Shown: positions 1 to 64,000 of the stretch, one piece after another
Position numbering within the stretch: the stretch's first letter is position 1
Layout: each line of letters starts with the position of its first letter
Assembly: GCA_041653535.1 (NCBI GenBank)
Contig: JBAZFH010000002.1
Coordinates: forward strand, 80,160-144,159
DNA length: 64,000 nt
Source: Patescibacteria group bacterium
GTDB lineage: Bacteria > Patescibacteriota > Patescibacteriia > JACRDY01
Reading direction: 5' to 3'
The notes under the pieces: generated by a model
Told to the model about the DNA's origin: nothing
The model's database searches: none
What the model saw: the letters and a program-made list of their open reading frames with translations, nothing else
Made by a program: the position numbers and the translations under genes

Positions 1-37
1 ATCACGACAACGACGAGTACCTGAAGATCCGAATTAC

Positions 38-265
38 ATGGGTCCGATAGGGGGAGCAACAGCGTCTCAAAAAAAACACCCCCGCATGATATTTGAAGGA
101 AAGCACGAGAGTATTGATGAGCGAGATTTTGAAAAAAATCATTCAGTGCTTAACGAAGATAAGCCAATGTGGGTAACAATAGATATTAGCGAAACCGATC
201 CGTCAGTAAAAGACAATCCTTCACCTATCATCGCGCCGCGAGTGCGCCGACTAGACCTTGATTGA
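38..265 (+). CDS. small hypothetical protein (paralog A; conserved C-terminal TDPS..SPI(I/L)APRxRRL motif)
   Basis: ORF from track; its C-terminus is shared with the next ORF at protein and DNA level; no family recognised. Confidence 0.3.
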   Translation: MGPIGGATASQKKHPRMIFEGKHESIDERDFEKNHSVLNEDKPMWVTIDISETDPSVKDNPSPIIAPRVRRLDLD

Positions 266-277
266 AGGGGGGACAAA

Positions 278-547
278 ATGAGAATAATACCTGAATTTGA
301 CGATCCAAACTACTGTGGCTGGGTTGGCGCGTGTACCTGCTTTAGGAGATTGCCGCATTCTCGGTGGCACCAGAACCCGAGGGCAGTATTGGTTAGCGAA
401 CGCAAGTTTGAACCTCTGCGTGTTCAACAGCGTCGGCGGAAAATGCCTGCGTTTGAAACGGAAGATATTACCGAAACCGACCCTTCGGCGGCCGGTAAGT
501 CTTCACCTATACTCGCGCCAAGAGAGCGTCGGCTGAATTCCGTATAA
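278..547 (+). CDS. small hypothetical protein (paralog B of the preceding ORF)
   Basis: C-terminal ~25 aa similar to ORF 38-265 (ETDPS...SPILAPRERRL). Confidence 0.3.
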   Translation: MRIIPEFDDPNYCGWVGACTCFRRLPHSRWHQNPRAVLVSERKFEPLRVQQRRRKMPAFETEDITETDPSAAGKSSPILAPRERRLNSV

Positions 548-606
548 ATATCTATGGGGCGAGAGACGGTCCTTTCGCCCCCAGTTTTCTAAAAAGGAGA
601 TTTGCC

Positions 607-1011
607 ATGAACGATATCTTTATAAGAATCGTATTAGGGCATCTGGTCGGAGACTATCTGCTGCAAACCAAACATATGGCGTTGCGCAAATCTGATAAAG
701 GCTGGACCGGGGTTAAGCAATGCTTGATTCATTGCTTTATCTACACTGCGACTATTTGCCTTTTTGCTTGGTGGGTAGACCCGCTCTTTATTGTGTTGGT
801 TTTTGTCAGCCACTACCCCATCGACCGCTGGTCACTCGGTGGCGCTTGGTTAAAGATGATCCGTGGACGTACCTTTGTCGCAGCCTATACTTCGACCGAC
901 AAATACCGCGAATTTGACGTCGCTTTCACTAGTATTGTCTACACCGTGACCGACAACACCATGCATATCGTTTTGTTGTGGTTGATTGTACGGTTGCTGA
1001 TTGTCTGCTAG
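607..1011 (+). CDS. membrane protein, possibly DUF3307-like (HLVGDYLLQ motif)
   Basis: hydrophobic segments; N-terminal GHLVGDYLLQ recalled from DUF3307 proteins; ATG follows a GGAG. Confidence 0.4.
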   Translation: MNDIFIRIVLGHLVGDYLLQTKHMALRKSDKGWTGVKQCLIHCFIYTATICLFAWWVDPLFIVLVFVSHYPIDRWSLGGAWLKMIRGRTFVAAYTSTDKYREFDVAFTSIVYTVTDNTMHIVLLWLIVRLLIVC

Positions 1012-1020
1012 GAGGAAAAA

Positions 1021-1404
1021 ATGGAAAATGACTGTCCTTACCAGTTTCACGAGTTTAGTGTTGGTGATCGAGTGGTATTAACGGATAATATTCTTCTCCA
1101 GATGCAAAGGGAAAAAAATGGCGGTGTAACTATTAGCGGTCCAGGTTTGTATGAGGAAAATATTCCTTTTGAACTGGCTAGTCCCGACAATATTTACACG
1201 GTGTCGGCAGTAAAAAAAGAAACCCGCGGAGTTTGGGAGTCCACGTTTCAGCTTTGCGAGGAGACTCTGGAGTTCTATGACTTTCTTTTAATAGAGGTCG
1301 AGGGATATCCTGGTCGTTTCTTCATGTCATATTTTTTTAAGACGGCACGTAAGACATCCTCCATATCACGACTTTTACGAGTTGTTAGGCGGTCCGGACG
1401 GTAA
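1021..1404 (+). CDS. hypothetical protein
   Basis: ORF follows an RBS (aggaggaaaaaATG) and ends at an intrinsic terminator. Confidence 0.4.
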   Translation: MENDCPYQFHEFSVGDRVVLTDNILLQMQREKNGGVTISGPGLYEENIPFELASPDNIYTVSAVKKETRGVWESTFQLCEETLEFYDFLLIEVEGYPGRFFMSYFFKTARKTSSISRLLRVVRRSGR

Positions 1405-1421
1405 GCGTTAAACATCAACAA

Positions 1422-1455
1422 AACCCCTGTGCTTCAATAGCATGGGGGTTTTTAA
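1422..1455 (+). terminator. intrinsic terminator (hairpin + T-run); copy 1 of a duplicated 40-nt module
   Basis: aaaacccctgtgcttcaatagcatgggggttttt. Confidence 0.6.
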
Positions 1456-1636
1456 GTATGCAGGAGCTTGGTTTATTTCCTGCATACCGTATATCCCAAA
1501 GGGATCGCTTCGCGACTTACCCTTGCATACCTTTTTGTTTGACGGGTTGAATGTATATGTTAAGATATAAAATCATCACGTTAGTTATTTGAAAATTTAA
1601 AATATCAGGTGTCAAATTACTTGAAAGGAGGGCGCG

Positions 1637-2419
1637 ATGTTGAGACGAGGGGTTAACCACGTCAATTACTCTGGTGGCGATTTTTCTGAGGGGCGACCGT
1701 CAAAAAACAATCTTGTTATCGAAATGTTTGGTTCAGAAGAGGCGTTTCGAGAAGCAGAACGACAGATGATGGCTGACCTCGAAGCGCGAGAAAAAACTGC
1801 CAAGGAAAAAAGGCAACATGAACTCTATGGAGATAAGAGGAGTAAAAAGGAAATCGAAAAAGCCAAACAGCAGGAATACCGTCTGGCTGTTCGTTGGCGC
1901 ATGTTGTCAGGAATACAGGAAGCTGCGCCGGTAGCGGGTTTTGCCGTTGGCGATAAGATCACTCCGTTGCGGGTTGTTGGTCCAACCGAAAGAGTCGAGG
2001 AAGACGAACAGATTTGGATTCATCGTCCGTGCATTGATGCTTGGCATGGCCCTATTATGGTCCGATGGCCAGAAGGAGCAGGCTTTTTGCCCACCTCGTT
2101 GAAACCGGGCAAAAGCTACACGGTAACCAAGGTGGCGCGTTACGGTTGGTTTAACAAATACGTAGGAGCGGACGCTGATCCTTTTTTTGGAAACCTTCTT
2201 CGTAGCTACACTGTTGAAGAGTTTTATTACGTCCAGTTGATTCAGTTGGCAGGTCAGGGAGACAAATGGTATAGCGCGCCGTTTTTCGTTCGCTTTGGTT
2301 TATGCGCCGAAGGTCAAGATCCTTTTCCCGCCAAGTTAAACCGTCTTTTCCGAGATGGTCGCGGTGATTGGGTCAAAAAGATTTCGGGCAAACCCATCAA
2401 GCAGAAAAAAAAGAAATAA
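1637..2419 (+). CDS. hypothetical protein (moderately GC-rich)
   Basis: 260-aa ORF with an RBS-like aaggagg upstream and the same terminator module downstream. Confidence 0.45.
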   Translation: MLRRGVNHVNYSGGDFSEGRPSKNNLVIEMFGSEEAFREAERQMMADLEAREKTAKEKRQHELYGDKRSKKEIEKAKQQEYRLAVRWRMLSGIQEAAPVAGFAVGDKITPLRVVGPTERVEEDEQIWIHRPCIDAWHGPIMVRWPEGAGFLPTSLKPGKSYTVTKVARYGWFNKYVGADADPFFGNLLRSYTVEEFYYVQLIQLAGQGDKWYSAPFFVRFGLCAEGQDPFPAKLNRLFRDGRGDWVKKISGKPIKQKKKK

Positions 2420-2429
2420 TCATCAACAA

Positions 2430-2462
2430 AACCCCTGTGCTTCAACAGCATGGGGTTTTTTA
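2430..2462 (+). terminator. intrinsic terminator; copy 2 of the duplicated module
   Basis: catcaacaaaacccctgtgcttcaacagcatggggtttttt, nearly identical to 1411-1455. Confidence 0.6.
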
Positions 2463-2531
2463 ATTAGTATATAGGTCTTAGTATTTAGCGGTTAGCCAAA
2501 TACTAGATACCAAGACCTAAATACTTGCTTG

Positions 2532-3008
2532 TTAATTGCTAGTTCGTTTTTTTATATCGAACTGCTTTAGACAATAGCCCGCGGCGCCGACCACGATCAA
2601 GATGTCGGCGATATTGAACACCGGCCAGAAATTAAAATTGATATAATCAATCACTCCCCCGTAAGCCAGCCGGTCGATCAGGTTGGATAGCGCGCCAAGG
2701 ATGATAATAGTCAAAAAGATAGCTGCAGAAACTTTTTTATTTTGGTATTCTTTGATAGTTATGTAGACGAGAAATAAAATAACCACGCCGGTGATGGCCG
2801 AAATAATTTTTTGACTATCGCTGCCAAAAAGGTCGAGACTAAAAGCCATTCTTTCGTTTTGCCAAAACTGTAAGGTGAATATTTTAAAATCCCGAATCAC
2901 TTCGGGATTTTTTAGCAAATAAAATTTTATTAATCGGTCAAAGGCAAATAGAATGAAAATGACTAGGTTTAAAACGGTAATTCGCAGCGTTTTCATGGCT
3001 GATTTCAA
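2532..3008 (-). CDS. lspA: lipoprotein signal peptidase (signal peptidase II)
   Basis: 4-TM protein with the GALSNLIDRL and FNIADILIV motifs characteristic of LspA. Confidence 0.85.
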   Translation of the reverse strand: MKSAMKTLRITVLNLVIFILFAFDRLIKFYLLKNPEVIRDFKIFTLQFWQNERMAFSLDLFGSDSQKIISAITGVVILFLVYITIKEYQNKKVSAAIFLTIIILGALSNLIDRLAYGGVIDYINFNFWPVFNIADILIVVGAAGYCLKQFDIKKRTSN

Positions 3009-3367
3009 GACACTTTAGTTAGGCGATTTTTGCATGATATACATGCGGAAGAAGACGGACGGGCAAGCAGCCTTTTTTCATCAATCGGTTTGCCGCAGTA
3101 TTTGCAGATACCGTAAGTGCCATCATCGATATGCTTTAACGCTTTTTCAATATCGTGTAAGCTGGCCTGCAAGCTTTCTTCGATCGGAAGGTTATCGCTG
3201 TATTCCGCAACTTCAGCGGCATTATCATCTTCTTTGTCGCCGAATTCGGGAAATTTAGAATCAGTGGCGTCTTCATTACCGCCGGTAAAGACCGATAATT
3301 CCTTTTCTATTTTTTCTTTGCGTTCCAAAAGGTCGTTTTTTATTTTTTCTAAAGTTTTCTTGTTCAT
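3005..3367 (-). CDS. DksA/TraR-family C4 zinc-finger protein
   Basis: C-terminal CKYCGKPI...RLLARPSSSACISC four-Cys motif; acidic N-terminus; 4-nt overlap with lspA. Confidence 0.75.
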   Translation of the reverse strand: MNKKTLEKIKNDLLERKEKIEKELSVFTGGNEDATDSKFPEFGDKEDDNAAEVAEYSDNLPIEESLQASLHDIEKALKHIDDGTYGICKYCGKPIDEKRLLARPSSSACISCKNRLTKVS

Positions 3368-3799
3368 ATAAAGATTTGTTTTGTTTACCTCATTATAGCC
3401 TAAACAGATACTAAATAGCCAGTGTTCGGCTGGATAGTAGGCGTAATTATCTCAAAACAGCAGCTTTTGTCAATATTGGTTAAAATTTAGACAAAACAAA
3501 AAGGCGCAAGCTATAACCCAAATTTGTATTAATACATGGTTGCCGCGCCTTATGCGCTCGGGAAACACTTTATGGTCGTCCGTCACTTATTGGCAACATT
3601 GGTTACCCGCAAGTGGTGGACGACTCATAAATAGACTTTTTGCCCGAACAATGATGATTTTTCAAAACGTTTTTTGCCCCTGAAAACGTTACCGATTCAC
3701 CGGATCTTGGTAAATAGTGGATTTAGCACTTCTACCATTTTGCTTTTTGTTTTTTGTTGGGTAAGGGAGCTTCTTACCGGTTTAAATAAGATCGAGTAA

Positions 3800-4015
3800 A
3801 TTGGTGCATAGATAACGGAAGTTATCTACACATGTATTATACCATATATTTTAAACCACATCAATTTACGCAAGTGTTGTTTTTTGTTTAAGTTTAGATG
3901 AAAAAAAATGTGGATATTTACGTATTTTTTATTTTCTGTTCTTTTTTACTTTAAATTTTAATCAAGATGTTAACAGGATATCCACAAATAATGAAAAAAT
4001 GTGGATAAAGATTGA
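3800..4015. promoter_or_regulatory. cluster of DnaA-box-like 9-mers in a 640-bp AT-rich intergenic region (candidate oriC)
   Basis: tgtggataa (perfect, rc TTATCCACA) at 4003-4011; atatccaca at 3981-3989; tgtggatat at 3909-3916; ttatctaca at 3816-3824; AT-rich tract 4020-4045. Confidence 0.4.
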
Positions 4016-4044
4016 TTTAAAAATTTATTTAATTTTAAATAAAA

Positions 4045-5505
4045 CTATTTTAGACAGCCAGATATACCATAATCGGTCATTTTGAATGCCGAAATACTAA
4101 AAACTTCCCTATATCTAGCCAAAAAATTATTAGCCATGGTTTCTTGGAAGTTAAAAAACATTTGTGGATTAGCAATCTTCTGGCAAAAAGAGGTTAAATT
4201 AATGTTTTTTTCGCCGTTTATTAGCTGTTTAGTGGCGTCGAGCGATGTTGAGAGAATCAAGACGTCATCAATCTGCCCAAAAATAATTTTTAGTTTTGGC
4301 GCCTCTAGGTATTTTAGTTCGTATTTTCCGATTATTTCCGTTTTGGCGTCAAATCTTTTGGGATTAGCTACTAACTCGGTGTATATTGATTTATCCGGTA
4401 GCGACCTTTTTACTTTTTCGGGATACTGGTGGGCGAGGATGTTTTGTAGAATCCTATTAACGGTTTCCAGCGAGTTTTTGTCTTTGTTTTTTATGATAAA
4501 AGTATAAAACAGCTTGTTATCTTCTTTGGTAATAATGATTTGTGTTTGATTGTCCAAATATTTTTCTATTTCCGGAAAAGAAAACCGAAAAGTTTGTTCA
4601 TATGCTTGCCAGGTGCTGAATAGGTCTAAAAATTCTTTTGGTGAAAATTTTTGTAGCTGAACGGAAAAAAGACGGGAAAAATTCAAAAAATTTTCAGCGG
4701 CAATAGAAAAAGTTGTACTTGGCGGCAATTTTTTGGTGATTAGGTTGGCGCCTTTACCAAAATCGATACTTGATTTAATGTTAAAGTTAAAATTTTTATC
4801 TGCCGATATGTAAAAAGCTTTTATGTCGTTGTTTTTGAGGTAGTTTTGTAAAAGGGAAGAAAATATGGGAAAAGAAAGGTTTTTTTGTAATATTTCAGGG
4901 CGTAAAAAAATTTTTAACAAACCACGATCGTAAGCAGATAGCCAGCGATTGTTTTTAACGATCGACTGTTGTCGCTTGATTATGGTCGGGGCAGGAGCAG
5001 AGGTGTCCAGAGGGGCGATCAAATAGCGGCTGCCGGCGAATATTATTGTTTTTTGTCCGGAAATAATATTTTTTATTTCTTTTGGTTTTAGTATTTTGAT
5101 AACAAAATACCAATTATCGTCTTTGTTTAAATAAAGTCCGATTTCCCGGTCAATGTGGTTTTTGACAACAGAGATGTCAAAAGGCGGTAGTCCAGACATT
5201 CTTTCATCAATATCATCAAAAAATATACTGAAAAATTTTTCCGCCGGCGTACCGCTTTGTTCCAGGGGTAAATAGTTAAGATGTATATATATTTGCGCGT
5301 CAGCGGGGACAAATTGCGCTAGGTTGTCACCATTACGATTGCGACTGATAGCTAAAAATAAAATCCCGCTGAATATTATAATGATGGCGAGTAAAAATAA
5401 GATTGTTGCCAGGTGGCGAGGGCGGATGAGTTTGAGTTTTGCGAGTAGACGCTGGATCATGGTTTGATTATAACAAATAACAGGGTAATAGAGTAACGGG
5501 GGCAA
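4045..5505 (-). CDS. membrane-anchored hypothetical protein (N-terminal TM helix; start may be the internal Met at 5460)
   Basis: 486-aa ORF with a single N-terminal hydrophobic helix; no recognised domain. Confidence 0.5.
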   Translation of the reverse strand: MPPLLYYPVICYNQTMIQRLLAKLKLIRPRHLATILFLLAIIIIFSGILFLAISRNRNGDNLAQFVPADAQIYIHLNYLPLEQSGTPAEKFFSIFFDDIDERMSGLPPFDISVVKNHIDREIGLYLNKDDNWYFVIKILKPKEIKNIISGQKTIIFAGSRYLIAPLDTSAPAPTIIKRQQSIVKNNRWLSAYDRGLLKIFLRPEILQKNLSFPIFSSLLQNYLKNNDIKAFYISADKNFNFNIKSSIDFGKGANLITKKLPPSTTFSIAAENFLNFSRLFSVQLQKFSPKEFLDLFSTWQAYEQTFRFSFPEIEKYLDNQTQIIITKEDNKLFYTFIIKNKDKNSLETVNRILQNILAHQYPEKVKRSLPDKSIYTELVANPKRFDAKTEIIGKYELKYLEAPKLKIIFGQIDDVLILSTSLDATKQLINGEKNINLTSFCQKIANPQMFFNFQETMANNFLARYREVFSISAFKMTDYGISGCLK

Positions 5506-5684
5506 CTATAGAAATATAAAAGACACATAAATTGAGGCTCAGTATTGACAAAAAAATGTGTTTATATTAAGCTGCGACGATGCCTTTTGAAAATTGAATA
5601 TAGAGTAGAAAATAATGTTTTGTTAAAGGTTCGGGAAAGTGAACAGAGCCAATTTTTGGCTCGCTAAACCAAGGGAGACTTGAG

Positions 5685-6485
5685 ATGAAGATGAAAATGG
5701 CGTTCTTTTTTTGTGTGGTTATTTTCGTCGTGTCGTTGATCGGTTGCACGGTCGCTCCTAAAGCCTGCGAGGAAGCGGTGCTTGTCAAACAGCCGTGGAT
5801 TTTCGGCTCCGGTGGTATCGACCCGACGCCCGTTAAAACCGGTCTGAAATACGTGGCGCCGAGCACTCACGCGGTGATCGTTTCGACGTCGCCGCAGCAG
5901 TTTGCCATTCATTTTGACGATTTGATGTCAAGTGATGGCGTTCCGCTGGATTTCGATAGCGTGATCCGGCTCCAGGTTCTGGATTCGGTTAGTCTGGTCA
6001 AAAACTTCGGCGCCGACTGGTATAAGTTGAACGTCGAGAAGGAATTTATGAATCGAGTTCGGCAGGCCGTGCGTAAGCATGGCATGAACGAGACGGCCAT
6101 CAATACCGTTGCCATCGACGCTATCGACGCGGAGGTGTCGGAGGAGATGACCAAGTATCTAAAAGAGAAGACTGTTCCGGTCGCCCTTATCGGAGTGACG
6201 ATTGGAAAGGCGAATCCTCCCGACGCGATCAAATCGCAACGGATCGCGACTGCTGAGCAACAGCAGCGTATCCTGACCGAACAACAACGGAAGCTGGCGG
6301 AAGACCAACGCAAGCTGGCGGAAAAGTCCCGCGCTGCCGCCGATAACGCTTATCGGGAAGACATGTCGTTGTCTCCTGATCAATTTCTGCGTCTTGAAAG
6401 CATCAAGATGCAGCGTGAAGTTTGTTCCGGCGGCAAATGCACGTTTCTTTATGGCGGCGCATCCGCCGTCTATGACGTGAAATAA
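5685..6485 (+). CDS. SPFH/band-7-like lipoprotein (GC-rich)
   Basis: signal peptide with an LIGC lipobox; SPFH-like core; C-terminal QQQRILTEQQRKLAEDQRKLAE coiled coil; GC content well above surroundings. Confidence 0.55.
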   Translation: MKMKMAFFFCVVIFVVSLIGCTVAPKACEEAVLVKQPWIFGSGGIDPTPVKTGLKYVAPSTHAVIVSTSPQQFAIHFDDLMSSDGVPLDFDSVIRLQVLDSVSLVKNFGADWYKLNVEKEFMNRVRQAVRKHGMNETAINTVAIDAIDAEVSEEMTKYLKEKTVPVALIGVTIGKANPPDAIKSQRIATAEQQQRILTEQQRKLAEDQRKLAEKSRAAADNAYREDMSLSPDQFLRLESIKMQREVCSGGKCTFLYGGASAVYDVK

Positions 6486-6499
6486 TTTTTTTCAGCACC

Positions 6500-6533
6500 A
6501 AAAACCCCGTACAAAGATGTACGGGGTTTTTTA
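6500..6533 (+). terminator. intrinsic terminator
   Basis: aaaaccccgtacaaagatgtacggggtttttt. Confidence 0.65.
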
Positions 6534-6595
6534 TAACCTTTTGCCCTGCGCGGGCGGCGGATACTTTCTGCAAACAGAAAGTATCAAAAGATTTT

Positions 6596-6697
6596 CTGGG
6601 GTGGCATAAGCCCGAGTTTTATAGCACCTTACGGTTCTCTAAACCCGCCTCGTCCGCCGCGGCGGACTTCGGCTCGGGGCAACGCCACCCCAGAACC
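6596..6697. ncRNA. GC-rich structured intergenic element (possible small RNA or repeat)
   Basis: 11-bp closing stem tctggggtggc/gccaccccaga; inner stem cccgag/ctcggg; 16-bp palindrome gtccgccgcggcggac. Confidence 0.3.
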
Positions 6698-6825
6698 CCC
6701 GAGGTTTAGCATTTTATCTTTTTAAAAATAAAGTCAAAAGTATTCCCGTGTAGTCCGCGGTGTTACTGGCGTTTTTCTAAATACTATATACCAGCCCCTA
6801 TATACTCAACCGTGGTTAGAAAACA

Positions 6826-6858
6826 AAAACGTCCCGTTATAAACAGGACGTTTTTTAT
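6826..6858 (-). terminator. bidirectional hairpin terminator downstream of pnp
   Basis: aaaaacgtcccgttataaacaggacgtttttt. Confidence 0.55.
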
Positions 6859-6871
6859 TTAAGGGTAAAGT

Positions 6872-9139
6872 TTAGAATCTTGGTTTGCGAGGACCACCAC
6901 GATGAGGACCGTTGTTACGACCGTGGTTATTGTCACGCTCTCCGCCAGCCGCGCGTGGATCGTCTTTGTAGTTTGGATCCAGTCGTTTTATCGAGAGATT
7001 AATTCTACCTTGATCGTCAATTTCTTTGACAATTACTTTGACCTTGTCGCCGATATTTACCACATCGGTAACTTTTTCAGTCCGACCGGCTGCTAGCTCG
7101 GAAATATGCACTAGACCGTCTTGCTTTGGTAGGATTTCAACAAAGGCGCCAAAGTCCATTATTCGAACAACAGTACCTTCGTAAACTTCGCCGGCTTGGA
7201 CTTCTTTGACGATATTATTGATCCAATCAACGGCTTGTTTTACTTTTTCCTGATCAATACCTGTTACCATCACTAGACCGGTTTGTTCGATGTCGATTTG
7301 TACGCCAGTGGCGTCAATGATTTCATTAATCACCTTGCCGCCAGGTCCGATAACTTCGCGAATCTTATCAACTTTGATATAAAAGGAAACGATACGTGGA
7401 GCATAAGGTGACATTTCTGCTCGTGGAGTCGGAATTACTCGTTCCATGACATCGAGGATTTTTTCGCGACCGGCTTTGGCGCGAGATAAAGCTTGTTCGA
7501 TAATATCTAGATCAAGACCGTCGGTTTTAGTATCCATCTGGACGGCGGTAATACCGTCGCGAGTGCCGGTAACTTTGAAATCCATACCGCCAGCTCCGTC
7601 TTCTAGATCTTGTAGATCGGTCAGTAGTTTATATTTGCCACTGCCATCGCTAGCTAGACCAATAGCCACACCGGCGACGTGCTTTTTGATCGGCACGCCG
7701 GCGTCCATTAGTGCCAGAGACGATCCGCAGGTTGATCCCATAGAGGACGAACCGTTGGAACTCATAACTTCAGAGACTACGCGAATAGTGTAAGGGAAAT
7801 CTTCCTTGGCCGGTAGGACCGGGATCAAGGCTTTTTCCGCTAAAGCGCCGTGACCAATAGCGCGTCGGCCAACAGAGCCCATGCGGCCAGTTTCGCCATA
7901 GCTATATGGAGCATCGTTGTAATGATGCATGTAGCGTTTTTTGCCGTCTTCTTCCATTGAGTCGAGAGTCTGTTCATCTCCAGGTGAACCAAGAGTCACG
8001 GTAGAAAGGATTTGAGTCTCGCCGCGATTGAACAGCGCTGAGCCGTGAGTGCGCGGGAGCAGACCGACCTCGCAAGCCAGCGGGCGGATTTCATCAAGTT
8101 TACGTCCGTCGACACGTTGGTCGTTTTCCAGTATCGCTTTAGTAATTTGCACTTCGATAAATTTATCAAAATCTTTCAGGACCTTTTTACGGTTCTCTTT
8201 GCTCACTTGCTTTTCTAGCAGCATCGCTTCTACCTTTTCTTTTAACTCATCTAGGACGATATGGCGTTCTCTTTTAGTTCCTTTTGGGGTGTTAAAAAGA
8301 TACTGGTCAAGGTTTTGCAAGATAAAGGTGTGGGTCTCAGCTTCGATTTCTTCATAAGCTTTTTCCGCTTCCACGGCTTCTGTCGGAGTTTCTTCTTCGG
8401 GAAATTCAGCTTCGGCTTTTTCTTCGATTACTTCGGTCATTGAGATTTTTTCCTTACCTACCGCGGCGCGAATTTCTTCTATGAATTCAATTAATTTTTT
8501 GCCGTGTTTCATGCCAAAGGCAACGGCGTTATAAAAGTCAGATTCGCTGATTTCGTTGGCCGCGGCTTCAAACATCATTACTTTTTCTTTGGTCATAGAA
8601 AAAGCGATATCGCAAACGGATTTTTCTCTGGCGGTATAAGTCGGGTTGAGTACCCATTCGCCGTTGATTTGTCCGACACGGATACCTGCTAGCGGTCCGT
8701 TCCATGGGATATTGGAAATGTGCAGGGCAATCGACGCGGCGATCATGCCAACGACATCGGGATCGTTTTCACCATCAACGGAAAGCGCGGTGAGTATCAC
8801 TTGGACTTCATTGCGCAACTGTTCCGGAAAAAGCGGGCGCATACCGCGATCGATCATACGACCGGAGAGTACGGCTTCGTCGGTTGGTCTGCCTTCGCGT
8901 TTGATAAAGCGGCTGCCTTTGATTTTGCCGGCAGCGTACATTTTTTCTTCATAATCAACCATGAGCGGGAAGTAATCTATTCCCTCTCGCGGTTCCGGTG
9001 ACATAACGGCCGTAGCCAAAATAACCGTATCTCCGTATTGGACGGTACAGCTGGCATTGGTGTGTAGGGCTAGTTTCCCTACTTCTACTGTGAGTTTTTG
9101 GCCGGCAAACTCTGTAGAGAAGTTTTTCACTTCTGACAT
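6872..9139 (-). CDS. pnp: polynucleotide phosphorylase (polyribonucleotide nucleotidyltransferase)
   Basis: two RNase PH domains, KH and S1 domains; conserved PNPase motifs; position after rpsO. Confidence 0.95.
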   Translation of the reverse strand: MSEVKNFSTEFAGQKLTVEVGKLALHTNASCTVQYGDTVILATAVMSPEPREGIDYFPLMVDYEEKMYAAGKIKGSRFIKREGRPTDEAVLSGRMIDRGMRPLFPEQLRNEVQVILTALSVDGENDPDVVGMIAASIALHISNIPWNGPLAGIRVGQINGEWVLNPTYTAREKSVCDIAFSMTKEKVMMFEAAANEISESDFYNAVAFGMKHGKKLIEFIEEIRAAVGKEKISMTEVIEEKAEAEFPEEETPTEAVEAEKAYEEIEAETHTFILQNLDQYLFNTPKGTKRERHIVLDELKEKVEAMLLEKQVSKENRKKVLKDFDKFIEVQITKAILENDQRVDGRKLDEIRPLACEVGLLPRTHGSALFNRGETQILSTVTLGSPGDEQTLDSMEEDGKKRYMHHYNDAPYSYGETGRMGSVGRRAIGHGALAEKALIPVLPAKEDFPYTIRVVSEVMSSNGSSSMGSTCGSSLALMDAGVPIKKHVAGVAIGLASDGSGKYKLLTDLQDLEDGAGGMDFKVTGTRDGITAVQMDTKTDGLDLDIIEQALSRAKAGREKILDVMERVIPTPRAEMSPYAPRIVSFYIKVDKIREVIGPGGKVINEIIDATGVQIDIEQTGLVMVTGIDQEKVKQAVDWINNIVKEVQAGEVYEGTVVRIMDFGAFVEILPKQDGLVHISELAAGRTEKVTDVVNIGDKVKVIVKEIDDQGRINLSIKRLDPNYKDDPRAAGGERDNNHGRNNGPHRGGPRKPRF

Positions 9140-9239
9140 ATTTAGTTTGTTTAGCCCGGCCGCAGATTATTGTTACGTGGCTGACTACAAAAATAGTCAG
9201 GTCATCTAACAACAATGTTATTGGCCGGATTGTTTAATT

Positions 9240-9306
9240 GGTAGCGGGTAGTGAGTAGCGAGTACAGAGCAGATATTTTTACTCACTACTCGCTACCCAC
9301 TACTCG
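9240..9306 (-). promoter_or_regulatory. pnp 5' leader stem-loop (16-bp imperfect hairpin)
   Basis: ggtagcgggtagtgagtagcgagta ... tactcactactcgctacccactactcg between NYN gene and pnp start. Confidence 0.4.
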
Positions 9307-9312
9307 TTGATA

Positions 9313-9819
9313 TTACCTTTTTCCGATCAAATATTTCCGTGGGTTGTCGTCCAGGTTGATAAAGTCATCAGCCGCTTCAATCAGTTTAGCCGAAGTGGTT
9401 TTGCCGAAAGCGACAACTTCCACCATGCAGCCTTTATTTTCCTGGAGATATTTTACCATCGGGATAAAATCTCCGTCGCCACAGACCAGAATGATCGAAT
9501 CCAGTTTGTCGGCAAGTTTGATAGCGTCAACAGCGATGCCGACATCCCAGTCGGCTTTTTTGACTCCGGAAAAAAATATTTGCAAATCTTTGCTTTTTAC
9601 TTCAAAACCTTGCTTGTCCAGCGCGCCAAAAAATCCAGACTCTTCTTTGCTTTTTGATTCAATGACATAAGCGATAGCACGAATTAATTTGCGTTCGCCA
9701 ATAGCCGTTTTGAGTATTTCTTTGAAATTAACATTGGCGTGATAAAGGTTTTTTGCCGAGTGATACATGTTTTGCGTATCAACCAGCACGCCGACTCTTT
9801 GATCTTTATGTTTTATCAT
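9313..9819 (-). CDS. NYN-domain (LabA/DUF88-like) RNase
   Basis: GVLVDTQNMYHS and CGDGDFIPMV motifs typical of the NYN domain; sits between rpsO and pnp. Confidence 0.75.
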   Translation of the reverse strand: MIKHKDQRVGVLVDTQNMYHSAKNLYHANVNFKEILKTAIGERKLIRAIAYVIESKSKEESGFFGALDKQGFEVKSKDLQIFFSGVKKADWDVGIAVDAIKLADKLDSIILVCGDGDFIPMVKYLQENKGCMVEVVAFGKTTSAKLIEAADDFINLDDNPRKYLIGKR

Positions 9820-9945
9820 AAAACGTGAATTTTAAATTGGTTCTAAGTTATAAATTTTTGAAACTGACTTTGAAAAAAAGACTAGTTAAAAAATGAGCTA
9901 AAAATCAGAAAAGCCCGGAGCCGGGCTTTCCATAAAATATATAGA

Positions 9946-10317
9946 TTAAGGAGCGTCTTCTTTGACCGGCTCAACCGCTTCTTCCAGCTCTTCAACCGGT
10001 AAACCGAGTTCGTCTTCTTCAGCCTTTCTATTTTCCTCGGCGATTTCTTTACTTACTTTGATTTTTAGAGCTTTAACTAACTTTTCCCATTCTTCCAGAT
10101 TTTCCTTCCGTAGATATTTGAGAAGTTTCTTACGTTCGTTTACTTTTTTGATCAAACCGCGCCGAGACGAATAGTCATGTTTATGATCTTTGAGGTGACC
10201 AGTGAGTTCTTTGATTTCTTCGGTCAAGATAGCAATCTGAACCTGCGAAGAACCGGTGTCACTGGCGTGAGTGCGATACTTGGCGATAATTCTGTCCTTT
10301 TTTTGTTTGGTTAGCAT
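9946..10317 (-). CDS. rpsO: 30S ribosomal protein S15 (with C-terminal acidic extension)
   Basis: QVQIAILTEEIKELTGHLKDHKHDYSSRRGL; start set at the internal Met; precedes pnp. Confidence 0.9.
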   Translation of the reverse strand: MLTKQKKDRIIAKYRTHASDTGSSQVQIAILTEEIKELTGHLKDHKHDYSSRRGLIKKVNERKKLLKYLRKENLEEWEKLVKALKIKVSKEIAEENRKAEEDELGLPVEELEEAVEPVKEDAP

Positions 10318-10535
10318 AAATCCTTGGTTTTGGCGCGCCGCCGAGTAGAGGGTTGCAAGTCCCGAAAACCCAGTCAGCCGTCTATTAATTAAGTAATAGA
10401 ACAATATCATAGGATACAGGTTCAGTCAAGACGGACGTCGGGAGGAGTATTATTAGCTATTTAGATTCGCAGACTTGCTATAGATACGAAAAACGCCATA
10501 CGGATTTTATCCGGTGGCGTTAAAATTGGTTGTGT

Positions 10536-10754
10536 TTACTTTTCGCCCGCTTGGTTCGTAGCCGCCATTTCTTCGATTTTAATCCTGATAAGATCGGGCA
10601 TCGGTTTGGACGGTATTTTCCCGGCGGCGGCTTGGGCTACTTGCCATTCGTCCGGGCTCATCACGTCGACCTGGTTGCTGTTATCGAGCAGAACGTCTTC
10701 CAGAAGATTTTTTAGTGGATGGTCGGGTTTCTGTCCTTTTTTTGGCATTGGCAC
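10536..10754 (-). CDS. small hypothetical protein
   Basis: 72-aa ORF only. Confidence 0.3.
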   Translation of the reverse strand: MPMPKKGQKPDHPLKNLLEDVLLDNSNQVDVMSPDEWQVAQAAAGKIPSKPMPDLIRIKIEEMAATNQAGEK

Positions 10755-10922
10755 CTCCTTTTGCGAGTATTGGCTATATTGTTAGATTATGTCGTTTTAT
10801 GGTCTTTGTCAATGTATTTTTTAAGTAGTATGTTGGGTTTTATCAAAGGTTGCCGTAATTGACGCTTTATTATTTTTTTGTTAGTTTCAAAATAACAGTT
10901 GTCAAAAACAAGGGAGGCAAAT

Positions 10923-11408
10923 ATGACGGATGAGGACACTCAGGCGATTCCGAGAGCGGATTGCTATGATCCGAAAAAATGGCGGGACTTAAAAAACCGC
11001 GCCAGAAAGCACGAAAATGCTAAAATTGATTGGGCGGCAATCGAACAGGCTGTAAAACAGACCGTGCCTGAGATAAAGAAATTAGTGGACGATTTTTTGG
11101 TCGCTAATCCAGGATGGAAGGTTTCTTTTTTCTGTTTAGATTTGCCGCCGCGGATTGAGATTTGTTTCGCCTTGGACTGCGAAGCGCGGCAAAAAAGAGA
11201 AACCGTTGTTAGTTCCCAGCTCGGCGTGATCGCCCGGAAAATTAGCCCGGACGAAACGGACATGGTAGCGACTTTTGTCGCCCAGATCATGACCAAAATT
11301 GGATTTAAGGTAAAAAGAATCAGTCACGTCAGTTTGACCGAGATTCTTGAATATCGGATCCATCCGGAGTACGGTAAATTTACCAAAACCCCGGTCGCGA
11401 CGACGTAG
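10923..11408 (+). CDS. hypothetical protein
   Basis: ORF with RBS aagggaggcaaatATG; terminator follows at 11429-11466. Confidence 0.45.
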   Translation: MTDEDTQAIPRADCYDPKKWRDLKNRARKHENAKIDWAAIEQAVKQTVPEIKKLVDDFLVANPGWKVSFFCLDLPPRIEICFALDCEARQKRETVVSSQLGVIARKISPDETDMVATFVAQIMTKIGFKVKRISHVSLTEILEYRIHPEYGKFTKTPVATT

Positions 11409-11428
11409 GTTGCCGTGAACATAAAATC

Positions 11429-11466
11429 AAAAACCGTTCGGAAACATTTCCGGACGGTTGTTTTTT
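11429..11466 (+). terminator. intrinsic terminator
   Basis: aaaccgttcggaaacatttccggacggttgtttttt. Confidence 0.6.
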
Positions 11467-11680
11467 AACCAGTCAAACTAACCTCTGTCGATAGATGCGA
11501 GCCGGTTTTTTCCCACTGTGCCTCTGGACGCCTGCCTGCCGGTAGGCAGGGGGCAGGCCGAGTTTTTAGAAATAAAGAAGTTAAAAACTTTTGGCGGTAA
11601 ACTTGCTAGCGCATGTTGTACTGGCATCTGCTGCTTCGCCTACGTCACTTTAAATAAAAAAATAAATTTACGAGCAGGGT

Positions 11681-12316
11681 TTAGGAGCGATCAATAAATT
11701 CTATCTCTTTAGCAATTTCGGCTTTCCATTTTTCCGGCGGGACGTCTTTGCACTTGTCTTTCATGTCGCGGATCAGTTGGAAAAATTTGTCTATCTTTTC
11801 GGCGGCAGCCTCTTTTTTTTCCAAACCGAAAAGGTAGTTGAGCGGTGAGTATAGATTGCCGAACTCTTCAAACTGTCTTGGTGCGGCGGTTTTACCTTTT
11901 ACTATGCCGAGGTTGTTCAGAATCCTTAGCATCTTGGGGCAAAGCTGAGTGGAACAAGTCGGCACGCGAAAAGAGTTTAGGGCACAGCCACTGCGGCGCA
12001 ATGCCGGACAAGGACCGTTACCGGGCAGGCGGCGTTTGCCTACTTCTAGCCAGTTGGAATTTTTTTCGGCCAGTTTTTTACTCCAGCCAGGACCGTTCAT
12101 GGCTTTCTGCGCCCGGTCGATAAAATTCCAATGATCCTGTACTTGGTTATCGAGCAGGCAGCAACACATTTCGTCGCGGTCGATAAAGCGTCCTTCTTTT
12201 ACCATTTCCAGACTTTTATCAAAGCAACGTTTGCATAAATCGTCAAAAACGCGAAAAAAACCGATCAGTTCTTTTTCGGCTTGGCGGTAGATGGTGAGTT
12301 TTTGGCGTTCGTTCAT
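11681..12316 (-). CDS. cysteine-rich hypothetical protein
   Basis: 211-aa ORF with multiple Cys clusters (MCCCLL, PCPALRRSGC, PTCSTQLCP). Confidence 0.45.
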   Translation of the reverse strand: MNERQKLTIYRQAEKELIGFFRVFDDLCKRCFDKSLEMVKEGRFIDRDEMCCCLLDNQVQDHWNFIDRAQKAMNGPGWSKKLAEKNSNWLEVGKRRLPGNGPCPALRRSGCALNSFRVPTCSTQLCPKMLRILNNLGIVKGKTAAPRQFEEFGNLYSPLNYLFGLEKKEAAAEKIDKFFQLIRDMKDKCKDVPPEKWKAEIAKEIEFIDRS

Positions 12317-12413
12317 GTTGTTAGGAGGATAGGATTATTATAGAAGCAGTTGGTTAAAAGTCAAAGGGAGGCTTGCGCCATTTGAGTAAGTGTCGTAAAA
12401 TAAACACATTGTT

Positions 12414-13388
12414 ATGTCGAAAACTGGAAACAACCTAATCACCGATTTTCTCGAGTATCTGGAAATCGAGCGTGGACGATCGCAGGCGACTATCCGCAAC
12501 TATGATTTTTATCTGCGGCGTTTTTTTGATTGGGCGATTAAACGACAGAAGAGTTTTGATGTTAAAGATATTGATTCGCAGGCTATCAGACAGTATCGGT
12601 TGTTTCTTAACCGTGCCGTTGATGACAGAGGAAAGCAGCTTAAAAAAAGCACGCAAAATTATCACCTGATTGCTCTGCGGACGTTTCTCAAATTTCTTGC
12701 TAGAAATGATATCAAATCTTTGTCTCCGGAAAAAATCGAGCTGGCCAAACAGTCCGAACGCCAGATCGAATATTTGGAAGGGAGCGATCTTGGTAAATTT
12801 CTCGAAGCGCCGTTGCAAGTTGATGAGCAAAAAATCATCCAGCTGCGCGACAAATCAATGCTGGAAACGTTGTTTGCCACCGGGCTTCGTGTTTCCGAAT
12901 TAGTTAATCTTAGAAAAGATCAGGTGAATCTGAATAAAGACGAATTCACCGTGCGCGGTAAAGGAGATAAGCTGAGAATAGTTTTTCTTTCCAACCAGGC
13001 CAAATATTGGATTAAACAATATTTGGAAAATCGCAAAGATGCTTCGCCGTTTATGTTTGTCAGTCATGACAGGGCGAGGCAGTCCAGGTCTGGTGTTAGC
13101 GGCACCAAAAAAGATATTTTAGAAGAAGTTGAACATCTGACGCCACGGTCGGTGCAGCGGATAATCAAGAAATATGCTCAGATGGCGGGTATTACCAAAA
13201 AAATCACGCCGCACACTTTGCGTCATAGTTTTGCCACTGATTTATTGACTTCCGGCGCTGATATCCGTTCCGTGCAAAGTTTACTCGGACATTCATCGAT
13301 TACTACTACGCAAGTGTACACTCATATTGCCGATCAGCATCTCAAAGAGGTTTATAAAGCGTTTCATGGAAGGAAGATGAAGAAATGA
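12414..13388 (+). CDS. tyrosine site-specific recombinase (XerC/XerD family)
   Basis: core-binding N-domain; C-terminal RHSFATDLL...GHSSITTTQVYTHI with catalytic R-H-R-Y residues. Confidence 0.85.
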   Translation: MSKTGNNLITDFLEYLEIERGRSQATIRNYDFYLRRFFDWAIKRQKSFDVKDIDSQAIRQYRLFLNRAVDDRGKQLKKSTQNYHLIALRTFLKFLARNDIKSLSPEKIELAKQSERQIEYLEGSDLGKFLEAPLQVDEQKIIQLRDKSMLETLFATGLRVSELVNLRKDQVNLNKDEFTVRGKGDKLRIVFLSNQAKYWIKQYLENRKDASPFMFVSHDRARQSRSGVSGTKKDILEEVEHLTPRSVQRIIKKYAQMAGITKKITPHTLRHSFATDLLTSGADIRSVQSLLGHSSITTTQVYTHIADQHLKEVYKAFHGRKMKK

Positions 13389-13530
13389 GTATATAGTGGT
13401 TAGTATATAGTATATAGGGAGCAAATAGAGTATTTGTGTTTTATGGATATATAATTTTGGTCGTTGACTTTATGGAAAAATCTGCTAAAATATACTAACG
13501 TTATTGAAAAAAATTTGATTATTTGTTATT

Positions 13531-13612
13531 ATGCGCCCGTAGTTTCCTCCTTTGTCCGCTGCGGCGGGCTTCGGCGGACAAGCAATGGATAGATATGTGG
13601 GCGCAATTTCGT
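13531..13612 (+). other. degenerate duplicate of the tRNA-Arg 5' region interrupted by a GC-rich hairpin
   Basis: ttatgcgcccgtagtt + 38-nt GC insert (gtccgc..gcggac hairpin) + caatggatag + tgggcgca; no anticodon or T arm. Confidence 0.5.
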
Positions 13613-13625
13613 TTGTTTCTTTTAT

Positions 13626-13697
13626 GCGCCCGTAGTTCAATGGATAGAACGAGAGCCTTCTAAGCTTTAAATCTAGGTTCGATTCCTAGCGGGCGCG
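13626..13697 (+). tRNA. tRNA-Arg(TCT)
   Basis: cloverleaf folded by eye: acceptor gcgcccg/cgggcgc, anticodon loop cttCTaa, T-loop ttcgatt. Confidence 0.8.
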
Positions 13698-13733
13698 GAG
13701 ATAATTAACAATTATTAATTAGTATTTGAATAT

Positions 13734-13809
13734 GGTGGCTATAGTGTAATGGTTAGCACTCGACTCTGTGGAAGTCGCGGTTCGGGTTCAAATCCCGATA
13801 GCCACCCCA
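13734..13809 (+). tRNA. tRNA-His(GTG) with G-1 and encoded CCA; attL of the integrated island
   Basis: acceptor gtggcta/tagccac, anticodon loop ctGTGga, T-loop ttcaaat; extra 5' G. Confidence 0.8.
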
Positions 13810-15393
13810 CAAGGCACTCTTCTTTACGGAAGAGTGTTTTGTTTTGGAAATTAAGCCAATTTGGACAGGTTCTAAGGTTTTTATTTCTTCCAACCCAGTT
13901 TTTACAATTTCAAAGGGTTTTTGCAGGTTCAAAGATAATTGACGGTCTTTCAAAATAAAACCAGAGCCTAAAGATATTAAGATAGTCTTTTTAGTATCTA
14001 AGTCGCCGTTTTTAAACCAATGACGCGCATAGCAAGAGAATTCAAAAGTCTTCTCAACGTTCTCCCTCCAGTTGTCAGCTCGGCTTTCATAATTTTTTAA
14101 TTGCTCAGCCATTTTTTCCCTCTCTTGCAAAAGTTTATTTTTCCGTTCAGTATATTCGGCATCATTTATTAGTTCACTTATTCTCATTGAAAGCAGGCTG
14201 TCTAATTTCTTTTCTACATTATCGTAAGCTTTTTGTTGGGTGGCTCGGATTATTTCTCTTTCCTTAATCTCACCATCATTAAGATTGTTGAGCCATTTTA
14301 TAGCCCAGTTTTTAAAATCTTCTGGTATTTGTATTTTTTCTAAATAAGCGTCAACTTGTTTTTCGAGCTCTTTTATCTCGAGGGTTTTTTGGCTACACTT
14401 CGGGCAAACATTTTTCCCCTTGCCACAGCGATAGTAGGTGTAATGGTGGGCGTTGCCGTTTTTTTGTTTCTTGAATTTTTCCTCCGCAGTTATCATAGAG
14501 CCACACTCTCCGCAGCGTATAAGCCCCGTAAACGCAAAATTATGCGTTTTAGGGCGTGACTTACCCTTTCTACCCAGTATCTCTTGTACGCGCCAAAAAT
14601 CATCTTCTGTGATGATTGTTTCATGTGCCCCCTTGTACCACTCGCCCCTATATTGGAATTTTCCAAAATAGAATGGGTCAGCCAAAATTCTATAGATAGT
14701 ACTCTCAGCCATTGGTCTGCCACCCTGTCTTTTAGTTTTAGGAGTTAAATATCCCCATTCATTATTCATCTTGTCTAACACTTGAGCGACAGTATATTTT
14801 TGGGTCAGAATCAACTCGAAAGCCTTTTTAATTAATGGCAACCTTGCGGTATCGGGTAGGAGTTTCTTGTCCCCTTGTTCGGAGAGTTTGTCTGGTAAAT
14901 ACCCTGGCTTAGCTCCAGGCAACCACCCCATTTTTACTTTTTGCATCAGCCCCCTAATTGTATTTCGGCGTAAGTCGATAATAAATTGGTTCGCTACCCC
15001 AAACTCCATATTCATAAGAAGCACATTGTCTCCTGGATAGTAGTCTCTCTCGGGAGTTTTAATGTGTTTAATAATACCTTGCTGCAAAAGCCAATTAATT
15101 CTGCCACCATCTATTGGGTTCCTAGCTAGGCGGTCTAATTTCCAACAGATTATACCCTGCGCCTCTCCGTTTTCTATTCTCGTAATCATCTCATTGAAAA
15201 TTGGGCGCCCTGGGCTTTTAGCCGACATGGATTCTTTGAATATATGTATGCTGTTTAAACTAAACTTTTTCGCCGCCTCCTCACTAGTTGAAAGCTGCGC
15301 GGGAATAGATAAGGCTTGCCTGTCTTCCGCGGCTTCAGACTTTCTAGCATAAACGAAGTACTTTATAGTGTCTAAATTTTCCAAATTAGTCAT
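13753..15393 (-). CDS. large serine recombinase (resolvase/invertase N-domain + recombinase domain + zinc ribbon)
   Basis: N-terminal YARKSEAAEDRQALSIPAQ with catalytic Ser; C-terminal CGECGSM...YYRCGKGKNVCPKC zinc ribbon; 3' end overlaps tRNA-His. Confidence 0.85.
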   Translation of the reverse strand: MTNLENLDTIKYFVYARKSEAAEDRQALSIPAQLSTSEEAAKKFSLNSIHIFKESMSAKSPGRPIFNEMITRIENGEAQGIICWKLDRLARNPIDGGRINWLLQQGIIKHIKTPERDYYPGDNVLLMNMEFGVANQFIIDLRRNTIRGLMQKVKMGWLPGAKPGYLPDKLSEQGDKKLLPDTARLPLIKKAFELILTQKYTVAQVLDKMNNEWGYLTPKTKRQGGRPMAESTIYRILADPFYFGKFQYRGEWYKGAHETIITEDDFWRVQEILGRKGKSRPKTHNFAFTGLIRCGECGSMITAEEKFKKQKNGNAHHYTYYRCGKGKNVCPKCSQKTLEIKELEKQVDAYLEKIQIPEDFKNWAIKWLNNLNDGEIKEREIIRATQQKAYDNVEKKLDSLLSMRISELINDAEYTERKNKLLQEREKMAEQLKNYESRADNWRENVEKTFEFSCYARHWFKNGDLDTKKTILISLGSGFILKDRQLSLNLQKPFEIVKTGLEEIKTLEPVQIGLISKTKHSSVKKSALWGGYRDLNPNRDFHRVEC

Positions 15394-15401
15394 ATTTGCC
15401 T

Positions 15402-15614
15402 CTATTTTGTCGTTTCGCCTTCTTTGCCCTCTTTATCTTCCTTGGGGTTTGTTAGTCGGTTGTTTCCGCAAAATTGGCAACCTTTCCGATAGAAAGGCAG
15501 TATAAAAATCCAAAGTCCGCCGGTGACCAATACGGCGATAAATGTGCCGAAAGTAAAATGCCTTTTTGAGGTGACGTTCCTTTTACAAAGAACGCAATAG
15601 CCGAATCTTCGCAT
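15402..15614 (-). CDS. small membrane protein with CxxC pairs
   Basis: 70-aa ORF: CVLC...CQFCGNN plus a TM helix. Confidence 0.3.
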   Translation of the reverse strand: MRRFGYCVLCKRNVTSKRHFTFGTFIAVLVTGGLWIFILPFYRKGCQFCGNNRLTNPKEDKEGKEGETTK

Positions 15615-15869
15615 AAATGTCTATTTATTAATTAATTTTATAGCCATACTACTAAAACTGCTCGAAACTAGATAAAGCTACTAAGATTTATTCAAAATTA
15701 CCTCGTTTTGTAGTTTGACAACTAAAAAGCCCCCACCCATCGGTTTTTACGAACTTGCGTTCGTATGTGCGTCAACACTAGCCGAGGATGAGGGCATCCT
15801 AAGTGTTGACGCACAAAGTTGTATTGATATTCTACCGCTGTTTTAGGCATAAATCAATACTTTCGTGCT

Positions 15870-16217
15870 TTATTTGTCGAATAATGAACGCCATTCCTCT
15901 TGTGTTCGTGGGCGCATGCTTTTGAGTCCATATAATCTTTTTTCAGAATCCTCGATGTTTTTGGATATTGCCTTTTTGTGCTCTGTGAGAGCTTTAATTT
16001 GGTTAGGGTTCATGGAGTATAGCGAGCTACCCTGTTTATCAATCAGTTCTTGTTCATATTTTGTTATTCTGCGCAGGTTCCAAAAATCTAAGGCGATATC
16101 TTCCACCAATTCGATTTCTAGTTCGGTGACTGGTTTTAGTATCAGCCTCATCCTCTCTTTCAATTTAGTAAGTTCCTCAAGATTATCATTGTTAGTTAAG
16201 GAATTTTCATTTTCCAT
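15870..16217 (-). CDS. hypothetical helical protein (island cargo)
   Basis: ORF; start overlaps the stop of an upstream 48-aa ORF. Confidence 0.35.
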   Translation of the reverse strand: MENENSLTNNDNLEELTKLKERMRLILKPVTELEIELVEDIALDFWNLRRITKYEQELIDKQGSSLYSMNPNQIKALTEHKKAISKNIEDSEKRLYGLKSMRPRTQEEWRSLFDK

Positions 16218-16357
16218 ACTTTTTGTAGTTATTAATTATTTTATCTAAAAAACCAGCAATGGTTTTGGTGTCTCTGTTATCGTCCAGATAATCCCTTTGT
16301 TTTGGGTCAATACGCACCAGGGCTTTAAATCTCGTTTTTCTTTTAGTTGATGTCATA
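16211..16357 (-). CDS. 48-aa ORF, possibly a ribbon-helix-helix DNA-binding protein (antitoxin-like)
   Basis: MTSTKRKTRFKALVRIDPKQRDYLDD: basic beta-strand then helix; ATGGAAAATGA stop/start overlap with the downstream gene. Confidence 0.25.
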
Positions 16358-16671
16358 AGTATACTTAATAGCTCCCTCTGGCTCTCCTGCCCGAATAGAC
16401 ACTTGTTCGCCTGGTTTTTAGATGGGACTGCCCGAGAATCTCGTCTCGGTCAAAGCAGTTTTTATCATTCGGTGTAGGTGTCGCCGTCGGTCGCTATCTT
16501 AATTCAGTTAATTGATAATTGAATTAAGATAAAGACCATTATTTTTTGATTGGCTTGTATATAGTTTTAAATAGATTCAAAAGGTTTGTAGCTTGTTTGG
16601 CGGCTTCAGCGCTACTAATTTCTATCCCGCAGCTATCCTTATATATTTGTTGAAATTCTTTTATAGCCGTT

Positions 16672-16923
16672 TCAGTCAGCATAAACTCTGCTTTTTAACT
16701 CTTTAAGAGTATTGAAATAAATTAGCGGGTCGACGGTTAGTCCATGAGCCCAAAATAATTGTATTAGTTGGTCTAAATACTCGTCTCGTCTTATAAGGAA
16801 TTTTATTTTTTGTGGGTTTTCTTTGTCTGTTGCTTCTACGCAATATCCGAGGCAACCGAGCGTCGCACATAAGGAAAGGTCAGAGGTCTTAAAATAATCA
16901 TTTTCATTTAATTTTTGGGTCAT
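16672..16923 (-). CDS. hypothetical protein
   Basis: 83-aa ORF. Confidence 0.3.
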   Translation of the reverse strand: MTQKLNENDYFKTSDLSLCATLGCLGYCVEATDKENPQKIKFLIRRDEYLDQLIQLFWAHGLTVDPLIYFNTLKELKSRVYAD

Positions 16924-17065
16924 ATAATTTTCATTAATTTTGTTTTTATTATGACAAAACCACCTATCCGGTGTTGAAAAGGTGGTTTTTATTAAACAAA
17001 AAATAGCCTTAATTTGGCTATTATTTATTTAGCTTTCTACGTTTTAGGTAAAAAGATTACCACTT

Positions 17066-17815
17066 TTACTTTTTTGTTTTTTTATTTTCAACCCAAACCT
17101 TCCTGCCTTTTACGTGGAAAGAGAATCTTTTATTAAGACCGTTTCTTTTTAATGTCCTTTGTATTTCCTTGATGGTGGTTTTTATTTTTTCAATTTTTTG
17201 CCATTCATTATAGTCGTCGGTCAGTAATCCGTTTTTTTGGTCTTTTGGCTCTTGAATTATATTAATTATCTCATTCGTAGAAGTGGCTAAGCCAAAATAG
17301 TCCCAGAGACGTTTTATTAGCCTACCTTGCCTAGTGTTATATTTGGCGACTTTTATATTCCTACTGTCAATATTTAAATAACAAAATTTAATATTCCCTT
17401 CTTTTTTGATAGAAACTTTACTGGTAGTTTTATCATTAGATGGGTATTTTAAATTTTTTATTTGTAAAGAATTTTGATAGGCGGTAGCTTTTGTTTTGTA
17501 TGATTTCTTAAAATTTTTAAATTCATTTTTAAATTTTTGTTCGTTAGTAGAAAATTCGAAATAACCATTAATATCTTCTTCAAGTGGGTATTTAATATTT
17601 TTTATTACCCCCTTCTTCTGCAATATTTGAAAAGCCCAAATTCTTCCTTTGATAAGTTCGGTTAGTTCTACACCCTTTATCCCTTTATTGTATTTATTTG
17701 CTACCCACCCGCCTAGCAATGGTATTTTAATTTTATTTTTCTCGGATACAAAGAAGCTCCTTATTTCTTGCAAGGCATTCCAGACTCTCTCTGTTTCCTT
17801 TCTATCTAAATACAT
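17066..17815 (-). CDS. lysine-rich hypothetical protein (island cargo)
   Basis: 249-aa ORF, no recognised domain. Confidence 0.4.
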   Translation of the reverse strand: MYLDRKETERVWNALQEIRSFFVSEKNKIKIPLLGGWVANKYNKGIKGVELTELIKGRIWAFQILQKKGVIKNIKYPLEEDINGYFEFSTNEQKFKNEFKNFKKSYKTKATAYQNSLQIKNLKYPSNDKTTSKVSIKKEGNIKFCYLNIDSRNIKVAKYNTRQGRLIKRLWDYFGLATSTNEIINIIQEPKDQKNGLLTDDYNEWQKIEKIKTTIKEIQRTLKRNGLNKRFSFHVKGRKVWVENKKTKK

Positions 17816-17974
17816 TAATCTTAATTTTAATCTTAATTTATATTCTTATTTTAGCACTTTTAGTTAGTTCTTTAAAGATGAAAATCAGCCAGAGTTTACC
17901 CGTTATGTATTTATTCAGAAAATGAGCTATAATTAAACTCGCAGTCTTGCTGGAGTATTAAAACATTAAAATGT

Positions 17975-19165
17975 ATGGAAAATCCTATTTTTATACCAAA
18001 ATTAATCCAAAACGAAGCTGGCTTTGTAGATAAAATAAAATTGCCAGCTATTTTAATGGACGCTAATATTGTTGCCTTTTCCCCTAAAATATCCGGCAAG
18101 ATAAGAGCGTCTGCAGATAGTTTTATTATCAATCCGGTCACTAATTTTTTTGTTGAAAATTCATTCATAGGCAAAAAAGCATTTAAGAAGTTGCCTACGG
18201 CTCCAGCTAAGCCCTATAGAGTTGAAGAGCTATTAACAAACGAAAAGTTAAGACGAGATGAATTGGTTTGGAAAAATATTGAGTATCAGATTAACAATAA
18301 AGCTAATATAATTATTATCCCTTACATTTATTCTGACAGCATTAATGATTCCAAATTCGGAATAAATTTAAGTATGATTTCTGACGCTTTAAAATTATTA
18401 AAAGTAAATAAAATAAATATCCCAGCGTATGCCATGATTAACATGGGCTCAAGTGTTTTGAATGATTTTACTGGACTAAATAACTTGATAGAAAGATACC
18501 GTGATGATTTTAATGACAAGATAAATGGTTTTTTTATGATGTTTGACGGCTTTGATTGTAGAAAAGCCGTGGATGATTCATTAATGGGTTTAGCCTATTT
18601 AACATTTTATTTGTCCGAGAATAAAAATACCTTCATTTTAAACCTGGGTGATTTTGGGGATGTATTATGTGCTATAGGTGCAAGGGGATATAGTAGCAGT
18701 TTGGGCGGTGGTGAAATATTTAATGTAGAAAAGCTATCCAAGGAAACTAAGAGTCGAGGCAGAAATCATAAAATTTTCTCTTACGTGCCCGAGGTGTTTG
18801 ATTATTTAAATAATGAATCATTAAGAAAAATTGGTTATAAATGTCCCTGCTCTATTTGCGATAATGGAATACCTAATGGCTGGAATAACGCAAAAGCCCA
18901 TTTTCTAAACAGAAAATTGGAGCGGATGGATAATTTAGCCAATTTAAATCGTGACCAGAGAATTGATTTTATTAAATTAAAAATTGAGCAAGCCGTTGAA
19001 CTAATATCTGTATATAATGCAAATTTTGCATTATCTATAAAGACGGATTTTTTGCTAAGATGGAAGAATGTTTTGGAAAAATCACGCCACTGGTCTTATA
19101 GCAAGCGAGAGACTGAAGCGGTGGATTTAGATAAAATAATTGAAGAAGCTAGAAAAAACAAATGA
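17975..19165 (+). CDS. tRNA-guanine transglycosylase (TGT)-like / DpdA-like protein
   Basis: NGFFMMFDGFDCRKAV resembles the TGT GIDMFDCV catalytic-Asp motif; C-terminal YKCPCSICDNG...AKAHF matches the TGT CxCxxC...H zinc site; N-terminal NPIFIPKL resembles TPxFMPV. Confidence 0.5.
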   Translation: MENPIFIPKLIQNEAGFVDKIKLPAILMDANIVAFSPKISGKIRASADSFIINPVTNFFVENSFIGKKAFKKLPTAPAKPYRVEELLTNEKLRRDELVWKNIEYQINNKANIIIIPYIYSDSINDSKFGINLSMISDALKLLKVNKINIPAYAMINMGSSVLNDFTGLNNLIERYRDDFNDKINGFFMMFDGFDCRKAVDDSLMGLAYLTFYLSENKNTFILNLGDFGDVLCAIGARGYSSSLGGGEIFNVEKLSKETKSRGRNHKIFSYVPEVFDYLNNESLRKIGYKCPCSICDNGIPNGWNNAKAHFLNRKLERMDNLANLNRDQRIDFIKLKIEQAVELISVYNANFALSIKTDFLLRWKNVLEKSRHWSYSKRETEAVDLDKIIEEARKNK

Positions 19166-19608
19166 GAATCGTGCCAGATACAAATTTATTAATTCAAGGA
19201 TTGCTTTTTAGAGGCACAGCTAGAAAAATAATCAACTTGGCTTATGAGAAAAAAGTTGATTTTTATGGTAGTGCGAATTCTTTTAATGAAATAAAAAGAG
19301 TAGTCTACTATTCTCGATTTAAAAAATACCTTGAGAATGAAATATTTTCCCCAGAAAAAATAATGATTTCTTTTAAGTCCCTCATCACCGTTGTTTCTAT
19401 AGACTCAAAATATAAAAATTCAAAATTTGTCGCCGATGATGCAGATGACGATGAGTTTATAAGAATAGCTAAGACAGTACAATCAAAATTTATTATTTCA
19501 AGCGATAAGCATTTAAAGAATATAAAAAAAGTCGACGATATAAGAATCGTCGAGCCAGAAATTTTTTTGAAGATATATCCAACTATATCAGGAAAAACAT
19601 TTTTTTAA
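19162..19608 (+). CDS. PIN-domain nuclease (VapC-like)
   Basis: MRIVPDTNLLI start, acidic DDADDDEF and SSDKHL motifs; start overlaps upstream stop (AAATGA). Confidence 0.65.
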   Translation: MRIVPDTNLLIQGLLFRGTARKIINLAYEKKVDFYGSANSFNEIKRVVYYSRFKKYLENEIFSPEKIMISFKSLITVVSIDSKYKNSKFVADDADDDEFIRIAKTVQSKFIISSDKHLKNIKKVDDIRIVEPEIFLKIYPTISGKTFF

Positions 19609-20259
19609 TTGTTGTTTTCCTAAGATAAACTCAGCGGCTAAATTAAACTTATGCCTATTTAAGGGTCGAGTGGCTTTTACTCGACTTATTTTTTTTGTAT
19701 GCTTATCGGGGTCAAATAAAATTAATCCTATATTATGTTTTTTAAGTAGCTCGCGGTCTACTAGATGACCTCTAGCAGCTGGCATGGCTAGGTATGCTTT
19801 ATTAGCAAAAGATTTATATCTATTGGCTTGCACAAATCCCTTTTTCCAATCTTTAAGTTTGGCTTCAATGGCAATGATTTCTTTAGCGATGGGCATCCAA
19901 CCATTTATCTTGAAATAGTATTTGTTATCAACTTTTTTTATAAAGCCATTATTTTCTAGGGTTTTTAAATATTTATATTTTAGAGTTGCCTTTGGAATAT
20001 TTAGATTTTTAGTTAGGCTGTTTAGGTCAACTTTTTTATTAGCGCCTAGCTCTGGCAAGTAATCAAAAATTTTAAAAAATTCCTCATTTTTTATTTTTTT
20101 GTATTGTTTGTTTTTGTTTCTGATGGCGCACTTATCTGGATTGACTCTAAATAGGACTAAATCTGCAACCCCATAACCAACGCCAACCTCCCTTTTGGTT
20201 AAGAAACCTTCCTTAATGAATTTTTCTTCCAAAAGTTTGACAAATTTTTTTTCTGTCAT
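19588..20259 (-). CDS. PD-(D/E)xK-fold nuclease with inserted winged-helix domain
   Basis: GYGVADLVLF ... IAIEAKLKDWKKGFVQANRY (D...ExK) with a wHTH segment between; converges on the PIN gene with ~20-nt overlap. Confidence 0.5.
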   Translation of the reverse strand: MTEKKFVKLLEEKFIKEGFLTKREVGVGYGVADLVLFRVNPDKCAIRNKNKQYKKIKNEEFFKIFDYLPELGANKKVDLNSLTKNLNIPKATLKYKYLKTLENNGFIKKVDNKYYFKINGWMPIAKEIIAIEAKLKDWKKGFVQANRYKSFANKAYLAMPAARGHLVDRELLKKHNIGLILFDPDKHTKKISRVKATRPLNRHKFNLAAEFILGKQQLKKCFS

Positions 20260-20357
20260 AATAAAATTATAGCATAGTTTAAAGTAATACTGAAATCCAC
20301 AGTCATCCGCCCCGTTAGGGTTTTTATTACCCCAGATTTTTTATTGGAATTTTGTGT

Positions 20358-20660
20358 TTAAGGTGCATCGACAGTATCTACGGTTTCTAAGTCGTCTAGA
20401 GCCCATTCCATATCATCGCAGCTAGACCATGAATAGTCTTGAGCATCTTCTATGTTAGAATTACACTCCTCTATGTTGTTGTTGGCTTGTTCTAGGGCAT
20501 CTTGATAACTATAAAGTTGGTTTTCACAATAGTAAAGTTGGCTGTCGTAATAGAGAAGTTGGTTTTTCATTTCCTCTGTAGCTTGATTATTTTTCCATAT
20601 CCAAATACCACAAACTAGTATAACTAAAAAGATTAAAATTTTTAGCTGTTTTACCCCCAT
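20358..20660 (-). CDS. membrane-anchored acidic small protein
   Basis: N-terminal TM helix, acidic Cys-containing C-terminus. Confidence 0.35.
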   Translation of the reverse strand: MGVKQLKILIFLVILVCGIWIWKNNQATEEMKNQLLYYDSQLYYCENQLYSYQDALEQANNNIEECNSNIEDAQDYSWSSCDDMEWALDDLETVDTVDAP

Positions 20661-20848
20661 ATATTAATCATTTTTTTTAATCAATTCTTTCCAAACGTAA
20701 ATAGTTAATATTACGAACGGTATTGGTGCTAACGCAATTGCATCACTGTTCGGCTTTTCAATTATAACCGACCAAGCGAAGTAAACCGATAGAATTAGAA
20801 TGATAATTCTGAGCCAACGAAAAAAATTTTTCATATAAATAAATTAAT

Positions 20849-21247
20849 TTATTTTTTCTTAGCTAGCCAATATCCACCAGCTCCAGCTCCGCCTAGTCCC
20901 AAAACCCAAGCCCAGGTATTATCTGATTTATCAGAAGAATCTTGTTCGGAGTTGATTTTAGCAATTGGTCGCTGATTAACTTCGAGTTTAGGGATTTCAT
21001 ATTCTGGTGCGGGTTCTGTTGTTCCTGTCCCATTAGCTCCGTAAGTGCTTTTTATGGGCTCTTCTGGCTGAGGCAAAGCTTTAGCTTGGTGGCAATGATA
21101 TTCGCCCGTGCCGAGACCCCAAGAGGAGCAATTTGTTCGACAGGTATGACAACCAGAAGCATCGGTTCTGCCAGGATGTGCTTGAGCAATCAGAACAAAG
21201 CTAAAAGAGGCAATAAATAGTGCTATAGATAGGGATACTTTGTACAT
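20849..21247 (-). CDS. secreted YHYH-like small protein with C-terminal hydrophobic anchor
   Basis: signal peptide; HPGRTDASGCH...GEYHCH resembles YHYH-domain proteins; C-terminal GLGGAGAGGYWLAKKK. Confidence 0.4.
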   Translation of the reverse strand: MYKVSLSIALFIASFSFVLIAQAHPGRTDASGCHTCRTNCSSWGLGTGEYHCHQAKALPQPEEPIKSTYGANGTGTTEPAPEYEIPKLEVNQRPIAKINSEQDSSDKSDNTWAWVLGLGGAGAGGYWLAKKK

Positions 21248-21499
21248 ACTTTAATCATATCGGAAAATGGTGATAATTTAAATAGGGCGCTTTTGTTTCA
21301 AGAAAATAAACCCGTAGAGTTTCAATTATCTCAATCAATCCGTTTCTAACTTCCTTTCGCCCGCCACCCCATAAAAAAGCATTTGCCTTTTGGCATAATG
21401 CTTTTTTATTTTGTAAGACTGAGGGGTTTGAACGGTCCGCCAGCTGGCGGATGCCCAGGGCGATGAACCCAGCTGCGGGGCTCTGCAGCTGGGGACGAG

Positions 21500-21517
21500 A
21501 TCCCGATAGCCACCCCA
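21500..21517 (+). repeat. attR: 18-nt direct repeat of the tRNA-His 3' end
   Basis: exact match to 13792-13809. Confidence 0.65.
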
Positions 21518-21882
21518 TGAAAAATTCTCACCGCTTCGGCGGTTGAGAGGTTTTTATTTTTTTAATTTTAAAAGGCTTGCCTTGCGGCAAGTCTTTATAA
21601 TTTTTAGTTATCAGGGGTTGACGTAGTGGTCAAACCTGTTATACTAACCGCACTTATGGTTCAGCTTGAGCCTAGGATAATAAATAAAGACAAAGGTATG
21701 ACACATTTTGATGATGAGAACACTGAAGCTACCGCTACCGAAGCTACCGAAGCTGAGGTTACTCCTGAAGCAACAGAAGAAGAAACTGTTGCTACCCCAG
21801 AAGAGACTGGCGACCAAGCCGTCTAACTCTCCAGCGATTATTCGCTAAAAAAAGTAGAGCCCTTAAATTGGGCCCTATTTTT

Positions 21883-23046
21883 TTATTTAATCGCGTTAGC
21901 CACTGTCGCAACTAATCCCGGATCAAAAGCGCTTGGTAATATATTGTCTTTTTTTGGCTCCACCACCCGGGCGGCGATATTTTCCGCAGCTTTGGTTAAC
22001 ATTTTATCGGTGATTTTGACCACTTTATTGTCCAGCGCTCCGCGAAAAATTCCCGGAAAAGCCAAGACATTGTTTATTTGGTTGGCAAAATCAGATCGTC
22101 CGGTGGCAACTATTAGCGCTCCAGCAGCTAGCGCCTCGTCGGGCATGATTTCCGGTGTGGGGTTAGCCATGGCAAAAATTATTGGGTCAGGATTCATCAA
22201 TTTAATCAGTTCCGGTTTTAAAGCTCCGGCGACGCTAACACCGATAAAAATATCCGCACCTTTTAGCGCGTCAGCTAGGCTACCTTTGATGCAAGCGGTG
22301 TCATCCTGATCGCGGAGACAAGCTAGGTTGGTGAGCTTGGCCAACTTTTCTTTAATCGGATTGAGACCGTCGCGGTTTTTATAAATAGCGCCTTGGCTGT
22401 CACAAACGACGATATTAATAAAACCATAAGCAAGTAAAAAATTAGTAATAGCCAGCCCGGCTGCTCCGGCACCACTGACAACTACGCGTACAGACTCTTT
22501 TTTTTGCCCTTTGACTTTTAACGCGTTAATTAACGCTGCTAGCACTACTACTGCTGTTCCCTGCTGATCATCGTGGATTACCGGAATCGACAGTTCGTTT
22601 CTCAGTCTTTCCAAAATTTCGAAGCATCTTGGCGAGGAAATGTCTTCGAGATTGATCCCGCCAAAAACCGGAGCGAGCTGTTTAACCGCTCTAATAATTT
22701 CTTCCGTATCTTGTGTGTCCAGGCAAATAGGAAAAGCGTCCACTCCGCCCAACTCTTTAAACAGTAATGCCTTCCCTTCCATTACCGGGATGGCGGCGAG
22801 CGGACCGAGGTTGCCCAGACCTAAAACGGCAGAACCGTCGGAAATAATCGCGATCGTATTTTTTTTGAGAGTGTATTCATAAGCCAGCTGCGGATCACGG
22901 GCGATCTCTTGGGAAACCTTGCCCACGCCAGGCGTGTATGCCAGCGACATGTCTTGTTTGGTTTTGAGTGGTACTTTACTGCGCACCTCCAGTTTGCCCT
23001 GATATTTTCTATGCAAATCTAGAGCCGCTTGTTCGATTGGGGTCAT
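21883..23046 (-). CDS. NAD(P)-dependent malic enzyme (short form)
   Basis: N-terminal malic-enzyme domain (LAYTPGVG...) and Rossmann NAD-binding domain (VVSGAGAAG). Confidence 0.9.
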   Translation of the reverse strand: MTPIEQAALDLHRKYQGKLEVRSKVPLKTKQDMSLAYTPGVGKVSQEIARDPQLAYEYTLKKNTIAIISDGSAVLGLGNLGPLAAIPVMEGKALLFKELGGVDAFPICLDTQDTEEIIRAVKQLAPVFGGINLEDISSPRCFEILERLRNELSIPVIHDDQQGTAVVVLAALINALKVKGQKKESVRVVVSGAGAAGLAITNFLLAYGFINIVVCDSQGAIYKNRDGLNPIKEKLAKLTNLACLRDQDDTACIKGSLADALKGADIFIGVSVAGALKPELIKLMNPDPIIFAMANPTPEIMPDEALAAGALIVATGRSDFANQINNVLAFPGIFRGALDNKVVKITDKMLTKAAENIAARVVEPKKDNILPSAFDPGLVATVANAIK

Positions 23047-23163
23047 ATTTTTTTAGATTAATTCAAGAAGTGATTAAATTTTAGTCTTTTTGGGTTGTCC
23101 TGTCTAGTAAACGGAGGTAAAAAGAAAAACCGCTCCGCTATGTAGTGGAACGGTTGTTTTGGT

Positions 23164-23580
23164 TTATTTGGCGAGCGCCTTCTGTCGTAAGAGGCCATTT
23201 TTGATCTCGTCGCCTTTACCGACGATAATTTTGACGAGACGTCGGTTGTCGAGATTGTAGACAACAATTAGGTGAGTGATGATCTGGGAAGGCTTCACGA
23301 GAGAGAAAATCAATTCCCAATCCTTTTCGTTGTTTTTCGGCGATGGGGCTTTTTCGATTTTGAGGTGAGGGTTTTGGAAATCAATGTCTTCGAACCATGC
23401 CATCCAGATCTCGTGGCGTTTATTGACGCACGGGTTTTCAATTTTTGCGAAGTCAGCAATACCTTCTTTTTCCTTGTATTTGGTGACGAAGATGTGTGTT
23501 CTGTACGCGTACCATTCTTTTCTCACCGCCCACAAAAAAGGAAAATCCCGCAACATTCGCACCATTCTCTTGTGTAACAT
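23164..23580 (-). CDS. hypothetical protein
   Basis: 138-aa ORF; weak resemblance of the C-terminus to RelE/ParE-type toxins, not supported further. Confidence 0.35.
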   Translation of the reverse strand: MLHKRMVRMLRDFPFLWAVRKEWYAYRTHIFVTKYKEKEGIADFAKIENPCVNKRHEIWMAWFEDIDFQNPHLKIEKAPSPKNNEKDWELIFSLVKPSQIITHLIVVYNLDNRRLVKIIVGKGDEIKNGLLRQKALAK

Positions 23581-23757
23581 TTTTCCTCCCCATCTTTAAG
23601 CTCGATCGAGCCGGGTCGGGATTGGAGGCAAAATTGCCTCGGTCTTTGTTTTTACCATAGTAGCCACTTTTTGTCAATATACTAGTGATTTTATGAAAAA
23701 GAAAAAGACCCTTGAAGTTATCGCTGGGTCTTGATATTAACTTGTTTTGTCGGAAGC

Positions 23758-24360
23758 CTAATTTGCCTCGGCTTCCTTGTTTTTTGACTCAATCGGTTCC
23801 GGAGAACATTCCGGAGGGTAATAACCGATCGTTTTATAAACGGTCGTTCGAAATTTTGCCAACATCATAATTTTTTCCAACCCCTGCGCTTTGATGACAA
23901 TGGCAAGGGAGACAGCGGCGATTTCCGCCGCAAACAAGATGGTGGCAGGAATGGCAACCATCCACCCTGTGGCGCCGGAGAAATATGTCGCCGCCGTAAG
24001 CATAACGGAAGCGGCAAAGAAAATAACCGACTGAATGAGTCCGATAATACTCATTTTTTTGTCGGCTGTTTTGTACGTTTCTCTTAGCCAAAGAGAACCT
24101 TCTTGGTAGTACATTTCAATCTGCGCCGGGTTTTCTTTGGCGGCAATGACAACGAGCATTTTTCGGCACGTTTGTGCGAGAACGTCATTGTCGTTTTTCG
24201 CCATACACAGTTGCAAAGCTCGTTCATAGTTCGCCGCTTCCACGAGCCTGGTTAGCCCATGGATAAACCCTCCGGCGCTATATTGTTTTTTTATTTGTCG
24301 TTTAGTTAAAACTACCCCAAGCACCATCAAAATAGTCATCGCCCAAAACAAATAAATCAT
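23758..24360 (-). CDS. membrane hypothetical protein
   Basis: 200-aa ORF with 3-4 TM helices. Confidence 0.45.
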   Translation of the reverse strand: MIYLFWAMTILMVLGVVLTKRQIKKQYSAGGFIHGLTRLVEAANYERALQLCMAKNDNDVLAQTCRKMLVVIAAKENPAQIEMYYQEGSLWLRETYKTADKKMSIIGLIQSVIFFAASVMLTAATYFSGATGWMVAIPATILFAAEIAAVSLAIVIKAQGLEKIMMLAKFRTTVYKTIGYYPPECSPEPIESKNKEAEAN

Positions 24361-24578
24361 TCTTTTTCCTCCTTTTTAGTAGGTGTTTTTGTCAAAGTAT
24401 CATTATACAATATCATAAGTTTTTATTTCTGTCAATCTTTTTAAGATTTATTATCTATTTTAGATAAATATTAATATCTATGTCTATTTAAAGTTTTTTG
24501 TTATTCTTTAGCTACTTGACAGCTATGTTAGAAATATATAACATAGGGGTATAAACTAATAATTAAACAAAAAGCATT

Positions 24579-25124
24579 ATGACCGCCAAACAATTTTTAT
24601 TTTTTAAATTAATAGTAGTGGTGATTCTGGCCGGCGTTGTCTCCTCTTTTATTACTGTCGGTAATTATGTAATACCGCTTTTGGTATTAATGACAGCAGG
24701 AGTGCTTCTTTATTTTATAAAAAAAAGAGTCAAGGATGTTATGGAAGACGAACGCGATTTTGAAATCGCCGGCAAAGCCGCCAGGTATGCGATGACAATT
24801 TTCAGCTTAGTTGGTGGAGTGGTTATTATTGTTATTTTTGCTTTACGCCATACCAATCCAGATTTAGAGCTGGTCGGCTCAGTGTTTGCTTATGCGGTTT
24901 GTTTTTTGTTGCTTTGTTACAGCCTGTTATTTAAATATTTTCAACAATCTCCCGGCAGCCGTCGACGATATGTTTTGTCGGTTGTAATAGTGGTCGTACT
25001 CTTTTGTTTGTTGGTTTTTGGTTTGCGCTTATTTTCCGGTGAAGATAATTGGATTTGCCAAGGCGGGCAATGGTTACAACACGGTCAACCCGACTTTCCC
25101 GCTCCCGCAGAATCTTGCAGATAA
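24579..25124 (+). CDS. DUF2178-like membrane protein
   Basis: 4 TM helices with a MEDERDFEIAGKA segment; immediately followed by an XRE regulator, a known pairing. Confidence 0.45.
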   Translation: MTAKQFLFFKLIVVVILAGVVSSFITVGNYVIPLLVLMTAGVLLYFIKKRVKDVMEDERDFEIAGKAARYAMTIFSLVGGVVIIVIFALRHTNPDLELVGSVFAYAVCFLLLCYSLLFKYFQQSPGSRRRYVLSVVIVVVLFCLLVFGLRLFSGEDNWICQGGQWLQHGQPDFPAPAESCR

Positions 25125-25133
25125 GCTTTGTTT

Positions 25134-25328
25134 ATGCAAAATAAAATAAAAGAGTTACGAAACAAGCTAGGGCTGACTCAGGAATATCTTGCCAGCAAAG
25201 TTGGCGTGCGGCGCGAGACCATAGTTTTTCTCGAACAGGGGAAATATAATCCTTCGCTACAACTAGCGCACAATATAGCCGTAGTGCTAGAGGTGAAGGT
25301 TGACGATTTATTTTTATTTGAAAAATAG
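25134..25328 (+). CDS. XRE-family helix-turn-helix transcriptional regulator
   Basis: [32 protein letters not shown] classic HTH_3. Confidence 0.8.
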
Positions 25329-25530
25329 ACGGTTGGCAAAATAAAGAAGAGAAATCCGTTTTATTATGCGGCAGAACGGATTTTTAAATTATTTTGTGAT
25401 AAATTTGTGAAAAAATAACGCGCCTGAGCGCCAATTTCGCCGTCTTCGGCAGTGATGATTGGGGCTTGTGGTTCTTCGCTAAGATCGAAAAAAAAATGAT
25501 CAAGGTAGATAATGGGATAAAACGGTTTGA

Positions 25531-25929
<399 letters not shown>

Positions 25930-25964
25930 TGGCTAGACTTTAGTCTCTATATAACTCCTACCCA

Positions 25965-25994
25965 CTTTGGGTGGGAGTTTTTAGTTAAAAAATT
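25965..25994 (+). terminator. intrinsic terminator
   Basis: ctcctacccactttgggtgggagttttt. Confidence 0.6.
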
Positions 25995-26027
25995 TTTAAA
26001 ACCCCGGGAGTTGTCCCGGGGTTTTTG

Positions 26028-26318
26028 TCAGCCGTTTGCCGCTTTTTCCCTTTCTTTAATTTTCAGTTTGTCGTGTTGTTTGCTGTCTCCGACAAAGGAA
26101 AAAGCATCAAGCTGTTCTCTCTCAAGAATTTCCGTTACTGCGGCGGAAATCCTTTCTTCATCCGGACAATGGTCGCCGGACCCTAGATTATATCGTAGGT
26201 GCATAACCAGCATCGCCACCGCCATATCTTTGCCGATTATTTCGATCACCATGTTGATTCCCTTGATGCCGTCGGTTTCAAGAATTTTTGCCGCTCGCTG
26301 CAGCACTTCAGAAATCAT
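26028..26318 (-). CDS. hypothetical protein
   Basis: 96-aa ORF. Confidence 0.35.
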   Translation of the reverse strand: MISEVLQRAAKILETDGIKGINMVIEIIGKDMAVAMLVMHLRYNLGSGDHCPDEERISAAVTEILEREQLDAFSFVGDSKQHDKLKIKEREKAANG

Positions 26319-26446
26319 TTATAAATCCTCCCTTTTTTAAGACCTCGATTTGATTTTATAGCTTAAGCTGTTCTCTCATTTTTGTCAATATTTTACCCGC
26401 TAAAGAAAAAACGCTCTAGGTGTCTAGGGCGTTTTTTAAAAAAAAG

Positions 26447-26788
26447 TTAATCTTCTTCCGGCTGAAGGCGTTTTTCCAAATCCCGGAAAAAATTTGTCAT
26501 GCTGGCAATTTCCATTTGAATATCTCGGATAATTTTCAGCGTTCGGATCCGGGAATTTATGTCCGCCGTCAGTTCTTCAATCGTCTGCGCGTTTGCGCCG
26601 TTGCCGTTGACGACATTCATGAGAGTGATGAGCATGTCTTGATCGGTGTTTTTTATGGCTTGTTCCAAGATGTTGATTAGTTCCGAAATGTCTTTATCCA
26701 GCCAGTCAAAAGAAAGCCCTGCCATCTGACCCAGTTTGGTAGCGAAATTGCCAGCCAAATGAGAAAAATTTTTTCTATCCAGAGCCAT
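26447..26788 (-). CDS. hypothetical helical protein (possibly PhoU/DUF47-like)
   Basis: 113-aa all-helical ORF; family assignment weak. Confidence 0.3.
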   Translation of the reverse strand: MALDRKNFSHLAGNFATKLGQMAGLSFDWLDKDISELINILEQAIKNTDQDMLITLMNVVNGNGANAQTIEELTADINSRIRTLKIIRDIQMEIASMTNFFRDLEKRLQPEED

Positions 26789-26909
26789 TATTGCCTCCTT
26801 GGTAGGGGGAAGAGAGTATTTACTCTTGGTTAAAATGTTCAGTGTCGTTTATGTTAGGTTACAGTCGGGTAAAAGTCAAGAATATTAGGGTTTTACTTTT
26901 GTTCCGGTA

Positions 26910-27488
26910 TTGTTAGAATATGTTATATATATGACAAGCGGTAATATCAAAAAAATAACCGATTACGTGTTTATTAACTCCGTACCTTGCCGAGCCGACG
27001 TAGCAATAGTTTTTGGCACTAGGCATTCCGAGCCAATAGACCTGGTCGCGAAATTGTGTCAGAATGGTCATGTTGAGAAAGTCGTATTGTCTGGTGGTGT
27101 TAACAGTCAAACAGGACAAGTAGAGGCCGAGGTAATGAAAAATCTTTTGGTTGGAATCGGAATAGACGAGAGTCGATTGATAGTAGAGAATCGTTCAACC
27201 AACACGCTAGAAAACGTTATTTTCTCAAAAAATGTGATCAGCGAGCAAATCGGTCTGGAAAAAATTGGAACTATCATTGCGGTGGTAAAACATTTCCATG
27301 CTAGACGCGCCGTCATGACTCTTCGAAAACATTTTCCTAAAAATATAAAAATAGTGCCGGTAGCTTACGATATCCACGGCTTCGGCAAAGAAGACTGGTA
27401 TAATTGCGATGATGGTATCGAGAAAGTGATGGGAGAGTTGGAAAAAATAGAAAAATATCTAGATAAAGGAGATATTGAGGAATTATAA
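26910..27488 (+). CDS. DUF218 (YdcF/ElyC-like) protein
   Basis: ENRSTNTLENV and surrounding fold motif of DUF218. Confidence 0.55.
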   Translation: MLEYVIYMTSGNIKKITDYVFINSVPCRADVAIVFGTRHSEPIDLVAKLCQNGHVEKVVLSGGVNSQTGQVEAEVMKNLLVGIGIDESRLIVENRSTNTLENVIFSKNVISEQIGLEKIGTIIAVVKHFHARRAVMTLRKHFPKNIKIVPVAYDIHGFGKEDWYNCDDGIEKVMGELEKIEKYLDKGDIEEL

Positions 27489-27497
27489 AAAATTATT

Positions 27498-28709
27498 ATG
27501 CTTTATTATTTTATCCTAGGACAATCGTCTAAACTATCCGTTGCTGAAATCTGCGCTTATTTGCAGAGAGCCGGTATCGATTTTAAAATAAACAAATTTT
27601 CCGACGAAGTATTGGTTTTAGAGACTAAAAAAGAAATTGACGCAGAAAAGACTTTAGACTGTCTGGGCGGCACTATAAAAATCGGACAGATACTGCTTGA
27701 CTCGCCTTCAATCAAAATTTCTCCAGAACTTGTTACCTCCAAGCTAAAAGTATCAACAACCGATTCCAAGTTTCATTTTGGTTTTTCTACTTATCAACTG
27801 GTCAAATACAATTTCCGTCTGCCGCGAAATTTCGGTCTGGAGGTAAAACGTTTACTAAAACAAAAAGGTATTTCTTCGCGGCTAGTTACTTCCAACGAAC
27901 CAAATCTTTCCTCTGTTACTGTGGCCAAAAATCGCCTACTCAAAAACGGCGCAGAGATTTGTTTGATTATTGACAAAGATAAAGTCTATATCGGTCAAAC
28001 GTTGGCAGTGCAAAAATTCGGTGAATATTCACGACTAGACTATGGTCGACCGGGACGCGACAGTCTTTCCGGTATGTTGCCACCAAAAGTAGCCAAGATG
28101 ATGGTTAATATTGCGGCGATAGAAAGCAGTAAAGCAAAAATTTTGGATCCGTTTTGCGGCAGCGGAACAGTACTGCAAGAAGCGGCATTGCTTGGTTATA
28201 CCGATCTGATCGGTTCGGATATTTCGACAAAGGCGATCGAAGACACTAAAAAGAATTGGGAGTTTCTTACTGCCAGTAGTTCATCGGTAGTCGATAGTCA
28301 TTTAGATATTCATGTTCTTGACGCCACTAGACTTTTTTTAAAAATTAAACCAGGCTCTGTTGATACTATCGTTACCGAACCGTTTCTTGGTCCCCCGCTG
28401 CGAGGCGGCGAATCGTTGAGAGAGATTAAAGAAATTACCGATAAGCTTGCGGCATTATATTTTAAATCCTTTGGTGAGTTTAAAAAAGTATTAAAACCTG
28501 GCGCCAAAGTAGTGATAATTTTCCCGATAGTAAAAAGCCGACCGTCTATTGGCAACGATCAGCTAGAGCAGATAAAAAAACTTGGTTTTACTTCGGATTG
28601 GGATTTGCCCAAAGGAGTTGAATCTATTTTGACAGAGCGACAGTCGATCATCTATTCTCGACCAGGGCAAAGAGTAGAAAGAGAAATATTTGTTTTTAAA
28701 TTAAAATAA
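27498..28709 (+). CDS. SAM-dependent RNA methyltransferase (THUMP/RlmL/Trm14-like)
   Basis: DPFCGSGT motif I; TEPFLGPP motif IV-like; N-terminal THUMP-like region. Confidence 0.6.
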   Translation: MLYYFILGQSSKLSVAEICAYLQRAGIDFKINKFSDEVLVLETKKEIDAEKTLDCLGGTIKIGQILLDSPSIKISPELVTSKLKVSTTDSKFHFGFSTYQLVKYNFRLPRNFGLEVKRLLKQKGISSRLVTSNEPNLSSVTVAKNRLLKNGAEICLIIDKDKVYIGQTLAVQKFGEYSRLDYGRPGRDSLSGMLPPKVAKMMVNIAAIESSKAKILDPFCGSGTVLQEAALLGYTDLIGSDISTKAIEDTKKNWEFLTASSSSVVDSHLDIHVLDATRLFLKIKPGSVDTIVTEPFLGPPLRGGESLREIKEITDKLAALYFKSFGEFKKVLKPGAKVVIIFPIVKSRPSIGNDQLEQIKKLGFTSDWDLPKGVESILTERQSIIYSRPGQRVEREIFVFKLK

Positions 28710-28769
28710 TTTTTTGAGTGGATCAAAAAAACTGGCAGGGATTACCCCGCCGATTTTTTGGGAAAATAG

Positions 28770-28802
28770 AAACCCCGTACTAATAAAGTACGGGGTATTT
28801 TG
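28770..28802 (+). terminator. intrinsic terminator
   Basis: aaaccccgtactaataaagtacggggtatttt. Confidence 0.6.
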
Positions 28803-29227
28803 TTAAGGCGGGAGTTAACCGTGCGACCGTTGTCCTAGACTAACGACTAGGAACAATCGCTCTACCACTCCCAAGGAGAAATGATCACCCCCTCTCATAG
28901 GAACGAGTTGTTTAAAACCTCATTTTTTCGGACGAAGTTTTTCAACAGCCTCATTTCTCCCCCTCCTTTCTTAGGCAGGCTGGGTTAATCGAAATAGCGG
29001 TCCAACAACCAAAAGGCGCCGTTACCTATCAGCTCTTTGGCCGTTCCGCCGATCTCCTGATAAACCGGAAGTGCCAGTTTATCATAGAGATATTGGAGCA
29101 AAAAGACATAAAAAAACGGAGGGCAAATTGCGCATAGAAAAAGTTTTTCTTTGGCATTCATTTTTTTCCCTCCTTTGGTATTTTTCTTGATGTTCTAAAT
29201 ATATTGTAGCGCGTTCGTGGAAAAAAG

Positions 29228-29292
29228 CTAGGTGGTAGCTGGTAGTTGGTAGCTGGGGATAAATAGGAGATTGGTAGGTGGTAATTAGGGGT
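29228..29292. repeat. low-complexity GGTAG/TAGG tract (left arm of inverted repeat flanking a four-helix-bundle gene)
   Basis: gctaggtggtagctggtagttggtagctgggg...ggtaggtggtaattagggg; inverted partner at 29705-29733. Confidence 0.55.
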
Positions 29293-29340
29293 AAAAAGTT
29301 TAGATATTTTTAACATCTTATCCTTTATTCTGATTCTATT

Positions 29341-29703
29341 ATGAGTAATTCAATAAAAGACTTTACGGATTTAGAAACCTGGTGGGAAGCCCAGCGCCTA
29401 CTTTTAGAAATCTATAAAACAACCGAAGACTTTCCTAAAGACGAACTTTTTGGGTTAGTTAGTCAGATTAGAAGAGCTTCTGTTTCTGTTACGTCAAACA
29501 TTGCCGAAGGTTTTTCTAGGTATTCTTTGGCGGAGAAAACAAGATTTTATAATATAGCCTATAGTTCTGTCGTCGAAGTTTATAATCAATTGATTGCAGC
29601 TAAAGACTTGGGTTATATAAAAAAAGAATGCTTCGAACAAAACATTTTGATTATAATCAGCGTCAAAAAATTGATTAACGGTTTGATAAAAAGTCTCTGT
29701 TAG
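29341..29703 (+). CDS. four-helix-bundle protein (TIGR02436; 23S rRNA intervening-sequence protein family)
   Basis: FPKDELFGLVSQIRRASVSVTSNIAEGFSR family signature. Confidence 0.8.
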   Translation: MSNSIKDFTDLETWWEAQRLLLEIYKTTEDFPKDELFGLVSQIRRASVSVTSNIAEGFSRYSLAEKTRFYNIAYSSVVEVYNQLIAAKDLGYIKKECFEQNILIIISVKKLINGLIKSLC

Positions 29704-29704
29704 T

Positions 29705-29733
29705 CACCCCAACTACCAACTACCACCTACCAT
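29705..29733. repeat. right arm (CCAACTACC tract) of the inverted repeat flanking the four-helix-bundle gene
   Basis: ccccaactaccaactaccacctacca = reverse complement of the upstream tract. Confidence 0.55.
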
Positions 29734-29734
29734 T

Positions 29735-30814
29735 TTAATTACTAAACCTAAAATGACAAACATCGCCGTCTTGCATGACATAGTCTTTACCCTCGATCCG
29801 CAGTAGACCTTTTTCTTTGCAACCAGTTTCACCATAGGCGACAAAATCCTGCCAGCGACAAACTTCGACGCGGATAAAACCTTTTTCAAAATCGGTATGG
29901 ATCCTGCCTGCTGCTTGCGGCGCAAAACTGCCACGCTGTACTGTCCAGGCGCGAGTCTCATCTGGACCGGAGGTAAGAAAAGTTATGAGATCCAAAGTTT
30001 CGTAACCTTTTTTAATCAGCTGATCAAGGCCGCTTTCTTCAAGTCCCAATGTCTGTAAATATTCTTTTTTTTCTTCATCAGCAAGTTCAGCTAGTTCGGC
30101 TTCAATTTTTGCTGAAATGGGAAGAATCAAATTTTTATCTATGCCTTTGATTTCCGGCAATGGGTTTTTGACCGCGCCTTCGTCGACGTTTAAAATATAC
30201 ATTACCGGTTTGGCGGTCAGTAGATTGAACTCTTTGATCATGCTTTTTTCATCATCGGTTAAATCAAGAGAATTGACCATTGTACCGGCTCCTAATTTTT
30301 CTTTTATTTTTTTTACCAATTCTAGTAATTTGGTGTCTTCTTTACTGACGCCAGATTTGATCTTCCTTTCCAGATCGCCAACACGCTTGGTGATTGTTTC
30401 CAGATCTTTGAGCGCTAGCTCGGTATTGATCACTTCAATATCAGAAGCAGGATCAACCTTGCCACCAGACTCGATAATAATATTTGGATCAGTAAAATTG
30501 CGAACCACTTGAGCAATAGCATCGACTTCGCGAATATTGGCTAGGAATTGATTACCCAGTCCTTCACCAACCGAAGCGCCTTTGACTAGTCCGGCAATAT
30601 CAACAAATTCAATCACTGTCGGGACGATCTTTGCCGATTTTGCCGCGTCAGATAGTTTTTGCAATCGTTCGTCAGGTACCTCAACAATACCCACGTTTGG
30701 TTCGATAGTACAAAAGGGGTAATTGGCAATATTGATTTGTTTTTTGGTCAGAGCTTTGAAAAGCGTTGATTTACCAACGTTTGGCAGACCGACAATACCG
30801 ATGGATAGAGACAT
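29735..30814 (-). CDS. ychF: ribosome-binding ATPase YchF (Obg-family GTPase)
   Basis: [15 protein letters not shown]-loop; C-terminal TGS domain. Confidence 0.9.
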
Positions 30815-30817
30815 GAA

Positions 30818-30865
30818 AATTAGGAATTAGGAACTGGGAATTAGGAGCTGGGAGCTAGGAACTAT
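30818..30865. repeat. low-complexity TAGG/CTGGGA tract abutting the ychF start codon
   Basis: aattaggaattaggaactgggaattaggagctgggagctaggaact. Confidence 0.5.
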
Positions 30866-30939
30866 GTTACCTTTATTTATTGATAAAATCAACTATTATC
30901 GTTTGATTTAACTATGATTTACTGTATAATATTGTCATT

Positions 30940-31881
30940 ATGTTTTCTCTTGCCACCATATCTCATTTTCTTATTATTATTCTCGGACTTTGCGTTTTTG
31001 AGATTATTTCGAGTATTGATAATGCTGTAGTCAACGCCCATGTTCTCAAAACCATGCCGGAACGTTACCGCAAGATTTTTCTGTTTTGGGGCCTGCTTTT
31101 TGCTGTTGTTCTAGTACGCGGTCTGCTACCTTTTGTTATTGTTTGGATTGCCAATCCGGCACTTTCGGCGCTAGAGGTAATACGCGCTTCTTTTTCTTCC
31201 AGTGATCAAGTTGCCGTCTCGCTAGAAACGTCAAAACCATTGCTACTACTCGGCGGCGGCATGTATCTTTTCTTAGTTTTCTTGGCCTGGCTTTTCTTAG
31301 AAGAAAAAAAATATGCTTTTCTGGTCGAACATTTTATCCATCGCCAGTCAGTCTGGTTTTACGCCATCTCGTCGATATTTTTCACTACGATTATTTATCT
31401 AGCGATCAAAACCAATCCGATGCTAGCCCTAGCCGCCGCTATTGGTACTACGGCATTCTTTATCACCGATGGTTTTAAGAAAAACGCCGAAGAGCAAGAA
31501 AAAAAATTAGTCAGTGGGTCAAACATGAGCGCTTGGAGTAAAATTTTATATTTGGAAGTACTTGACGCTTCTTTTTCGATCGACGGCGTAATTGGTGCTT
31601 TTGCTTTCACACTTTCTATTCCCCTGATTATTATTGGTAACGGCATTGGCGCATTTGTTGTCCGAGAGTTTACTATTCGCGGCATCAACCTTATTTCCAA
31701 ATTTGCTTATCTAAAAAATGGAGCGATGTATTCCATCGGTATGCTCGGCACTTTAATGGTTTTGGAAAGCTTCGGCAAGCATTTTCCTTTTTGGGTGGCG
31801 CCAATAAACACCTTTTTACTTCTAGGTTTTTTCTTACTGCTATCTTATCTGGAGGTGAGGAAACAGAGTGAGATTAAATAA
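30940..31881 (+). CDS. integral membrane protein, TerC/DUF475-like
   Basis: multi-TM with SIDNAVV motif. Confidence 0.45.
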   Translation: MFSLATISHFLIIILGLCVFEIISSIDNAVVNAHVLKTMPERYRKIFLFWGLLFAVVLVRGLLPFVIVWIANPALSALEVIRASFSSSDQVAVSLETSKPLLLLGGGMYLFLVFLAWLFLEEKKYAFLVEHFIHRQSVWFYAISSIFFTTIIYLAIKTNPMLALAAAIGTTAFFITDGFKKNAEEQEKKLVSGSNMSAWSKILYLEVLDASFSIDGVIGAFAFTLSIPLIIIGNGIGAFVVREFTIRGINLISKFAYLKNGAMYSIGMLGTLMVLESFGKHFPFWVAPINTFLLLGFFLLLSYLEVRKQSEIK

Positions 31882-31886
31882 CCCTT

Positions 31887-32921
31887 TTATTTTTTGAGGA
31901 AATCATCGAAAATATCGATGGTTTTTTTGATGTCAAAAACAGATGCCCCTTTGTCGGTGCCGGTTATTTTCGGACCCAGTTCGAGATTGATAACATTAAA
32001 TCGTTCCTGCGTAATTACGCTATTTTTAACAACAAAACCAACCAGATCAAGGAACCTTTCTTTTTCTTCGGGTAAATGTTTAAGGAATTTGTTGATACCA
32101 ATATGGCTGTCGAGCTGATAAGACAGTCCCCAGACGATCATTTGCCATAAATAAGTTTTTGATTTTGTATGCGTTCCGTTGATTATTTTGCGATAATTTC
32201 AGTGCGGTGAAACCAGATGGGCGTAGTTGATTTTTGGTAAAAGTCCGTATCGCAGTAAGTCTTTTTTAATTTCTTCATAATCTCCGCCGTAGTGTATTAA
32301 TGTATGGCTGAAATCAAAGGTAATTCCCCAATTTTCATTGTTTCCCCAGCGTTGAACAAGAGGTTCAAAATCTTTAAGATCTGAACCAAAACATCCGCCG
32401 TGAATTTCGCCGCAAACCGTTTCGATATTAACTATTACGCCGTTATCTGCGGCTATAGGTAGTACTTGTTCAAAAATTTTTCCTATTTGCAAGGTATTGT
32501 CGTCAAAAGATTTTTTTCTTCTGCCCAAGTGAATAGTGATAATTGCCGGTTTATCGGTACCAGGAGAGACGTCTTTTAGCCGGCGTAAAAATTTTATTTG
32601 TTCAATCAGTAATTTAACCCCGTCTTGCGGGTTGGCTAGATAATCAACTTGATTGCTGAGTAGACCAAAGGCGATTAATCCGTGCAGACGGAGTCCGTGC
32701 TCGCCGTTAGTTAGCGGCATCTTTTTTTCTTTAAAAAGATTGATTATTTTTTCCGCCGCGCCCTTTTTTAGCTCGATTTTTTTCCAATCCACCAGCGGTG
32801 GCGACAAAAAAAGCGTCGGTTCTACGCCGCTGATTTTATTTAAGGCTTCCCGTGCCGTTGGAAAAATATAGGAAAATGCCTTGAGATAACGATAAGCTGA
32901 GCTAGGAATGATGAAATTCAT
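31887..32921 (-). pseudogene. sugar-phosphate isomerase/epimerase (xylose-isomerase-like TIM barrel), apparently frameshifted
   Basis: two consecutive ORFs (32199-32921 and 31887-32141) in different frames together cover one domain (HLG...NIETV...FDFSH | ...LDSHIGIN). Confidence 0.45.
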
Positions 32922-33325
32922 AAAATATAGTTTGATATATACTATTGTATTCTCTTAGGCGTAAAAAGCAATCAGGTCATAAGCAGGTTGACTTTTTTTG
33001 CTTTTAATCGATTCTATTGTTTAAAGTGCGTTGTGTTTTATTAGCTTAACAAATATGTTTGTTTCGTCAATAATCAGTAAAATATTAAGATATCAAGGTT
33101 TATTTAACTTTTTAAAGATAATAAAAAGGCTAATATTTATTTTTTTGAAAAATCTTATTATTTGGCGGAGATGTATTTTTGCCTACGCCGGAGCAAGCGT
33201 AATGGCGCGGTAAAATGCCGGTATTGAAAACAAAAGAACACCATCTGTATTGCAAAATGATGTTCTCTTTTATTGGCTCCATTCGTTACGACTGAAGCCA
33301 AACTATTATATTTCTCTCTTGTGAA

Positions 33326-33568
33326 TTATATTAGTCTCTTGTTTCTAAAGGTCATACCAGATGCTGTCTTTAGATATTTTTCAAAATCCAAAGCCCGTTT
33401 TTTGTCATCAAAAGCGGAATAATAAAGCATTTTCCACGGCTTAAACTTATTGGTATGAGGAGATTTTCCTTTATTATGATCAGCTAACCTTTCATCAATA
33501 TCTTTTGAAAAGCCAGTGTAAAACTGTTTTGGAAAATTTACGCTCTGGATGATGTAGACGTAAAACAT
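33326..33568 (-). CDS. GIY-YIG nuclease family protein (YhbQ/UPF0213-like)
   Basis: MFYVYIIQS...YTGFSKDIDERLADHN GIY-YIG motifs; ~80 aa. Confidence 0.8.
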   Translation of the reverse strand: MFYVYIIQSVNFPKQFYTGFSKDIDERLADHNKGKSPHTNKFKPWKMLYYSAFDDKKRALDFEKYLKTASGMTFRNKRLI

Positions 33569-33590
33569 TTGATTTGATTATTACCTATTG

Positions 33591-33702
33591 GCCGTGCCAT
33601 CCGTAGCTCGCGACAAGAATAGCAGTGTAAACGTCAACAAAATACAGCCCTCCTTCGCTCTTCGAGCTACGGAGGATATTCTTCGCTCTAGTGAGCGAAG
33701 AA
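33591..33702 (-). repeat. conserved ~110-nt structured element, copy 1 (between tRNA-Ala and the GIY-YIG gene)
   Basis: shares a 27-nt 5' block and a 58-nt 3' block with 34982-35094; internal stems ccgtagctcg/cgagctacgg and ttcgctc/gagcgaa. Confidence 0.5.
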
Positions 33703-33778
33703 TGGTGGACCCTACCGGGCTCGAACCGGTCACCTCTTCCATGCCATGGAAGCGCTCTACCAAATGAGCTAAGGGCCC
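33703..33778 (-). tRNA. tRNA-Ala(GGC), CCA encoded, G3:U70
   Basis: gggcccttagctcatttggtagagcgcttccatGGCatggaag...ggtccacca. Confidence 0.8.
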
Positions 33779-34215
33779 CCACACCAACCTTAAACCGTCG
33801 GTAATTTGTTAAGAATAATGATTTTAACAAAACGACGTTTTAGTACTTTGAATAGTCTAATCAAAGTTGGTTTGGGGGCAAGCCCAAGAATAAATTAAGG
33901 ATAAAAGTTAATCAACGAACCAAATGCTTGTCCGCCGCCTGTCTACGCGAAGTTCGCCGCGGCGAACGAAGGCAGGAAGCCCGAATGTAATGAGGGCGAA
34001 GGTGGAAGCTAATGGCCCAAAACTAAATAAAAAATTAAAAATCAAATATCAAAAATATTGTACGATGACAGTATTTTAGCAAATTGGACGAATAATGCAA
34101 CAAGGTAGTTATAGTATAAGAAAACTGAATTAAAACAGCTTCGGTATTTATTTTAAATATTTTACGACTCTTGATTTTGTTTAATTTTAGATATTATTTA
34201 CCACAACCACCATTT

Positions 34216-34250
34216 ACCATCTACAAATTTGTTTCACGTGAAACATTTTT
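34216..34250. repeat. left terminal repeat containing the perfect 16-bp palindrome TGTTTCACGTGAAACA
   Basis: accatctacaaatttgtttcacgtgaaacattttt; inverted partner at 36388-36422. Confidence 0.55.
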
Positions 34251-34270
34251 TCTTCTTAGCGAATTTGACT

Positions 34271-34303
34271 GGATAAAAAGATGGTAGTAATATATTATTG
34301 TCT
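34271..34303 (+). promoter_or_regulatory. sigma70-like promoter (TTGACT-N17-TAATAT)
   Basis: ttgactggataaaaagatggtagtaatat directly upstream of the structured region. Confidence 0.45.
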
Positions 34304-34446
34304 GAACGGCTAAATTTCCTCGACCATCCTTGAGAGAGAACAGTTTTGAACAAACAGCCAGACCAGGCAGCCAGCATTTTTTTACTGCCGTTCAGACGTC
34401 AGTCAATCAGTCGGGTCTCACATGGGACCCGACTTTTTATTTTTTG
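34297..34446 (+). ncRNA. candidate small RNA (~150 nt) with closing stem and intrinsic terminator
   Basis: closing stem tgtctgaacggc/gccgttcagac; terminator gtcgggtctcacatgggacccgac + T8; promoter upstream; no ORF. Confidence 0.4.
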
Positions 34447-34981
34447 CCACTACCCTTTTTATTGCTAAGGTGGCTTACTCCTTTTTGCCTCAAAAGACAA
34501 GAGGTCTAGGGAAAGGGGAGTAGTGGTAAAATATAAGAAAGTACCATAATTTTTGACAAAATCATCTGAAAAAGATAAAATAATAGCATGATTTATTCGT
34601 CGAGCAGCCATTTTTAATAGCTGCCGCAACCTTTTTGGCAACGTGTATTGGCCACGTTGGACGAATAGATTATTCCGTGAGGGGCATCCGCCTTACCGCG
34701 AAGATGATCGTTTAACGACGGAACGACCATACAAAACGACTACCAAACCTAGCCGGCCAATATAAGCAATGTCTTTTGACGCTCAGCTTTATATACGACT
34801 AGCCAAGAATGTAGTACGTCGTTCACCTACCCAATAGAACGCTTCGGCGTTCTTTTTAATTCCTTACAGGAAACCCCGCATGACCAAAGCGCCCCGAAGC
34901 TGGGCGCGAATGGAGTGCGGTGAGGACGTTGTTTACAACGAAAAACGGGGGTATTCCCCCACTGTCTTTTAAATAATTTTG

Positions 34982-35094
34982 ACCGTGCCATTCGTAGCTT
35001 GCGACAAGGGAAAAGAAATAAGTAACTTATAGCTCTCCTTCGCTCTTCGAGCTACGGAAGACATTCTTCGCTCTAGCGAGCGAAGAATAGTGGG
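34982..35094 (-). repeat. conserved ~110-nt structured element, copy 2 (abutting a tRNA-Val 3' fragment)
   Basis: accgtgccattcgtagcttgcgacaag ... ctccttcgctcttcgagctacggaagacattcttcgctctagcgagcgaagaatagtgg. Confidence 0.5.
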
Positions 35095-35150
35095 CATACG
35101 TGGATTTAAACCACGGACCTCTGTCGTGTGAGGACAGCGTCCCGCCCGCT
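35094..35150 (-). pseudogene. tRNA-Val-like 3' fragment (anticodon arm + T arm + 3' acceptor only)
   Basis: shares acctctgtcgtgtgaggacagcg with the intact tRNA-Val; no 5' acceptor or D arm. Confidence 0.5.
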
Positions 35151-35205
35151 TTGTCTAGCGATAAGTAATAAACTTGTTATATTTTAGAGGCAAAAAATGA
35201 TATTC

Positions 35206-35282
35206 TGGTGGGTTCGACAGGATTTGAACCTGTGACCTCTGTCGTGTGAGGACAGCGCTCTAACCAACTGAGCTACGAACCC
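35206..35282 (-). tRNA. tRNA-Val(CAC), CCA encoded
   Basis: gggttcgtagctcagttggttagagcgctgtcctCACacgacag...cgaacccacca. Confidence 0.8.
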
Positions 35283-35350
35283 TCTAATTAATAGACGAAG
35301 CTAGGCGGGCGGGTATAACCAGCTGAGCTATATGTCCCGCGATAAATAAA
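35283..35350 (-). pseudogene. tRNA 5' fragment (acceptor + D arm, then GC-rich hairpin)
   Basis: gcgggacatatagctcagctggttatacccgcccgc on minus strand; no anticodon or T arm. Confidence 0.4.
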
Positions 35351-35369
35351 AAGTAATTAGACAAGTTAA

Positions 35370-35978
35370 TTATTCTTGTTCCGGGAATTTATCGGGAAAA
35401 AGACTGAAAAAAGATACTTCTCCGGTATTTTTGTTAATTTTAACACCTGGTTTCTCTAATATTTCTGATCTTGGCATATTGATCTGATGACTACTTAAAG
35501 CAACTTTTATACCTGCAGAGATAATATCACCCGCATTAAATAGCCTTATTTGGCAGTCAGAAATTTTTAAGCCGTAACTTTTAAGCCTGTATTTTAGCTG
35601 ATTAATTAAATCTTCAGTAATTCCATTTTCGAGATTTAGCGAAAGATGCAACATTCCGGCTATTTTCCTTTCAGGTTTAGCCAATGTTATAATGGCACAA
35701 GATATTGGCAATGCTTCTAGATAATCGATATTATCTTTTTCTCCAATAATGTCTAAATCGTCGGTAAAAACCTCTCGTGATTTTATTTTCTCAGAAGAAC
35801 AACCAATGTAGTTCTGCTTTTCCGGGTTTTTACCGGTTTTTTCTTGGTATAGCCTATCTGCTTCCAATATCCCCTTTGCCAGACATTCAAAAACAATCTT
35901 TCCGCCGGCGGAGTTGTCCCGATAAATAAATTTTTTTAATTCTTCGGTATGGTTTGCTTTTGGTTCAAATTTTTCCAT
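35370..35978 (-). CDS. hypothetical protein
   Basis: 202-aa ORF inside the tRNA cluster; no family recognised. Confidence 0.4.
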   Translation of the reverse strand: MEKFEPKANHTEELKKFIYRDNSAGGKIVFECLAKGILEADRLYQEKTGKNPEKQNYIGCSSEKIKSREVFTDDLDIIGEKDNIDYLEALPISCAIITLAKPERKIAGMLHLSLNLENGITEDLINQLKYRLKSYGLKISDCQIRLFNAGDIISAGIKVALSSHQINMPRSEILEKPGVKINKNTGEVSFFSLFPDKFPEQE

Positions 35979-35990
35979 AAATTTAGATAT

Positions 35991-36064
35991 TTGGTGGACC
36001 TAGGCAGAATCGAACTGCCGCTTCTACAATGCGAATGTAGTGTCATACCACTAGACCATAGGCC
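35991..36064 (-). tRNA. tRNA-Ala(CGC), CCA encoded, G3:U70
   Basis: gggcctatggtctagtggtatgacactacattCGCattgtag...ctaggtccacca. Confidence 0.7.
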
Positions 36065-36142
36065 CACGGTAAGTAAAAAGTTAAAAGTAAAAAAATACAG
36101 CACTCTCCCCTTTTTACTTTTTAATTTTTACTTTTAAAATTC

Positions 36143-36215
36143 GCCCACGGAGGGAATTGAACCCCCAACCTTTTCCTTAGGACGGAACCGCTCTATCCAT
36201 TGAGCTACGTGGGCA
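36143..36215 (-). tRNA. tRNA-Arg(CCT)
   Basis: gcccacgtagctcaatggatagagcggttccgtCCTaaggaaa...ccgtgggcg. Confidence 0.75.
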
Positions 36216-36221
36216 TAAAAA

Positions 36222-36293
36222 CGTCCCCGAGAGGACTCGAACCTCTGTTACGGGCTTCGGAGGCCAGCGTCTTATCCATTGGACGACGGGGAC
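36222..36293 (-). tRNA. tRNA-Arg(CCG)
   Basis: gtccccgtcgtccaatggataagacgctggcctCCGaagcccg...tctcggggacg. Confidence 0.7.
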
Positions 36294-36387
36294 AAATTAG
36301 TATATGGGTCTTGGTGTTTAGGTCTTAGAGCGAAACATTTGGTATTTGTATTTTTCCTATATACTATATACTAAGACCTCCATACTA

Positions 36388-36422
36388 ATTTTTGTTTCAC
36401 GTGAAACATTTTTGTAGATGGT
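36388..36422. repeat. right terminal repeat containing the TGTTTCACGTGAAACA palindrome
   Basis: aatttttgtttcacgtgaaacatttttgtagatggt; gtagatggt is the reverse complement of accatctac at 34216. Confidence 0.55.
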
Positions 36423-36575
36423 ACGCGATGCTTGGTAGAAATAAACTCTAAAATTAAACTAATTCAAGTGTCGTACAATGTATTACTAAACTTTAGAAAT
36501 TTTTAATTTGCTTTTTGATAAAACTAACAACGGTGGTATAATTCTAGCTGATAATCTACTTAAAATCAATCTTTT

Positions 36576-37652
36576 ATGGAAATAATTCTTGGAATCATAA
36601 TACTCGCGCTTTTATTGGCCATTGGCATAGTTGCCTATTTGTATAGTAAAAAAGGACAAATTACCACACCGCCTGCCGATCAGAACAGTTTATTACTAAT
36701 TCAGAACCAACTCAATGAATTAACTCGGACAATCGATAGTAAAATAGGAGAGTCGTCAAAAATGATGAACCAGTCGGTAATTACTCAGTTTTCCGAGTCG
36801 CAAAAATTGATAAAAGAAATCACCCAAGAGCTTTCTCAAGTAAAAGAAACTGGCAAAAGAGTGGAAGGCTTTGCTGATCAGTTGCAAAGTCTGCAAGATA
36901 TTTTAAAAAATCCAAAGCAGCGCGGAATACTCGGAGAATATTATCTGGAAGCTGTGCTGAAAAATGTTTTGCCGCCGGGCAGCTATCAGATGCAATATAA
37001 GCTTGGTAAAGACGAAGGTGGAAAAGATTTGATTCCCGATGCCGTAGTTTTTGTCAAAGATAAAATCATTCCGGTTGATTCCAAATTTTCTCTAGAGAAT
37101 TATAATCGCATCGTCGAGGAAAAAGATTCGGCAGAAAAATCTCGTCTAGAAAAACTTTTCGTCAACGATCTTAAAGAACGTATTGTCGAGACCGCAAAAT
37201 ATATTCAGCCAAGCAAGGGGACTATGGATTTTGCTTTTATGTTTATTCCGCACGAAGCGATTTATTACGATTTGATTGTAAATAAAATCGGCGCTCTCAA
37301 AGAAGATACGGAAAGTCTGATCCAGCGCGCTGCGTCGAAATATAAAGTAATTATTGTTTCGCCAACATCTTTTTTAGCTTATCTGCAAACGGTTTTGCAG
37401 GGACTGAAAGCCATGCAAATCGAAGAGCAAGCAAAAGATATTGTGAAGCGCGTTGGTGACCTGACAGTGCATCTGAAAAAATATGCAGAAAAATATGACA
37501 AGCTTGGTCGGTCGCTCAGCACGGTAGTAAATCAATACGATGATGGCGCTAGTGAGTTTAAAAAAATAGATAAAGATTTGATTCGTATTAGCCAGACCGA
37601 TGAAGCATTGGGATACGAGCCGTTGAAAATAGATAAACCGAGAGGGGAGTAA
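36576..37652 (+). CDS. rmuC: DNA recombination protein RmuC
   Basis: N-terminal TM, long coiled coil, conserved RmuC C-terminal domain (FAFMFIPHEAIYYD...VIIVSPTSFLAYLQTV). Confidence 0.85.
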   Translation: MEIILGIIILALLLAIGIVAYLYSKKGQITTPPADQNSLLLIQNQLNELTRTIDSKIGESSKMMNQSVITQFSESQKLIKEITQELSQVKETGKRVEGFADQLQSLQDILKNPKQRGILGEYYLEAVLKNVLPPGSYQMQYKLGKDEGGKDLIPDAVVFVKDKIIPVDSKFSLENYNRIVEEKDSAEKSRLEKLFVNDLKERIVETAKYIQPSKGTMDFAFMFIPHEAIYYDLIVNKIGALKEDTESLIQRAASKYKVIIVSPTSFLAYLQTVLQGLKAMQIEEQAKDIVKRVGDLTVHLKKYAEKYDKLGRSLSTVVNQYDDGASEFKKIDKDLIRISQTDEALGYEPLKIDKPRGE

Positions 37653-37787
37653 AAAAATATAAAATTTTTATAAAAAAGAAGGGACGGAAATATTTCCGTC
37701 CTTTTTGTTGTTATTGGTCGAGATTTTTTTGTGCTCGACATTTGTTGGTGGTCGGTCGTATCCGGCTAATTTTTTCGTTTTGTTTTC

Positions 37788-38030
37788 TTACGGTGTGAAG
37801 ACGTGTCTGCATTTTGGGCAGGTCACGTTGTTGTTATTGTTGATGTCGTTGTAAGCTTTTACAGCCTTACTCCCGCCAAGCCGATAAAGCTCGGCTATTT
37901 GAGCGCGTTCTTCAGCGGCATTATTGTTTGAAGGAGAGGCGTAAGGATCTCCTCCGATAATCACGCCAATAATAAACAATATAAACGCGATGAGCAGTAA
38001 CATTCCTTCGCTAGGCATTTTAACCTCCAT
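37788..38030 (-). CDS. small membrane protein with C-terminal CxxC
   Basis: 80-aa ORF: TM helix and CPKCRHVF. Confidence 0.3.
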   Translation of the reverse strand: MEVKMPSEGMLLLIAFILFIIGVIIGGDPYASPSNNNAAEERAQIAELYRLGGSKAVKAYNDINNNNNVTCPKCRHVFTP

Positions 38031-38179
38031 AAATGAAGTAGCATCTTTTTAATGTTCCAGATTATAAATAATATCGTTTTATACACTTTAGTCAATAGCA
38101 GATGGCAATATTTACATACATTACTGGTTTATCTTGACTAATTCTAGGTAATTATCTATACTGACAACACTTGATTGGT

Positions 38180-38220
38180 CTAACGACTAACCACTAACGA
38201 CTAACCACTAATGACTAACT
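38180..38220. repeat. low-complexity CTAACGACTAACCACTAA tract abutting the rpsT start codon
   Basis: ctaacgactaaccactaacgactaaccactaatgactaact. Confidence 0.5.
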
Positions 38221-38487
38221 ATGCCTATTAAACAAGCAGCCAAAAAGGCTCTGCGACAAACTATCACCAGAACCAGTCGTAATTTAGACGTAAAAAAGAA
38301 ATTGGAATTTTTGGAAAGAAATATTAAAAAAGCTTTTGCCAAAAATAATTTAGAAGAGGTAAAAAAAGTCTATAAGGAATTACAGCAGGTGGTCGATAAA
38401 GCGGCAAAAAATAAAGTTTTTCACAAAAGCAAGGTTGATAGAATGAAATCTCGTTTGATGAAAAAGATCAACGCTTTGAAAAAATAA
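38221..38487 (+). CDS. rpsT: 30S ribosomal protein S20
   Basis: MPIKQAAKKALRQTITRTSRN ... typical S20. Confidence 0.9.
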   Translation: MPIKQAAKKALRQTITRTSRNLDVKKKLEFLERNIKKAFAKNNLEEVKKVYKELQQVVDKAAKNKVFHKSKVDRMKSRLMKKINALKK

Positions 38488-38498
38488 ATGAATTTAAA

Positions 38499-38527
38499 AA
38501 ATCCGGCGCTAAGCCGGGTTTTTTTGT
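38499..38527 (+). terminator. intrinsic terminator
   Basis: aaaaaatccggcgctaagccgggttttttt. Confidence 0.6.
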
Positions 38528-38555
38528 GTACCAAGGTGGGGTGACGCTCCGTTGT

Positions 38556-38690
38556 CATCCTGAGCCTGCGAAGGATCCCTCTTTATAACCCATGTACGGG
38601 AAAAACAATCTTCACGTAATCATCGACGGTTACGTTTTAATATTCGCGTTTAGCTCTTTTCCGGAGGGATCCTTCACTTCGTTCAGGATG
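38556..38690. repeat. MITE-like element: ~28-bp imperfect inverted repeats around a ~75-nt core
   Basis: gtcatcctgagcctgcgaaggatccctc ... gagggatccttcacttcgttcaggatgac. Confidence 0.5.
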
Positions 38691-38736
38691 ACAGTAGGGT
38701 TTATCCTGGGCGTAGGTGAGGGATTTGGAATGACAG

Positions 38737-39687
38737 CTAACTCATTATTTTCGCTAGCAACAAATCAAAAAGCACCACACTGTCGGCATAGCTGGTTTTT
38801 ATTTTTATATCCGTTTCCAGTAAAAGAGAGTAAATATTTTTTAGTTTATCCAGGGAAAAATTTCTGATTTGTGCCAAAGCTTTTTGTGCGACAAAAGGGT
38901 GAATTTTTAGTTGCGAAGCGATTTGTTGTTTGTTTGTCGATCCCAAATCTTTAATAAGCAGCAGAATACGAAATTGACGAATCAACATTGAAAGTAAATA
39001 AAGCTCATTGGCGCCGGAGTTTAGTTGATCATCGAGTAGTTTGTGAGCAAGACGGTGGTTTTTATTTGCTATGGCATCAATAAAGTTAAAAATATTATCA
39101 TCAAACTTGCTTTTAACTAAGGTAACAACGTCATCAGCTTCGATGGTTTTTTTGTTTTTGAAAGCGATCAATTTGTCTATTTCCGAGTTAACCGTCCACA
39201 AGTCGTTACCTACCATCTCGGAAAGTTTGACGATTGCTTCTGAGGAAATAGCACCGCCACGGCGTTTGGTTTCCAGATGAATCCAGTTGCGGAGATCGCT
39301 GTCACGCAGCGGATCAAAGCGCTGAGCGTATTTTTCTTTGTTTAGTCTTTTGAAAAGCACGGTGCGTTCGTCCGGTTCACCTGGTTCCCAAAAAACAATG
39401 ATATTGTCTTTGGTTAAATTTTCTTTTTCTAGTACTTCGATTACTTGCCGACCGACTTCCTTATTTTTATTTTGACCAAGCAGACCGCTAACTACGATCA
39501 TGCGTTTGCGCGCTAAAAAAGGCGGCGTGGCAATAGCCGAATTAAACTCCTCAACTTTCATTTTGGCGCCATCGATAAAAGTCAGGTTGAGAGATGACTC
39601 GTCAACGTCTTTGAGGAATTTTTCCTTTAGCTCGGTTAATTTGTGATGGCTGCGATAAGTATCGGGACCATATAGGAAGAAGATCAT
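38737..39687 (-). CDS. holA: DNA polymerase III delta subunit
   Basis: MIFFLYGPDTY start, length and helical C-terminus; upstream of polA. Confidence 0.7.
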   Translation of the reverse strand: MIFFLYGPDTYRSHHKLTELKEKFLKDVDESSLNLTFIDGAKMKVEEFNSAIATPPFLARKRMIVVSGLLGQNKNKEVGRQVIEVLEKENLTKDNIIVFWEPGEPDERTVLFKRLNKEKYAQRFDPLRDSDLRNWIHLETKRRGGAISSEAIVKLSEMVGNDLWTVNSEIDKLIAFKNKKTIEADDVVTLVKSKFDDNIFNFIDAIANKNHRLAHKLLDDQLNSGANELYLLSMLIRQFRILLLIKDLGSTNKQQIASQLKIHPFVAQKALAQIRNFSLDKLKNIYSLLLETDIKIKTSYADSVVLFDLLLAKIMS

Positions 39688-39690
39688 AAA

Positions 39691-39730
39691 ATTGGTAGTT
39701 GGTAGATGGTAGCTAGGGACTAGATTAGTC
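39691..39730. repeat. low-complexity GGTAG tract abutting the holA start codon
   Basis: aattggtagttggtagatggtagctagggactagattag. Confidence 0.5.
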
Positions 39731-39828
39731 TAGCCCAAATAGTAGGGGAAGGCAATTTATCCTAAGAGTCGTTCCGGGTTTTTTGTGATCAAAAAGGACG
39801 ATCAGAATAGTCGCCCTTCCTCTATACT

Positions 39829-42591
39829 CTATGCTATTCTTTCCGTTTCTCCCCAGTTATCACCAACTTCCACATCAACCACTATTGGCACGCGAAGCTT
39901 GTAAACATTTTCCATAGTGTCGCGCACCAGCTTGGCGACTTTTTTTACCAGCACGTCTTTGACTTCAAAAACCAACTCGTCGTGAACCTGTAAAACCATT
40001 TTTACTTCATTTGGCGCAAATTCTTTTTTGATTACCTTATCAATTTCAATCATGGCAAGTTTGATCAGGTCAGCAGCGGTTCCTTGAATCGGTGCGTTGA
40101 TTGCCATACGCTCTGCCGCGGCGCGAATTTGTCCAACGCCGGAATTGATGTCTGGAATATAGCGAACGCGACCAAACAGCGTTTCGACATAGCCTTCTGC
40201 TTTAGCGAGGCGAATAGTCTCTTCTAGATACTCTTTGACTCCGGAAAAGCTTTCAAAATATTTTTCGATAAATTTCCGCGCTTCATCAACAGAAATCTTG
40301 GTTCGCCAGGACAGACCGTAAGCGCCCATGCCGTAGAGAATGCCAAAGTTAACAGCTTTAGCATTGCGGCGCATTTCTTTAGTTACTTTTTCCAGCGGCA
40401 CATCATTAATCGCCGCCGCGGTTGCTTGGTGGATGTCCTTTCCTTCTTCAAAAATTTTCAACATCTTTTTATCTTTAGCCAGTGACGCCACGATGCGCAG
40501 TTCGATTTGCGAGTAATCAGCTTTGAGTATTTTATAGCCTTCTTCTGCAATAAAAGCGCGGCGGATTTTGCTGCCGAGTTCGGTACGGATAGGAATGTTT
40601 TGTAGATTGGGGTCAGATGAAGAAAGGCGACCGGTAGCAGTCACGGTTTGATTGAAACTAGTATGAACGCGGCCGGTTTTTTTGCTGATCAGTTCGGGAA
40701 GAGCGCGGGTATAAGTGGATTGCAATTTGGCTAGCTCACGGTGATCAGAGATATAGTCAATAATTTTGTGGCGACCGCTCAGTTTTTCCAGCTCCGGCGC
40801 GGCGGTAGAAATACCGGTTTTGATTTTCTTTATGCCTTCGCTGGAGATTTTGAGCCGGTCAAAAAGCACTTCTTTTAACTGTAGCGGCGAATCGATATTA
40901 AAGCTGATGCCGGCTATTTTGTAGATTTCTTTGTCGATTTTTTGCCGGTCTTCTTCCAGTTGTTTATCGAGCTTATCGAGAAATTTTTTGTCGATTTTTA
41001 CGCCAGTGGTTTCCATTTTGGCTAAAATTGGTATCAACGGCATTTCGATTTTTTCCATCAGACCAAGAATGTTTTTTTTCTCTACTTCGGAATACAATTT
41101 TTCAAAAAGTTGAAAAGTGTAGTCGGCATCTTCCGAGCAATAGTCGGCCACGCGGTTAACATCGACTTGTTCCAGGGTGATTTGTCCTTTGCCCTTGGGA
41201 CCAATCAGCGCAGTGATGGGAGTCATCTGATAACCGATTTCGGTAAAGGCTAAAGTATCCAGGTCGTGAGCGCGACTACCGGGATTTAGCAGGTACGAAG
41301 CAATCATAGTATCAAAATAAACCCCGCCAACTTCGAAGCCGGCTTGTTTTAAAATCTCGATGTCATATTTTAGGTTATGACCAATCTTTTTCACCTTGTT
41401 GTCTTCAAGTACGGCGCGCAGCTCGCGGCTCGCAGCTCGCGGCTGCTCGTTAAAAACTAGATAATAAGCCTCGCCTGATTTCCAGCAAAAGCCGATGCCT
41501 AAGAGTTTTGCGGTTATCGTGTCTAGACTAGTAGTTTCGGTATCAATAGCGATAGTATCTTGTTTTTTTAGTTCTTTGATAAAGCTTTCGTAGCTTTTTT
41601 CATCGGCAACGAGGTGATAGCCTTTGCGGATTTTGAAATCGGCACTAGGAGCTGGGAGCTGGGAGCTAGGAGCTCCAAATAAATCGCCTTGTTTGGTTTC
41701 CGCCACTGCTTTGCCGCTGATGTCTGGTAGGCGAGATAAAAGAGATTTAAATCCAAGATGCTGAAAAAGATCAAAAACTTTTTTCTGGTCAGGCGGGACA
41801 ACTTTGTTCTCGTTGAGCCTAAAATCTATCGGCGCGTCGAGTACGATCGTTGCCAGATGCTTTGACATCTTGGCATCTTCCTCGTGTTCGACTAGTAAAG
41901 CGCGATAACGATCTTTGATTTTTTTATCGCCTTTTTTAGCTGCTGCCAAAACTTTTTCCAGTGTGCCAAATTCCCGCAGCAATTCAACAGCGGTTTTTTC
42001 GCCGATACCTTTGACCCCGGGAATATTGTCCGAAGCATCGCCGCGAAGCCCTTTGTAGTCAATCATTTGGTATGGTTTCAGACCGTAGCGTTCTTTTACC
42101 GCAGCAGCGTCATAAATCACAGTATCGTTAACTCCGCGTTTGAGAGTAAAAACTTCCGTGTCGTCGTCGATTAGCTGCAGTGTGTCCATATCGCCGGTGA
42201 CGATAATGCTTTTGACCTTACCTTCGGTTTTATGACAAATGGTGCCGATCAGGTCGTCAGCTTCAAAACCATCAAGTTCATAAAGCGGAATATTGAAAGC
42301 TTTGGCTAAATTTTTGACGATTGGGATCTGGGCGTAGAGCTCGTCTGGTTGTTTGGTGCGCGTTGCTTTGTACTCTTTATATTCTTCGTGACGAAAAGTC
42401 TTTTTGGCTTTATCTAAGGTTAAGGCAATATAGTCTGGTTTTAGCTCTTTGTAGATTTTAAATAATATCAAAGCAAAGCCATAAACGGCGTTTACTAGTT
42501 GGCCGTCTTTGCTGGTGAGTGGTGGCAAAGCGTGAAATGCCCGGTGGATCAGGGCGTTACCATCGATGACAATTAGTTTTTCTTGTTTCAT
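39829..42591 (-). CDS. polA: DNA polymerase I
   Basis: 5'-3' exonuclease, 3'-5' exonuclease and polymerase domains (KLKSTYTDAL-like region, RRxAKAVNFGILYG, QVHDELVFE). Confidence 0.97.
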   Translation of the reverse strand: MKQEKLIVIDGNALIHRAFHALPPLTSKDGQLVNAVYGFALILFKIYKELKPDYIALTLDKAKKTFRHEEYKEYKATRTKQPDELYAQIPIVKNLAKAFNIPLYELDGFEADDLIGTICHKTEGKVKSIIVTGDMDTLQLIDDDTEVFTLKRGVNDTVIYDAAAVKERYGLKPYQMIDYKGLRGDASDNIPGVKGIGEKTAVELLREFGTLEKVLAAAKKGDKKIKDRYRALLVEHEEDAKMSKHLATIVLDAPIDFRLNENKVVPPDQKKVFDLFQHLGFKSLLSRLPDISGKAVAETKQGDLFGAPSSQLPAPSADFKIRKGYHLVADEKSYESFIKELKKQDTIAIDTETTSLDTITAKLLGIGFCWKSGEAYYLVFNEQPRAASRELRAVLEDNKVKKIGHNLKYDIEILKQAGFEVGGVYFDTMIASYLLNPGSRAHDLDTLAFTEIGYQMTPITALIGPKGKGQITLEQVDVNRVADYCSEDADYTFQLFEKLYSEVEKKNILGLMEKIEMPLIPILAKMETTGVKIDKKFLDKLDKQLEEDRQKIDKEIYKIAGISFNIDSPLQLKEVLFDRLKISSEGIKKIKTGISTAAPELEKLSGRHKIIDYISDHRELAKLQSTYTRALPELISKKTGRVHTSFNQTVTATGRLSSSDPNLQNIPIRTELGSKIRRAFIAEEGYKILKADYSQIELRIVASLAKDKKMLKIFEEGKDIHQATAAAINDVPLEKVTKEMRRNAKAVNFGILYGMGAYGLSWRTKISVDEARKFIEKYFESFSGVKEYLEETIRLAKAEGYVETLFGRVRYIPDINSGVGQIRAAAERMAINAPIQGTAADLIKLAMIEIDKVIKKEFAPNEVKMVLQVHDELVFEVKDVLVKKVAKLVRDTMENVYKLRVPIVVDVEVGDNWGETERIA

Positions 42592-42597
42592 AAATAT

Positions 42598-42636
42598 GAT
42601 GGTAGGAGGCTAGGATAATAGGAGGCTAGGATTAGT
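42598..42636. repeat. low-complexity GGTAGGAGGCTAGG tract abutting the polA start codon
   Basis: ggtaggaggctaggataataggaggctaggattag. Confidence 0.5.
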
Positions 42637-42712
42637 TGTTGGAACGACACGCCCTCTGGGCGTGTTATCGTGCACGATGCTTTAAACGTAAGGCATGAAA
42701 TATGTAACATGA

Positions 42713-42763
42713 AACAATCTTAAATAAACTTTCGTTTCGTGTTTCATGTTATGTGTCTTATTT
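42713..42763. promoter_or_regulatory. 12-bp perfect inverted repeat (TAACATGAAACA ... TGTTTCATGTTA) upstream of polA; related to the TGTTTCACGTGAAACA palindrome
   Basis: taacatgaaaca at 42713-42724 and tgtttcatgtta at 42752-42763. Confidence 0.35.
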
Positions 42764-42832
42764 TACCATTTATTGCTGAATAAAAAAACCGTTAGAAAAC
42801 TGACGGTTTTTGGGAGACCATGACCGGATTTT

Positions 42833-42882
42833 CTCCCTTCGGGAGATGTCCCCTCCAGAGGCGGGCAAGCCGCAGGGACAGA
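42833..42882 (+). repeat. ~50-nt structured direct repeat, copy A (flanks tRNA-Cys)
   Basis: tctcccttcgggagatgtcccctccagaggcgggcaagccgcagggaca; the copy at 43019-43068 is identical. Confidence 0.6.
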
Positions 42883-42915
42883 ACCGGTGAGGTCTTAAAC
42901 TAGACGGGGTGAAAA

Positions 42916-42986
42916 AGGCCTGGACCGGATTTGAACCGGTGATAAGGGTTTTGCAGACCCTTGCCTTACCACTTGGCGACCAGGCC
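42916..42986 (-). tRNA. tRNA-Cys(GCA)
   Basis: ggcctggtcgccaagtggtaaggcaagggtctGCAaaaccc...ggtccaggcct; discriminator U. Confidence 0.8.
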
Positions 42987-43018
42987 ATAAAAGAAACAAA
43001 CGGTAAATTGTTAATGTT

Positions 43019-43068
43019 TTGTCTCCCTTCGGGAGATGTCCCCTCCAGAGGCGGGCAAGCCGCAGGGA
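43019..43068 (+). repeat. ~50-nt structured direct repeat, copy B
   Basis: identical to 42833-42882. Confidence 0.6.
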
Positions 43069-43176
43069 CACAGACCCTTGCCTTATCCGCCGCGGCGGAC
43101 GACGTGACCGAACAAAAACAGTTTAACAAAAATATATTTAAAAATCAATGTTTTTCTAAAATATTTTGTATAAAGA

Positions 43177-43214
43177 AAAAACCGAGCTAAGTGTGACACT
43201 TGCTCGGTTTTTTA
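43177..43214. terminator. bidirectional hairpin terminator
   Basis: aaaaaaccgagctaagtgtgacacttgctcggtttttt. Confidence 0.55.
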
Positions 43215-43232
43215 AAATGGTTGATTAGGGCT

Positions 43233-44702
43233 TTAACGACTTCCGTCGACCAGCCCTTTTTTTAGTATCGACCCAGCCCTATTGATCAGGCCGGGAGCGA
43301 TACACTGGGAAAACATTCTGAACGACTCACCGCGTTGGCGGTGGTCGAAAAATCGACGAAAAAGCTGGGTTGTCCCTCCTTCGGTGAGTATCGTCGGAAG
43401 GACGAATCGTTCGCCGTTTTTTTCGACGAGGATCATCCAATCTTCCTCGCCGTATAATTGTTGGACATTGAAACCGATTGGTTCCAGGGCGGTTTTGACC
43501 GCGGTCAAAACTTGTTGGTAATTCCAACCGGCGAGACTTCCGGCGCGCGTCATAATTTCTTTTTCCAAATCATCGATATTGATTTGGTTATCCGATGCCG
43601 GATGATTGGAATCGGATGATGAATTATGGGGGTAGCTGTTGTAGCCGTAATCGCCGGGATTCTGGACGGCATCGAAATTAATGAACCCGCCGCCCTTTTT
43701 TTGCTTTACGCCATTATTTTTGTTGTTCTTAGTCTTCGCAACAAAAATAGCGACTAAGGTTACGATCACTCCGCCCAAGAAAAGAGCGAAGTAGATCAGT
43801 GGGGAGTCTTTTTTTGGATTGACGATCGAATCTATTGCCGCTTGGCAAGCGGCAATTTTAGACTCGCGATCGGCTTTTCGGGCTTTCCATGCCTCAAACT
43901 GACCGCTATATTTTTCGTTTTCCGTCGTCACCGCTTCCGGGACGATATAGGAGATAGAAAATTCCTCTACGTCTTCCAACGCGGTGAAGACAAAGTTAAT
44001 GCCTTCCGGATCGGAAGGTAGTTTTGGCTTAATCGGTTGATCTTGCGCTTTTGCGCGGATCACGCCGGTGCAGCCGACCTCGCCATTTGCCGTGATCTCC
44101 ATTTTTCCGGTGCAAACCCTCCCGGTTGCACTGTAGGAGATATTCTTCATTTCCGGCAGTTGCCAGAAATTGTAAACTTCGCCCCTTTGCATACTGACGG
44201 TTTCGGTTTCCTTGGAAACAGGCTTGTACCCCGTCAGCAGCTTTTGTGGCTCAGGATCGTTCACCTGAGCGATTGTCAAAGCCTCGATTTTTCTTTGTAC
44301 CTCTTCGATTTTGTCGACGGCGTGGTGAACCCGTCGGAGAAACATCTCGTCCGCCACGTTCGGCGCACAAGATTTTAGAATACCGCTTCCAAGGAGGAGC
44401 AGCGCCATCAAGATGGCAAAACCGCTCCACTTGCCTGTTTTCAACGATCCTCGGACAGCGAGTCCGATGATGACGACCGCGACAACCGGGACGAGGTTCG
44501 TCCAGGTCAGCCAGCCGACCATGAACGGTACGGCAATCAGGGCGACGGTCGCCATGATGGCGATCATTTTCCAATTTTCTTTCAGTTGCTCGACCAGCTT
44601 ATCCAAGCCGGTGTTACCTTCGGCGGTATAGCCGAGGTTGTTGCTCTTTTCATCAATCGGCGGCTTGGTCGGCCGCGGAGCTGGTTTTTGTGACATTGTC
44701 AT
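43233..44702 (-). CDS. GC-rich multi-pass membrane protein, unknown function
   Basis: 489-aa ORF with several TM helices; GC about 50%; downstream partner of the SPFH gene. Confidence 0.5.
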   Translation of the reverse strand: MTMSQKPAPRPTKPPIDEKSNNLGYTAEGNTGLDKLVEQLKENWKMIAIMATVALIAVPFMVGWLTWTNLVPVVAVVIIGLAVRGSLKTGKWSGFAILMALLLLGSGILKSCAPNVADEMFLRRVHHAVDKIEEVQRKIEALTIAQVNDPEPQKLLTGYKPVSKETETVSMQRGEVYNFWQLPEMKNISYSATGRVCTGKMEITANGEVGCTGVIRAKAQDQPIKPKLPSDPEGINFVFTALEDVEEFSISYIVPEAVTTENEKYSGQFEAWKARKADRESKIAACQAAIDSIVNPKKDSPLIYFALFLGGVIVTLVAIFVAKTKNNKNNGVKQKKGGGFINFDAVQNPGDYGYNSYPHNSSSDSNHPASDNQINIDDLEKEIMTRAGSLAGWNYQQVLTAVKTALEPIGFNVQQLYGEEDWMILVEKNGERFVLPTILTEGGTTQLFRRFFDHRQRGESFRMFSQCIAPGLINRAGSILKKGLVDGSR

Positions 44703-44718
44703 TGTTCACTCCTTCCTG

Positions 44719-45903
44719 TTAAGAAGACTTGTCAGGAGACTTCCCACTTTTTTTGCCGCCGCTGTTTACCGAAAGTTCGGCGCCAAAACCCTTGAAGTTG
44801 ACATCACCGAGCAGTAACGCCAGGGCGAGTGCCTGCGGGTAGGTGATATTTTGGATCGACCTTACGTACTGCTCCAAAACTTCTTTGTCGCGGAGCATGG
44901 CTTCTTGTTCGTCGATCGCCTTCTGAATGGCGGGCGACGCCTTCACATTTTGGATCACCACTGAAGTAGCTTTGATGCCAAAACGATCCAGCCCTTCGAC
45001 GCTGGGAAGCGCTACCCACTCCCAGGAATATTCACTCTGCGGTTCGACATCAACCTCTCCTGTGGAGGTCTGCATTGTTTTCAGCGCGTAATAACCTCCC
45101 CAGTTGATGATCTCCATTAGCTGACGCGAGAATTCTTTTTTTTCTTCTCGGGTCAGATGCATGGCGGCGTTGAGCGCCAAATCACCGAAAATGAAATTGA
45201 TTGCCGCTTCCACCTTTTGCTGGATGATTTCTTGAAATTCATCCTTGGAGAGCTCTGTGAGAAACGACACGGCGCTGTCTTTAACAATAGCCGGGTCTTC
45301 TCCGTCACGGTTGATCTCAAACGTGGTGGAGAGGTTTATGAATACTGTTGGCGTACCACCAATCACGCCTCTTTCGACAGCGGCCATAATTTTATCGATC
45401 AGAGTCGGGGGAATCGTATCGCCGATATTTTTTTTCAGACCTTCGGTGATCTCGGCGAGGTTCGGCAAAGCCGTGTTTGTTTCAAACGCCGGAACGTCAA
45501 CCGGCAACTTACGCAGGTTGACTGTTCCAATGTGCATGTCGTGCCATTTCAGGACGACAAGACTTGTCTTCGGTCCGAGGATAAAACGAAGACCTCGTCT
45601 TTTTCCTCTTTCGAGGACCGTTCCGCTTAGTGCCTTTCCCAGCACCACTAAATGATTATCTTTGACTTGGCAAATCAGGGGGATTGGCCCCGTCATGCCG
45701 GCTTCCCAGATGCCGAAGAGCGGCTGACCTAAAAATGTCGTAGACAGGGCGTTTAGCCAGCTCACGATTTTTCTGTAGATAGATTGGAACATTACGTTCC
45801 TCCTTTCGAAGAGAAGAGTAGAAGTAATCTTGTTTCCGTCTTGCTCGTAGCAAAACGGGGTTATTTCCGTTGTTTTGTTCTTATATAGACACTGAATTTT
45901 CAA
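44719..45903 (-). CDS. SPFH/band-7 (flotillin/stomatin-like) domain protein, GC-rich
   Basis: SPFH-like beta/alpha core (LVVLKWHDMHIGTVNLRKLPVDV...) followed by coiled coil. Confidence 0.5.
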   Translation of the reverse strand: MKIQCLYKNKTTEITPFCYEQDGNKITSTLLFERRNVMFQSIYRKIVSWLNALSTTFLGQPLFGIWEAGMTGPIPLICQVKDNHLVVLGKALSGTVLERGKRRGLRFILGPKTSLVVLKWHDMHIGTVNLRKLPVDVPAFETNTALPNLAEITEGLKKNIGDTIPPTLIDKIMAAVERGVIGGTPTVFINLSTTFEINRDGEDPAIVKDSAVSFLTELSKDEFQEIIQQKVEAAINFIFGDLALNAAMHLTREEKKEFSRQLMEIINWGGYYALKTMQTSTGEVDVEPQSEYSWEWVALPSVEGLDRFGIKATSVVIQNVKASPAIQKAIDEQEAMLRDKEVLEQYVRSIQNITYPQALALALLLGDVNFKGFGAELSVNSGGKKSGKSPDKSS

Positions 45904-46018
45904 TGTTCAGAATATATAATCATAGCATATTTGGTATTTTTTGTCAACAGAAAGAAGGTGTATTTTTTGTAATTAAAAAATGGCTAGAAATAGCCATTTT
46001 ATTAAGTTTTTATTGATT

Positions 46019-46498
46019 TTAGATAGAGCCGATCATTCTTAAGAAAAAGGTAAGTAAGGCATAACTGGAAAAAACAACCAAAATACCGACTATTGACCAC
46101 ATCATAATATCACGACCTCTTTTAACTTTTTCTTCGTTTCCGCCGGAAAATATCCAGAAAAAACCGCCGATCACGAACATTAGAAAGGCAAGTCCGCCAA
46201 TAGGGATGATGGCGGCGCGAGCAACGCGAGCGGCTATTTCAGCAATATTCACCGAATCAATATCAGCCGCGGTTAAATCTTTTTGGACTTTTATGTCATC
46301 TTCCTCGTTTGGATTTAGCGGGTTGGGAATTTTAATTCTATCGCCAAAACCAGTTTGTTGTTCAGAATTACTTTCTTCAGAATTACTTTCTTCACTATTA
46401 TCCTGAGCAAAAACTGGTTGGGCAAAGTAATTAAAAAAATAGATAGCAATAATCAAAACGCAAATAATTGAGATAAATTTTGGTATGATTCTTTGCAT
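46019..46498 (-). CDS. small secreted/membrane protein, TrbC/VirB2-pilin-like topology
   Basis: signal peptide, SNSEE repeats, two C-terminal hydrophobic helices. Confidence 0.35.
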   Translation of the reverse strand: MQRIIPKFISIICVLIIAIYFFNYFAQPVFAQDNSEESNSEESNSEQQTGFGDRIKIPNPLNPNEEDDIKVQKDLTAADIDSVNIAEIAARVARAAIIPIGGLAFLMFVIGGFFWIFSGGNEEKVKRGRDIMMWSIVGILVVFSSYALLTFFLRMIGSI

Positions 46499-46560
46499 AA
46501 AAGCCTTGTTTTTATAGGTTTTTTAGCTTGCTATATTATATCACGATAAGGACAAAAAAC

Positions 46561-46596
46561 AAAAAATCCTGCGTTTTTGCAGGATTTTTTAAAAAA
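46561..46596. terminator. bidirectional terminator
   Basis: aaaaaatcctgcgtttttgcaggattttttaaaaaa. Confidence 0.6.
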
Positions 46597-46612
46597 GACA
46601 GTTTATTTAATC

Positions 46613-47167
46613 TTAGAGAAGTTCAACTTTTACATACTTTACGCCAAAAGCTTTGGCCGCTTCTCGGGTTTTCATCCAGATGTCCATTCTCTGGGTATAG
46701 CGGGCGTTCATTCTGTCTTGAACGGTAAAGACGCGGTCACCGAATAATTCCGGCATACGGATTTCTGAACCAAAAGGGAGAAAGTTGGCAGCAACCACGT
46801 TTTCTTGGTTGTTTTCACAAAGGTTAAAGCCATTTGCGGTAATACACGGGGTGCTGTCACATTGATCAACGGTGCTGGAATAAGCAGTAATAGTGATCCA
46901 AATGGTTTTTTTAGCTTCTTTGTCCATAGCCATAGGTAAAGACTTACTATTAAGATCAACTTTTGCTTCCGGAAAACGAAGGTCGGTTGTTGCAGTAGTT
47001 CCTTCTATTTCAGAATAGTTTTGATTTTCAAGGCTTTGAGCTAAAGTTATCTGAGGAAACATAAATTCTACCAAGAAAATAGCTAAAACCGTCATTTCCA
47101 GCCATTTACAGTTTAAATGCTTGGCTAATTTTAGGGAATTTTTTACAAGTTTCTTCAAATTATGCAT
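46613..47167 (-). CDS. 3D-domain protein (MltA/RlpA-like cell-wall-binding)
   Basis: ITAYSSTVDQCDSTPCITANG...LPFGSEIRMPE...DRMNARY 3D-domain signature; signal peptide. Confidence 0.7.
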   Translation of the reverse strand: MHNLKKLVKNSLKLAKHLNCKWLEMTVLAIFLVEFMFPQITLAQSLENQNYSEIEGTTATTDLRFPEAKVDLNSKSLPMAMDKEAKKTIWITITAYSSTVDQCDSTPCITANGFNLCENNQENVVAANFLPFGSEIRMPELFGDRVFTVQDRMNARYTQRMDIWMKTREAAKAFGVKYVKVELL

Positions 47168-47418
47168 ATTGTTGCTATTAATAGTATTATAAAAACCCGC
47201 ATCTTACGGGTTTTTGTTTTTATTAATCTAAGATTATAGCATAACTAAGTTATGCTGTCAAGAGTGTAGTAAATCTTAGCAAGCCAAACCGATTCGGTCA
47301 AGGGTTTGTTTCGGCATAAACAAGATATTGCTTTTTTCCTCTTTGTGTATTAAACTTCTAGCACCGAACGTTGATTAACTGAAAAAATTTGCTATAATTT
47401 GTTTGTTTTTAAGTGTTG

Positions 47419-47492
47419 GGGCATGTAGCTCAGATGGTTAGAGCGCGTCACTGATAATGACGAGGTCGGAGGTTCGATTCCTCCCATGCCCA
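47419..47492 (+). tRNA. tRNA-Ile(GAT)
   Basis: gggcatgtagctcagatggttagagcgcgtcactGATaatgacg...cccatgccca. Confidence 0.8.
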
Positions 47493-47496
47493 CTTT

Positions 47497-47546
47497 GCCG
47501 AGGTAGCTCAGTGGTACCTGCCTGCCGGCAGGCAGGGAGCGAAGGA
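47497..47546 (+). other. duplicated 5' portion of tRNA-Phe, split by a 20-nt GC palindrome
   Basis: gccgaggtagctcagtggta + cctgcctgccggcaggcagg + gagcgaagga; the same 30 nt are contiguous in the intact tRNA-Phe at 47796. Confidence 0.55.
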
Positions 47547-47555
47547 TAAAAAAAT

Positions 47556-47795
47556 ATGCAGTATTTTATTTATGTTATAAAAAGCAAAAAGGATGGTCGA
47601 TTGTACGTTGGAATGACATCCGATCTTGAAGAAAGGTTGTTTTATCATAATGCCGGTTATCAATTTTCGACAAAAGGATATAGGCCGTGGGAAATAGTAT
47701 ATTCAGAAAGAGCGGCTTCTAGATTGTTGGCTAGACAGCGAGAAAAATATTTCAAGAGTGGTTGCGGAAAAGAATTTTTAAAAAGTTTTATTTGA
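47556..47795 (+). CDS. GIY-YIG nuclease family protein (YhbQ/UPF0213-like)
   Basis: MQYFIYVIKSKKDGRLYVGMTSDLEERLFYHN; stop codon directly abuts tRNA-Phe. Confidence 0.85.
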   Translation: MQYFIYVIKSKKDGRLYVGMTSDLEERLFYHNAGYQFSTKGYRPWEIVYSERAASRLLARQREKYFKSGCGKEFLKSFI

Positions 47796-47870
47796 GCCGA
47801 GGTAGCTCAGTGGTAGAGCGAAGGACTGAAAATCCTTGCGTCGGCGGTTCAATCCCGCCCCTCGGCACCA
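47796..47870 (+). tRNA. tRNA-Phe(GAA), CCA encoded
   Basis: gccgaggtagctcagtggtagagcgaaggactGAAaatcc...cctcggcacca. Confidence 0.85.
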
Positions 47871-47880
47871 CTTCATTTTT

Positions 47881-48153
47881 ATGTATTACCTATATTTACT
47901 AAAAAGTAAAACTGACAATAAATGTTATATTGGTTCTACAAACGACTTAAAGAGGAGGCTGGAATAACACAATAAAGAATTAGTTGTTAGTACAAAATCG
48001 AAAAGACCATTTGAACTTTTGTATTATGAGGCTTACAAAAACGAAAAAGATGCTAGACTTAGGGAAAGCAGGCTTAAGTTGAAAAGCAGGGCATATGAAC
48101 AATTAAGGAAAAGATTAAAAAATAGTATAAAAGAAAGTGAAACTGCTGTGTAG
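47881..48153 (+). pseudogene. GIY-YIG nuclease gene interrupted by an in-frame TAA at 47965-47967
   Basis: MYYLYLLKSKTDNKCYIGSTNDLKRRLE*HNKELVV...; GIY-YIG motifs lie on both sides of the stop. Confidence 0.6.
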
Positions 48154-48226
48154 TTGGAAGGAGCGTCCGCCCTGGGCGGATGAGACCAGCGAGTTTGAGT
48201 CCATTATTGGTCAACAATTTATTTAT

Positions 48227-48300
48227 CGGGGTGTAGCTCAGTTGGCTAGAGCGCGTGCTTTGGGAGCATGAGGCCGCAGGTTCGAGTCCTGTCACCCCGA
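48227..48300 (+). tRNA. tRNA-Pro(TGG) with C1:G72
   Basis: cggggtgtagctcagttggctagagcgcgtgcttTGGgagcatg...gtcaccccga. Confidence 0.75.
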
Positions 48301-48315
48301 TTTTCAGAAATATTA

Positions 48316-48575
48316 TGGATGACCTAGAAAAAGAAATAGACCTGATCAAAGAACGCAACAAAAGAGTAGAATCGGATAAAGCCTGGGAACTAAGTTTTTT
48401 TAGAAAACTAGTTATTGCTATTTTGACTTATATCCTGATCACTCTTTTTTTCTTAGCTGCCGGAATAGAAAAGCCGTTTGTTAATGCGCTAGTGCCAACA
48501 GTTGCTTTTATTTTATCTGGTTTATCTTTGGCATTTTTTAAGAAAATTTGGTTAAAATATTTTTATAAAAAATAA
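48316..48575 (+). CDS. small membrane protein
   Basis: 86-aa ORF with two TM helices; the track ORF start at 48255 lies inside tRNA-Pro and is rejected. Confidence 0.35.
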
Positions 48576-48589
48576 TCGCGCGGGTATCG

Positions 48590-48661
48590 TATAGCGGTTA
48601 TTATCTCAGTTTTCCAAACTGATGATGCGGGTTCGACTCCCGCTACCCGCTGATAAAAAAT
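48590..48661 (+). tRNA. tRNA-Gly(TCC)
   Basis: gcgggtatcgtatagcggttattatctcagttTCCaaactga...ctacccgct. Confidence 0.8.
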
Positions 48662-48708
48662 AACCAATAATCTGGTTATTTTTTATTTTTAGTGTTACTG
48701 TTGAGTAT

Positions 48709-49302
48709 ATGCTTCAATATCTTATTTTTATAGCCGCTATCGTTCAATTGATGGGATCTCTCTTGTATGTTAAAGAAACTCTTAAAGGTAAAAATAAGCC
48801 AAACAAAATAACCTGGCTAATCTGGTCATTGGCTCCTTTTATCGGCACTGCCGCAGCTATGAGTAACGGAGTGGGTTGGGCGGTGTTGCCTGTTTTTATG
48901 TCGGGGTTTGGCCCATTTTTAATATTTATATCATCTTTTTATAATCCGCAATCTTATTGGAAGCTAGGGTTTTTTGATTATGTTTGTGGGGCGCTAGCTA
49001 TTCTTGCTTTAGTCTTGTGGGCAATAACAAAGCAGCCGATAGCGGCTATATTATTAGCGATAACCAGTGATGTTTTGGCGGCCATACCAACGGTTATAAA
49101 AACTTGGCGGTATCCAGAAACCGAAACCGTACAGCCCTACATTACCAGTTTGTTTGGTGCTCTGACCGGGTTTTTTGCTATCAAGGTTTGGATATTATCA
49201 GCCTATGCTTTTATCACCTACCTAGCTCTGCTAGATAGCTTTGTTGTGATTATGTATTACTATCGTTTAAAAAAGAAGGCTTCTTATGCACAGAATCAGT
49301 AA
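48709..49302 (+). CDS. membrane hypothetical protein
   Basis: 197-aa ORF with 5-6 TM helices. Confidence 0.45.
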   Translation: MLQYLIFIAAIVQLMGSLLYVKETLKGKNKPNKITWLIWSLAPFIGTAAAMSNGVGWAVLPVFMSGFGPFLIFISSFYNPQSYWKLGFFDYVCGALAILALVLWAITKQPIAAILLAITSDVLAAIPTVIKTWRYPETETVQPYITSLFGALTGFFAIKVWILSAYAFITYLALLDSFVVIMYYYRLKKKASYAQNQ

Positions 49303-49942
49303 GTATAAAATCACCAGCAAAAATATTGATTCGACGGCGGGTCGCGTGCTTAGCGACAAAGATTTTCTAAAAGTAATGTCGGAGTACGAAAAGACTTTAG
49401 TTGTTCCAGATAAAGGAAAAAAGGGAGTTATTCTTTGTCCAGTCGGGCAGGTGGGTGCGGGTAAAACTACGGTGGTAAAGCCGCTGGCCAAAAAGCTTGG
49501 TTTGTTGCGAATCTCTATGGATGAGATCCGCCGGATATTACTGCGCGATGGATTTAACTTAGTGCGAACCAAAGAAATGTTTTTGCAGTTGATGCTTAAG
49601 TATTTGGATCGTGGCTATGATTTTGTTGTTGATGCGGATTGTTCGCGAGATGTGAGTTTGATAAAAAAGATTGCCAAGGATTACGGCAAAAAAGTCATCT
49701 GGATCCACGTGAAGCCGCCGGAAAAGTATATTTTAAACAAACTAAAAAATTATAAACACTCTTGGCTTTTCAAAGATTCGGCTGAAGCGATCGCTTGCTA
49801 CCGCGCTCTCAAAAATATCCGTCGTGGTGTAGAAAAGAGAATAAAGTTTTTTTATACTTTCGATCCGTCAAAACCGGATCTAAATAAACAGGTTGAAAGA
49901 TTTTTAGTAAAATTGAATAAAGAGTCGACCGTGGGTCGATAG
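49286..49942 (+). CDS. P-loop NTPase / kinase-family protein
   Basis: ILCPVGQVGAGKTTV Walker A and DADCS Walker B-like motif. Confidence 0.5.
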   Translation: MHRISKYKITSKNIDSTAGRVLSDKDFLKVMSEYEKTLVVPDKGKKGVILCPVGQVGAGKTTVVKPLAKKLGLLRISMDEIRRILLRDGFNLVRTKEMFLQLMLKYLDRGYDFVVDADCSRDVSLIKKIAKDYGKKVIWIHVKPPEKYILNKLKNYKHSWLFKDSAEAIACYRALKNIRRGVEKRIKFFYTFDPSKPDLNKQVERFLVKLNKESTVGR

Positions 49943-49954
49943 TCTCCGTAGGGG

Positions 49955-49995
49955 CGATTCATGCCTGCCCGCCTCTGGAGGGAATCGCCCCTACC
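49955..49995 (-). repeat. third, inverted, partial copy of the tRNA-Cys-flanking repeat
   Basis: gcctgcccgcctctggaggg is the reverse complement of ccctccagaggcgggcaagc; embedded in a 13-bp stem gtaggggcgattc/gaatcgcccctac. Confidence 0.45.
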
Positions 49996-50023
49996 ATGAC
50001 CAACACCCAGAACATGGCTAATA

Positions 50024-50057
50024 AAAAATCCGTGTCTTACTGACACGGGTTTTTTAT
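50024..50057. terminator. bidirectional terminator between the P-loop gene and 16S rRNA
   Basis: aaaaaatccgtgtcttactgacacgggtttttt. Confidence 0.6.
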
Positions 50058-50157
50058 TTAACAACCAAAATGTGATAGAAACGCACTAACTGTAAAGTTG
50101 ATTAACCGCTCGACCAAAATTTTTACCTTAATAAAAAGGTAAAAACGTCTCTCCTTA

Positions 50158-51641
<1,484 letters not shown>

Positions 51642-52337
51642 GAGTTTTTAATAAAAGCTCTAGAAAAATTTTAGGTTTTTTTAATGAAAGCCCAAAAAAA
51701 CATTATACGAGGGCAAGGTTTTTACGCCCTGCCAATAAAAGATCAAATAGAAATAGGCGATTAACCACTATAAAGTGGTGGTTTCTATCACACTTCGATT
51801 GTCAACGACCTTTTTCGTTTTTTCTAAATTTAGCTAACGAAAAAACAGTGCCGGCCAAATCAGCTCCCCCACTTCCTACGCCATTTTTTATAAATCTGGG
51901 TAGAAAGTTGAGCCGTTATTTTCACTCCTCTAAGGCTCTGGAGTGAAAAGTGGGGGATACTCAGCCATCACTGTTTTTTCACTACTTATCACTCCTGCTA
52001 ACAAGCGGGGGGACAGTATAGGTCCAAAATTGAATTGTTATGTATTTTGGAGGAACTTTTTAACCTTAAAATTTAGGTGGTGTTATTATATATCATCCAT
52101 AAATGTTGTCAAGGGGAGAACGAGGGATGGAGAAAAGGATTTCTTGGATATATATATATTCTGTATCCGGCACCATGTTTTCTCGGTTTTCTTAATCTTT
52201 TTGACTTTTAGTGCTAATTTTACTATATTAACCCGTGTGGGATAAAACCGCTACGCCTAGTAGGTCTGGCGACCCGCACTTTGACAATCCTAATCTACTG
52301 CTCTGAAAGTCGGAGCAACGGAAAAAAGGAGAGGAAA

Positions 52338-53228
52338 ATGGATCAAAAGAAGAGGCTACGTAGTTTTGGCGTTCTGATTTTATACAACCCTTGGACCGGC
52401 AAGCAAAACGAGTTGATTGAACTGAACGATAAAGCCTGGGAAAAAGTAAATGACAAAGATTGTTTTACTTTTTCCGTGTATGGTTCTTGCGATGAGAATT
52501 GGTCTCAACAAGAAAGCCATGGTCGTTCTTTGTTCACCATCGTCATCGACAACAAAAACGACAAATCTTCGTTAAGGGATCCCGAAGAGGTTCTTAATAA
52601 CCTCGATACTATTGTCGGATTGATGAGCAAATATCGTTTCTTTGAAAACGATATCGGCACCAAGGTGGTCAAGGAGTTTGTTTCTTTGGTTATTCCTGTG
52701 TTTGGTAGCGCGGTGAAGCGTTGGCTTAAAGCCGGCATTGACGATATTAAGGATGATGAAGTTAGTGACCTTTATGGTTTGGCTGTCGTCCTGCGGAACA
52801 TTTTAGAACTTCATCAGGAAAGAAATACCGGTGGGTTAGTTGCAACTAAAAAAGCGATCAACGCCATCGAAATGTTTTTCCGTGGCATCTCGGAGGAAGT
52901 CAAAAAAATGTTGGAAGCGGAGCCGGTCGGATTGGTTATGCGGGTTCGCGGCGAGGAAAAACAAAATTCCAAGCCTCCACGAAAATTGCAACTCGGTGAT
53001 CAAATGTATTGGAATCAAATGAGCCGAAAGATTGGTTTTAGACGTGGTGATGACCGACTGTGTCTTGATTCTGACGACGATGACAATATTACCATTCCTG
53101 TCAGTATACAGGAAGAGGAAGAGTTTTATCGTTTGGCGCGGATGATCGCCTCAACTCATCGTTTGAAGGTGAATATTATTCCGCAAAATTTGCCGTGGTA
53201 TTTTGTGGTTGAGTTCGTCGCGTCATAA
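52338..53228 (+). CDS. hypothetical protein
   Basis: start chosen at the Met after RBS aaaaaggagaggaaaATG (track ORF begins at 52281); no family recognised. Confidence 0.45.
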   Translation: MDQKKRLRSFGVLILYNPWTGKQNELIELNDKAWEKVNDKDCFTFSVYGSCDENWSQQESHGRSLFTIVIDNKNDKSSLRDPEEVLNNLDTIVGLMSKYRFFENDIGTKVVKEFVSLVIPVFGSAVKRWLKAGIDDIKDDEVSDLYGLAVVLRNILELHQERNTGGLVATKKAINAIEMFFRGISEEVKKMLEAEPVGLVMRVRGEEKQNSKPPRKLQLGDQMYWNQMSRKIGFRRGDDRLCLDSDDDDNITIPVSIQEEEEFYRLARMIASTHRLKVNIIPQNLPWYFVVEFVAS

Positions 53229-53441
53229 AAAAAATATCAGTGCATATCTGTAACGCTTAGCGGCACTGTGGTGAGCATTTCTTTGCTCGCACTAATTTAG
53301 TGTTCCGCCAGCCGTCGCAAATGATGGATTGGGACAAGTTCGATTAACAACATTCAACAAAACCCCGTTAGAAACGACGGGGTTTTTAAATATTAGAAAA
53401 ATTTAATCTTGGATATTATAGGGTCAAAATAGGCCCTATTT

Positions 53442-54095
53442 TTATTTTTTGCTTATCCCTTTTCGCCACTCGGCGATTTTTTTGTGGTCACCGGAAAGGA
53501 GGATTTTTGGCACACGCCATTTTTGTTTGCCGGCAGTAAAAACTCCCGGGCGAGTGTAATGAGGATATTCTTTGTAGTTTTTGTCGCCAGAAAAGGTTTC
53601 TTCTTTCGTCGATTCGTGTTTACCTAGCACACCGGGGATCAGTCGTGTCGTTGCTTCGATCACAGTCATAGCTGGTATCTCTCCGCCGGATAGGACATAG
53701 TCGCCAGTTGAGATTCTTTCATCAACTAGTTTTTTGATTCTTTCATCAAATCCTTCATAGCGGCCGCAGAGCATTATTATTTGATCGTAGGTCAAAAACT
53801 TTTGCGCCATCTTTTGGTCAAACTTTTTTCCGGCTGGGTCAAACATTATGACGTGTGTTTTTTCGGCGCGTTTAATCTTTTTTAAAGTCTTATAAAAAGG
53901 CTCAACCATCAGTAGCATTCCCGGACCGCCACCATAAGGTCGATCGTCGACAGTATGATGTCGATCGGCAGTAACCTCGCGAAGATTGTGGATCCGAATT
54001 TTCACCTTCTTTTTTTTCTGGGCGATCTTAAGAATCGACTCGTTGATATAAGAATCGAAGATACGGGGAAATATTGTGATAATATCGAAAAGCAT
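53442..54095 (-). CDS. trmD: tRNA (guanine37-N1)-methyltransferase
   Basis: MLFDIITIFPRIF...RPYGGGPGMLL...LCGRYEGFDER TrmD signature. Confidence 0.92.
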   Translation of the reverse strand: MLFDIITIFPRIFDSYINESILKIAQKKKKVKIRIHNLREVTADRHHTVDDRPYGGGPGMLLMVEPFYKTLKKIKRAEKTHVIMFDPAGKKFDQKMAQKFLTYDQIIMLCGRYEGFDERIKKLVDERISTGDYVLSGGEIPAMTVIEATTRLIPGVLGKHESTKEETFSGDKNYKEYPHYTRPGVFTAGKQKWRVPKILLSGDHKKIAEWRKGISKK

Positions 54096-54099
54096 AAAT

Positions 54100-54152
54100 A
54101 GGATGATAAGAGGTTAGGAGGGTAGGATGTTAGGATGTTAGGAGGGTAGGTG
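54100..54152. repeat. low-complexity TAGGATG/GGTAGG tract (left arm; also abuts the trmD start)
   Basis: ggatgataagaggttaggagggtaggatgttaggatgttaggagggtaggtg; inverted partner at 54604-54650. Confidence 0.55.
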
Positions 54153-54245
54153 AAATAGTTTAAAAATATTTAATAATTTTTTTTAGATCTATTTAATCTA
54201 CCATTAGCTATATTCTAGACGCTTTAACTAATAACTGCAAATTCT

Positions 54246-54605
54246 ATGACAACCAAATCGTTTCGTGATTTAATCGTCTGGCAAAAAAGCTTCGAGCTAA
54301 CTAAAGAAATCTATCAATTAACCAAATTATTCCCAAAAGACGAGCTATTTGGCTTAACCTCTCAGATTAAGAGAGCGACCGTTTCTGTCCCCTCCAACAT
54401 CGCTGAAGGGTGCGAAAGAGGCTATAAGCAAGAATTGCTTAGGTTTTTATTGATTGCCCTCGGTTCTGCCGGCGAATTAACAACTCAATTATTGATTGCT
54501 AGAGATTTGAAAATGGCAGAAAAAAAATATTTTATAAAATCCGAAGGGCTACTATTAGAAACGACTAAATTATTACATTGTTTTATCCGCAAGCTTAAAT
54601 CTTAA
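54246..54605 (+). CDS. four-helix-bundle protein (TIGR02436; 23S rRNA IVS protein family), second copy
   Basis: FPKDELFGLTSQIKRATVSVPSNIAEGCER signature. Confidence 0.8.
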   Translation: MTTKSFRDLIVWQKSFELTKEIYQLTKLFPKDELFGLTSQIKRATVSVPSNIAEGCERGYKQELLRFLLIALGSAGELTTQLLIARDLKMAEKKYFIKSEGLLLETTKLLHCFIRKLKS

Positions 54606-54650
54606 CATCCTATCCTTATATCCTCCTAACATCCTATCCTCCTATCTTCC
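54604..54650. repeat. right arm (CATCCTA tract) of the inverted repeat flanking the four-helix-bundle gene
   Basis: aacatcctatccttatatcctcctaacatcctatcctcctatcttcc. Confidence 0.55.
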
Positions 54651-54711
54651 TGTAAAAAACAAAAACCGCCGATTTTTCAACCGACGGTTTTAGTATCTAA
54701 AAGTTCAAAAT

Positions 54712-55074
54712 TTAGATTCTCAGATTGTCAACGTCAGAAGTGTCAATATCGACATGATCATTACGATCGTTGCGATTGTCGCTTCTGCGAACGTGGGTAG
54801 AACCCTCTGGTTCGTTGATTTTCAAGTTAACGCGAGCGTTGTTTTTTGCACCGACAATTTTGAGAAGAGTGCGGATCGCTCTAGCAGTTTGACCCTGGCG
54901 ACCGATAACATAGCCCATATCGGCTGGGTTGATGGACAGGGTGATAAGAACACCGCGTTCATCGATTGTGCGCACGGTCTTGACGTCTTCCGGGTGTGAT
55001 ACGATTGATTTGACCACATCCTCGACAAACTTTTGATCGAGTTCCATAGTTTCTTCATTTACTTTATTAAACAA
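54712..55074 (-). CDS. KH-domain RNA-binding protein (YlqC/UPF0109-like)
   Basis: VIGRQGQTARAIRTLLKIV GxxG KH motif; genomic context of rpsP and trmD. Confidence 0.7.
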   Translation of the reverse strand: MFNKVNEETMELDQKFVEDVVKSIVSHPEDVKTVRTIDERGVLITLSINPADMGYVIGRQGQTARAIRTLLKIVGAKNNARVNLKINEPEGSTHVRRSDNRNDRNDHVDIDTSDVDNLRI

Positions 55075-55229
55075 CTCGGTTAGTTACCCAAAAGGGACTT
55101 AACCGTAATTAGCTATCATTATAGCAGATAGATCCATTTTGTCAATAATTTAAGGTAAAAATGTTTAAATTTACTTGATTTTTTTCTTTAAATATGCTAA
55201 AATTTAAAAAGATAAAATAAATTATTTTT

Positions 55230-56927
55230 ATGCCAAATAAAGAGAATAATTCCCTTTTTAGACCAGTAGGAAAAGAGAAAAAAAGGACAGCCGAGCAAGA
55301 AGTTGCCTTAGAGGTTTTGTTGGAGTTTTTACTTGTAAAACATGCTCATAAAGTCAATGAGGGAAGCAAAGGTGTTATTTATCACCTCAATACTACCGAA
55401 GTGGCGGCTGACATTATGGCTTCTTTGGAAAAAACAGATACCAGGCTAGAGTCAGAGGAGGCTCTAAAAGTTTTGAAAATATACAATCCAGGAGAAGGGG
55501 TGGAAGAGTTTGCTATGCAGAGTATGGCTTACGAGATAGTTGAAACAGCGAGGCAAATGGGTATGACTGATTTGGCGTCGGTTCCCAAGCCAATACTTTT
55601 TAAAAAACTAAAAATAAAGTCAGAGGATCAAAAGATGTTGGAAGGTGACGGTATAGAGTTTGATGATGATGGTGATGTGGAAATGATAGTAATGGATTTT
55701 ATTCACGGAGAGGATCTAGCGACTATTTATTATAAAGCAGTGGTCTGGGATCGACTACAAAAAGAATACCACGCAAAAGGAGCAAGTCCCGACAGCCCAG
55801 AGTATCAGACAGCAAAGCAGGCTTTTGACGATATTTGTCGTAATGGTTTTGATCGGATCAGCCAAGAAGCCACCGCCAATCTTTTTAATCAGACCAGAGC
55901 GCTCGATTCCAGTGGTGTAGAAAGAGAAAACACCAAAAGGCTCTGGGATAAATTGCGTGAGATAAAATTTTCTTTATCTGGTGATATTCCGCGACAGATA
56001 GAGCGGACTATTCGGCTTTTTGAAGCCTGCGGTTTTGAATACCTCGATGGTCATCAGAGAAATTTTATGGTTTCTGGTGATATCCGTTCTTTGGGCGGAC
56101 CGGACGCACCGCAGACATCTATTATTGACTACGGCAAAGCGGTAAAAAGAAATCAGCCCATATCTACTATGCCTGATAGATACAAAGATCAGGTGATGGG
56201 GCAAGAAGTTTCTTATCGTGATCCGCATAGTATCGTGACAGAGATAAATATGATCAACAAGGTAATCACGGCTAGTCCGGAATCAAATAAACAAGAAAGA
56301 ATAAAAGAAGTCAGAGGTCTGATTGATACGGAAAAGAAAAGCGCTAGACACAAAAATTTGCTAGCCGCTATCAGTGCCCAAGGAACCGAAAAGTCAGTGC
56401 CGGCTATTGAGCAATTAGCAAGAAAAGCACATCCGGACAAAGATTATGGGGTTGGTTTGTGTACCGCAGTTTTGTCTTTGATAGAAAGTGGCGAACTGTC
56501 GAAAGCAGAATCTGTTGCTTATCTGCAGGATGTTTTGGAAGAAACAACGATAAAAGAAATAATTGGCTCAGCTTTTTTACAAGGCAAAACCAGGGAAGAT
56601 CTGGTTGTTGAAATGCAAAAGATAGAGCAAAAAGAAAAGAAGGCGGTAAAGTCCGGTAAAGAATTGTCGGAAAAAAGTAAAAAAATGAAACAAGTTTTAA
56701 ATAAAGTCTTGCCATATCTGGAAGAAATAAAAGCCGAGGTTGATGATTTGCGAGGCGTGCCGGGACAACTAACTACTGAGGTTAAAAACAACTTTAGGGT
56801 GATTGGTCAGTTCTTGACGCTACTTGATTCTGGTGACACCCAAGCAATCGAAAGACAGCATATTTTTTCATTGCAGGATAGAGAAGTGATTGAGCAAGTA
56901 GCAAAAAAGTTTTTGTCGATAACTTAA
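55230..56927 (+). CDS. atypical protein-kinase-like fold protein with C-terminal helical extension
   Basis: glycine-loop-like EGSKGVIY; candidate lysine in LKVLKI; hinge IVMDFIHGEDL; catalytic-loop-like LDGHQRNFMV; DFG-like IIDYGKA. Confidence 0.45.
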   Translation: MPNKENNSLFRPVGKEKKRTAEQEVALEVLLEFLLVKHAHKVNEGSKGVIYHLNTTEVAADIMASLEKTDTRLESEEALKVLKIYNPGEGVEEFAMQSMAYEIVETARQMGMTDLASVPKPILFKKLKIKSEDQKMLEGDGIEFDDDGDVEMIVMDFIHGEDLATIYYKAVVWDRLQKEYHAKGASPDSPEYQTAKQAFDDICRNGFDRISQEATANLFNQTRALDSSGVERENTKRLWDKLREIKFSLSGDIPRQIERTIRLFEACGFEYLDGHQRNFMVSGDIRSLGGPDAPQTSIIDYGKAVKRNQPISTMPDRYKDQVMGQEVSYRDPHSIVTEINMINKVITASPESNKQERIKEVRGLIDTEKKSARHKNLLAAISAQGTEKSVPAIEQLARKAHPDKDYGVGLCTAVLSLIESGELSKAESVAYLQDVLEETTIKEIIGSAFLQGKTREDLVVEMQKIEQKEKKAVKSGKELSEKSKKMKQVLNKVLPYLEEIKAEVDDLRGVPGQLTTEVKNNFRVIGQFLTLLDSGDTQAIERQHIFSLQDREVIEQVAKKFLSIT

Positions 56928-56957
56928 AAATATCTCTGTTTTTTAGATAAAAAAGAA

Positions 56958-56990
56958 AACCGCTCGCCTAGGCGAACGGTTTTTGATTTG
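56958..56990. terminator. hairpin terminator
   Basis: aaccgctcgcctaggcgaacggttttt. Confidence 0.5.
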
Positions 56991-57377
56991 GATTTAATCC
57001 AGGATTTCTATTGGCGACCGACCAATAGTCTTGCCGCCTTTGCCTTTCCACTGCAGTTTGTTTCCTTCACAGGAGACACAAACGACTAACCCTCGCTCTT
57101 TGGCCTTTTTTTTCAGTAAATCGAGTTGTTTTTTTTGGGCAGTGGTCAGGACAATTCTTTTTTTGGACTCCTTTTTTTTCTTGATTTTTTGCATGTTCAT
57201 GATGTTTTCCCTCTCTTGACCCCATTAATCCAAATAAAAAATATTGAGCTAAGGTATATTAGGATAAAGATAATAATTTGTCAAGGTAATGACAAGAATT
57301 GACTAGATGCTATTTTGATAAAAATAAAAACCGGCAACCTCGATGAGGCTGCCGGTATGGATGTTTGTGTCCAGAGG

Positions 57378-58037
57378 TTATTTTTTGGTTTTTTGTTCGA
57401 ATACCGACCAGGCGAAAATTTGCGCTAGGTCGTCCTGCTCTACCGGTTCCAGAAAGCTTTGTTCAAGCCAAGCCCTTGTCGTAGCAAGATCTGTCTCGAG
57501 ATTTTTTGCTACCGGCCGGACAAAGGTGTGGCGCTCCAATGCTTCTCGGAAGATAGTGATCACTCCGAGCAGTCGATGAACGATCTGCATCAAGCCGCTC
57601 GCGCGTTGACTTAATTTGCAAATCATTTCGTTCTTTTCCGTGACCGTTTTTGTGAGCTGCTCATTACGAGTCAGTTGACTCGCGAGTTGCTCCTTCAATT
57701 CGGCGTACGTCGGCCCACCATCTTGGGGCTTGTCCCAACTTGCGCCGGGGATCGCCGCGCCGGAACGGATGTCGAGCACCAGCTCGGCCATGGTTTTCAG
57801 CTCTTCGGGCTTGCAAGCTCCTTCGATGGTAAACTCAAAGTAGCTCACCGCCGCCTTGCCGCTGGTGTGTCCGATTTCCAGCGACACTTCCAGTTTGACC
57901 CCGTCTTTTTGGTAGATGCCGCGCTGGCGACAGCCGCCGCTAAGCAGACTGGTTTCGGTCCATTTGATTCTGACCGAAGCACTCATAACCGCCGCCAGCA
58001 GCTCTTCCGGCACTCGACCTTCGAGTATATCTAGCAA
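57378..58037 (-). CDS. GC-rich hypothetical protein (TTG start)
   Basis: 219-aa ORF with GC about 50% against ~38% background; preceded by a 28-aa ORF with a good RBS. Confidence 0.45.
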   Translation of the reverse strand: MLDILEGRVPEELLAAVMSASVRIKWTETSLLSGGCRQRGIYQKDGVKLEVSLEIGHTSGKAAVSYFEFTIEGACKPEELKTMAELVLDIRSGAAIPGASWDKPQDGGPTYAELKEQLASQLTRNEQLTKTVTEKNEMICKLSQRASGLMQIVHRLLGVITIFREALERHTFVRPVAKNLETDLATTRAWLEQSFLEPVEQDDLAQIFAWSVFEQKTKK

Positions 58038-58340
58038 CTTGAGGTCGACGTGATAAGTCTCGCCTTGATTAAATTGTCAAAGGCGAATTCCCGCAATTTC
58101 TTTCTTGTCCTTATTGCCGGGAACTTCTTTTGCTTGGGTAGAGTCAACAAACAAGCGAATAACCATGGTACACTTCCTTTCTGCCAACTTTTGGTCCGGT
58201 GGGTCGGTGGTCCGCCCATCCGAAGTTGGTCAGTAAATTGGGAACGATCAATTCCTCACACTATGTGAGAGAATACTAAACAATATCATATTTTATAAAT
58301 ATTGTCAATAGTAGCTCGTTACCAATGCTTATAAATAGCA

Positions 58341-58369
58341 AAAACCCCTATATTTAGGGGTTTTTGATA
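58341..58369. terminator. bidirectional terminator downstream of rpsP
   Basis: aaaaacccctatatttaggggttttt. Confidence 0.6.
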
Positions 58370-58391
58370 GGAGTAGTGTGGAAATAGTTTT

Positions 58392-58802
58392 TTAGGCAGT
58401 AGCAGCTGGTTCTTCTGGTTTAACTTCTGGAGCTGAAGCGGCTTCAGCTGGTGCAGCAGGCGCTTCTGGGGCAGCCTCTGGAGTAGCAGTAGTAGCAGGC
58501 TTTGGAGCGGCTTCAGCTGGTTTCTCGGTCTTTACTAAACGAAAGGCTTTCACCTTTTTACCTTCGACAATTTTTTGGTCAACCAAAAGATTGTGAACCG
58601 TTGGAGTGGGTTGGGCGCCTTTACTTAGCCAATATTTGATTCTTTCAGTATTAAACTGGATAGTTTTAGGATTGGTTCGTGGATTATAAGAACCGAGATA
58701 CTCGATAGCCTTGCCTAGATTGTCTTTGGCACGGTCAAAAATAGCTAAACGGTAAGTTGGACGTTTTTTCGCGCCAAATCTGGCTAAACGTATTCTAATC
58801 AT
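58392..58802 (-). CDS. rpsP: 30S ribosomal protein S16 (with Ala/Pro-rich C-terminal extension)
   Basis: MIRIRLARFGAKKRPTYRLAIFD typical S16. Confidence 0.9.
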   Translation of the reverse strand: MIRIRLARFGAKKRPTYRLAIFDRAKDNLGKAIEYLGSYNPRTNPKTIQFNTERIKYWLSKGAQPTPTVHNLLVDQKIVEGKKVKAFRLVKTEKPAEAAPKPATTATPEAAPEAPAAPAEAASAPEVKPEEPAATA

Positions 58803-59047
58803 AGTATAAAATAAAGGGTTTTATTTAATAGTCACGGTTGAGCACAATGACGGTAGGAATAGAATAACAAAACGGCTTAATTTAGTCAAGGACGTAAAGT
58901 AGGGGGTGTGGCATCTTGTCAAAAGCGTATTTTAATCATGTGTTAGACATTTCGTATCTTGTTTATAACTTTTTGAAATATTGACCTAAGCGGTATGCGG
59001 GCGGATAATTTATTAATAAATGGTAATTTTTAATTTTACGAAAAGAT

Positions 59048-59341
59048 ATGGATTTTCCCGAAAGCCAGAAGAGTTCTATTGCTAATAGCTCGACGCTAAA
59101 AAAAGTAATGTCCAAAGACGCAGCGTCTTTAATCGCTGAAATCGATAATTTGCGTACTAAGATAGACGCGGCAAAGGTTTTTCTAGCGGAGAATGAAAAT
59201 ATCGATCCGGGTGTGATTAATGTTACCGAAGCGGAAATCTCCCGTTGTCAGGAGCGAATATATTTTTTGGAGCGAGAGGTGGAAAAGTTTGACCGTGATA
59301 GCGGGCTGAAGAAAAACCAAAAAAATAATCAGCAAGATTGA
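59048..59341 (+). CDS. hypothetical coiled-coil protein
   Basis: 97-aa ORF; terminator at 59363-59396. Confidence 0.35.
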   Translation: MDFPESQKSSIANSSTLKKVMSKDAASLIAEIDNLRTKIDAAKVFLAENENIDPGVINVTEAEISRCQERIYFLEREVEKFDRDSGLKKNQKNNQQD

Positions 59342-59455
59342 AAAATATAAATTAGTTAAATAAAATCGCCTGGTAGTTATCGGGCGATTTTTTTTGTTAT
59401 CATAAAAAATCTCGCCATACAGCGAGGCGTTGTTACTTTGTGGGTCATGGTTTTA

Positions 59456-61729
59456 TTATTTTGCCCATTGTTCACCTTCTTCCAGTTTCACTGAAAGTAA
59501 TTTTGAGATTCCGTCATCACCCATGGTGACACCATATAAAACATCTGCCCGACGCATGCTGGCGCGATTATGGGTAACTACTATAAATTGGGTTTGCGCT
59601 GCTAATTTTTCCAAAATAGCCGCTAGCCGTTCGGAGTTGGCTTCGTCAAGAGCCGCATCGACTTCATCGAGTACAACGAACGGAGATGGATTGCAGGCAA
59701 TAATAGCACAAATTAAAGCAATAGAAGTCATTGCTCTCTCACCACCGGAAAGAGTGTTGAGACTGGCTATTTTTTTGCCTGGAGGACAGGCCTTGATATC
59801 TACTCCGCCATATTCGTATTCAACGTTGGTTTTCTTATTATTTATTTTCACTTCTTGTTCGTTTTCGGTTTCCTGTTCATCGTCGTCATCTTTTGGTTTT
59901 ACTTCAAACATTATTTTTTCCAGAGAAGCGCGACCGCCGGCAAAAAGAATAGTAAAGTATTCCCCAAATTTTTCATTAATATTTTTGAAAGTTAGATCAA
60001 AGCGCTTGTGAATGTCTTCATCAAGTTCTTTTATTACTTTTCTAAGAGAGTCGATAGCTTTTATTAAATCGTCATATTGCGTCTGCAAAAATTCAAAGCG
60101 TTCTTTAATTTCTTCATATTCTTTGAGGGATTCCTCGTCCAGACCGCCGATGAGTTCGAGTTGATGCTTAACACGCTGGATTTTTTCGTAGTTTTCAGCC
60201 ACTTCGCTTTTTGGCAGCTCGGTTCCTTGGTTGCGGATTTCTGTTCTCAGTTCTTCAACAGCGACTTCGCGTTCAATCTCGTTTTCCAGATCTTCCTTAC
60301 GGGTTTCTAGTTTCGCCAGCTCTACTTTGATGTCGTTGAGTTCTATAGAAATAGTATTGATTTCGGTTTGTTTGCCGGAAAATTGTCGCTGCAATTCGAA
60401 AAACTTACCCTTTTTTTGTTCTTGAGATTTGTTATGGTCGGTTATTTCCGTTTGCACTGTTTGTAATTCCTTTTCTATCGCGTCAATTTCGCTGTTTACC
60501 AGTTCCAATGTTTTAATCAGCTCGTCATCAATTTCAATTTCTTCTTCATTAGGTTGTTTTACTTTTTTGAGCAATTTTTTGAGTCGATCGATTACCGTTG
60601 TCGTTTTTTCTTTGGCGTGACCAAGGTGTGACAGCTCTGTTATCTGATCAAGGTGATCTAGCAGTTGGCTGTGCAAATCAAGCAGTGCTTCTATTTCTCG
60701 CGCCATTTCTGTCGCAGAAATTGGGATGAATTCTCTTTTAGCTTCTTGTTTGGCAACATTGATTTTATGTTGCAGCGAAAGTTGTTTTTCCCGCAATGCG
60801 TTTTTTTTATCGAGCGTAGCGCTAAACTTTTTTTGCAAAGCAGCAAAAATTTCCTGACCTGATTCTTCTTGCTCTAGGGAATCAAGCTGTCTTTGGATGG
60901 CAGCGATTTCTTTTTGTTCTATTTCTATTTTTTTATTTAGTGTCAAAAATTGTTCATGATAGTTTTTCCATTGGTGAGAAATTTCGAAATATAGCGCGCC
61001 GTAATATTGTTTTTGTAATCCGTGCAATTCTTGTTCCACCTCTTCGCGTTTTTCCAAACGTTTGACCATGCGGCCGAGTGAGCGGTAGCGCGGACCAAGC
61101 TCGCCCAGGGTGATTTCGGTTTGTTTGAGATTATCCTCGGTTTTTTCCAGTCGAGAGATGGTTTGGTCTTTTTTGATCTGGTATTCTTTTACTCCGGCTG
61201 CCTCATCAAAAAATTCTTTACGCTCGGCTTGCGAGGCGACCAGAAAATGGTCAACCATGCCTTGTCCGATAACACTGTAAGTGCGTTGACCAAAGTTGGC
61301 TTTAGCAAGAAGTATTTGGATATCTGCGAGACGAACCTTTGTTTTATTAAGTAAATATTCTGATTCGCCGTCGCGGTATAGCCGGCGGGTGATTACCAGC
61401 TCCGAATAGTCTATTGCCGCTGAACCGTCTTCATTGTTTAAATAAAGAGAAACCTCTGCCATACCCATACGCGCTTTGCGATCTGAACCAAAAAATATGA
61501 CGTCTTCTGATTTTTTCCCGCGCAAAGTTTTCATTGACTGTTCACCGAGTACCCAGCGGATGGCGTCGGCGATATTGGACTTACCGCTGCCATTGGGACC
61601 GACGACGGCAGTAATGCCTTTACCCTTGCCGTTGGCCGAAGGGAATTCTAAAATCGTCCGCCCAGCGAACGATTTAAAACCTTGGATTTCTAGTTTTTGC
61701 AGATACATAAAAGCTGTTTTATTATACAA
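59456..61729 (-). CDS. smc: SMC-family chromosome-segregation ATPase (short, apparently hinge-less, 757 aa)
   Basis: N-terminal GFKSF...VVGPNGSGKSNIADAIRWVLGEQS Walker A; coiled coil; C-terminal LSGGERAMTSIAL and VLDEVDAALD; no hinge motif seen. Confidence 0.8.
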   Translation of the reverse strand: MYNKTAFMYLQKLEIQGFKSFAGRTILEFPSANGKGKGITAVVGPNGSGKSNIADAIRWVLGEQSMKTLRGKKSEDVIFFGSDRKARMGMAEVSLYLNNEDGSAAIDYSELVITRRLYRDGESEYLLNKTKVRLADIQILLAKANFGQRTYSVIGQGMVDHFLVASQAERKEFFDEAAGVKEYQIKKDQTISRLEKTEDNLKQTEITLGELGPRYRSLGRMVKRLEKREEVEQELHGLQKQYYGALYFEISHQWKNYHEQFLTLNKKIEIEQKEIAAIQRQLDSLEQEESGQEIFAALQKKFSATLDKKNALREKQLSLQHKINVAKQEAKREFIPISATEMAREIEALLDLHSQLLDHLDQITELSHLGHAKEKTTTVIDRLKKLLKKVKQPNEEEIEIDDELIKTLELVNSEIDAIEKELQTVQTEITDHNKSQEQKKGKFFELQRQFSGKQTEINTISIELNDIKVELAKLETRKEDLENEIEREVAVEELRTEIRNQGTELPKSEVAENYEKIQRVKHQLELIGGLDEESLKEYEEIKERFEFLQTQYDDLIKAIDSLRKVIKELDEDIHKRFDLTFKNINEKFGEYFTILFAGGRASLEKIMFEVKPKDDDDEQETENEQEVKINNKKTNVEYEYGGVDIKACPPGKKIASLNTLSGGERAMTSIALICAIIACNPSPFVVLDEVDAALDEANSERLAAILEKLAAQTQFIVVTHNRASMRRADVLYGVTMGDDGISKLLSVKLEEGEQWAK

Positions 61730-61881
61730 TATTGTAAAAAGAAAAACAAAGGTTTTAGCGGATAATTTGGGATTTTATCTTGACGTAATTTATAAAAAGT
61801 GTTAAGTTAAGATATTGAATTTTGACAATAAATTAATTACCAAAAGCCAATAGAGTTTCGAATCTCGGAAAGGAGATATAG

Positions 61882-62949
61882 ATGACAACGGATAAAATCT
61901 TCAGAAGGCTTTCGAAATTATTACCCGCCTCTCATGAAGACCTGGTTTCTTTAGCGCAGAGGTGGAAAAAAAGCATGGTACGACAAGAAATAAAGAAAAC
62001 CGTGCGTAACAAAGGAGAGGGAAGCTTTTCCATGGCTATAAGGCATGTAGATGTTTTATGGTCAGAAAATACTAAAACTGCGGCTGCAAAGAAGGCTGCC
62101 GCGCAAGACATTCATTCTTGTTATCCTAATATCGGATTAGTGTTCAGGGTTTTGTTTTGTTTCGCGGCTTTATGTATTATACCTATTGCGATATATTTAG
62201 AGTGGAGCTTGAAGGTATCCCTGATCTCTGTTTTTTCGTTTGGATTTTTTGCTTTCGTGCAAAGACCTATTGCCTATCTTTTTGAGTGGCGTGCTGCCAG
62301 GAAGGCATTGCTGCAGGAAAGACTTGATGCCGCCGGCGACGTGGAGGACGTCGTCGTCGATTATGCAAAAGATATAATCAGTAAAGAAGAATTTTTGATG
62401 ATTGGCGCAGAAAGCCGATATCAGAAATTGTTTGATAAGTTGCAAAGCGCTCGCAACCAAATCGGTGCTCTTCTTGAAGAATTACGTTTGGTTGTGCAAA
62501 CCGGAGAGACTTATTGTGGCAGTCGCGTGGAGCAAGCGATCAAGCGCGCCGAGGCTATTATTTCCAAGCTCGATGACAATATCAATGATTTACAAAAATG
62601 GCGCGACGTAGTGGCAGCGCATTTTTCGGATTGTTTGACGCGAGCGAAAAAAATGTCCGGACCGCTCCACGAATATCGCTTGCTCAAACAAGTCGATAAG
62701 CTGGAGCTTGTCGGCGAACGCTTAGCTTTTGATACCGCTGAGTTTATTTCCAGCTCAAGTGCAGAGCTGGTTCAGCGGCTTAGCACTGCGGAAGGGTTGA
62801 TCATGCAGACGTATGACGATGTTAATGTTCGTAATCTTGTTGAGAGCACGAAGTTACATTTGGTGAATATCGAAACTTTTCCGATGTTGGAAATCGACGG
62901 TGCGGTGAACCGTATCGTTGAAAGCGGCAAAAAGATTAACTTCTCATGA
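61882..62949 (+). CDS. membrane hypothetical protein
   Basis: 355-aa ORF with RBS aaaggagatatagATG, two central TM helices and helical C-terminus. Confidence 0.45.
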   Translation: MTTDKIFRRLSKLLPASHEDLVSLAQRWKKSMVRQEIKKTVRNKGEGSFSMAIRHVDVLWSENTKTAAAKKAAAQDIHSCYPNIGLVFRVLFCFAALCIIPIAIYLEWSLKVSLISVFSFGFFAFVQRPIAYLFEWRAARKALLQERLDAAGDVEDVVVDYAKDIISKEEFLMIGAESRYQKLFDKLQSARNQIGALLEELRLVVQTGETYCGSRVEQAIKRAEAIISKLDDNINDLQKWRDVVAAHFSDCLTRAKKMSGPLHEYRLLKQVDKLELVGERLAFDTAEFISSSSAELVQRLSTAEGLIMQTYDDVNVRNLVESTKLHLVNIETFPMLEIDGAVNRIVESGKKINFS

Positions 62950-63163
62950 ATTATTTACTCCCTGATAGTTATTGTCAGGGAGTTTTTTTATTGGTGATTA
63001 ATAGCCGGAGGGCATTAATTAGTGTCCTGATTACTAGATTATCGATCTTCGGTTAATAAATTATTGACAAAAATCATTATATTTGATAAACATAGTTAAT
63101 GTTCATTACATATAAATTAAGCGATTTAATAATCGTTTTTGCCGTAAAAGGAGGAATGGTAAA

Positions 63164-64000
63164 ATGAAAGTGGCTATCATTATCAGTAGGGAGCTGCGAG
63201 AGGATGTCGAGGCGTTTTTTGCCAGGCTTTCGCCACCACCGGACGACATTTTGGAGGTATTTGGTTTTTCTCTTGATAACATGCCGACCGAGCAGGAAGT
63301 TCGGAGAGCTTACGGCGAGATGGTAAAAAAATATCATCCCGATGGCTTTTTCCAGTTTCAAGATAAAGAAATTTTGGAGAAGACCGACTATATTTTTCGG
63401 ATTATTCGGGGTGCTTACGAGCGTCTCGATACCATGCAGAAGATCATTGATTATCAGGAACAAGCCGCGGCGGGTGCTGTCAAAAACGCAAAAAGTCAGC
63501 GACTGCAGCGAGACTTGCAAGGTATTATTGCCTTTGACAAGGCAATGGGATGTTTGAATTATAAGGACTACCGCAGCGCTGTTGAGTTTTTCAAAATCGC
63601 TTTGGACATCAATCCGTCCGATCAGGATCGGATGAGCTATTACGCTTGGGCGTTATTTAAACTGTCTTTGCAAATCAAAGAAGATGCAGCTCGCGCTGTT
63701 GCTGAAGGAAGAAAGATTGACAACAAAGAAGATTTCGTCGAGATGCAGGCGAGGTCGCGGGATCTTCTAAATCAGGCAGTGGAAAGAAATAAGAAAACCG
63801 CATCCATCGCTTATTTATTCCTGGGGCATATTTATTTGTCCGAGGGACTGATCGAGATGGCGGAGACTAATTACCACCTGGCTTTAGCGCGCAATCCGAA
63901 TTTAGCGGAGGCGATTCGCGTTTTGCGCAATATCGACATCAAGCGCCGTCAAAAAGAAGCCGAAGCCCTGGAAGCTTCAAAGGGTATGTTTGTTCGTTGG
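63164..64000 (+). CDS. J-domain (DnaJ-like) protein with TPR repeats, 3' truncated by the window edge
   Basis: EVRRAYGEMVKKYHPDGF (HPD motif); TPR-like repeats (YKDYRSAVEFFKIALDINPSD...); RBS aaaggaggaatggtaaaATG; open to window end. Confidence 0.75.
   Translation, partial: MKVAIIISRELREDVEAFFARLSPPPDDILEVFGFSLDNMPTEQEVRRAYGEMVKKYHPDGFFQFQDKEILEKTDYIFRIIRGAYERLDTMQKIIDYQEQAAAGAVKNAKSQRLQRDLQGIIAFDKAMGCLNYKDYRSAVEFFKIALDINPSDQDRMSYYAWALFKLSLQIKEDAARAVAEGRKIDNKEDFVEMQARSRDLLNQAVERNKKTASIAYLFLGHIYLSEGLIEMAETNYHLALARNPNLAEAIRVLRNIDIKRRQKEAEALEASKGMFVRW

What the first reader, a model, noticed from the sequence alone, without database searches (positions are those of the whole stretch)
3800..4045. 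DnaA-box cluster in an AT-rich 640-bp gap: candidate replication origin
There are four 9-mers within one mismatch of TTATCCACA, including a perfect box at 4003-4011, within about 200 bp, followed by an A/T-only tract (aaatttatttaattttaaataaaact) that could serve as an unwinding element. No dnaA gene is adjacent. The origin would then be displaced from dnaA, or these boxes regulate the neighbouring genes.
Basis: partly seen in the sequence, partly recalled or inferred. Interest (0 to 1): 0.5.

Follow-up and report, generated by a model that had tools for sequence, protein, structure and literature searches.

The report
DnaA boxes controlling an unknown RNA gene
The DnaA-box cluster is real, but it is most likely not a replication origin: it sits at fixed distances upstream of the promoter of a conserved, structured non-coding RNA that matches no Rfam family and is found across many Patescibacteria, so the replication initiator probably controls that RNA.

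Summary
There are four DnaA boxes (at most 1 mismatch) in 187 bp and a fifth 155 bp away, far more than chance gives.

The origin reading does not hold:
- GC skew has the same sign on both sides of the gap, in the window and in 27 of 32 related 20-kb loci.
- The window has no dnaA or dnaN.
- Where relatives have dnaA-dnaN nearby, that spacer carries a textbook unwinding module (tandem boxes, GC spacer, TTA/CTA trios, AT-rich tract). It coincides with the local GC-skew minimum in 11 of 14 loci.
- The same scan finds no such module in the window or at any homologous box cluster.

The 677-bp gap holds a minus-strand gene for a structured RNA of about 335 nt (about 3829 to 3495). It has a sigma-70 promoter with an extended -10, an intrinsic terminator and strong covariation, and it matches no Rfam family.

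The RNA lies upstream of a dksA/traR-like gene in at least 37 species. In 36 of them TGTGGATAA boxes sit at clade-fixed positions (about -146, -138/-104 or -178/-155) upstream of a near-consensus promoter.

Best reading: this is a DnaA-controlled ncRNA promoter. The sign of regulation and the RNA's function are unknown.

The parts
4020..4044 (.). It directly follows the stop codon of the DUF3352-like ORF.
   Evidence: Sequence. Not conserved in the homologous gaps of relatives, where the box lies about 40-50 nt from the upstream ORF in GC-containing sequence.
4000..4008 (-). Perfect DnaA box TTATCCACA, at about -179 relative to the predicted RNA start. Specific to this genome.
   Evidence: No counterpart in the four closest relatives in alignment A1.
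3978..3986 (+). The conserved distal DnaA box. It reads TGTGGATAT on the RNA sense strand, at about -157 relative to the predicted RNA start.
   Evidence: TGTGGATA is invariant in alignment A1. A box of this orientation is present in 36 of 37 RNA-bearing genomes, at clade-fixed distances.
3909..3917 (-). DnaA box ATATCCACA at about -88. It corresponds to TTATCCCCA at -88 to -90 in L002, L010 and L011.
3865..3908 (-). Conserved A/T-rich stretch just upstream of the -35. It resembles an UP element (inferred).
   Evidence: Columns 279-310 of alignment A1 are conserved. The equivalent A/T-only stretch in L033 is at 9455-9490.
3836..3864 (-). Sigma-70-type promoter of the RNA gene: -35 TTGATG (3864-3859), 17-nt spacer, extended -10 TGGTATAAT (3844-3836).
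   Evidence: Promoter scan. The TTG of the -35 and TATAAT are invariant in A1. Relatives mostly have TTGACA-17/18-TATAAT with a TG extension.
3822..3830 (+). DnaA-box-like TTATCTACA spanning -1 to +8 of the RNA. In the transcript it forms one arm of the 5' hairpin.
   Evidence: Conserved as TGTAGATAA in L002 and L010, and degenerate in L004 and L011.
3495..3829 (-). Structured non-coding RNA gene of about 335 nt. The ends are inferred from the promoter and the terminator.
   Evidence: MFE -108.2 kcal/mol, z = -8.0. Conserved in relatives. No ORF of 50 aa or more in the gap. No Rfam family matches.
3688..3808 (-). RNA core: a 15-bp long-range helix enclosing two hairpins and a conserved A-rich single-stranded linker (AAAACAAAAACAAAA type).
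   Evidence: Covariance models R1 and R2. Covariation is shown and, independently of the model.
3493..3549 (-). Intrinsic terminator of the RNA: hairpin GGCGCGGC...GCTTGCGCC followed by the run TTTTTGTTTT.
   Evidence: Sequence, fold, and the conserved GCGCCTTTTT in A1.
3446..3473 (-). Separate promoter of the dksA-like/lspA operon: TTGACA, 16-nt spacer, TGaGATAAT.
   Evidence: 11 of 12 matches. Conserved in A1 columns 931-962.
2532..3367 (-). DksA/TraR-type zinc-finger gene (3005-3367) and signal peptidase II gene lspA (2532-3008), downstream of the RNA on the same strand.
   Evidence: Pfam. Synteny in relatives.
4045..5460 (-). Upstream neighbour: a fast-evolving DUF3352-like protein gene that ends at the gap. 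It contains a non-conserved fifth box at 4163-4171.
   Evidence: It is 30% identical to the syntenic DUF3352 protein of L002.

Best explanation
The box cluster is the upstream control region of an unannotated gene for a structured non-coding RNA, transcribed on the minus strand from about 3829 to about 3495. It is not the chromosomal origin. DnaA probably binds the conserved distal box (3978-3986) and, in this genome, three further boxes that bracket the promoter at about -179, -88 and +1. In that way it would tie synthesis of the RNA to the amount or nucleotide state of the initiator. The promoter is close to consensus and the extra boxes in this clade lie over and beside it, so repression by DnaA spreading from the high-affinity box is the more likely direction. 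What is shown: the boxes, the promoter, the terminator, the RNA structure, and their conservation and fixed spacing. What is inferred: DnaA binding, the sign of regulation, and the function of the RNA.
For: (1) The closest relatives keep the same order: DUF3352-like gene, a 770-930 bp gap, dksA-like gene, lspA.
(2) Aligning the gaps shows an invariant TGTGGATA box, a conserved promoter with an extended -10, a conserved transcribed stretch of 340-430 nt, a terminator, and a second promoter for dksA.
(3) The RNA core carries covariation. In one search, 93% of cells in the 15-bp helix are paired and 13 of 15 pairs change on both sides, while slid controls give 40-51% paired. MAFFT plus RNAalifold on 20 sequences, independent of the model, recovers the helix with 11 of 14 compensatory pairs and a near-invariant U-G pair that fixes the strand. 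The window RNA folds with z = -8.0.
(4) Model R2 finds the core upstream of dksA, on the same strand, in 37 genomes.
(5) In 36 of those 37 genomes, boxes lie within 350 nt upstream of the core: 6.4 per kb against 0.22 per kb background, 67 in one orientation and 16 in the other.
(6) Of 74 species loci, 56 have such a box at -900 to -200 from dksA, and 44 of those are perfect. Only 9% of control windows have one.
(7) Box positions relative to the predicted start are fixed within clades: -145 to -148 in 11 genomes, -138/-104 in 8, -178/-155 in 7. The window's distal box is at -157, one helical turn further than in its closest relatives.
(8) In L078 the RNA is not next to dksA, yet it keeps its box.
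(9) DnaA is an established activator and repressor of transcription through such boxes (PMC8203912).
(10) The origin tests are negative.
Against: There are no expression or binding data, so both the RNA and its control by DnaA rest on sequence alone. Boxes 100-180 bp upstream of a start site are far for simple occlusion. In most clades no box overlaps the promoter, so activation or no transcriptional role remains possible. This genome's own dnaA-dnaN locus and full-contig GC skew could not be examined, because the 323-kb source contig was not retrievable. One relative, L062, has its local skew minimum 0.75 kb from the RNA-linked boxes.
Confidence: 0.65

Rival explanations
1. The cluster is the chromosomal replication origin, displaced from dnaA. 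DnaA would assemble on the boxes and open the adjacent A/T tract.
For: There is a significant cluster of 4-5 boxes including a perfect one. An A/T-only tract of 25 bp lies on the side of the conserved box where an unwinding element would be expected. The region is only 22% GC. The module lies 2-9 kb from dnaA-dnaN in about a quarter of related species, so it was probably origin-proximal ancestrally.
Against: GC skew is positive on both sides. The cumulative minimum lies at the left end of the available sequence, not at 3.9 kb. The three syntenic close relatives with 10-kb flanks, and 27 of 32 related loci in all, show no sign change. Relatives with dnaA-dnaN in reach carry a textbook box/GC-spacer/trio/AT-rich module in that spacer, and the local skew minimum falls there in 11 of 14 loci. 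The scan for that module found it in 10 dnaA-dnaN spacers, at none of the RNA-linked clusters, and nowhere in the window. The A/T tract and the perfect box are not conserved. Flanking genes do not diverge from the site.
Confidence: 0.05
2. The boxes are a DnaA-titrating or DnaA-recycling locus, comparable to datA or DARS of E. coli or the oriC-proximal DnaA-box clusters of B. subtilis. They would tune initiation, and their position next to the RNA promoter would be incidental.
For: High-affinity boxes, often as a tandem pair 20-34 bp apart, are conserved outside the origin and are frequently within 2-9 kb of it.
Against: Box-to-promoter distance is fixed within clades and changes by a helical turn in the window. 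The boxes stay with the RNA when the RNA is unlinked from dksA and from dnaA. Only 1-4 boxes are present. A pure sink needs no fixed phasing with a promoter. The two roles are not mutually exclusive.
Confidence: 0.15
3. The transcribed structure is a cis-acting leader (attenuator or riboswitch-like element) of the dksA-like/lspA operon, and the boxes regulate that operon rather than a free-standing RNA.
For: The RNA is almost always directly upstream of dksA on the same strand, 230-430 nt from it. Several relatives lack a T5 run between the core and dksA.
Against: In the window clade, in L033 and in L020, a terminator hairpin is followed by a separate, well-conserved promoter for dksA. In L078 the RNA is elsewhere than dksA.
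Confidence: 0.08
4. The conserved TGTGGATAA motifs are bound by a protein other than DnaA, or are promoter-upstream DNA elements unrelated to replication control.
For: No binding data exist. Flanking bases are also partly conserved (TGTGGATAAcyTGTgaaca).
Against: The motif equals the canonical DnaA box. The same box is used in these lineages' own dnaA-dnaN origin modules. Second copies are degenerate in the way typical of weak DnaA boxes, such as TGGGGATAA.
Confidence: 0.07

Closest known systems
Bacterial chromosomal origin with basal unwinding system (DnaA boxes, DnaA-trios, AT-rich element; B. subtilis incC, E. coli oriC; PMC6669920, PMC8287927)
   Same: A cluster of canonical DnaA boxes in an AT-rich intergenic region. 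In some relatives it lies a few kb from dnaA-dnaN.
   Different: No box/spacer/trio/AT-rich arrangement. No GC-skew switch. The A/T tract is not conserved. Relatives possess a separate canonical module in the dnaA-dnaN spacer.
DnaA-regulated promoters (E. coli dnaA and nrdAB; B. subtilis dnaA-dnaN, sda, ywlC and others; review PMC8203912)
   Same: A few DnaA boxes lie upstream of, and in this clade overlapping, a sigma-70 promoter. In known cases the outcome can be activation or repression, depending on DnaA level and bound nucleotide.
   Different: The regulated gene is a long structured non-coding RNA rather than a protein gene. The main box lies unusually far upstream (about -105 to -180) at clade-fixed positions. 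The lineage is uncultivated Patescibacteria. Regulation itself is untested.
datA and DARS1/2 of E. coli, and the oriC-proximal DnaA-box clusters of B. subtilis (from my own knowledge; not checked in a paper here)
   Same: Conserved non-origin DnaA-box clusters in intergenic DNA, often near the origin.
   Different: This cluster has fewer boxes and is phased to a promoter. No IHF-type partner site was looked for. The effect on initiation is unknown.
CcnA of Caulobacter crescentus (PMC8959179)
   Same: A non-coding RNA gene whose promoter carries binding sites for a master replication or cell-cycle regulator, located at or near the origin.
   Different: CcnA lies inside the origin, is driven by CtrA, and is a short base-pairing sRNA. 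The RNA here is 310-430 nt, highly structured, outside the origin, and associated with DnaA boxes. There is no sequence relationship.
Known stable or large bacterial RNAs (RNase P RNA, tmRNA, SRP RNA, 6S RNA; OLE, ROOL, GOLLD, raiA)
   Same: A discrete, strongly structured RNA with its own near-consensus promoter and terminator, and a size in the range of RNase P RNA or tmRNA.
   Different: No Rfam 15 model matches at gathering or permissive thresholds, in the window or in relatives. ARAGORN finds no tmRNA. The RNase P, T-loop and SRP signature motifs are absent.

Membership tests
Chromosomal replication origin (oriC) | Cluster of DnaA boxes | tested here: met
   Four boxes in 187 bp and five in 350 bp. 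Fewer than 1 in 4000 local simulations reach this.
Chromosomal replication origin (oriC) | Basal unwinding module: box (at most 2 mismatches), spacer of at most 16 bp, at least 3-4 DnaA-trios, then an AT-rich element, in the correct orientation (rules adapted from PMC8287927) | tested here: not met
   My scan gave no hit in the 64-kb window and none at any RNA-linked cluster. It did hit 10 dnaA-dnaN spacers of relatives, with 2 other hits in 1.35 Mb.
Chromosomal replication origin (oriC) | Coincides with the GC-skew switch (minimum of cumulative skew) | tested here: not met
   Skew is +0.08 to the left and +0.08 to the right of the gap. The minimum lies at the left end of the available sequence. 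There is no sign change in L002, L004 and L006 (L006 is the same contig as L010), and none in 27 of 32 loci. The marker is validated in this lineage: the minimum falls at dnaA-dnaN in 11 of 14 loci. Only 4.5 kb is available to the left of the site in this genome.
Chromosomal replication origin (oriC) | Adjacent to dnaA or dnaN (usual, not obligatory) | tested here: not met
   No dnaA or dnaN in the window, nor within 10 kb in the closest relatives.
Chromosomal replication origin (oriC) | Supports initiation in vivo (marker frequency or coverage peak, autonomous replication) | not testable with these tools
   No read data and no full contig were available.
DnaA-regulated promoter (DnaA regulon) | DnaA boxes at a defined position relative to a recognisable promoter | tested here: met
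   Boxes lie at -157, -88 and -1 (plus -179) from the start predicted for the TTGATG-17-TGGTATAAT promoter. Positions are fixed by clade in 36 genomes.
DnaA-regulated promoter (DnaA regulon) | Boxes conserved with the target gene across species | tested here: met
   36 of 37 RNA loci carry a box, a 29-fold enrichment with an orientation bias of 67 to 16. 56 of 74 loci have one against 9% of controls.
DnaA-regulated promoter (DnaA regulon) | DnaA binds the site and changes transcription | not testable with these tools
   This needs footprinting or EMSA, and in vitro or in vivo transcription assays.
datA / DARS / DnaA-box-cluster type regulatory loci | Characteristic box arrangement with an accessory-protein site, and an effect on DnaA-ATP level or initiation | not tested
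   Only the presence of conserved non-origin boxes was established. No IHF or Fis site model was applied.
Iteron-type plasmid or phage origin | Direct repeats (iterons) next to DnaA boxes, and a rep gene | tested here: not met
   There are only short two-copy repeats, one being the box itself with its A-run. No rep-like gene flanks the site.
Curated RNA families (Rfam 15: RNase P, tmRNA, SRP, 6S, riboswitches, large ncRNAs) | Score at or above the family gathering threshold, or a credible sub-threshold match | tested here: not met
   No hit in the gap at gathering threshold or at E up to 10. None in four 20-kb relative loci. In four further loci only spurious microRNA-type hairpin hits appeared. 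ARAGORN was negative.

The most novel reading that the evidence does not exclude
Many Patescibacteria lineages (Falkow-, Magasanik-, Buchanan- and Uhrbacteria and relatives) carry an undescribed structured RNA of 310-430 nt. Its near-consensus promoter is wired to the replication initiator DnaA through helically phased boxes at fixed positions. The RNA would be a replication-status-controlled riboregulator, possibly acting together with the adjacent DksA-like RNA-polymerase factor.
Probability: 0.45. Interest if true: 0.7.

Novelty: new variant of a known kind. Interest (0 to 1): 0.5.

Why it matters
For origin prediction, this is a worked example of a false positive. A statistically strong DnaA-box cluster in AT-rich DNA is not an origin here. 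The lineage's real origin signature (tandem boxes, GC spacer, TTA/CTA trios and an ATATATAAATATATAA-type tract upstream of dnaN) is recognisable and could be used to annotate Patescibacteria genomes.

For biology, the locus reveals a widely conserved, large, structured RNA that matches no Rfam family, in organisms with tiny genomes and few known regulators. Its promoter appears coupled to DnaA. If that is confirmed, it would be a DnaA-controlled structured RNA; one paper search turned up no such case. It would also give a handle on how these uncultivated bacteria link replication to gene expression.

Tried and rejected
- Rfam at gathering and permissive thresholds, on the window gap and on eight related loci: nothing credible.
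- ARAGORN: no tmRNA.
- Signature motifs of RNase P, the tRNA-like T-loop and SRP in 31 homologous gaps: none.
- Iterons or other repeats in the gap: only the box plus its A-run is repeated.
- Small ORFs in the gap: all under 50 aa.
- Homologues of the 471-aa upstream ORF: the word-indexed search returned only the protein itself. It is nevertheless a 30%-identical syntenic DUF3352 orthologue.
- Retrieving the 323-kb source contig, to see the whole-contig skew and this genome's own dnaA: only a 7.3-kb Logan contig was returned, adding 725 bp.
- Searching for this genome's DnaA with the last protein search: I did not run it. The query would have had to come from a different clade, and the 120 listed hits were unlikely to include this genome.
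- Model R2 on the Magasanikbacteria-type locus L020: the core scores only 4.4 bits, although the box/promoter/RNA/terminator/promoter layout is the same. Homology of that RNA is therefore not shown.
- First shuffle script: it timed out and was rerun in vectorised form.

Full report
**Observation.** The window has 12 nonamers within one mismatch of TTATCCACA, no more than chance gives (14.2 expected). Five of them lie between 3822 and 4171, and four within 187 bp: 3822-3830 (+), 3909-3917 (-), 3978-3986 (+) and the perfect 4000-4008 (-). In 200 Markov simulations of the window, no 200-bp span held four boxes. Simulations with the 22% GC composition of 3800-4045 expect 0.10 boxes and never gave four in 4000 trials. 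The gap is 677 bp (3368-4044). The A/T tract is at 4020-4044, directly after the stop of the ORF at 4045-5460(-).

**Context.** The sequence comes from a Patescibacteria metagenome-assembled genome: the upstream ORF is NCBI WC310_02250 on a 323-kb contig. Both flanking genes are on the minus strand. A DUF3352-like membrane protein gene ends at the gap. A DksA/TraR zinc-finger gene plus lspA start on the other side. The 64 kb contains no dnaA, dnaN or other usual origin neighbours.

**What the gap contains.** DksA homologues at 70-75% identity (Candidatus Falkowbacteria and unnamed relatives) sit in the same arrangement, with a 770-930-bp gap. Aligning the gaps in the dksA direction shows, in order:
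- an invariant TGTGGATA box (window 3978-3986);
- a second box (window 3909-3917);
- a conserved A/T-rich stretch;
- a promoter with invariant TTG, a 17-nt spacer and TGnTATAAT (window -35 at 3864-3859, -10 at 3844-3836);
- a third box, TGTAGATAA, across the start site (3822-3830);
- a conserved stretch of 340-430 nt ending in a GC hairpin plus T-run (3549-3493);
- a second conserved promoter for dksA (3473-3446).

The A/T tract and the perfect box are not conserved.

**The RNA.**
- The window transcript (about 3829 to about 3495) folds to -108 kcal/mol, z = -8.0.
- Its core (3808-3688) is a 15-bp long-range helix enclosing two hairpins and an A-rich linker.
- A covariance model built from five sequences, then rebuilt from 25, finds the core upstream of dksA on the same strand in 37 genomes. 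These are labelled Falkow-, Buchanan-, Uhr-, Magasanik- and Parcubacteria, plus mislabelled MAGs.
- On the model alignment, 89.7% of cells pair against 40-51% when partners are slid. 26 of 30 pairs show changes on both sides.
- MAFFT plus RNAalifold on 20 sequences, which is independent of the model, recovers the long helix with 11 of 14 compensatory pairs. It also shows a nearly invariant U-G pair that only works on this strand.
- No Rfam 15 family matches in the window or in relatives, and there is no tmRNA.
- No ORF of 50 aa or more lies in the gap.

**Boxes and promoter across genomes.**
- 36 of the 37 RNA loci have a box within 350 nt upstream of the core. The density is 6.4 per kb against 0.22 per kb in the rest of the loci, with 67 boxes reading TGTGGATAA on the RNA strand and 16 reversed. 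Many occur as tandem pairs 20-34 bp apart.
- Among 74 species loci with enough upstream sequence, 56 have such a box at -900 to -200 from dksA, 44 of them perfect. Only 9% of control windows do.
- The RNA promoters are mostly TTGACA-17/18-TATAAT with a TG extension.
- Box positions relative to the predicted start fall into clade-specific classes: -145 to -148 (11 genomes), -138 with -104 (8), and -178 with -155 (7).
- The window has -157, -88 and -1. Its nearest relatives have -146 to -148, -88 to -90 and -1 to -2, a difference of one helical turn.
- In L078 the RNA is away from dksA but keeps its box.
- A Magasanikbacteria locus (L020) and a complete chromosome (L033, OZ246416.1) show the same layout of boxes, promoter, RNA of about 310 nt, terminator, promoter and dksA.

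**Is it the origin?**
- In the window, skew is +0.083 to the left and +0.08 to the right of the gap. With 725 bp added from a Logan contig, the cumulative minimum lies at the far left end, not at 3.9 kb.
- The three close syntenic relatives with 10-kb flanks show no sign change, nor do 27 of 32 related 20-kb loci.
- In 21 of 80 related species, dnaA and/or dnaN lies within the fetched locus (Pfam confirmation).
- In those species the dnaA-dnaN spacer has its own box cluster. It also has a textbook unwinding module immediately upstream of dnaN, for example cttatcccctCTATCCACAgcccTTACTACTATTA...AAATATATAATATATTATA in L016.
- The local cumulative-skew minimum falls within about 0.7 kb of that spacer in 11 of 14 loci. 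The exceptions are L014, L032 and L062. In L062 the minimum is 0.75 kb from the RNA-linked boxes.
- A scan written from the published rules (PMC8287927) hit 10 dnaA-dnaN spacers and two other places in 1.35 Mb. It hit none of the RNA-linked clusters and nothing in the window.

In this lineage the origin is therefore the dnaA-dnaN spacer, and the cluster studied here is a separate, additional DnaA-box site. The remaining gap is that this genome's own dnaA locus and whole-contig skew could not be retrieved.

**Mechanism.** The fixed and helically phased distance between boxes and a near-consensus promoter, the linkage of the boxes to the RNA rather than to dksA or dnaA, and the known dual role of DnaA as a transcription factor (PMC8203912) favour one reading. 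That reading is DnaA control of the RNA promoter. Because the promoter hardly needs an activator, and this clade adds boxes at -88 and +1, I lean towards repression at high DnaA-ATP. This is inference.

The rivals are a titration or recycling site (0.15), a cis-leader of dksA (0.08), a different binding protein (0.07), and a displaced origin (0.05). The RNA's function is unknown. Its most conserved single-stranded element is AAAACAAAAACAAAA. Its constant neighbour is an RNA-polymerase-binding-type factor. A role in transcription control is only a guess.

**Comparison and novelty.** The locus works like a DnaA-regulon promoter and fails the tested defining features of an origin. The nearest conceptual parallel for an RNA tied to a replication regulator is CcnA of Caulobacter, which is unrelated in sequence, size and regulator (PMC8959179). 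Literature searches found no description of this RNA or of a DnaA-controlled structured RNA. I rate it a new variant of a known kind, with interest 0.5.

Noticed in passing
window 12414-21000: A Xer/phage-type tyrosine integrase (12414-13388) and tRNA-Arg/tRNA-His (13625-13809) are followed by a large serine recombinase (13753-15393, minus strand) whose end overlaps tRNA-His. A stretch at 30-32% GC follows (about 15-21 kb, against about 42% elsewhere). This is probably an element integrated at the tRNA.
   Followed up: partly
window 50159-51641 (-): A complete 16S rRNA gene with no 23S or 5S hit anywhere in the 64 kb, so the rRNA genes are unlinked.
   Followed up: no
L016 2947-3010; L080 6384-6310 (-); L020 17339-17270 (-); L024 17686-17610 (-): Related species carry a very regular origin signature just upstream of dnaN: tandem boxes, a short GC spacer, TTA/CTA trios, and an ATATATAAATATATAA-type tract. 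It could serve as a lineage-specific origin detector.
   Followed up: yes
window 3978-3986 compared with L002, L010 and L011: The distal box is at -157 in the window but at -146 to -148 in its closest relatives, while the -88 and -1 boxes keep their place. This is a roughly 10-bp (one helical turn) insertion that preserves phasing.
   Followed up: partly
L078 420-542 (-): Here the RNA core is about 3.6 kb from dksA and on the opposite strand. It still has a perfect TGTGGATAA 298 nt upstream of the core. The record is labelled Nanoarchaeia, which is probably a binning or labelling error.
   Followed up: partly
L062 8588: The local cumulative GC-skew minimum lies 0.75 kb from the RNA-linked boxes (9315/9347) and 4 kb from the dnaA-dnaN spacer. 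It is the only locus where skew points towards the RNA-linked cluster. The locus is short (11.9 kb).
   Followed up: no
window 4045-5460 (-): The word-indexed search of 5.8 billion proteins returned only this protein itself. Yet it is a 30%-identical, full-length syntenic orthologue of a DUF3352 protein in L002. It is a very fast-evolving membrane-anchored protein, not an orphan.
   Followed up: yes
window 3715-3735 (-) and the equivalent position in 20 relatives: The A-rich linker AAAACAAAAACAAAA is the most conserved single-stranded part of the RNA core. It resembles an (A-R-N)n protein-binding tract.
   Followed up: no
L006 15206-16459 and L008 7985-9265; L002 10981-13301: Reverse-transcriptase genes and Avd-like (23S_rRNA_IVP/bAvd) genes lie a few kb downstream of dksA-lspA in relatives, which suggests diversity-generating retroelements. 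They are absent from the window, whose synteny breaks right after lspA.
   Followed up: no
window 46019-46498 (-): A small protein with a type IV secretion system pilin domain.
   Followed up: no

Follow-up and report, generated by a model that had tools for sequence, protein, structure and literature searches.

A compact integrative element in the tRNA-His gene of an uncultured Patescibacteria bacterium, probably inserted by its own large serine recombinase

A compact integrative element of about 7.56 kb (positions 13810 to 21371) has probably been inserted into the 3' end of the host tRNA-His gene by its own large serine recombinase (LSR), with the distal core at 21363-21371. A probability of roughly 0.65 is assigned to this reading. 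The host is an uncultured Patescibacteria (CPR) bacterium, and the window, i.e., the whole stretch of DNA that was analysed, comprises 64,000 nt (Patescibacteria group bacterium, GCA_041653535.1, contig JBAZFH010000002.1, positions 80,160-144,159, forward strand). The initial annotation of this DNA had proposed an LSR-borne island in the 3' end of tRNA-His. The proposal is borne out by the tRNA (ARAGORN, Rfam), by the domains of the recombinase and by the GC comparison that it had suggested, in which values of 0.28-0.33 at 17000-20300 stand against 0.42-0.47 in the flanks.

The tRNA-His Target and the Recombinase

The proximal end of the island and its surroundings contain the following features:
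12414-13388, + strand: Xer-like tyrosine recombinase gene of the host, a context marker outside the island
13735-13809, + strand: intact tRNA-His(GTG) (ARAGORN; Rfam tRNA model, 63.8 bits)
13753-15393, - strand: LSR of 546 aa with the Pfam domains Resolvase (PF00239), Recombinase (PF07508) and Zn_ribbon_recom (PF13408)
13792-13809, + strand: first copy of the 18-nt repeat ATCCCGATAGCCACCCCA, the 3' end of tRNA-His
13801-13809, + strand: attL core GCCACCCCA, consisting of the acceptor-stem end, discriminator C73 and CCA; the same 9-mer is found at 21363-21371

The tRNA-His gene is attL, with a 5' part from the host and a regenerated 3' end. The Islander signature is present: an intact tRNA and a displaced direct copy of its 3' fragment enclose foreign DNA with a tRNA-adjoining integrase gene. 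The exact 18-nt direct repeat that had been reported was found again, as ATCCCGATAGCCACCCCA occurs exactly twice in the window, in one orientation, and had no match in 100 shuffles.

The LSR has a resolvase catalytic domain with the Ser and Arg residues, followed by the Recombinase domain and then the zinc ribbon (E-values of 2.4e-14, 1e-11 and 1e-10, respectively), and it matches PHROG 95 "integrase" with an E-value of 5e-67. In an alignment of 28 LSR sequences (A1), R17, S19, R88 and R91 are invariant, and so are the zinc-ribbon residues C294, C297, C323 and C333. The best relatives with solved structures are the A118 integrase (E 3e-11) and SPbeta SprA, and the protein can be aligned to 4kis and 6dnw, structures of the A118 C-terminal domain. 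Serine integrases carry a coiled-coil insertion within the zinc ribbon; residues ~360-450 of the window LSR look charged and helical to the eye. According to Pfam, the sole recombinase between the repeats is this serine enzyme, and the island has no tyrosine recombinase. The LSR gene abuts and overlaps the tRNA, as had been noted earlier; the final 57 nt of its reading frame lie within tRNA-His. The tRNA gene contains the last 19 codons, of which the final 15 lie past the att core. In locus L036, the LSR reading frame ends ahead of the att core.

The Distal Junction

The distal end is made up of the following features:
21344-21371, + strand: conserved distal junction, the putative attR, with TTCTAACTTCCT (P-arm motif), ttcgccc and the core GCCACCCCA (21363-21371)
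21372-21415, + strand: terminator hairpin with TAAAAAAG, hairpin and T-run, resembling the sequence directly after tRNA-His in LSR-free L144 and L179
21416-21499, + strand: GC-rich hairpin module (fold z-score -4.8)
21500-21517, + strand: the other copy of the 18-nt repeat, outermost in the module, an alternative attR that is rated less likely

The tRNA 3' end recurs once more, in a shorter copy at 21363-21371 that the initial annotation had overlooked. This third copy lies 129 nt inside the 18-mer and has its own terminator behind it. Its setting is shared by the family. In at least 10 related islands, the distal end reads TTCTAAC-nTCnT-N12-discriminator-CCA plus a terminator, and the 12-nt spacing to discriminator N73 is constant among islands that target tRNAs His, Gly, Asn, Leu, Trp and Gln. 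A strict scan found this junction motif six times on the correct strand and never on the opposite one, compared with 0.2 times in shuffles. The T-loop heptamer of a tRNA occupies positions -19 to -13 from N73, and in 10 or more distal junctions TTCTAAC occupies -24 to -18; the T-loop-like heptamer is thus 5 nt more distant from the discriminator than the real T-loop. At the level of sequence, this offset matches the attP/attB geometry of serine integrases, for which a 5-bp shift of the ZD-recognition motif, nearer the crossover in attB than in attP, is established (PMC3783163). Six islands (L141, L054, L073, L050, L064 and L042) have the short-core junction alone, without a long repeat. The 18-mer at 21500-21517, which had been taken for attR, is probably not the attR of the LSR; the true distal junction probably lies at 21344-21371 and has a 9-nt core.

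The identity blocks of all delineated related islands share only tRNA positions 72-74, which places the likely crossover at the discriminator or adjoining it. Dyad-symmetry scoring was non-discriminating, with a slight preference for a centre within the 18-mer. The P' arms of the family carry a quasi-symmetric GAGCGTAnAA at +15 to +24, and the P' arm of the window does not fit this consensus.

Integration would proceed by the binding of one LSR dimer to attB, centred on the discriminator base, with the T-loop, T-stem and acceptor 3' strand as the left half-site and the tRNA terminator as the right half-site. A second dimer would bind attP on the circular element, whose P arm would be TTCTAAC-TTCCT-ttcgc-CCGCCAC-C-CCA and whose P' arm would be the 3' end of the LSR gene. 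The zinc-ribbon domain may recognize the T-loop, and attP would be told from attB by its heptamer, 5 bp farther from the crossover than the T-loop of attB. Strand exchange at positions 72-74 would give an unchanged tRNA at attL and leave behind an attR composed of the P arm, the 9-nt core and the native terminator (21344-21415).

The Terminator and GC-Rich Module beyond the Core

The 146 bp past the core (21372-21517) match the terminator and small GC-rich module that are found beside tRNA-His in LSR-free relatives. Their first part, 21372-21415, may be the native sequence downstream of tRNA-His (the B' arm). The module consists of an inverted T-arm-like GGGGTTTGAACGG, a TCCGCCAGCTGGCGGA hairpin and a CCCAGCTGC...GCAGCTGGG hairpin. 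The same architecture stands beside tRNA-His in LSR-free L143, L161, L168, L174, L183 and L219, and the hairpin motif occurs four times in the window, compared with 0.01 expected. LSR-free relatives also have tRNA-His 3'-end repeats of 14-20 nt, located 86-235 nt downstream of the tRNA. A second terminator (TGAAAAATTC...) follows 21517 and is similar to the native sequence downstream of tRNA-His in L143 and L219. The terminator, the module and the 18-nt tRNA fragment would predate the integration and be members of a small family of repeats in the host lineage.

Clean outer repeats of 17-30 nt are present in four islands (the window, L053, L037 and L140). The modules of the window and L053 have common motifs (the TCCGCCAnnTGGCGGAT hairpin and GGGACGAG) despite different tRNAs and hosts. 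These outer repeats and shared motifs would also suit a module that travels with the element.

A Clade of LSRs at tRNA and tmRNA Genes

As a family trait, the LSRs of a large clade, which is present in CPR and further uncultured phyla, adjoin tRNA or tmRNA genes. At 47 of 69 related loci, the LSR gene overlaps with its 3' end a tRNA or tmRNA on the other strand, and eight further related loci have a T-arm and acceptor fragment at the LSR 3' end; no such overlap was found for 31 distant phage LSRs. The overlapped targets are the tRNAs His, Asn, Gln, Gly, Trp, Ile, Leu, Lys, Ser and Ala, as well as tmRNA. The hosts belong to CPR/Patescibacteria, Omnitrophota, Margulisiibacteriota and Elusimicrobiota. 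This big clade has apparently not been described before, and its targeting of tRNA and tmRNA genes seemingly relies on recognition of the conserved T-loop.

A wider proposal, to which slightly less than even odds are given, can be made from these sequence patterns. The whole clade might be specialised on tRNA/tmRNA genes and use the near-universal T-loop as the recognition motif of the zinc ribbon, with a real T-loop in attB and a mimic 5 bp outward in attP. The bases around the discriminator alone would then choose the tRNA. Such enzymes would be retargetable and free of landing pads, and they could represent the main integration machinery of CPR; the GC-rich modules may be undescribed miniature elements that use the same sites.

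Occupancy of the Site in Relatives

The order of the Xer-like gene, tRNA-Arg(tct) and tRNA-His recurs among 80 metagenome loci, with or without an LSR. Occupancy of the tRNA-His site varies, since only 4 of the 22 informative loci that keep this order carry an LSR. The comparison with empty sites that the initial annotation had called for therefore supports variable occupancy, but at the level of relatives rather than of strains: no strain-level empty site was found, nor an empty site or circular junction for the window genome. The nearest relatives have flanking proteins that are only 67-79% identical, and the synteny of the right flank is lost. In L140 and L141, which are syntenic hosts, the island cargo at the same site is different, which indicates recent turnover.

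Cargo and Small Genes

The island carries the following genes besides the LSR:
15402-15614, - strand: 70-aa protein (ORF list) with CxxC...CxxC on both sides of a hydrophobic hairpin, from the gene directly upstream of the LSR
15870-16217, - strand: 115-aa protein of unassigned function, with weak homologues in LSR islands L050, L140, L051 and L068
16539-16682, - strand: 47-aa LSR partner
16672-16923, - strand: 83-aa DUF5659 protein (Pfam PF18903, E 9e-7), a frequent backbone gene
17066-17815, - strand: 249-aa lysine-rich protein (ORF list), no family above threshold in Pfam, PHROG or NCBIfam
17975-19165, + strand: TGT-superfamily enzyme of 396 aa (DpdA/Cap10-like), a TIM barrel whose zinc site reads CxCxxC...H, cargo
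19162-19608, + strand: PIN-domain nuclease (PF13470, E 3e-13; TIGR00305, 59 bits, over the cutoff), cargo
19588-20259, - strand: 223-aa protein, weakly suggestive of a winged helix (TrmB/CARF-associated wHTH), from gene three of the cargo module
20358-21247, - strand: three short proteins, membrane-bound or secreted, of 100 aa, 56 aa and 132 aa, the last with a YHYH domain

Of the 11 delineated islands, 10 encode a homologue of the 47-aa protein in the same orientation as the LSR. It has no Pfam or PHROG family and is a candidate recombination directionality factor (RDF) or regulator. DUF5659 has tblastn matches in 23 related loci, upstream of the LSR and co-oriented with it. The 70-aa protein has no family match in Pfam, PHROG or NCBIfam.

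The 396-aa product has a TGT-type TIM barrel and a C-terminal CxCxxC...H zinc subdomain, but the sequence itself has no Pfam (TGT or other) or NCBIfam match at E <= 0.01. The TGT-like gene and the PIN gene overlap at the stop codon of the former, and the three-gene module (TGT-like, PIN and 223-aa proteins) is found again in islands L005 and L140. The enclosed genes had been described as small and unknown, defence-like or secreted. The TGT/DpdA/Cap10-type fold and the PIN domain give weak support to "defence-like"; the matches returned by PADLOC were all marginal, none of them to a defence effector. Secreted proteins are present: the 132-aa YHYH protein has a signal peptide and a C-terminal anchor (NF033223 YHYH_alt, 48.5 bits; homologues in L002, L048 and L053). 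No replication gene is recognisable in the island.

Alternative Explanations

The island might instead extend to 21499/21517 with the 18-mer as the true att core, which is considered unlikely. The inner pseudo-3'-end, terminator and module would then be a conserved part of the P arm, and the "scars" in LSR-free relatives would be leftovers of deletions from the tRNA 3' end to the inner pseudo-copy. Use of such an outer junction would mean a circular junction ...GGGGACGAG-ATCCCGATAGCCACCCCA-CAAGGC... and an empty site ...CCACCCCA-TGAAAAATTC.... The exactness of the 18-nt repeat speaks for this boundary, as do the repeats in L140, L053 and L037, which begin in the T-loop and have host terminators directly behind them, the ordered motifs common to the window and L053 modules, the best in-core dyad centre, which is the same T-stem position in the window and L140, and the native-like sequence after 21517. 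However, the P-arm motif with its fixed spacing sits at the inner junction, several islands have the inner junction alone, and modules are found without LSRs as well as off-island in the window genome. The longest repeat of L002 is a native host feature, because the empty site L154 has it too, and the long repeats came from a search that was biased towards long repeats.

The island may also be an immobilised relic of one LSR integration that lost excision, e.g., without a functional RDF, and is now vertically inherited. This is rather improbable, although the exact element is known from one genome only (Logan contig L001 is 100% identical), public contigs yielded no attP or attB junction, and the distal end of L002 appears scrambled. 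The LSR reading frame is unbroken and retains every catalytic and zinc residue, both junctions are intact, the conserved 47-aa partner gene is present, and the cargo turnover between L140 and L141 argues against a frozen site; the element may thus still be mobile. Insertion by a tyrosine recombinase, either the adjacent Xer-like gene or a lost integrase, with the LSR as cargo or resolvase, is very hard to credit. tRNA 3' ends are the classical target of tyrosine integrases (PMC4383910), the Xer-like gene is 350 bp upstream of tRNA-His, and long repeats from T-loop to 3' end look like tyrosine-integrase cores. Nevertheless, the Xer-like gene, whose homologue with a Phage_integrase domain stands beside tRNA-Arg/tRNA-His in L140 and L141, occurs in all relatives regardless of the island and lies outside the repeats. 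The island itself lacks such an enzyme, and the overlap of the LSR gene with a wide range of tRNAs, seen at 47 of 69 loci, indicates that the LSR is not mere cargo.

Relation to Known Systems

The window LSR shares its three-domain architecture and catalytic residues with A118/LI, SPbeta SprA, phiC31, Bxb1, SCCmec Ccr and XisF, and as in phage and island serine integrases, its att sites are short and the recognition motif is shifted by 5 bp between attP and attB. It is very distant from them, with a best PDB E-value of 3e-11 and NCBIfam scores far under the XisF and Ccr cutoffs. Known LSRs typically have protein-coding targets, whereas this clade has tRNA or tmRNA targets and an attP that overlaps its own 3' end. 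In the literature searched, the use of tRNA targets by serine integrases counts as unreported or not proven; a 2020 survey listed 14 of 297 computational cases, called unreported and in need of proof (PMC7192596). The earlier remark that the pairing of a serine enzyme with a tRNA is unusual agrees with this literature, but the case is no one-off, as a large clade is placed likewise. Serine integrases are the preferred enzymes for large DNA insertion, and each requires its own rare attB. Related LSRs are found on tRNA/tmRNA genes by the hundred, with an att architecture that agrees with the structural rule known for the family. If the proposal is true, target choice would be simply explained by the T-loop and discriminator-proximal bases, integrases would be available whose sites are already present in most organisms, and Patescibacteria, currently without both, would gain genetic tools and a mobilome model.

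Islander-type islands likewise integrate into tRNA 3' ends and regenerate the gene, with an integrase abutting the tRNA and a displaced 3' fragment; they and the LSR clade frequently switch targets among tRNAs and use tmRNA too. Their enzymes are tyrosine recombinases, whereas the window enzyme is a serine recombinase with an identity block of 5-9 nt at the extreme 3' end, for which arm-type sites are not expected. The known exception cited in PMC7192596 is phiRSM of Ralstonia filamentous phages, which target tRNA-Ser with a serine-family recombinase at the tRNA 3' end. Its Int is small and resolvase-like, without Recombinase and zinc-ribbon domains, in contrast to the 546-aa window LSR with all three domains. 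In SSV1-type archaeal integrases, att also lies within the integrase reading frame, so that integration alters the protein. Their genes are split and encode tyrosine enzymes, whereas the window integrase gene is not split and only a short, non-conserved C-terminal tail is swapped, the last 15 codons being replaced by tRNA-encoded ones. Prochlorococcus tycheposons are also compact cargo elements at tRNA genes, but they belong to another phylum, often have replication genes and are overwhelmingly based on tyrosine recombinases; 27 of 937 carry an LSR instead.

Island and Integrase

The initial annotation described an integrative island in the 3′ end of the tRNA-His gene, bounded by an exact 18-nt repeat and carrying a serine recombinase that overlaps the tRNA. 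The genes at this end are as follows:

13625–13698, tRNA-Arg(tct) (ARAGORN)
13735–13809, tRNA-His(gtg) (ARAGORN, in agreement with Rfam)
13753–15393, minus strand, large serine recombinase (LSR) of 546 aa with Resolvase, Recombinase and Zn_ribbon_recom domains

The repeat and the overlapping recombinase were confirmed. The 18-mer ATCCCGATAGCCACCCCA occurs in two exact copies in the window (13792–13809 and 21500–21517, same orientation) and had no matches in 100 shuffles, and the tRNA-His gene contains the final 57 nt of the LSR ORF. The enzyme matches PHROG 95 (“integrase”) with an E value of 5e-67, and its closest solved structures are those of A118 integrase and SPbeta SprA. The GC content, which was also to be compared, is 0.28–0.33 in the middle of the interval versus 0.42–0.47 outside. 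Both the island and its enzyme are genuine, and the reading as an integrative island was right in substance, with the exception of the position of attR and the supposed rarity of such an enzyme. Judging from its sequence, the window's own copy may be mobile.

Window positions 13637–25393 match the Logan contig L001 with 100% identity, and the exact-protein look-up recovered this same genome alone (L001, 100% identical). For the flanking proteins, even the closest relatives are just 67–79% identical, so a strain-level comparison is impossible.

Targeting of tRNA and tmRNA Genes across the Recombinase Clade

More than 3000 proteins are homologous to the LSR at E < 1e-20, and the best of them, mainly from Patescibacteria MAGs, are 55–59% identical. 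Eighty related LSR loci were taken from GTDB species genomes and scanned for tRNAs; 69 were informative, that is, DNA was present past the LSR stop. In 47 of these 69 loci, the LSR gene runs tail to tail with an opposite-strand tRNA or tmRNA, the two 3′ ends overlapping or abutting, and the targets are Asn, His, Gln, Gly, Trp, Ile, Leu, Lys, Ser, Ala and one tmRNA. For 31 distant control LSRs from IMG/VR phages (22–27% identity), no tRNA lies within 250 nt of the stop. The family consensus C-terminus, W-x4-D-S-N, is the reverse complement of CCA...GGTTCGAATCC in a fixed frame. In a rough NJ tree, sub-clades have a common target, and switching between targets is frequent. The view that tRNA targeting is uncommon for an enzyme of this kind should therefore give way to membership in a large tRNA/tmRNA-targeting LSR clade.

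Mageeney et al. (2020) reported the use of t(m)RNA genes by 14 of 297 S-Ints, compared with 44.5% of Y-Ints (PMC7192596). The known serine exception at tRNA genes, phiRSM, differs in having a small, resolvase-like enzyme (PMC7192596), and among Tycheposons an LSR is found in 27 of 937 elements. Literature searches turned up neither a tRNA-dedicated LSR clade nor CPR integrative elements of this kind; large island databases may already hold such islands, uncommented.

Eight more loci have a T-arm and acceptor-strand fragment at the LSR 3′ end with no full tRNA call, and may represent intron-containing tRNA-Asn genes or unintegrated forms. At L011, L012, L020, L038, L045, L066, L078 and L080, the LSR 3′ end is followed by a T-arm and a ...GGAGC(CA) acceptor strand typical of tRNA-Asn without an ARAGORN call, and the same uncalled sequence is found at six contig-end loci. 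These may be tRNA-Asn genes split by group I introns, which were recently reported to interrupt Patescibacteria tRNA-Asn genes (PMC13011429). At locus L070, the LSR (10001–11572) overlaps a tmRNA gene (11561–11940) at the 3′ end by 12 nt, consistent with an enzyme that recognizes the T-arm and acceptor end, not one particular tRNA. Many contigs (L003, L005, L015, L019, L022, L043, L067 and others) end within about 100 nt of a clade LSR stop. Assemblies seem to have broken at the tRNA/att site, which would be expected if the sampled populations contained both occupied and empty alleles, or tRNA ends in repeated copies. A second, very distant LSR lineage (24–27% identical to the window LSR) overlaps the tRNA-His 3′ end in metagenome loci L159 (2419–3972) and L197 (2163–3776), which share the window's syntenic host context, and tRNA targeting may extend past the clade studied.

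The Distal Junction

The tRNA end has a third copy, GCCACCCCA, at 21363–21371, inward of the distal 18-mer copy, with its own terminator directly after it. Comparison of the islands gave a conserved distal junction, TTCTAAC-nTCnT-N12-N73-CCA (N73 being the discriminator base) followed by a terminator, which is present at the following places:

Window, 21344–21371
L053 (target Gly)
L141, L050 and L140 (His)
L054 and L037 (Asn)
L073 (Leu)
L064 (Trp)
L042 (Gln)
L048

In every case, 12 nt separate the 12-mer from the discriminator, and identity to the target tRNA is confined to the last 5–9 nt. Under strict criteria (no more than one mismatch in the heptamer, spacing fixed, positions 69–73 matched exactly), a scan returned six matches on the correct strand and none on the other, versus 0.2 in shuffles. 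The blocks of identity coincide across all islands only at tRNA positions 72–74, so the crossover was placed at the discriminator. The T-loop-like heptamer is located at −24 to −18 from N73 versus −19 to −13 for the real T-loop. Such a shift of 5 nt is what the published attP/attB rule for serine integrases prescribes: their ZD motif lies at bp 16–24 in attP and bp 11–19 in attB (PMC3783163). The LSR is proposed to read the T-loop. On the island side, the P′ arms of most family members carry a partly symmetric GAGCGTAnAA at +15 to +24. Islands bounded by the inner junction measure 4.2–10.6 kb, and that of the window 7.56 kb. Given this family-conserved junction at 21344–21371, the initial assignment of attR to the 18-mer was probably off by 146 bp. 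Dyad-symmetry scores did not separate the inner from the outer attR.

Recombination at the inner junction would yield CTTCCTTTCGCCCGCCACCCCACAAGGCACTCTTC as attP and CCCGATAGCCACCCCATAAAAAAGCATTTGCC as attB; at the outer junction, these would be GGGGACGAGATCCCGATAGCCACCCCACAAGGCACTC and CCCGATAGCCACCCCATGAAAAATTCTCACC. A search of metagenome and viral contigs for attL, attR, attB and attP junctions with one degenerate pattern found none. Because the crossover falls inside the LSR ORF, the C-terminal tail differs between the two forms (13753–13800, 21255–21371). The integrated LSR is predicted to end in ...WGG-YRDLNPNRDFHRVEC (546 aa), and that of a circle joined at the inner junction in ...WGG-GRKEVRNGLIEIIETLRVYFLETKAPYLNYHHFPI (565 aa). 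The tail is probably unimportant, since relatives do not conserve it.

A 22-nt repeat in locus L002 was ruled out as an att core, since the LSR-free L154 has it after tRNA-His as well. In L036, a 2.2-Mb Latescibacterota contig with no tRNA within 21 kb, a P-arm motif, a tRNA-Asn-like core and a terminator directly adjoin the LSR 3′ end (11614–11696) in an attP-like arrangement. Its presence inside a chromosome reflects either a tandem-array junction or an element borne on something larger.

The Repeat Module outside the Junction

The 146 bp beyond the inner junction, and the related hairpins away from the island, comprise the following:

21372–21517, terminator, inverted T-arm-like sequence, GC-rich hairpins including TCCGCCAGCTGGCGGA, and the 18-nt tRNA fragment
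21518 onwards, second terminator
6590–6700, 43040–43100 and 48160–48185, hairpin-bearing sites

This module is read as a host repeat that predates integration, with the 18-mer as its outer end, because its architecture recurs in relatives without the LSR and its hairpins recur elsewhere in the window. The same arrangement follows an intact tRNA-His in six LSR-free relatives (L143, L161, L168, L174, L183 and L219), in which repeats of 14–20 nt lie 86–235 nt downstream of the tRNA. The hairpin TCCGCC-N2-6-GGCGGA has four copies in the window versus 0.01 expected. The copy near 6.6 kb forms a palindromic unit of about 100 nt (6597–6692; fold z-score −3.6) bounded by inverted copies of GCCACCCCA, and the copy near 43 kb adjoins a 15-nt partial tRNA-Cys copy (43072–43099). 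Such units look like a genome-wide small repeat family tied to tRNA fragments. That the module instead travels with the element is less likely but keeps roughly one chance in four by our estimate, since the modules of the window and L053 have ordered motifs in common and four islands have clean outer repeats of 17–30 nt.

An Rfam search of the distal module, the relatives' scars and the 6.6-kb copy returned no family. In the LSR-free relatives, L154 included, tRNA-His and its terminator are directly followed by a GC-rich hairpin segment of 50–200 nt. The segment starts with an inverted T-arm copy and ends with a direct 14–20-nt copy of the tRNA 3′ end and a second terminator, and MFE folds pair the inverted copy with the direct one. 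These segments may be scars left by older elements, or they may be miniature non-autonomous elements.

Occupancy of the Site in Relatives

The host order of a Xer-like gene, tRNA-Arg(tct), sometimes tRNA-Arg(ccg), and tRNA-His is common to the window, L140 and L141; the latter two carry related LSR islands with different cargo. Among 80 metagenome loci retrieved with the Xer-like protein as the query, 22 have this order and at least 900 nt past tRNA-His. An LSR overlaps the tRNA in just four of the 22: L147 and L152 (LSR 57–59% identical), and L159 and L197 (24–27%). The variable occupancy sought was thus seen at the lineage level only. The right flank (malic enzyme) is syntenic in no relative, its nearest relatives being 67–68% identical and not syntenic, and this genome's exact empty site therefore cannot be demonstrated.

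Gene Content

No phage structural, replication or conjugation genes were found in the island. The element is not called a prophage: structural genes are missing, only the integrase and the PIN protein have PHROG matches, and IMG/VR holds just two or three close relatives. Annotation as a defense system was likewise rejected, as PADLOC gave marginal wHTH matches only.

The backbone consists of the LSR, found in 11 of 11 delineated islands, and a protein of 47–92 aa, found in 10 of 11. The window copy of the latter (16539–16682; 47 aa) belongs to no known family and is the best candidate for a recombination directionality factor (RDF) or regulator. DUF5659, also counted as backbone, occurs in 23 of the 80 genome loci. 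The window's island also encodes three small proteins, membrane-bound or secreted, of which one has a YHYH domain, and a cargo module of three genes that is found in three LSR islands:

Window, 17975–20259
L140, 4345–6653
L005, ~4860–7120

In this module, the gene for a TGT/DpdA/Cap10-fold enzyme overlaps, and is translationally coupled to, that of a PIN_3 nuclease, and a gene for a 223-aa wHTH-like protein is convergent. The enzyme family comprises only 18 known clusters and has no Pfam model. The three genes may form a novel nucleic-acid base-exchange, defense or addiction module.

Follow-up and report, generated by a model that had tools for sequence, protein, structure and literature searches.

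A Divergent TGT-Fold Protein with a PIN Nuclease and a Restriction-Type Nuclease: A Candidate Defence Cassette on a tRNA-His Island of a Patescibacteria Group Bacterium

Introduction

What role might a relative of tRNA-guanine transglycosylase (TGT) have on an integrative island, where its gene overlaps a PIN nuclease gene and the gene for a restriction-type nuclease converges on the pair? The locus lies in a 64,000-nucleotide stretch of a Patescibacteria group bacterium (the window; contig JBAZFH010000002.1 of assembly GCA_041653535.1). TGT-fold enzymes exchange guanine for 7-deazaguanines in tRNA and, in the Dpd system, in DNA; in type IV CBASS, a TGT-fold enzyme reportedly handles a protein-linked deazaguanine. 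An initial annotation of the window, made from the sequence alone, had placed the first gene among the TGT-like proteins and proposed a link between the island and queuosine-family tRNA. Our analysis supports the TGT fold and the gene arrangement, revises the active-site assignments, and suggests a different reason for the association with tRNA-His.

Gene Order and Coupling

The cassette comprises three genes, with coordinates as originally called:

17975..19165, + strand: gene A, the cassette's first gene, encoding a divergent TGT-fold protein (TIM barrel plus zinc knuckle) of 396 aa
19162..19608, + strand: gene B, encoding a PIN_3 nuclease of 148 aa (PF13470, TIGR00305, invariant acidic residues)
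19588..20259, - strand: gene C, encoding a PD-(D/E)xK nuclease of 223 aa, convergent to B

The stop codon of A and the start codon of B share the sequence ATGA at 19162-19165, as had been claimed, and the convergent 3′ ends of B and C overlap by 21 nt. This order (A→B→←C) is intact in 20/20 distinct cassettes, so the pairing of A with a PIN gene, for which a check among homologs had been proposed, does recur. The A/B junction is conserved across the cassettes as a 4-8-nt overlap or a 5-nt gap, and the convergent 3′ overlap of B and C spans 15-38 nt at the 12 loci measured. Scans for promoters and terminators gave a signal no higher than that of shuffled sequence.

The tRNA-His Island

The cassette lies about 4 kb from a tRNA-His gene, within an island of approximately 7.7 kb delimited by the following features:

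13735..13809, + strand: tRNA-His(GUG) (ARAGORN)
13753..15393, - strand: large serine recombinase (Resolvase, Recombinase, and Zn_ribbon_recom domains)
13792-13809, + strand: attL, the last 18 nt of tRNA-His(GUG), exact repeat ATCCCGATAGCCACCCCA
21485..21517, + strand: attR, a displaced tRNA-His 3′-end remnant at the right end of the island (18 nt exact at 21500-21517)

The 3′ end of the recombinase gene extends into the tRNA-His gene, and GC content is 0.29-0.33 within the island, returning to 0.44 at attR. The exact 18-nt att repeat, the recombinase, and the drop in GC together bear out the initial placement of an island in tRNA-His(GUG). The recombinase is 58% identical to that of a second tRNA-His island bearing the same cassette.

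The proposed connection with queuosine tRNA is incidental. Among 14 other loci scanned, tRNA-His lies near the cassette in only one (L004, with a related integrase at tRNA-His), and the remaining 13 are without it. An interpretation of the insertion as queuosine biology was rejected; tRNA-His is the att site of a serine-recombinase island.

Fold and Family of Gene A

Gene A adopts the TGT fold. Its top structural match is the bacterial tRNA-guanine transglycosylase (Tgt; PDB 3unt/2pwu), at about 9-12% identity, and the protein has the TIM barrel and TGT-type architecture of the TGT superfamily. In HHalign, the A family aligned with six bacterial Tgt sequences (Prob 75%, E=2.6e-5), with residue equivalences that are solid only for residues 100-300.

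Sequence-profile membership of the TGT family, by contrast, did not stand. Gene A has no match to the PF01702/Tgt/DpdA models at E≤1 (Pfam) or E≤10 (NCBIfam), and 10 distant relatives of A likewise gave no TGT profile match in these two databases; sequence-family searches with A in Pfam, NCBIfam, PADLOC, and PHROGs yielded nothing meaningful, as did searches of PDB sequences with the single A sequence and with an 18-sequence profile. The lack of a significant TGT-family hit had been named at the outset as grounds for refutation; the claim that A is TGT-like survives because of the fold evidence. A polar signature (D/N53-P-x-T, Q105, P116-Y117, E/D247, Y270, and CxCxxC...H) is conserved in 142 relatives, kinase fusions included, which argues for a working pocket and against a decayed paralog. 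A is best read as a previously unrecognised, very divergent branch of the TGT fold for which Pfam, NCBIfam, and PADLOC hold no model.

Zinc Site and Active-Site Positions

Four segments of A bear on its relationship with TGT:

18131..18142, + strand: N53-P54-V55-T56 (placed by strand order only)
18539..18559, + strand: MFDGFDC, residues 189-195 (string present, not conserved)
18713..18715, + strand: Glu247, opposite the TGT nucleophile Asp (HHalign register)
18842..18901, + strand: zinc motif, C290-x-C292-x-x-C295-x13-H309 (conservation and HHalign)

The C-terminal CxCxxC...H site was correctly recognised at the outset: among 103 family members, C290 is kept in 97, C292 in 85, C295 in 98, and H309 in 101, and the CxCxxC motif aligns with C302/C304/C307 of E. 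coli Tgt (HHalign). The spacing from the third Cys to the His differs, at 13 residues in A as compared with about 25 in Tgt and 22 in DpdA (PMC10164549); H309 is probably a zinc ligand.

The set of catalytic Asp residues expected of a TGT is not all kept in A. TGT and DpdA have three invariant Asp residues, which in DpdA form the triad Asp95/Asp130/Asp256 (PMC10164549). Where Tgt (3unt/2pwu) has its Asp nucleophile (E. coli D264, Z. mobilis D280; D256 in DpdA), the window's protein has Glu247; this position is E in 76/103 members and D in 13/103, and is therefore acidic but not the invariant Asp of TGT. At the position of the base-recognition Asp (Z. mobilis D156/DpdA D130), no conserved Asp was found in the 103 members of the A family, and the TGT 'FDEC' segment falls opposite a gap preceding the invariant P116-Y117 of A (HHalign).

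The third position is approached through the D-P-x-T consensus of the family at residues 53-56, where the third barrel strand ends. Residue 53 is D in 125/142 relatives (about 88%) and N in 11/142, and the window's protein has N. By strand order only, position 53 may correspond to the general acid/base Asp of TGT (E. coli D89/DpdA D95); HHalign of the N-terminal 110 residues of A against TGT returned no alignment. With Asn at this position, the window's protein may have lost some catalytic power, or may function unlike most of its relatives.

The segment MFDGFDC, which had been taken as a catalytic hallmark resembling the TGT motif GIDMFDCV, was rejected as such. Its Asp and Cys positions already vary among the 18 closest homologs (across the family, D191 is present in 39/103, D194 in 51/103, and C195 in 8/103), and the profile alignment puts the segment opposite the GGLAVGE strand of TGT. 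A second candidate equivalence, between GYSSSLGGGE of A and GYAVGGLAVGE of TGT, is contradicted by HHalign, which pairs GYSSSLGGGE with GIDMFDCV. The acid pair conserved in the family (D53 and E/D247) is no less compatible with a true enzyme than with a pure sensor.

The Two Nucleases

B was annotated from the start as a PIN nuclease, and this is upheld by matches to PF13470 (PIN_3; 3.3e-13, 50.9 bits, cut-off 27; Pfam) and to TIGR00305 (4.8e-16, 59.1 bits, cut-off 29.15; NCBIfam), and by acidic residues D6, E43, D93, D95-97, and D115, which are invariant in 12 distinct homologs.

C is likewise the PD-(D/E)xK/wHTH nuclease, convergent on the A/B pair, that it was proposed to be. It has the core restriction-endonuclease fold with a D...(D/E)xK motif (D33...E132-x-K134, with Q144), and the catalytic residues are invariant in homologs. 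A winged helix is inserted in the nuclease domain at about residues 59-118, between the D strand and the ExK strand, and its recognition helix (L93-K94-Y95) is nearly invariant across homologs. No Pfam model hits C above threshold; Mrr_cat (PF04471) falls below it (E=0.09, 13.3 bits, cut-off 21), over residues 1-61 only, and in PADLOC nothing matched C beyond Csa3/CARF proteins, weakly and through the winged helix. C differs from the Mrr/NucS/XisH-like wHTH PD-(D/E)xK nucleases in carrying the winged helix inside the nuclease domain and in being always paired with a TGT-like gene.

Distribution, Neighbours, and Variants

Only 18 close homologs of A were found among 5.8 billion proteins, scattered over several phyla; a scan of GTDB genomes with the close clade gave four loci only. 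The distribution as a whole is patchy and takes in Patescibacteria, Elusimicrobia, Ignavibacteriales, Paludibacteraceae, Bacillota, Actinomycetota, and one haloarchaeon. The trio usually adjoins R-M, GmrSD, Mrr, Bil, or BREX-like genes; taken together, genes neighbouring the cassettes encode type I and type IIG restriction-modification (R-M) systems, GmrSD, Mrr, Schlafen/AlbA, Bil, and BREX-like proteins, and integrases; some cassettes are on plasmids, but most contexts are chromosomal defence islands. No match to A or C was found in 50,697 phage records (tblastn), and no relative in IMG/VR scanned with alignments of both, so the cassette is not evidently phage-borne.

Gene A lies outside any queA/tgt/yajC-type setting, consistent with the initial view that this is not a housekeeping tgt context, and no housekeeping tgt was found in the window or in loci L001-L014 (tblastn with E. 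coli Tgt as query). The reported lack of linked que/preQ0 genes held for the window's island and for every one of about 25 contexts examined.

In distant relatives, A and C are kept and the PIN gene is replaced by a Ser/Thr kinase, either fused to A or separate. In Priestia and Sutcliffiella, one protein joins a Pkinase to the TGT-like domain, and a C homolog again follows in convergent orientation with an overlap; in Natribaculum, the operon runs in the order C, kinase, TGT-like, phosphoesterase; and on a Gordonia plasmid, a relative of A is found without a detectable C. The constant partner of the TGT-like protein in the wider family is C, not PIN.

PADLOC 2023 (PADLOC-DB 2.0.0) returned no match for A or B, and no account of the trio turned up in PADLOC 2023, in the Pfam and NCBIfam collections, or in the literature that could be searched, in keeping with the initial failure to recognise the arrangement; coverage of the literature was incomplete, and an earlier description is possible.

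A Candidate Sensor with Exchangeable Effectors

On the principle of guilt by association, the cassette is probably a conflict or defence system. The best explanation overall, which we would place a little short of an even chance, is that the three genes are one functional unit, a mobile and previously undescribed candidate defence cassette. Its constant core would consist of the zinc-containing TGT-fold protein A and the compact DNA nuclease C, with an exchangeable third enzyme made in fixed proportion with A; this partner would be the translationally coupled PIN nuclease here and a Ser/Thr kinase in other lineages. The base-flipping, purine-binding TGT pocket of A may recognise a guanine-derived base, either in nucleic acid or as a free base arising during infection, and may cut the glycosidic bond. 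Recognition by A would control its partners: PIN would cleave RNA or single-stranded nucleic acid, C would cleave DNA, and the invader or the infected cell would be shut down.

The division into a sensor and its effectors is proposed tentatively. That PIN and kinase take each other's place at one position is what would be expected if interchangeable effectors were attached to an unchanging sensing core; C, however, is always present and looks catalytically active, so a modification-restriction logic of A and C, with PIN or kinase as an accessory, explains the pairing equally well. A more specific proposal, in which the A branch is an immune sensor or enzyme that flips out and recognises or excises a modified purine and thereby licenses PIN/kinase and C, is rather doubtful. 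The modified purine, located in invader DNA or tRNA, could for example be a 7-deazaguanine of a phage. If this proposal were true, the cassette would represent a new mechanistic class of defence in bacteria and archaea, independent of queuosine-precursor biosynthesis. If functional at all, it would be an additional immune system, perhaps one that extends the TGT fold to a new chemistry or mode of sensing, and would offer a rare way into the study of defence in Patescibacteria, about whose immune repertoire little is known.

Alternative Explanations and Known Systems

A minimal Dpd-like R-M system, in which A swaps a base in host DNA as DpdA does, C cuts unmarked DNA, and PIN or kinase has an accessory or back-up function, seems unlikely, although several features of the cassette agree with it. 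A and C are the constant pair in all variants, R-M systems commonly have modification and nuclease genes that converge and overlap, and the potentially toxic nuclease never occurs without the TGT-like gene. Phage DpdA enzymes are reported to function without DpdB, which also counts in favour of such a system, whereas the generally small biosynthetic capacity of Patescibacteria, to which many hosts of the cassette belong, counts against it. That DpdB is dispensable (PMC12839542) weighs on the favourable side. The Dpd system (DpdA, PDB 7ui4) further includes DpdB (a ParB-like ATPase), DpdC, and DpdD-K, and depends on linked or genomic preQ0 synthesis; the cassette contexts examined are without these Dpd proteins, and neither preQ0/que genes, a DpdB-like ParB ATPase, nor DpdC is linked to the cassette in about 25 of them. 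A does not preserve the trio of Asp residues that is invariant in TGT and DpdA (PMC10164549). The near invariance of the recognition helix of C is unusual for sequence-specific restriction enzymes, which usually diversify there, and the tight translational coupling joins A to PIN (or, in relatives, A is coupled to a kinase), not A to C.

Type IV CBASS offers a second comparison. Its TGT-fold protein Cap10 (PDB 9ntn) is encoded beside a CD-NTase and the QueC-like Cap9, neither of which adjoins the cassette in any context, and Cap10 retains the TGT Asp residues (D73, D122, and D248) that the A family does not.

We consider it distinctly unlikely that the cassette acts by base excision, as a type IV-like restriction system in which A is a glycosylase that removes a modified purine (e.g., 7-deazaguanine) from invader DNA and PIN and/or C cut at the resulting site. 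TGT chemistry does start with cleavage of the glycosidic bond by an acidic nucleophile, and Glu247 stands at that position; such a system would need no base-biosynthesis genes, matching their absence, and the cassette often adjoins the type IV enzymes GmrSD and Mrr. There is also a precedent in other folds, since the anti-phage glycosylases Dag1 and Dag2 act against 7-deazaguanine DNA (bioRxiv 10.1101/2025.10.29.685425). No TGT-fold enzyme, however, is known to be a defence glycosylase; no counterpart of the TGT base-recognition Asp is detectable in A, so deazaguanine specificity is a guess, and the replacement of PIN by a kinase is left unexplained.

There is a slim chance that the cassette is a toxin-antitoxin or addiction module by which mobile elements are stabilised, with PIN (and perhaps C) as the toxin and A as a large, enzyme-like antitoxin. 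B does resemble VapC-type toxins of the PIN_3 group: it is a full-length PIN_3 protein with the acidic quartet, belongs to TIGR00305 (described as a putative PIN-family toxin of toxin-antitoxin systems), and is encoded by the second gene of a bicistron, whose 4-nt overlap is the classic antitoxin-toxin layout; the cassette is moreover found on an integrative island and on plasmids. The antitoxins of PIN proteins are normally small DNA-binding proteins, as in VapBC, where they are encoded upstream, whereas all 20 cassettes have in this place a TGT-fold A (396 aa in the window), a TIM barrel with a conserved pocket. VapBC-type modules also have no third conserved nuclease gene, which the cassette always bears. 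The kinase-fused variants contain A and C but no PIN, and plasmids account for fewer of the contexts than chromosomal defence islands.

A housekeeping-type modification of tRNA-His or other GUN tRNAs by A as a TGT paralog, with the nucleases nearby by chance, is suggested by the best structural match of A and by the tRNA-His gene 4 kb away, but it is very improbable, given the low-GC integrative island, the rarity and patchiness of close homologs, the locking of A to two nucleases, the incomplete set of catalytic Asp residues, and the 13 of 14 other loci that are without tRNA-His.

The kinase variants of the cassette relate it to PD-T4-6, Stk2, and MAD6, which are defence kinases acting as single proteins. 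The kinase domain of the relatives, whether fused to or beside the TGT-like domain, matches the PD-T4-6/Stk2/MAD6 HMMs with E values of about 1e-61 to 1e-71, and these profiles cover the kinase part only, leaving the TGT-like domain uncovered. The window's cassette has PIN where the kinase stands, a swap that would amount to a natural experiment on effector exchange over a constant sensing core.

Gene Layout and Island

A three-gene cassette is carried by an integrative island of ~7.7 kb. It encodes a protein with the fold of tRNA-guanine transglycosylases (TGT), here called A, a PIN nuclease (B), and a convergent PD-(D/E)xK/winged-helix nuclease (C). The three ORFs lie exactly where the initial annotation placed them, and its description of the junctions held: the sequence ATGA is common to the stop of A and the start of B, and C converges on B with a 21-nt overlap of the 3′ ends.

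Features of the island and its flank

12414-13388, + strand, Xer-type tyrosine recombinase gene, directly upstream of the tRNA-Arg/tRNA-His pair and outside the island
13753-15393, large serine recombinase, abutting tRNA-His
16672-16923, - strand, DUF5659 protein (Pfam 9.3e-07), among the small island ORFs between recombinase and cassette
17975-19165, + strand, A, 396 aa
19162-19608, + strand, B, 148 aa
19588-20259, - strand, C, 223 aa
20358-20660, - strand, 100 aa, without family match; hydrophobic helix at the N-terminus, tail acidic and coiled
20849-21247, - strand, 132 aa, without family match; the N-terminus is signal-like, a stretch rich in Cys and His reads HPGRTDASGCHTCRTNCSSWG...YHCH, and a hydrophobic anchor lies at the C-terminus

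The proposed insertion of the island in tRNA-His(GUG) was borne out by an exact repeat, the serine recombinase and a drop in GC content (0.29-0.33 within the island vs 0.40-0.46 outside). The island is bounded by the exact 18-nt direct repeat ATCCCGATAGCCACCCCA, one copy forming the tRNA 3′ end (13792-13809) and the second lying at 21500-21517, where a degenerate 33-nt copy of the tRNA 3′ half (79%) is retained (21485-21517). Terminator-like hairpins with T-runs occur just beyond the stop of each convergent gene (19532-19553, - strand; 19663-19687, + strand), each inside the opposite gene, so that the two transcripts would overlap by ~150 nt; such sites are no more numerous than expected from shuffled sequence.

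A second tRNA-His island with the cassette is present on a patescibacterial contig (L004; ENA ERZ27249449 k141_36253, 2980-10309). Its gene order is that of the window (rpsO, Xer-type recombinase, tRNA-Arg and tRNA-His, serine recombinase, cassette). The serine recombinases of the two islands share 58% identity; the small genes carried between recombinase and cassette show no relationship. The shared layout, related recombinase, and differing cargo suggest a family of tRNA-His islands sharing the cassette; tRNA-His was absent near the cassette in the other 13 loci scanned.

Protein A Is a Divergent TGT-Fold Protein

No sequence method (Pfam, NCBIfam, PADLOC, PHROGs, or PDB sequences, the last searched also with an 18-sequence profile) assigned A to a family. 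Its TGT fold is supported by agreement among three methods: an AF2 model (pLDDT 82.7, pTM 0.82; confidence low at residues 245-279 only), Foldseek, whose top three matches to the model are TGTs, and HHalign of the family alignment (103 sequences) against six bacterial Tgt proteins (Prob 75%, E=2.6e-5, residues 100-300).

HHalign register of A (first) and E. coli Tgt (second)

AYAMINMGS, ALFGIIQGS
NGFFMMFDGFDC, DGYAVGGLAVGE
TFILNLG, RYLMGVG
SLGGGEIF, GIDMFDCV
CPCSIC, CDCYTC

The segment MFDGFDC, originally proposed as the catalytic motif, aligns with TGT GGLAVGE rather than GIDMFDCV, and its residues are weakly conserved; 65 of 103 relatives have an acidic residue, Glu or Asp, at position 195 within it, consistent with the Glu in the GGLAVGE strand of TGT. 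In this register the nucleophile position is Glu247 (E in 76/103 members, D in 13/103). The predicted zinc site stands, with cysteines in register with Tgt; all but two of the 103 members have H309. Judged only from the order of the strands, a D-P-x-T motif (53-56) may be the counterpart of the general acid/base "TDSGG" strand of TGT; HHalign gave no N-terminal alignment to back this mapping. Of 142 relatives, 125 have Asp at position 53; the window protein and its closest homolog have Asn.

In TGT and in DpdA, the TGT paralog of the Dpd 7-deazaguanine DNA modification system, three aspartates are invariant and the zinc motif is CxCx2Cx22H (PMC10164549). The A family, in contrast, has an altered acid set and its His 13 residues on, not 22; with the lack of a sequence-family match, this places A outside the curated TGT and DpdA families, on a branch of the TGT fold that is both new and very divergent.

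The Partner Nucleases

The PIN assignment of B was upheld (PF13470 (PIN_3), 3.3e-13; TIGR00305, 4.8e-16). Residues D6, N8, E43, D93, D95-97, and D115 do not vary among 12 distinct homologs, and B should be an active nuclease. Profile searches gave no family above threshold for C; a 37-sequence alignment nonetheless agrees with the proposed PD-(D/E)xK nuclease, with invariant G-x-A-D33-L ... E132-A-K134 ... Q144-A-N-R-Y. Its winged helix is an insertion within the nuclease core, and L93-K94-Y95 in the recognition helix is close to invariant.

Recurrence and Exchange of the Third Gene

Close homologs of A are rare (18 among 5.8 billion proteins in a word-indexed search); an exhaustive profile search yielded 241 cluster representatives, 93 at E≤1e-10. 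Loci were collected via A, via C, and by collection scans, a distinct cassette being defined by a unique A sequence. The pairing of A with a PIN gene recurs: all 20 distinct PIN-clade cassettes have the A→B→←C layout, with a 4-8-nt overlap or 5-nt gap at the A/B junction and a convergent B/C overlap of 15-38 nt (12 loci measured). Neighbors include GmrSD-type proteins, type I and IIG restriction-modification (R-M) systems, Mrr, Schlafen/AlbA proteins, DNA methylases, a Bil ubiquitin-like system, and integrases.

Elsewhere in the family a Ser/Thr kinase replaces PIN. In 21 representatives (~670-700 aa) it is fused N-terminally to the TGT-like domain. On a Priestia megaterium plasmid the gene after the fusion converges on it and overlaps it, and its 223-aa product is 34% identical to C; Sutcliffiella has this arrangement too, adjoining BREX-like genes. 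The haloarchaeal Natribaculum breve plasmid CP095393.1 (4710-8177 of the locus) carries an operon of C-like, separate Ser/Thr kinase, TGT-like, and calcineurin-like metallophosphoesterase genes, with a type IIG Eco57I/MmeI-like R-M gene immediately upstream; the record used carries no annotation. Matches of the family's kinases to the defence kinases PD-T4-6 and MAD6 are confined to the kinase part. Since C is kept with both PIN and kinase variants, the near-constant pair is the TGT-like protein and C; the third enzyme can be exchanged between PIN and kinase and keeps a fixed stoichiometry to the TGT-like module. The sole relative lacking a detectable C-like nuclease is on Gordonia bronchialis pGBRO01 (5938-9147 of the locus), where a 402-aa TGT-like protein is convergent with two others, an APH-family phosphotransferase and a protein of 279 aa whose match to cytidylyltransferases is faint; these may be yet another partner set.

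Proposed Function

TGT-fold proteins are already known in defence, from Dpd, from Cap10 of type IV CBASS, and from the BRC systems that have been proposed (PMC10164549; bioRxiv 10.1101/2025.04.06.647259; PMC12839542). Neither the trio nor the A branch matched a model in PADLOC 2.0.0 (2023 release, incomplete), Pfam, or NCBIfam, and the searchable literature, itself of incomplete coverage, yielded no published description of either.

The analysis shows the folds, the conservation of catalytic residues in B and C and of a polar signature in A, the strict linkage of the genes, and their setting in defence islands and mobile elements. We favor a defence system in which A would recognize a guanine-derived base, possibly cleaving at that base, and upon recognition would control its partner enzymes; this reading is preferred mainly because the PIN/kinase swap on a constant core resembles interchangeable effectors. 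The leading alternative is that A and C form a minimal modification-restriction pair of the Dpd kind; as the initial annotation had noted for que/preQ0 genes, no linked que/preQ0, DpdB/C, CD-NTase, or QueC-like genes occur in the examined cassette contexts. Base-excision, type IV-like, restriction is an unlikely account of the same genes, a toxin-antitoxin module somewhat less likely still, and a housekeeping tRNA role for A very unlikely.

Contigs with Other Host Labels and Apparently Decayed Copies

Three contigs with the cassette (L020, L021, and L023) bear the GTDB title 'uncultured Gammaproteobacteria bacterium' as MAGs. Their cassette proteins share 46-56% identity with the patescibacterial one, indicating either wide movement of the cassette or unreliable MAG labels. 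At another locus (L027, 177-4393) a fragment of the kinase and a TGT-like ORF stand apart, with an IS21-type element upstream of them, and on a Bacillus toyonensis plasmid the kinase and TGT-like parts are annotated as separate short proteins (P0291 and P0295); both look like decayed kinase-fusion copies.
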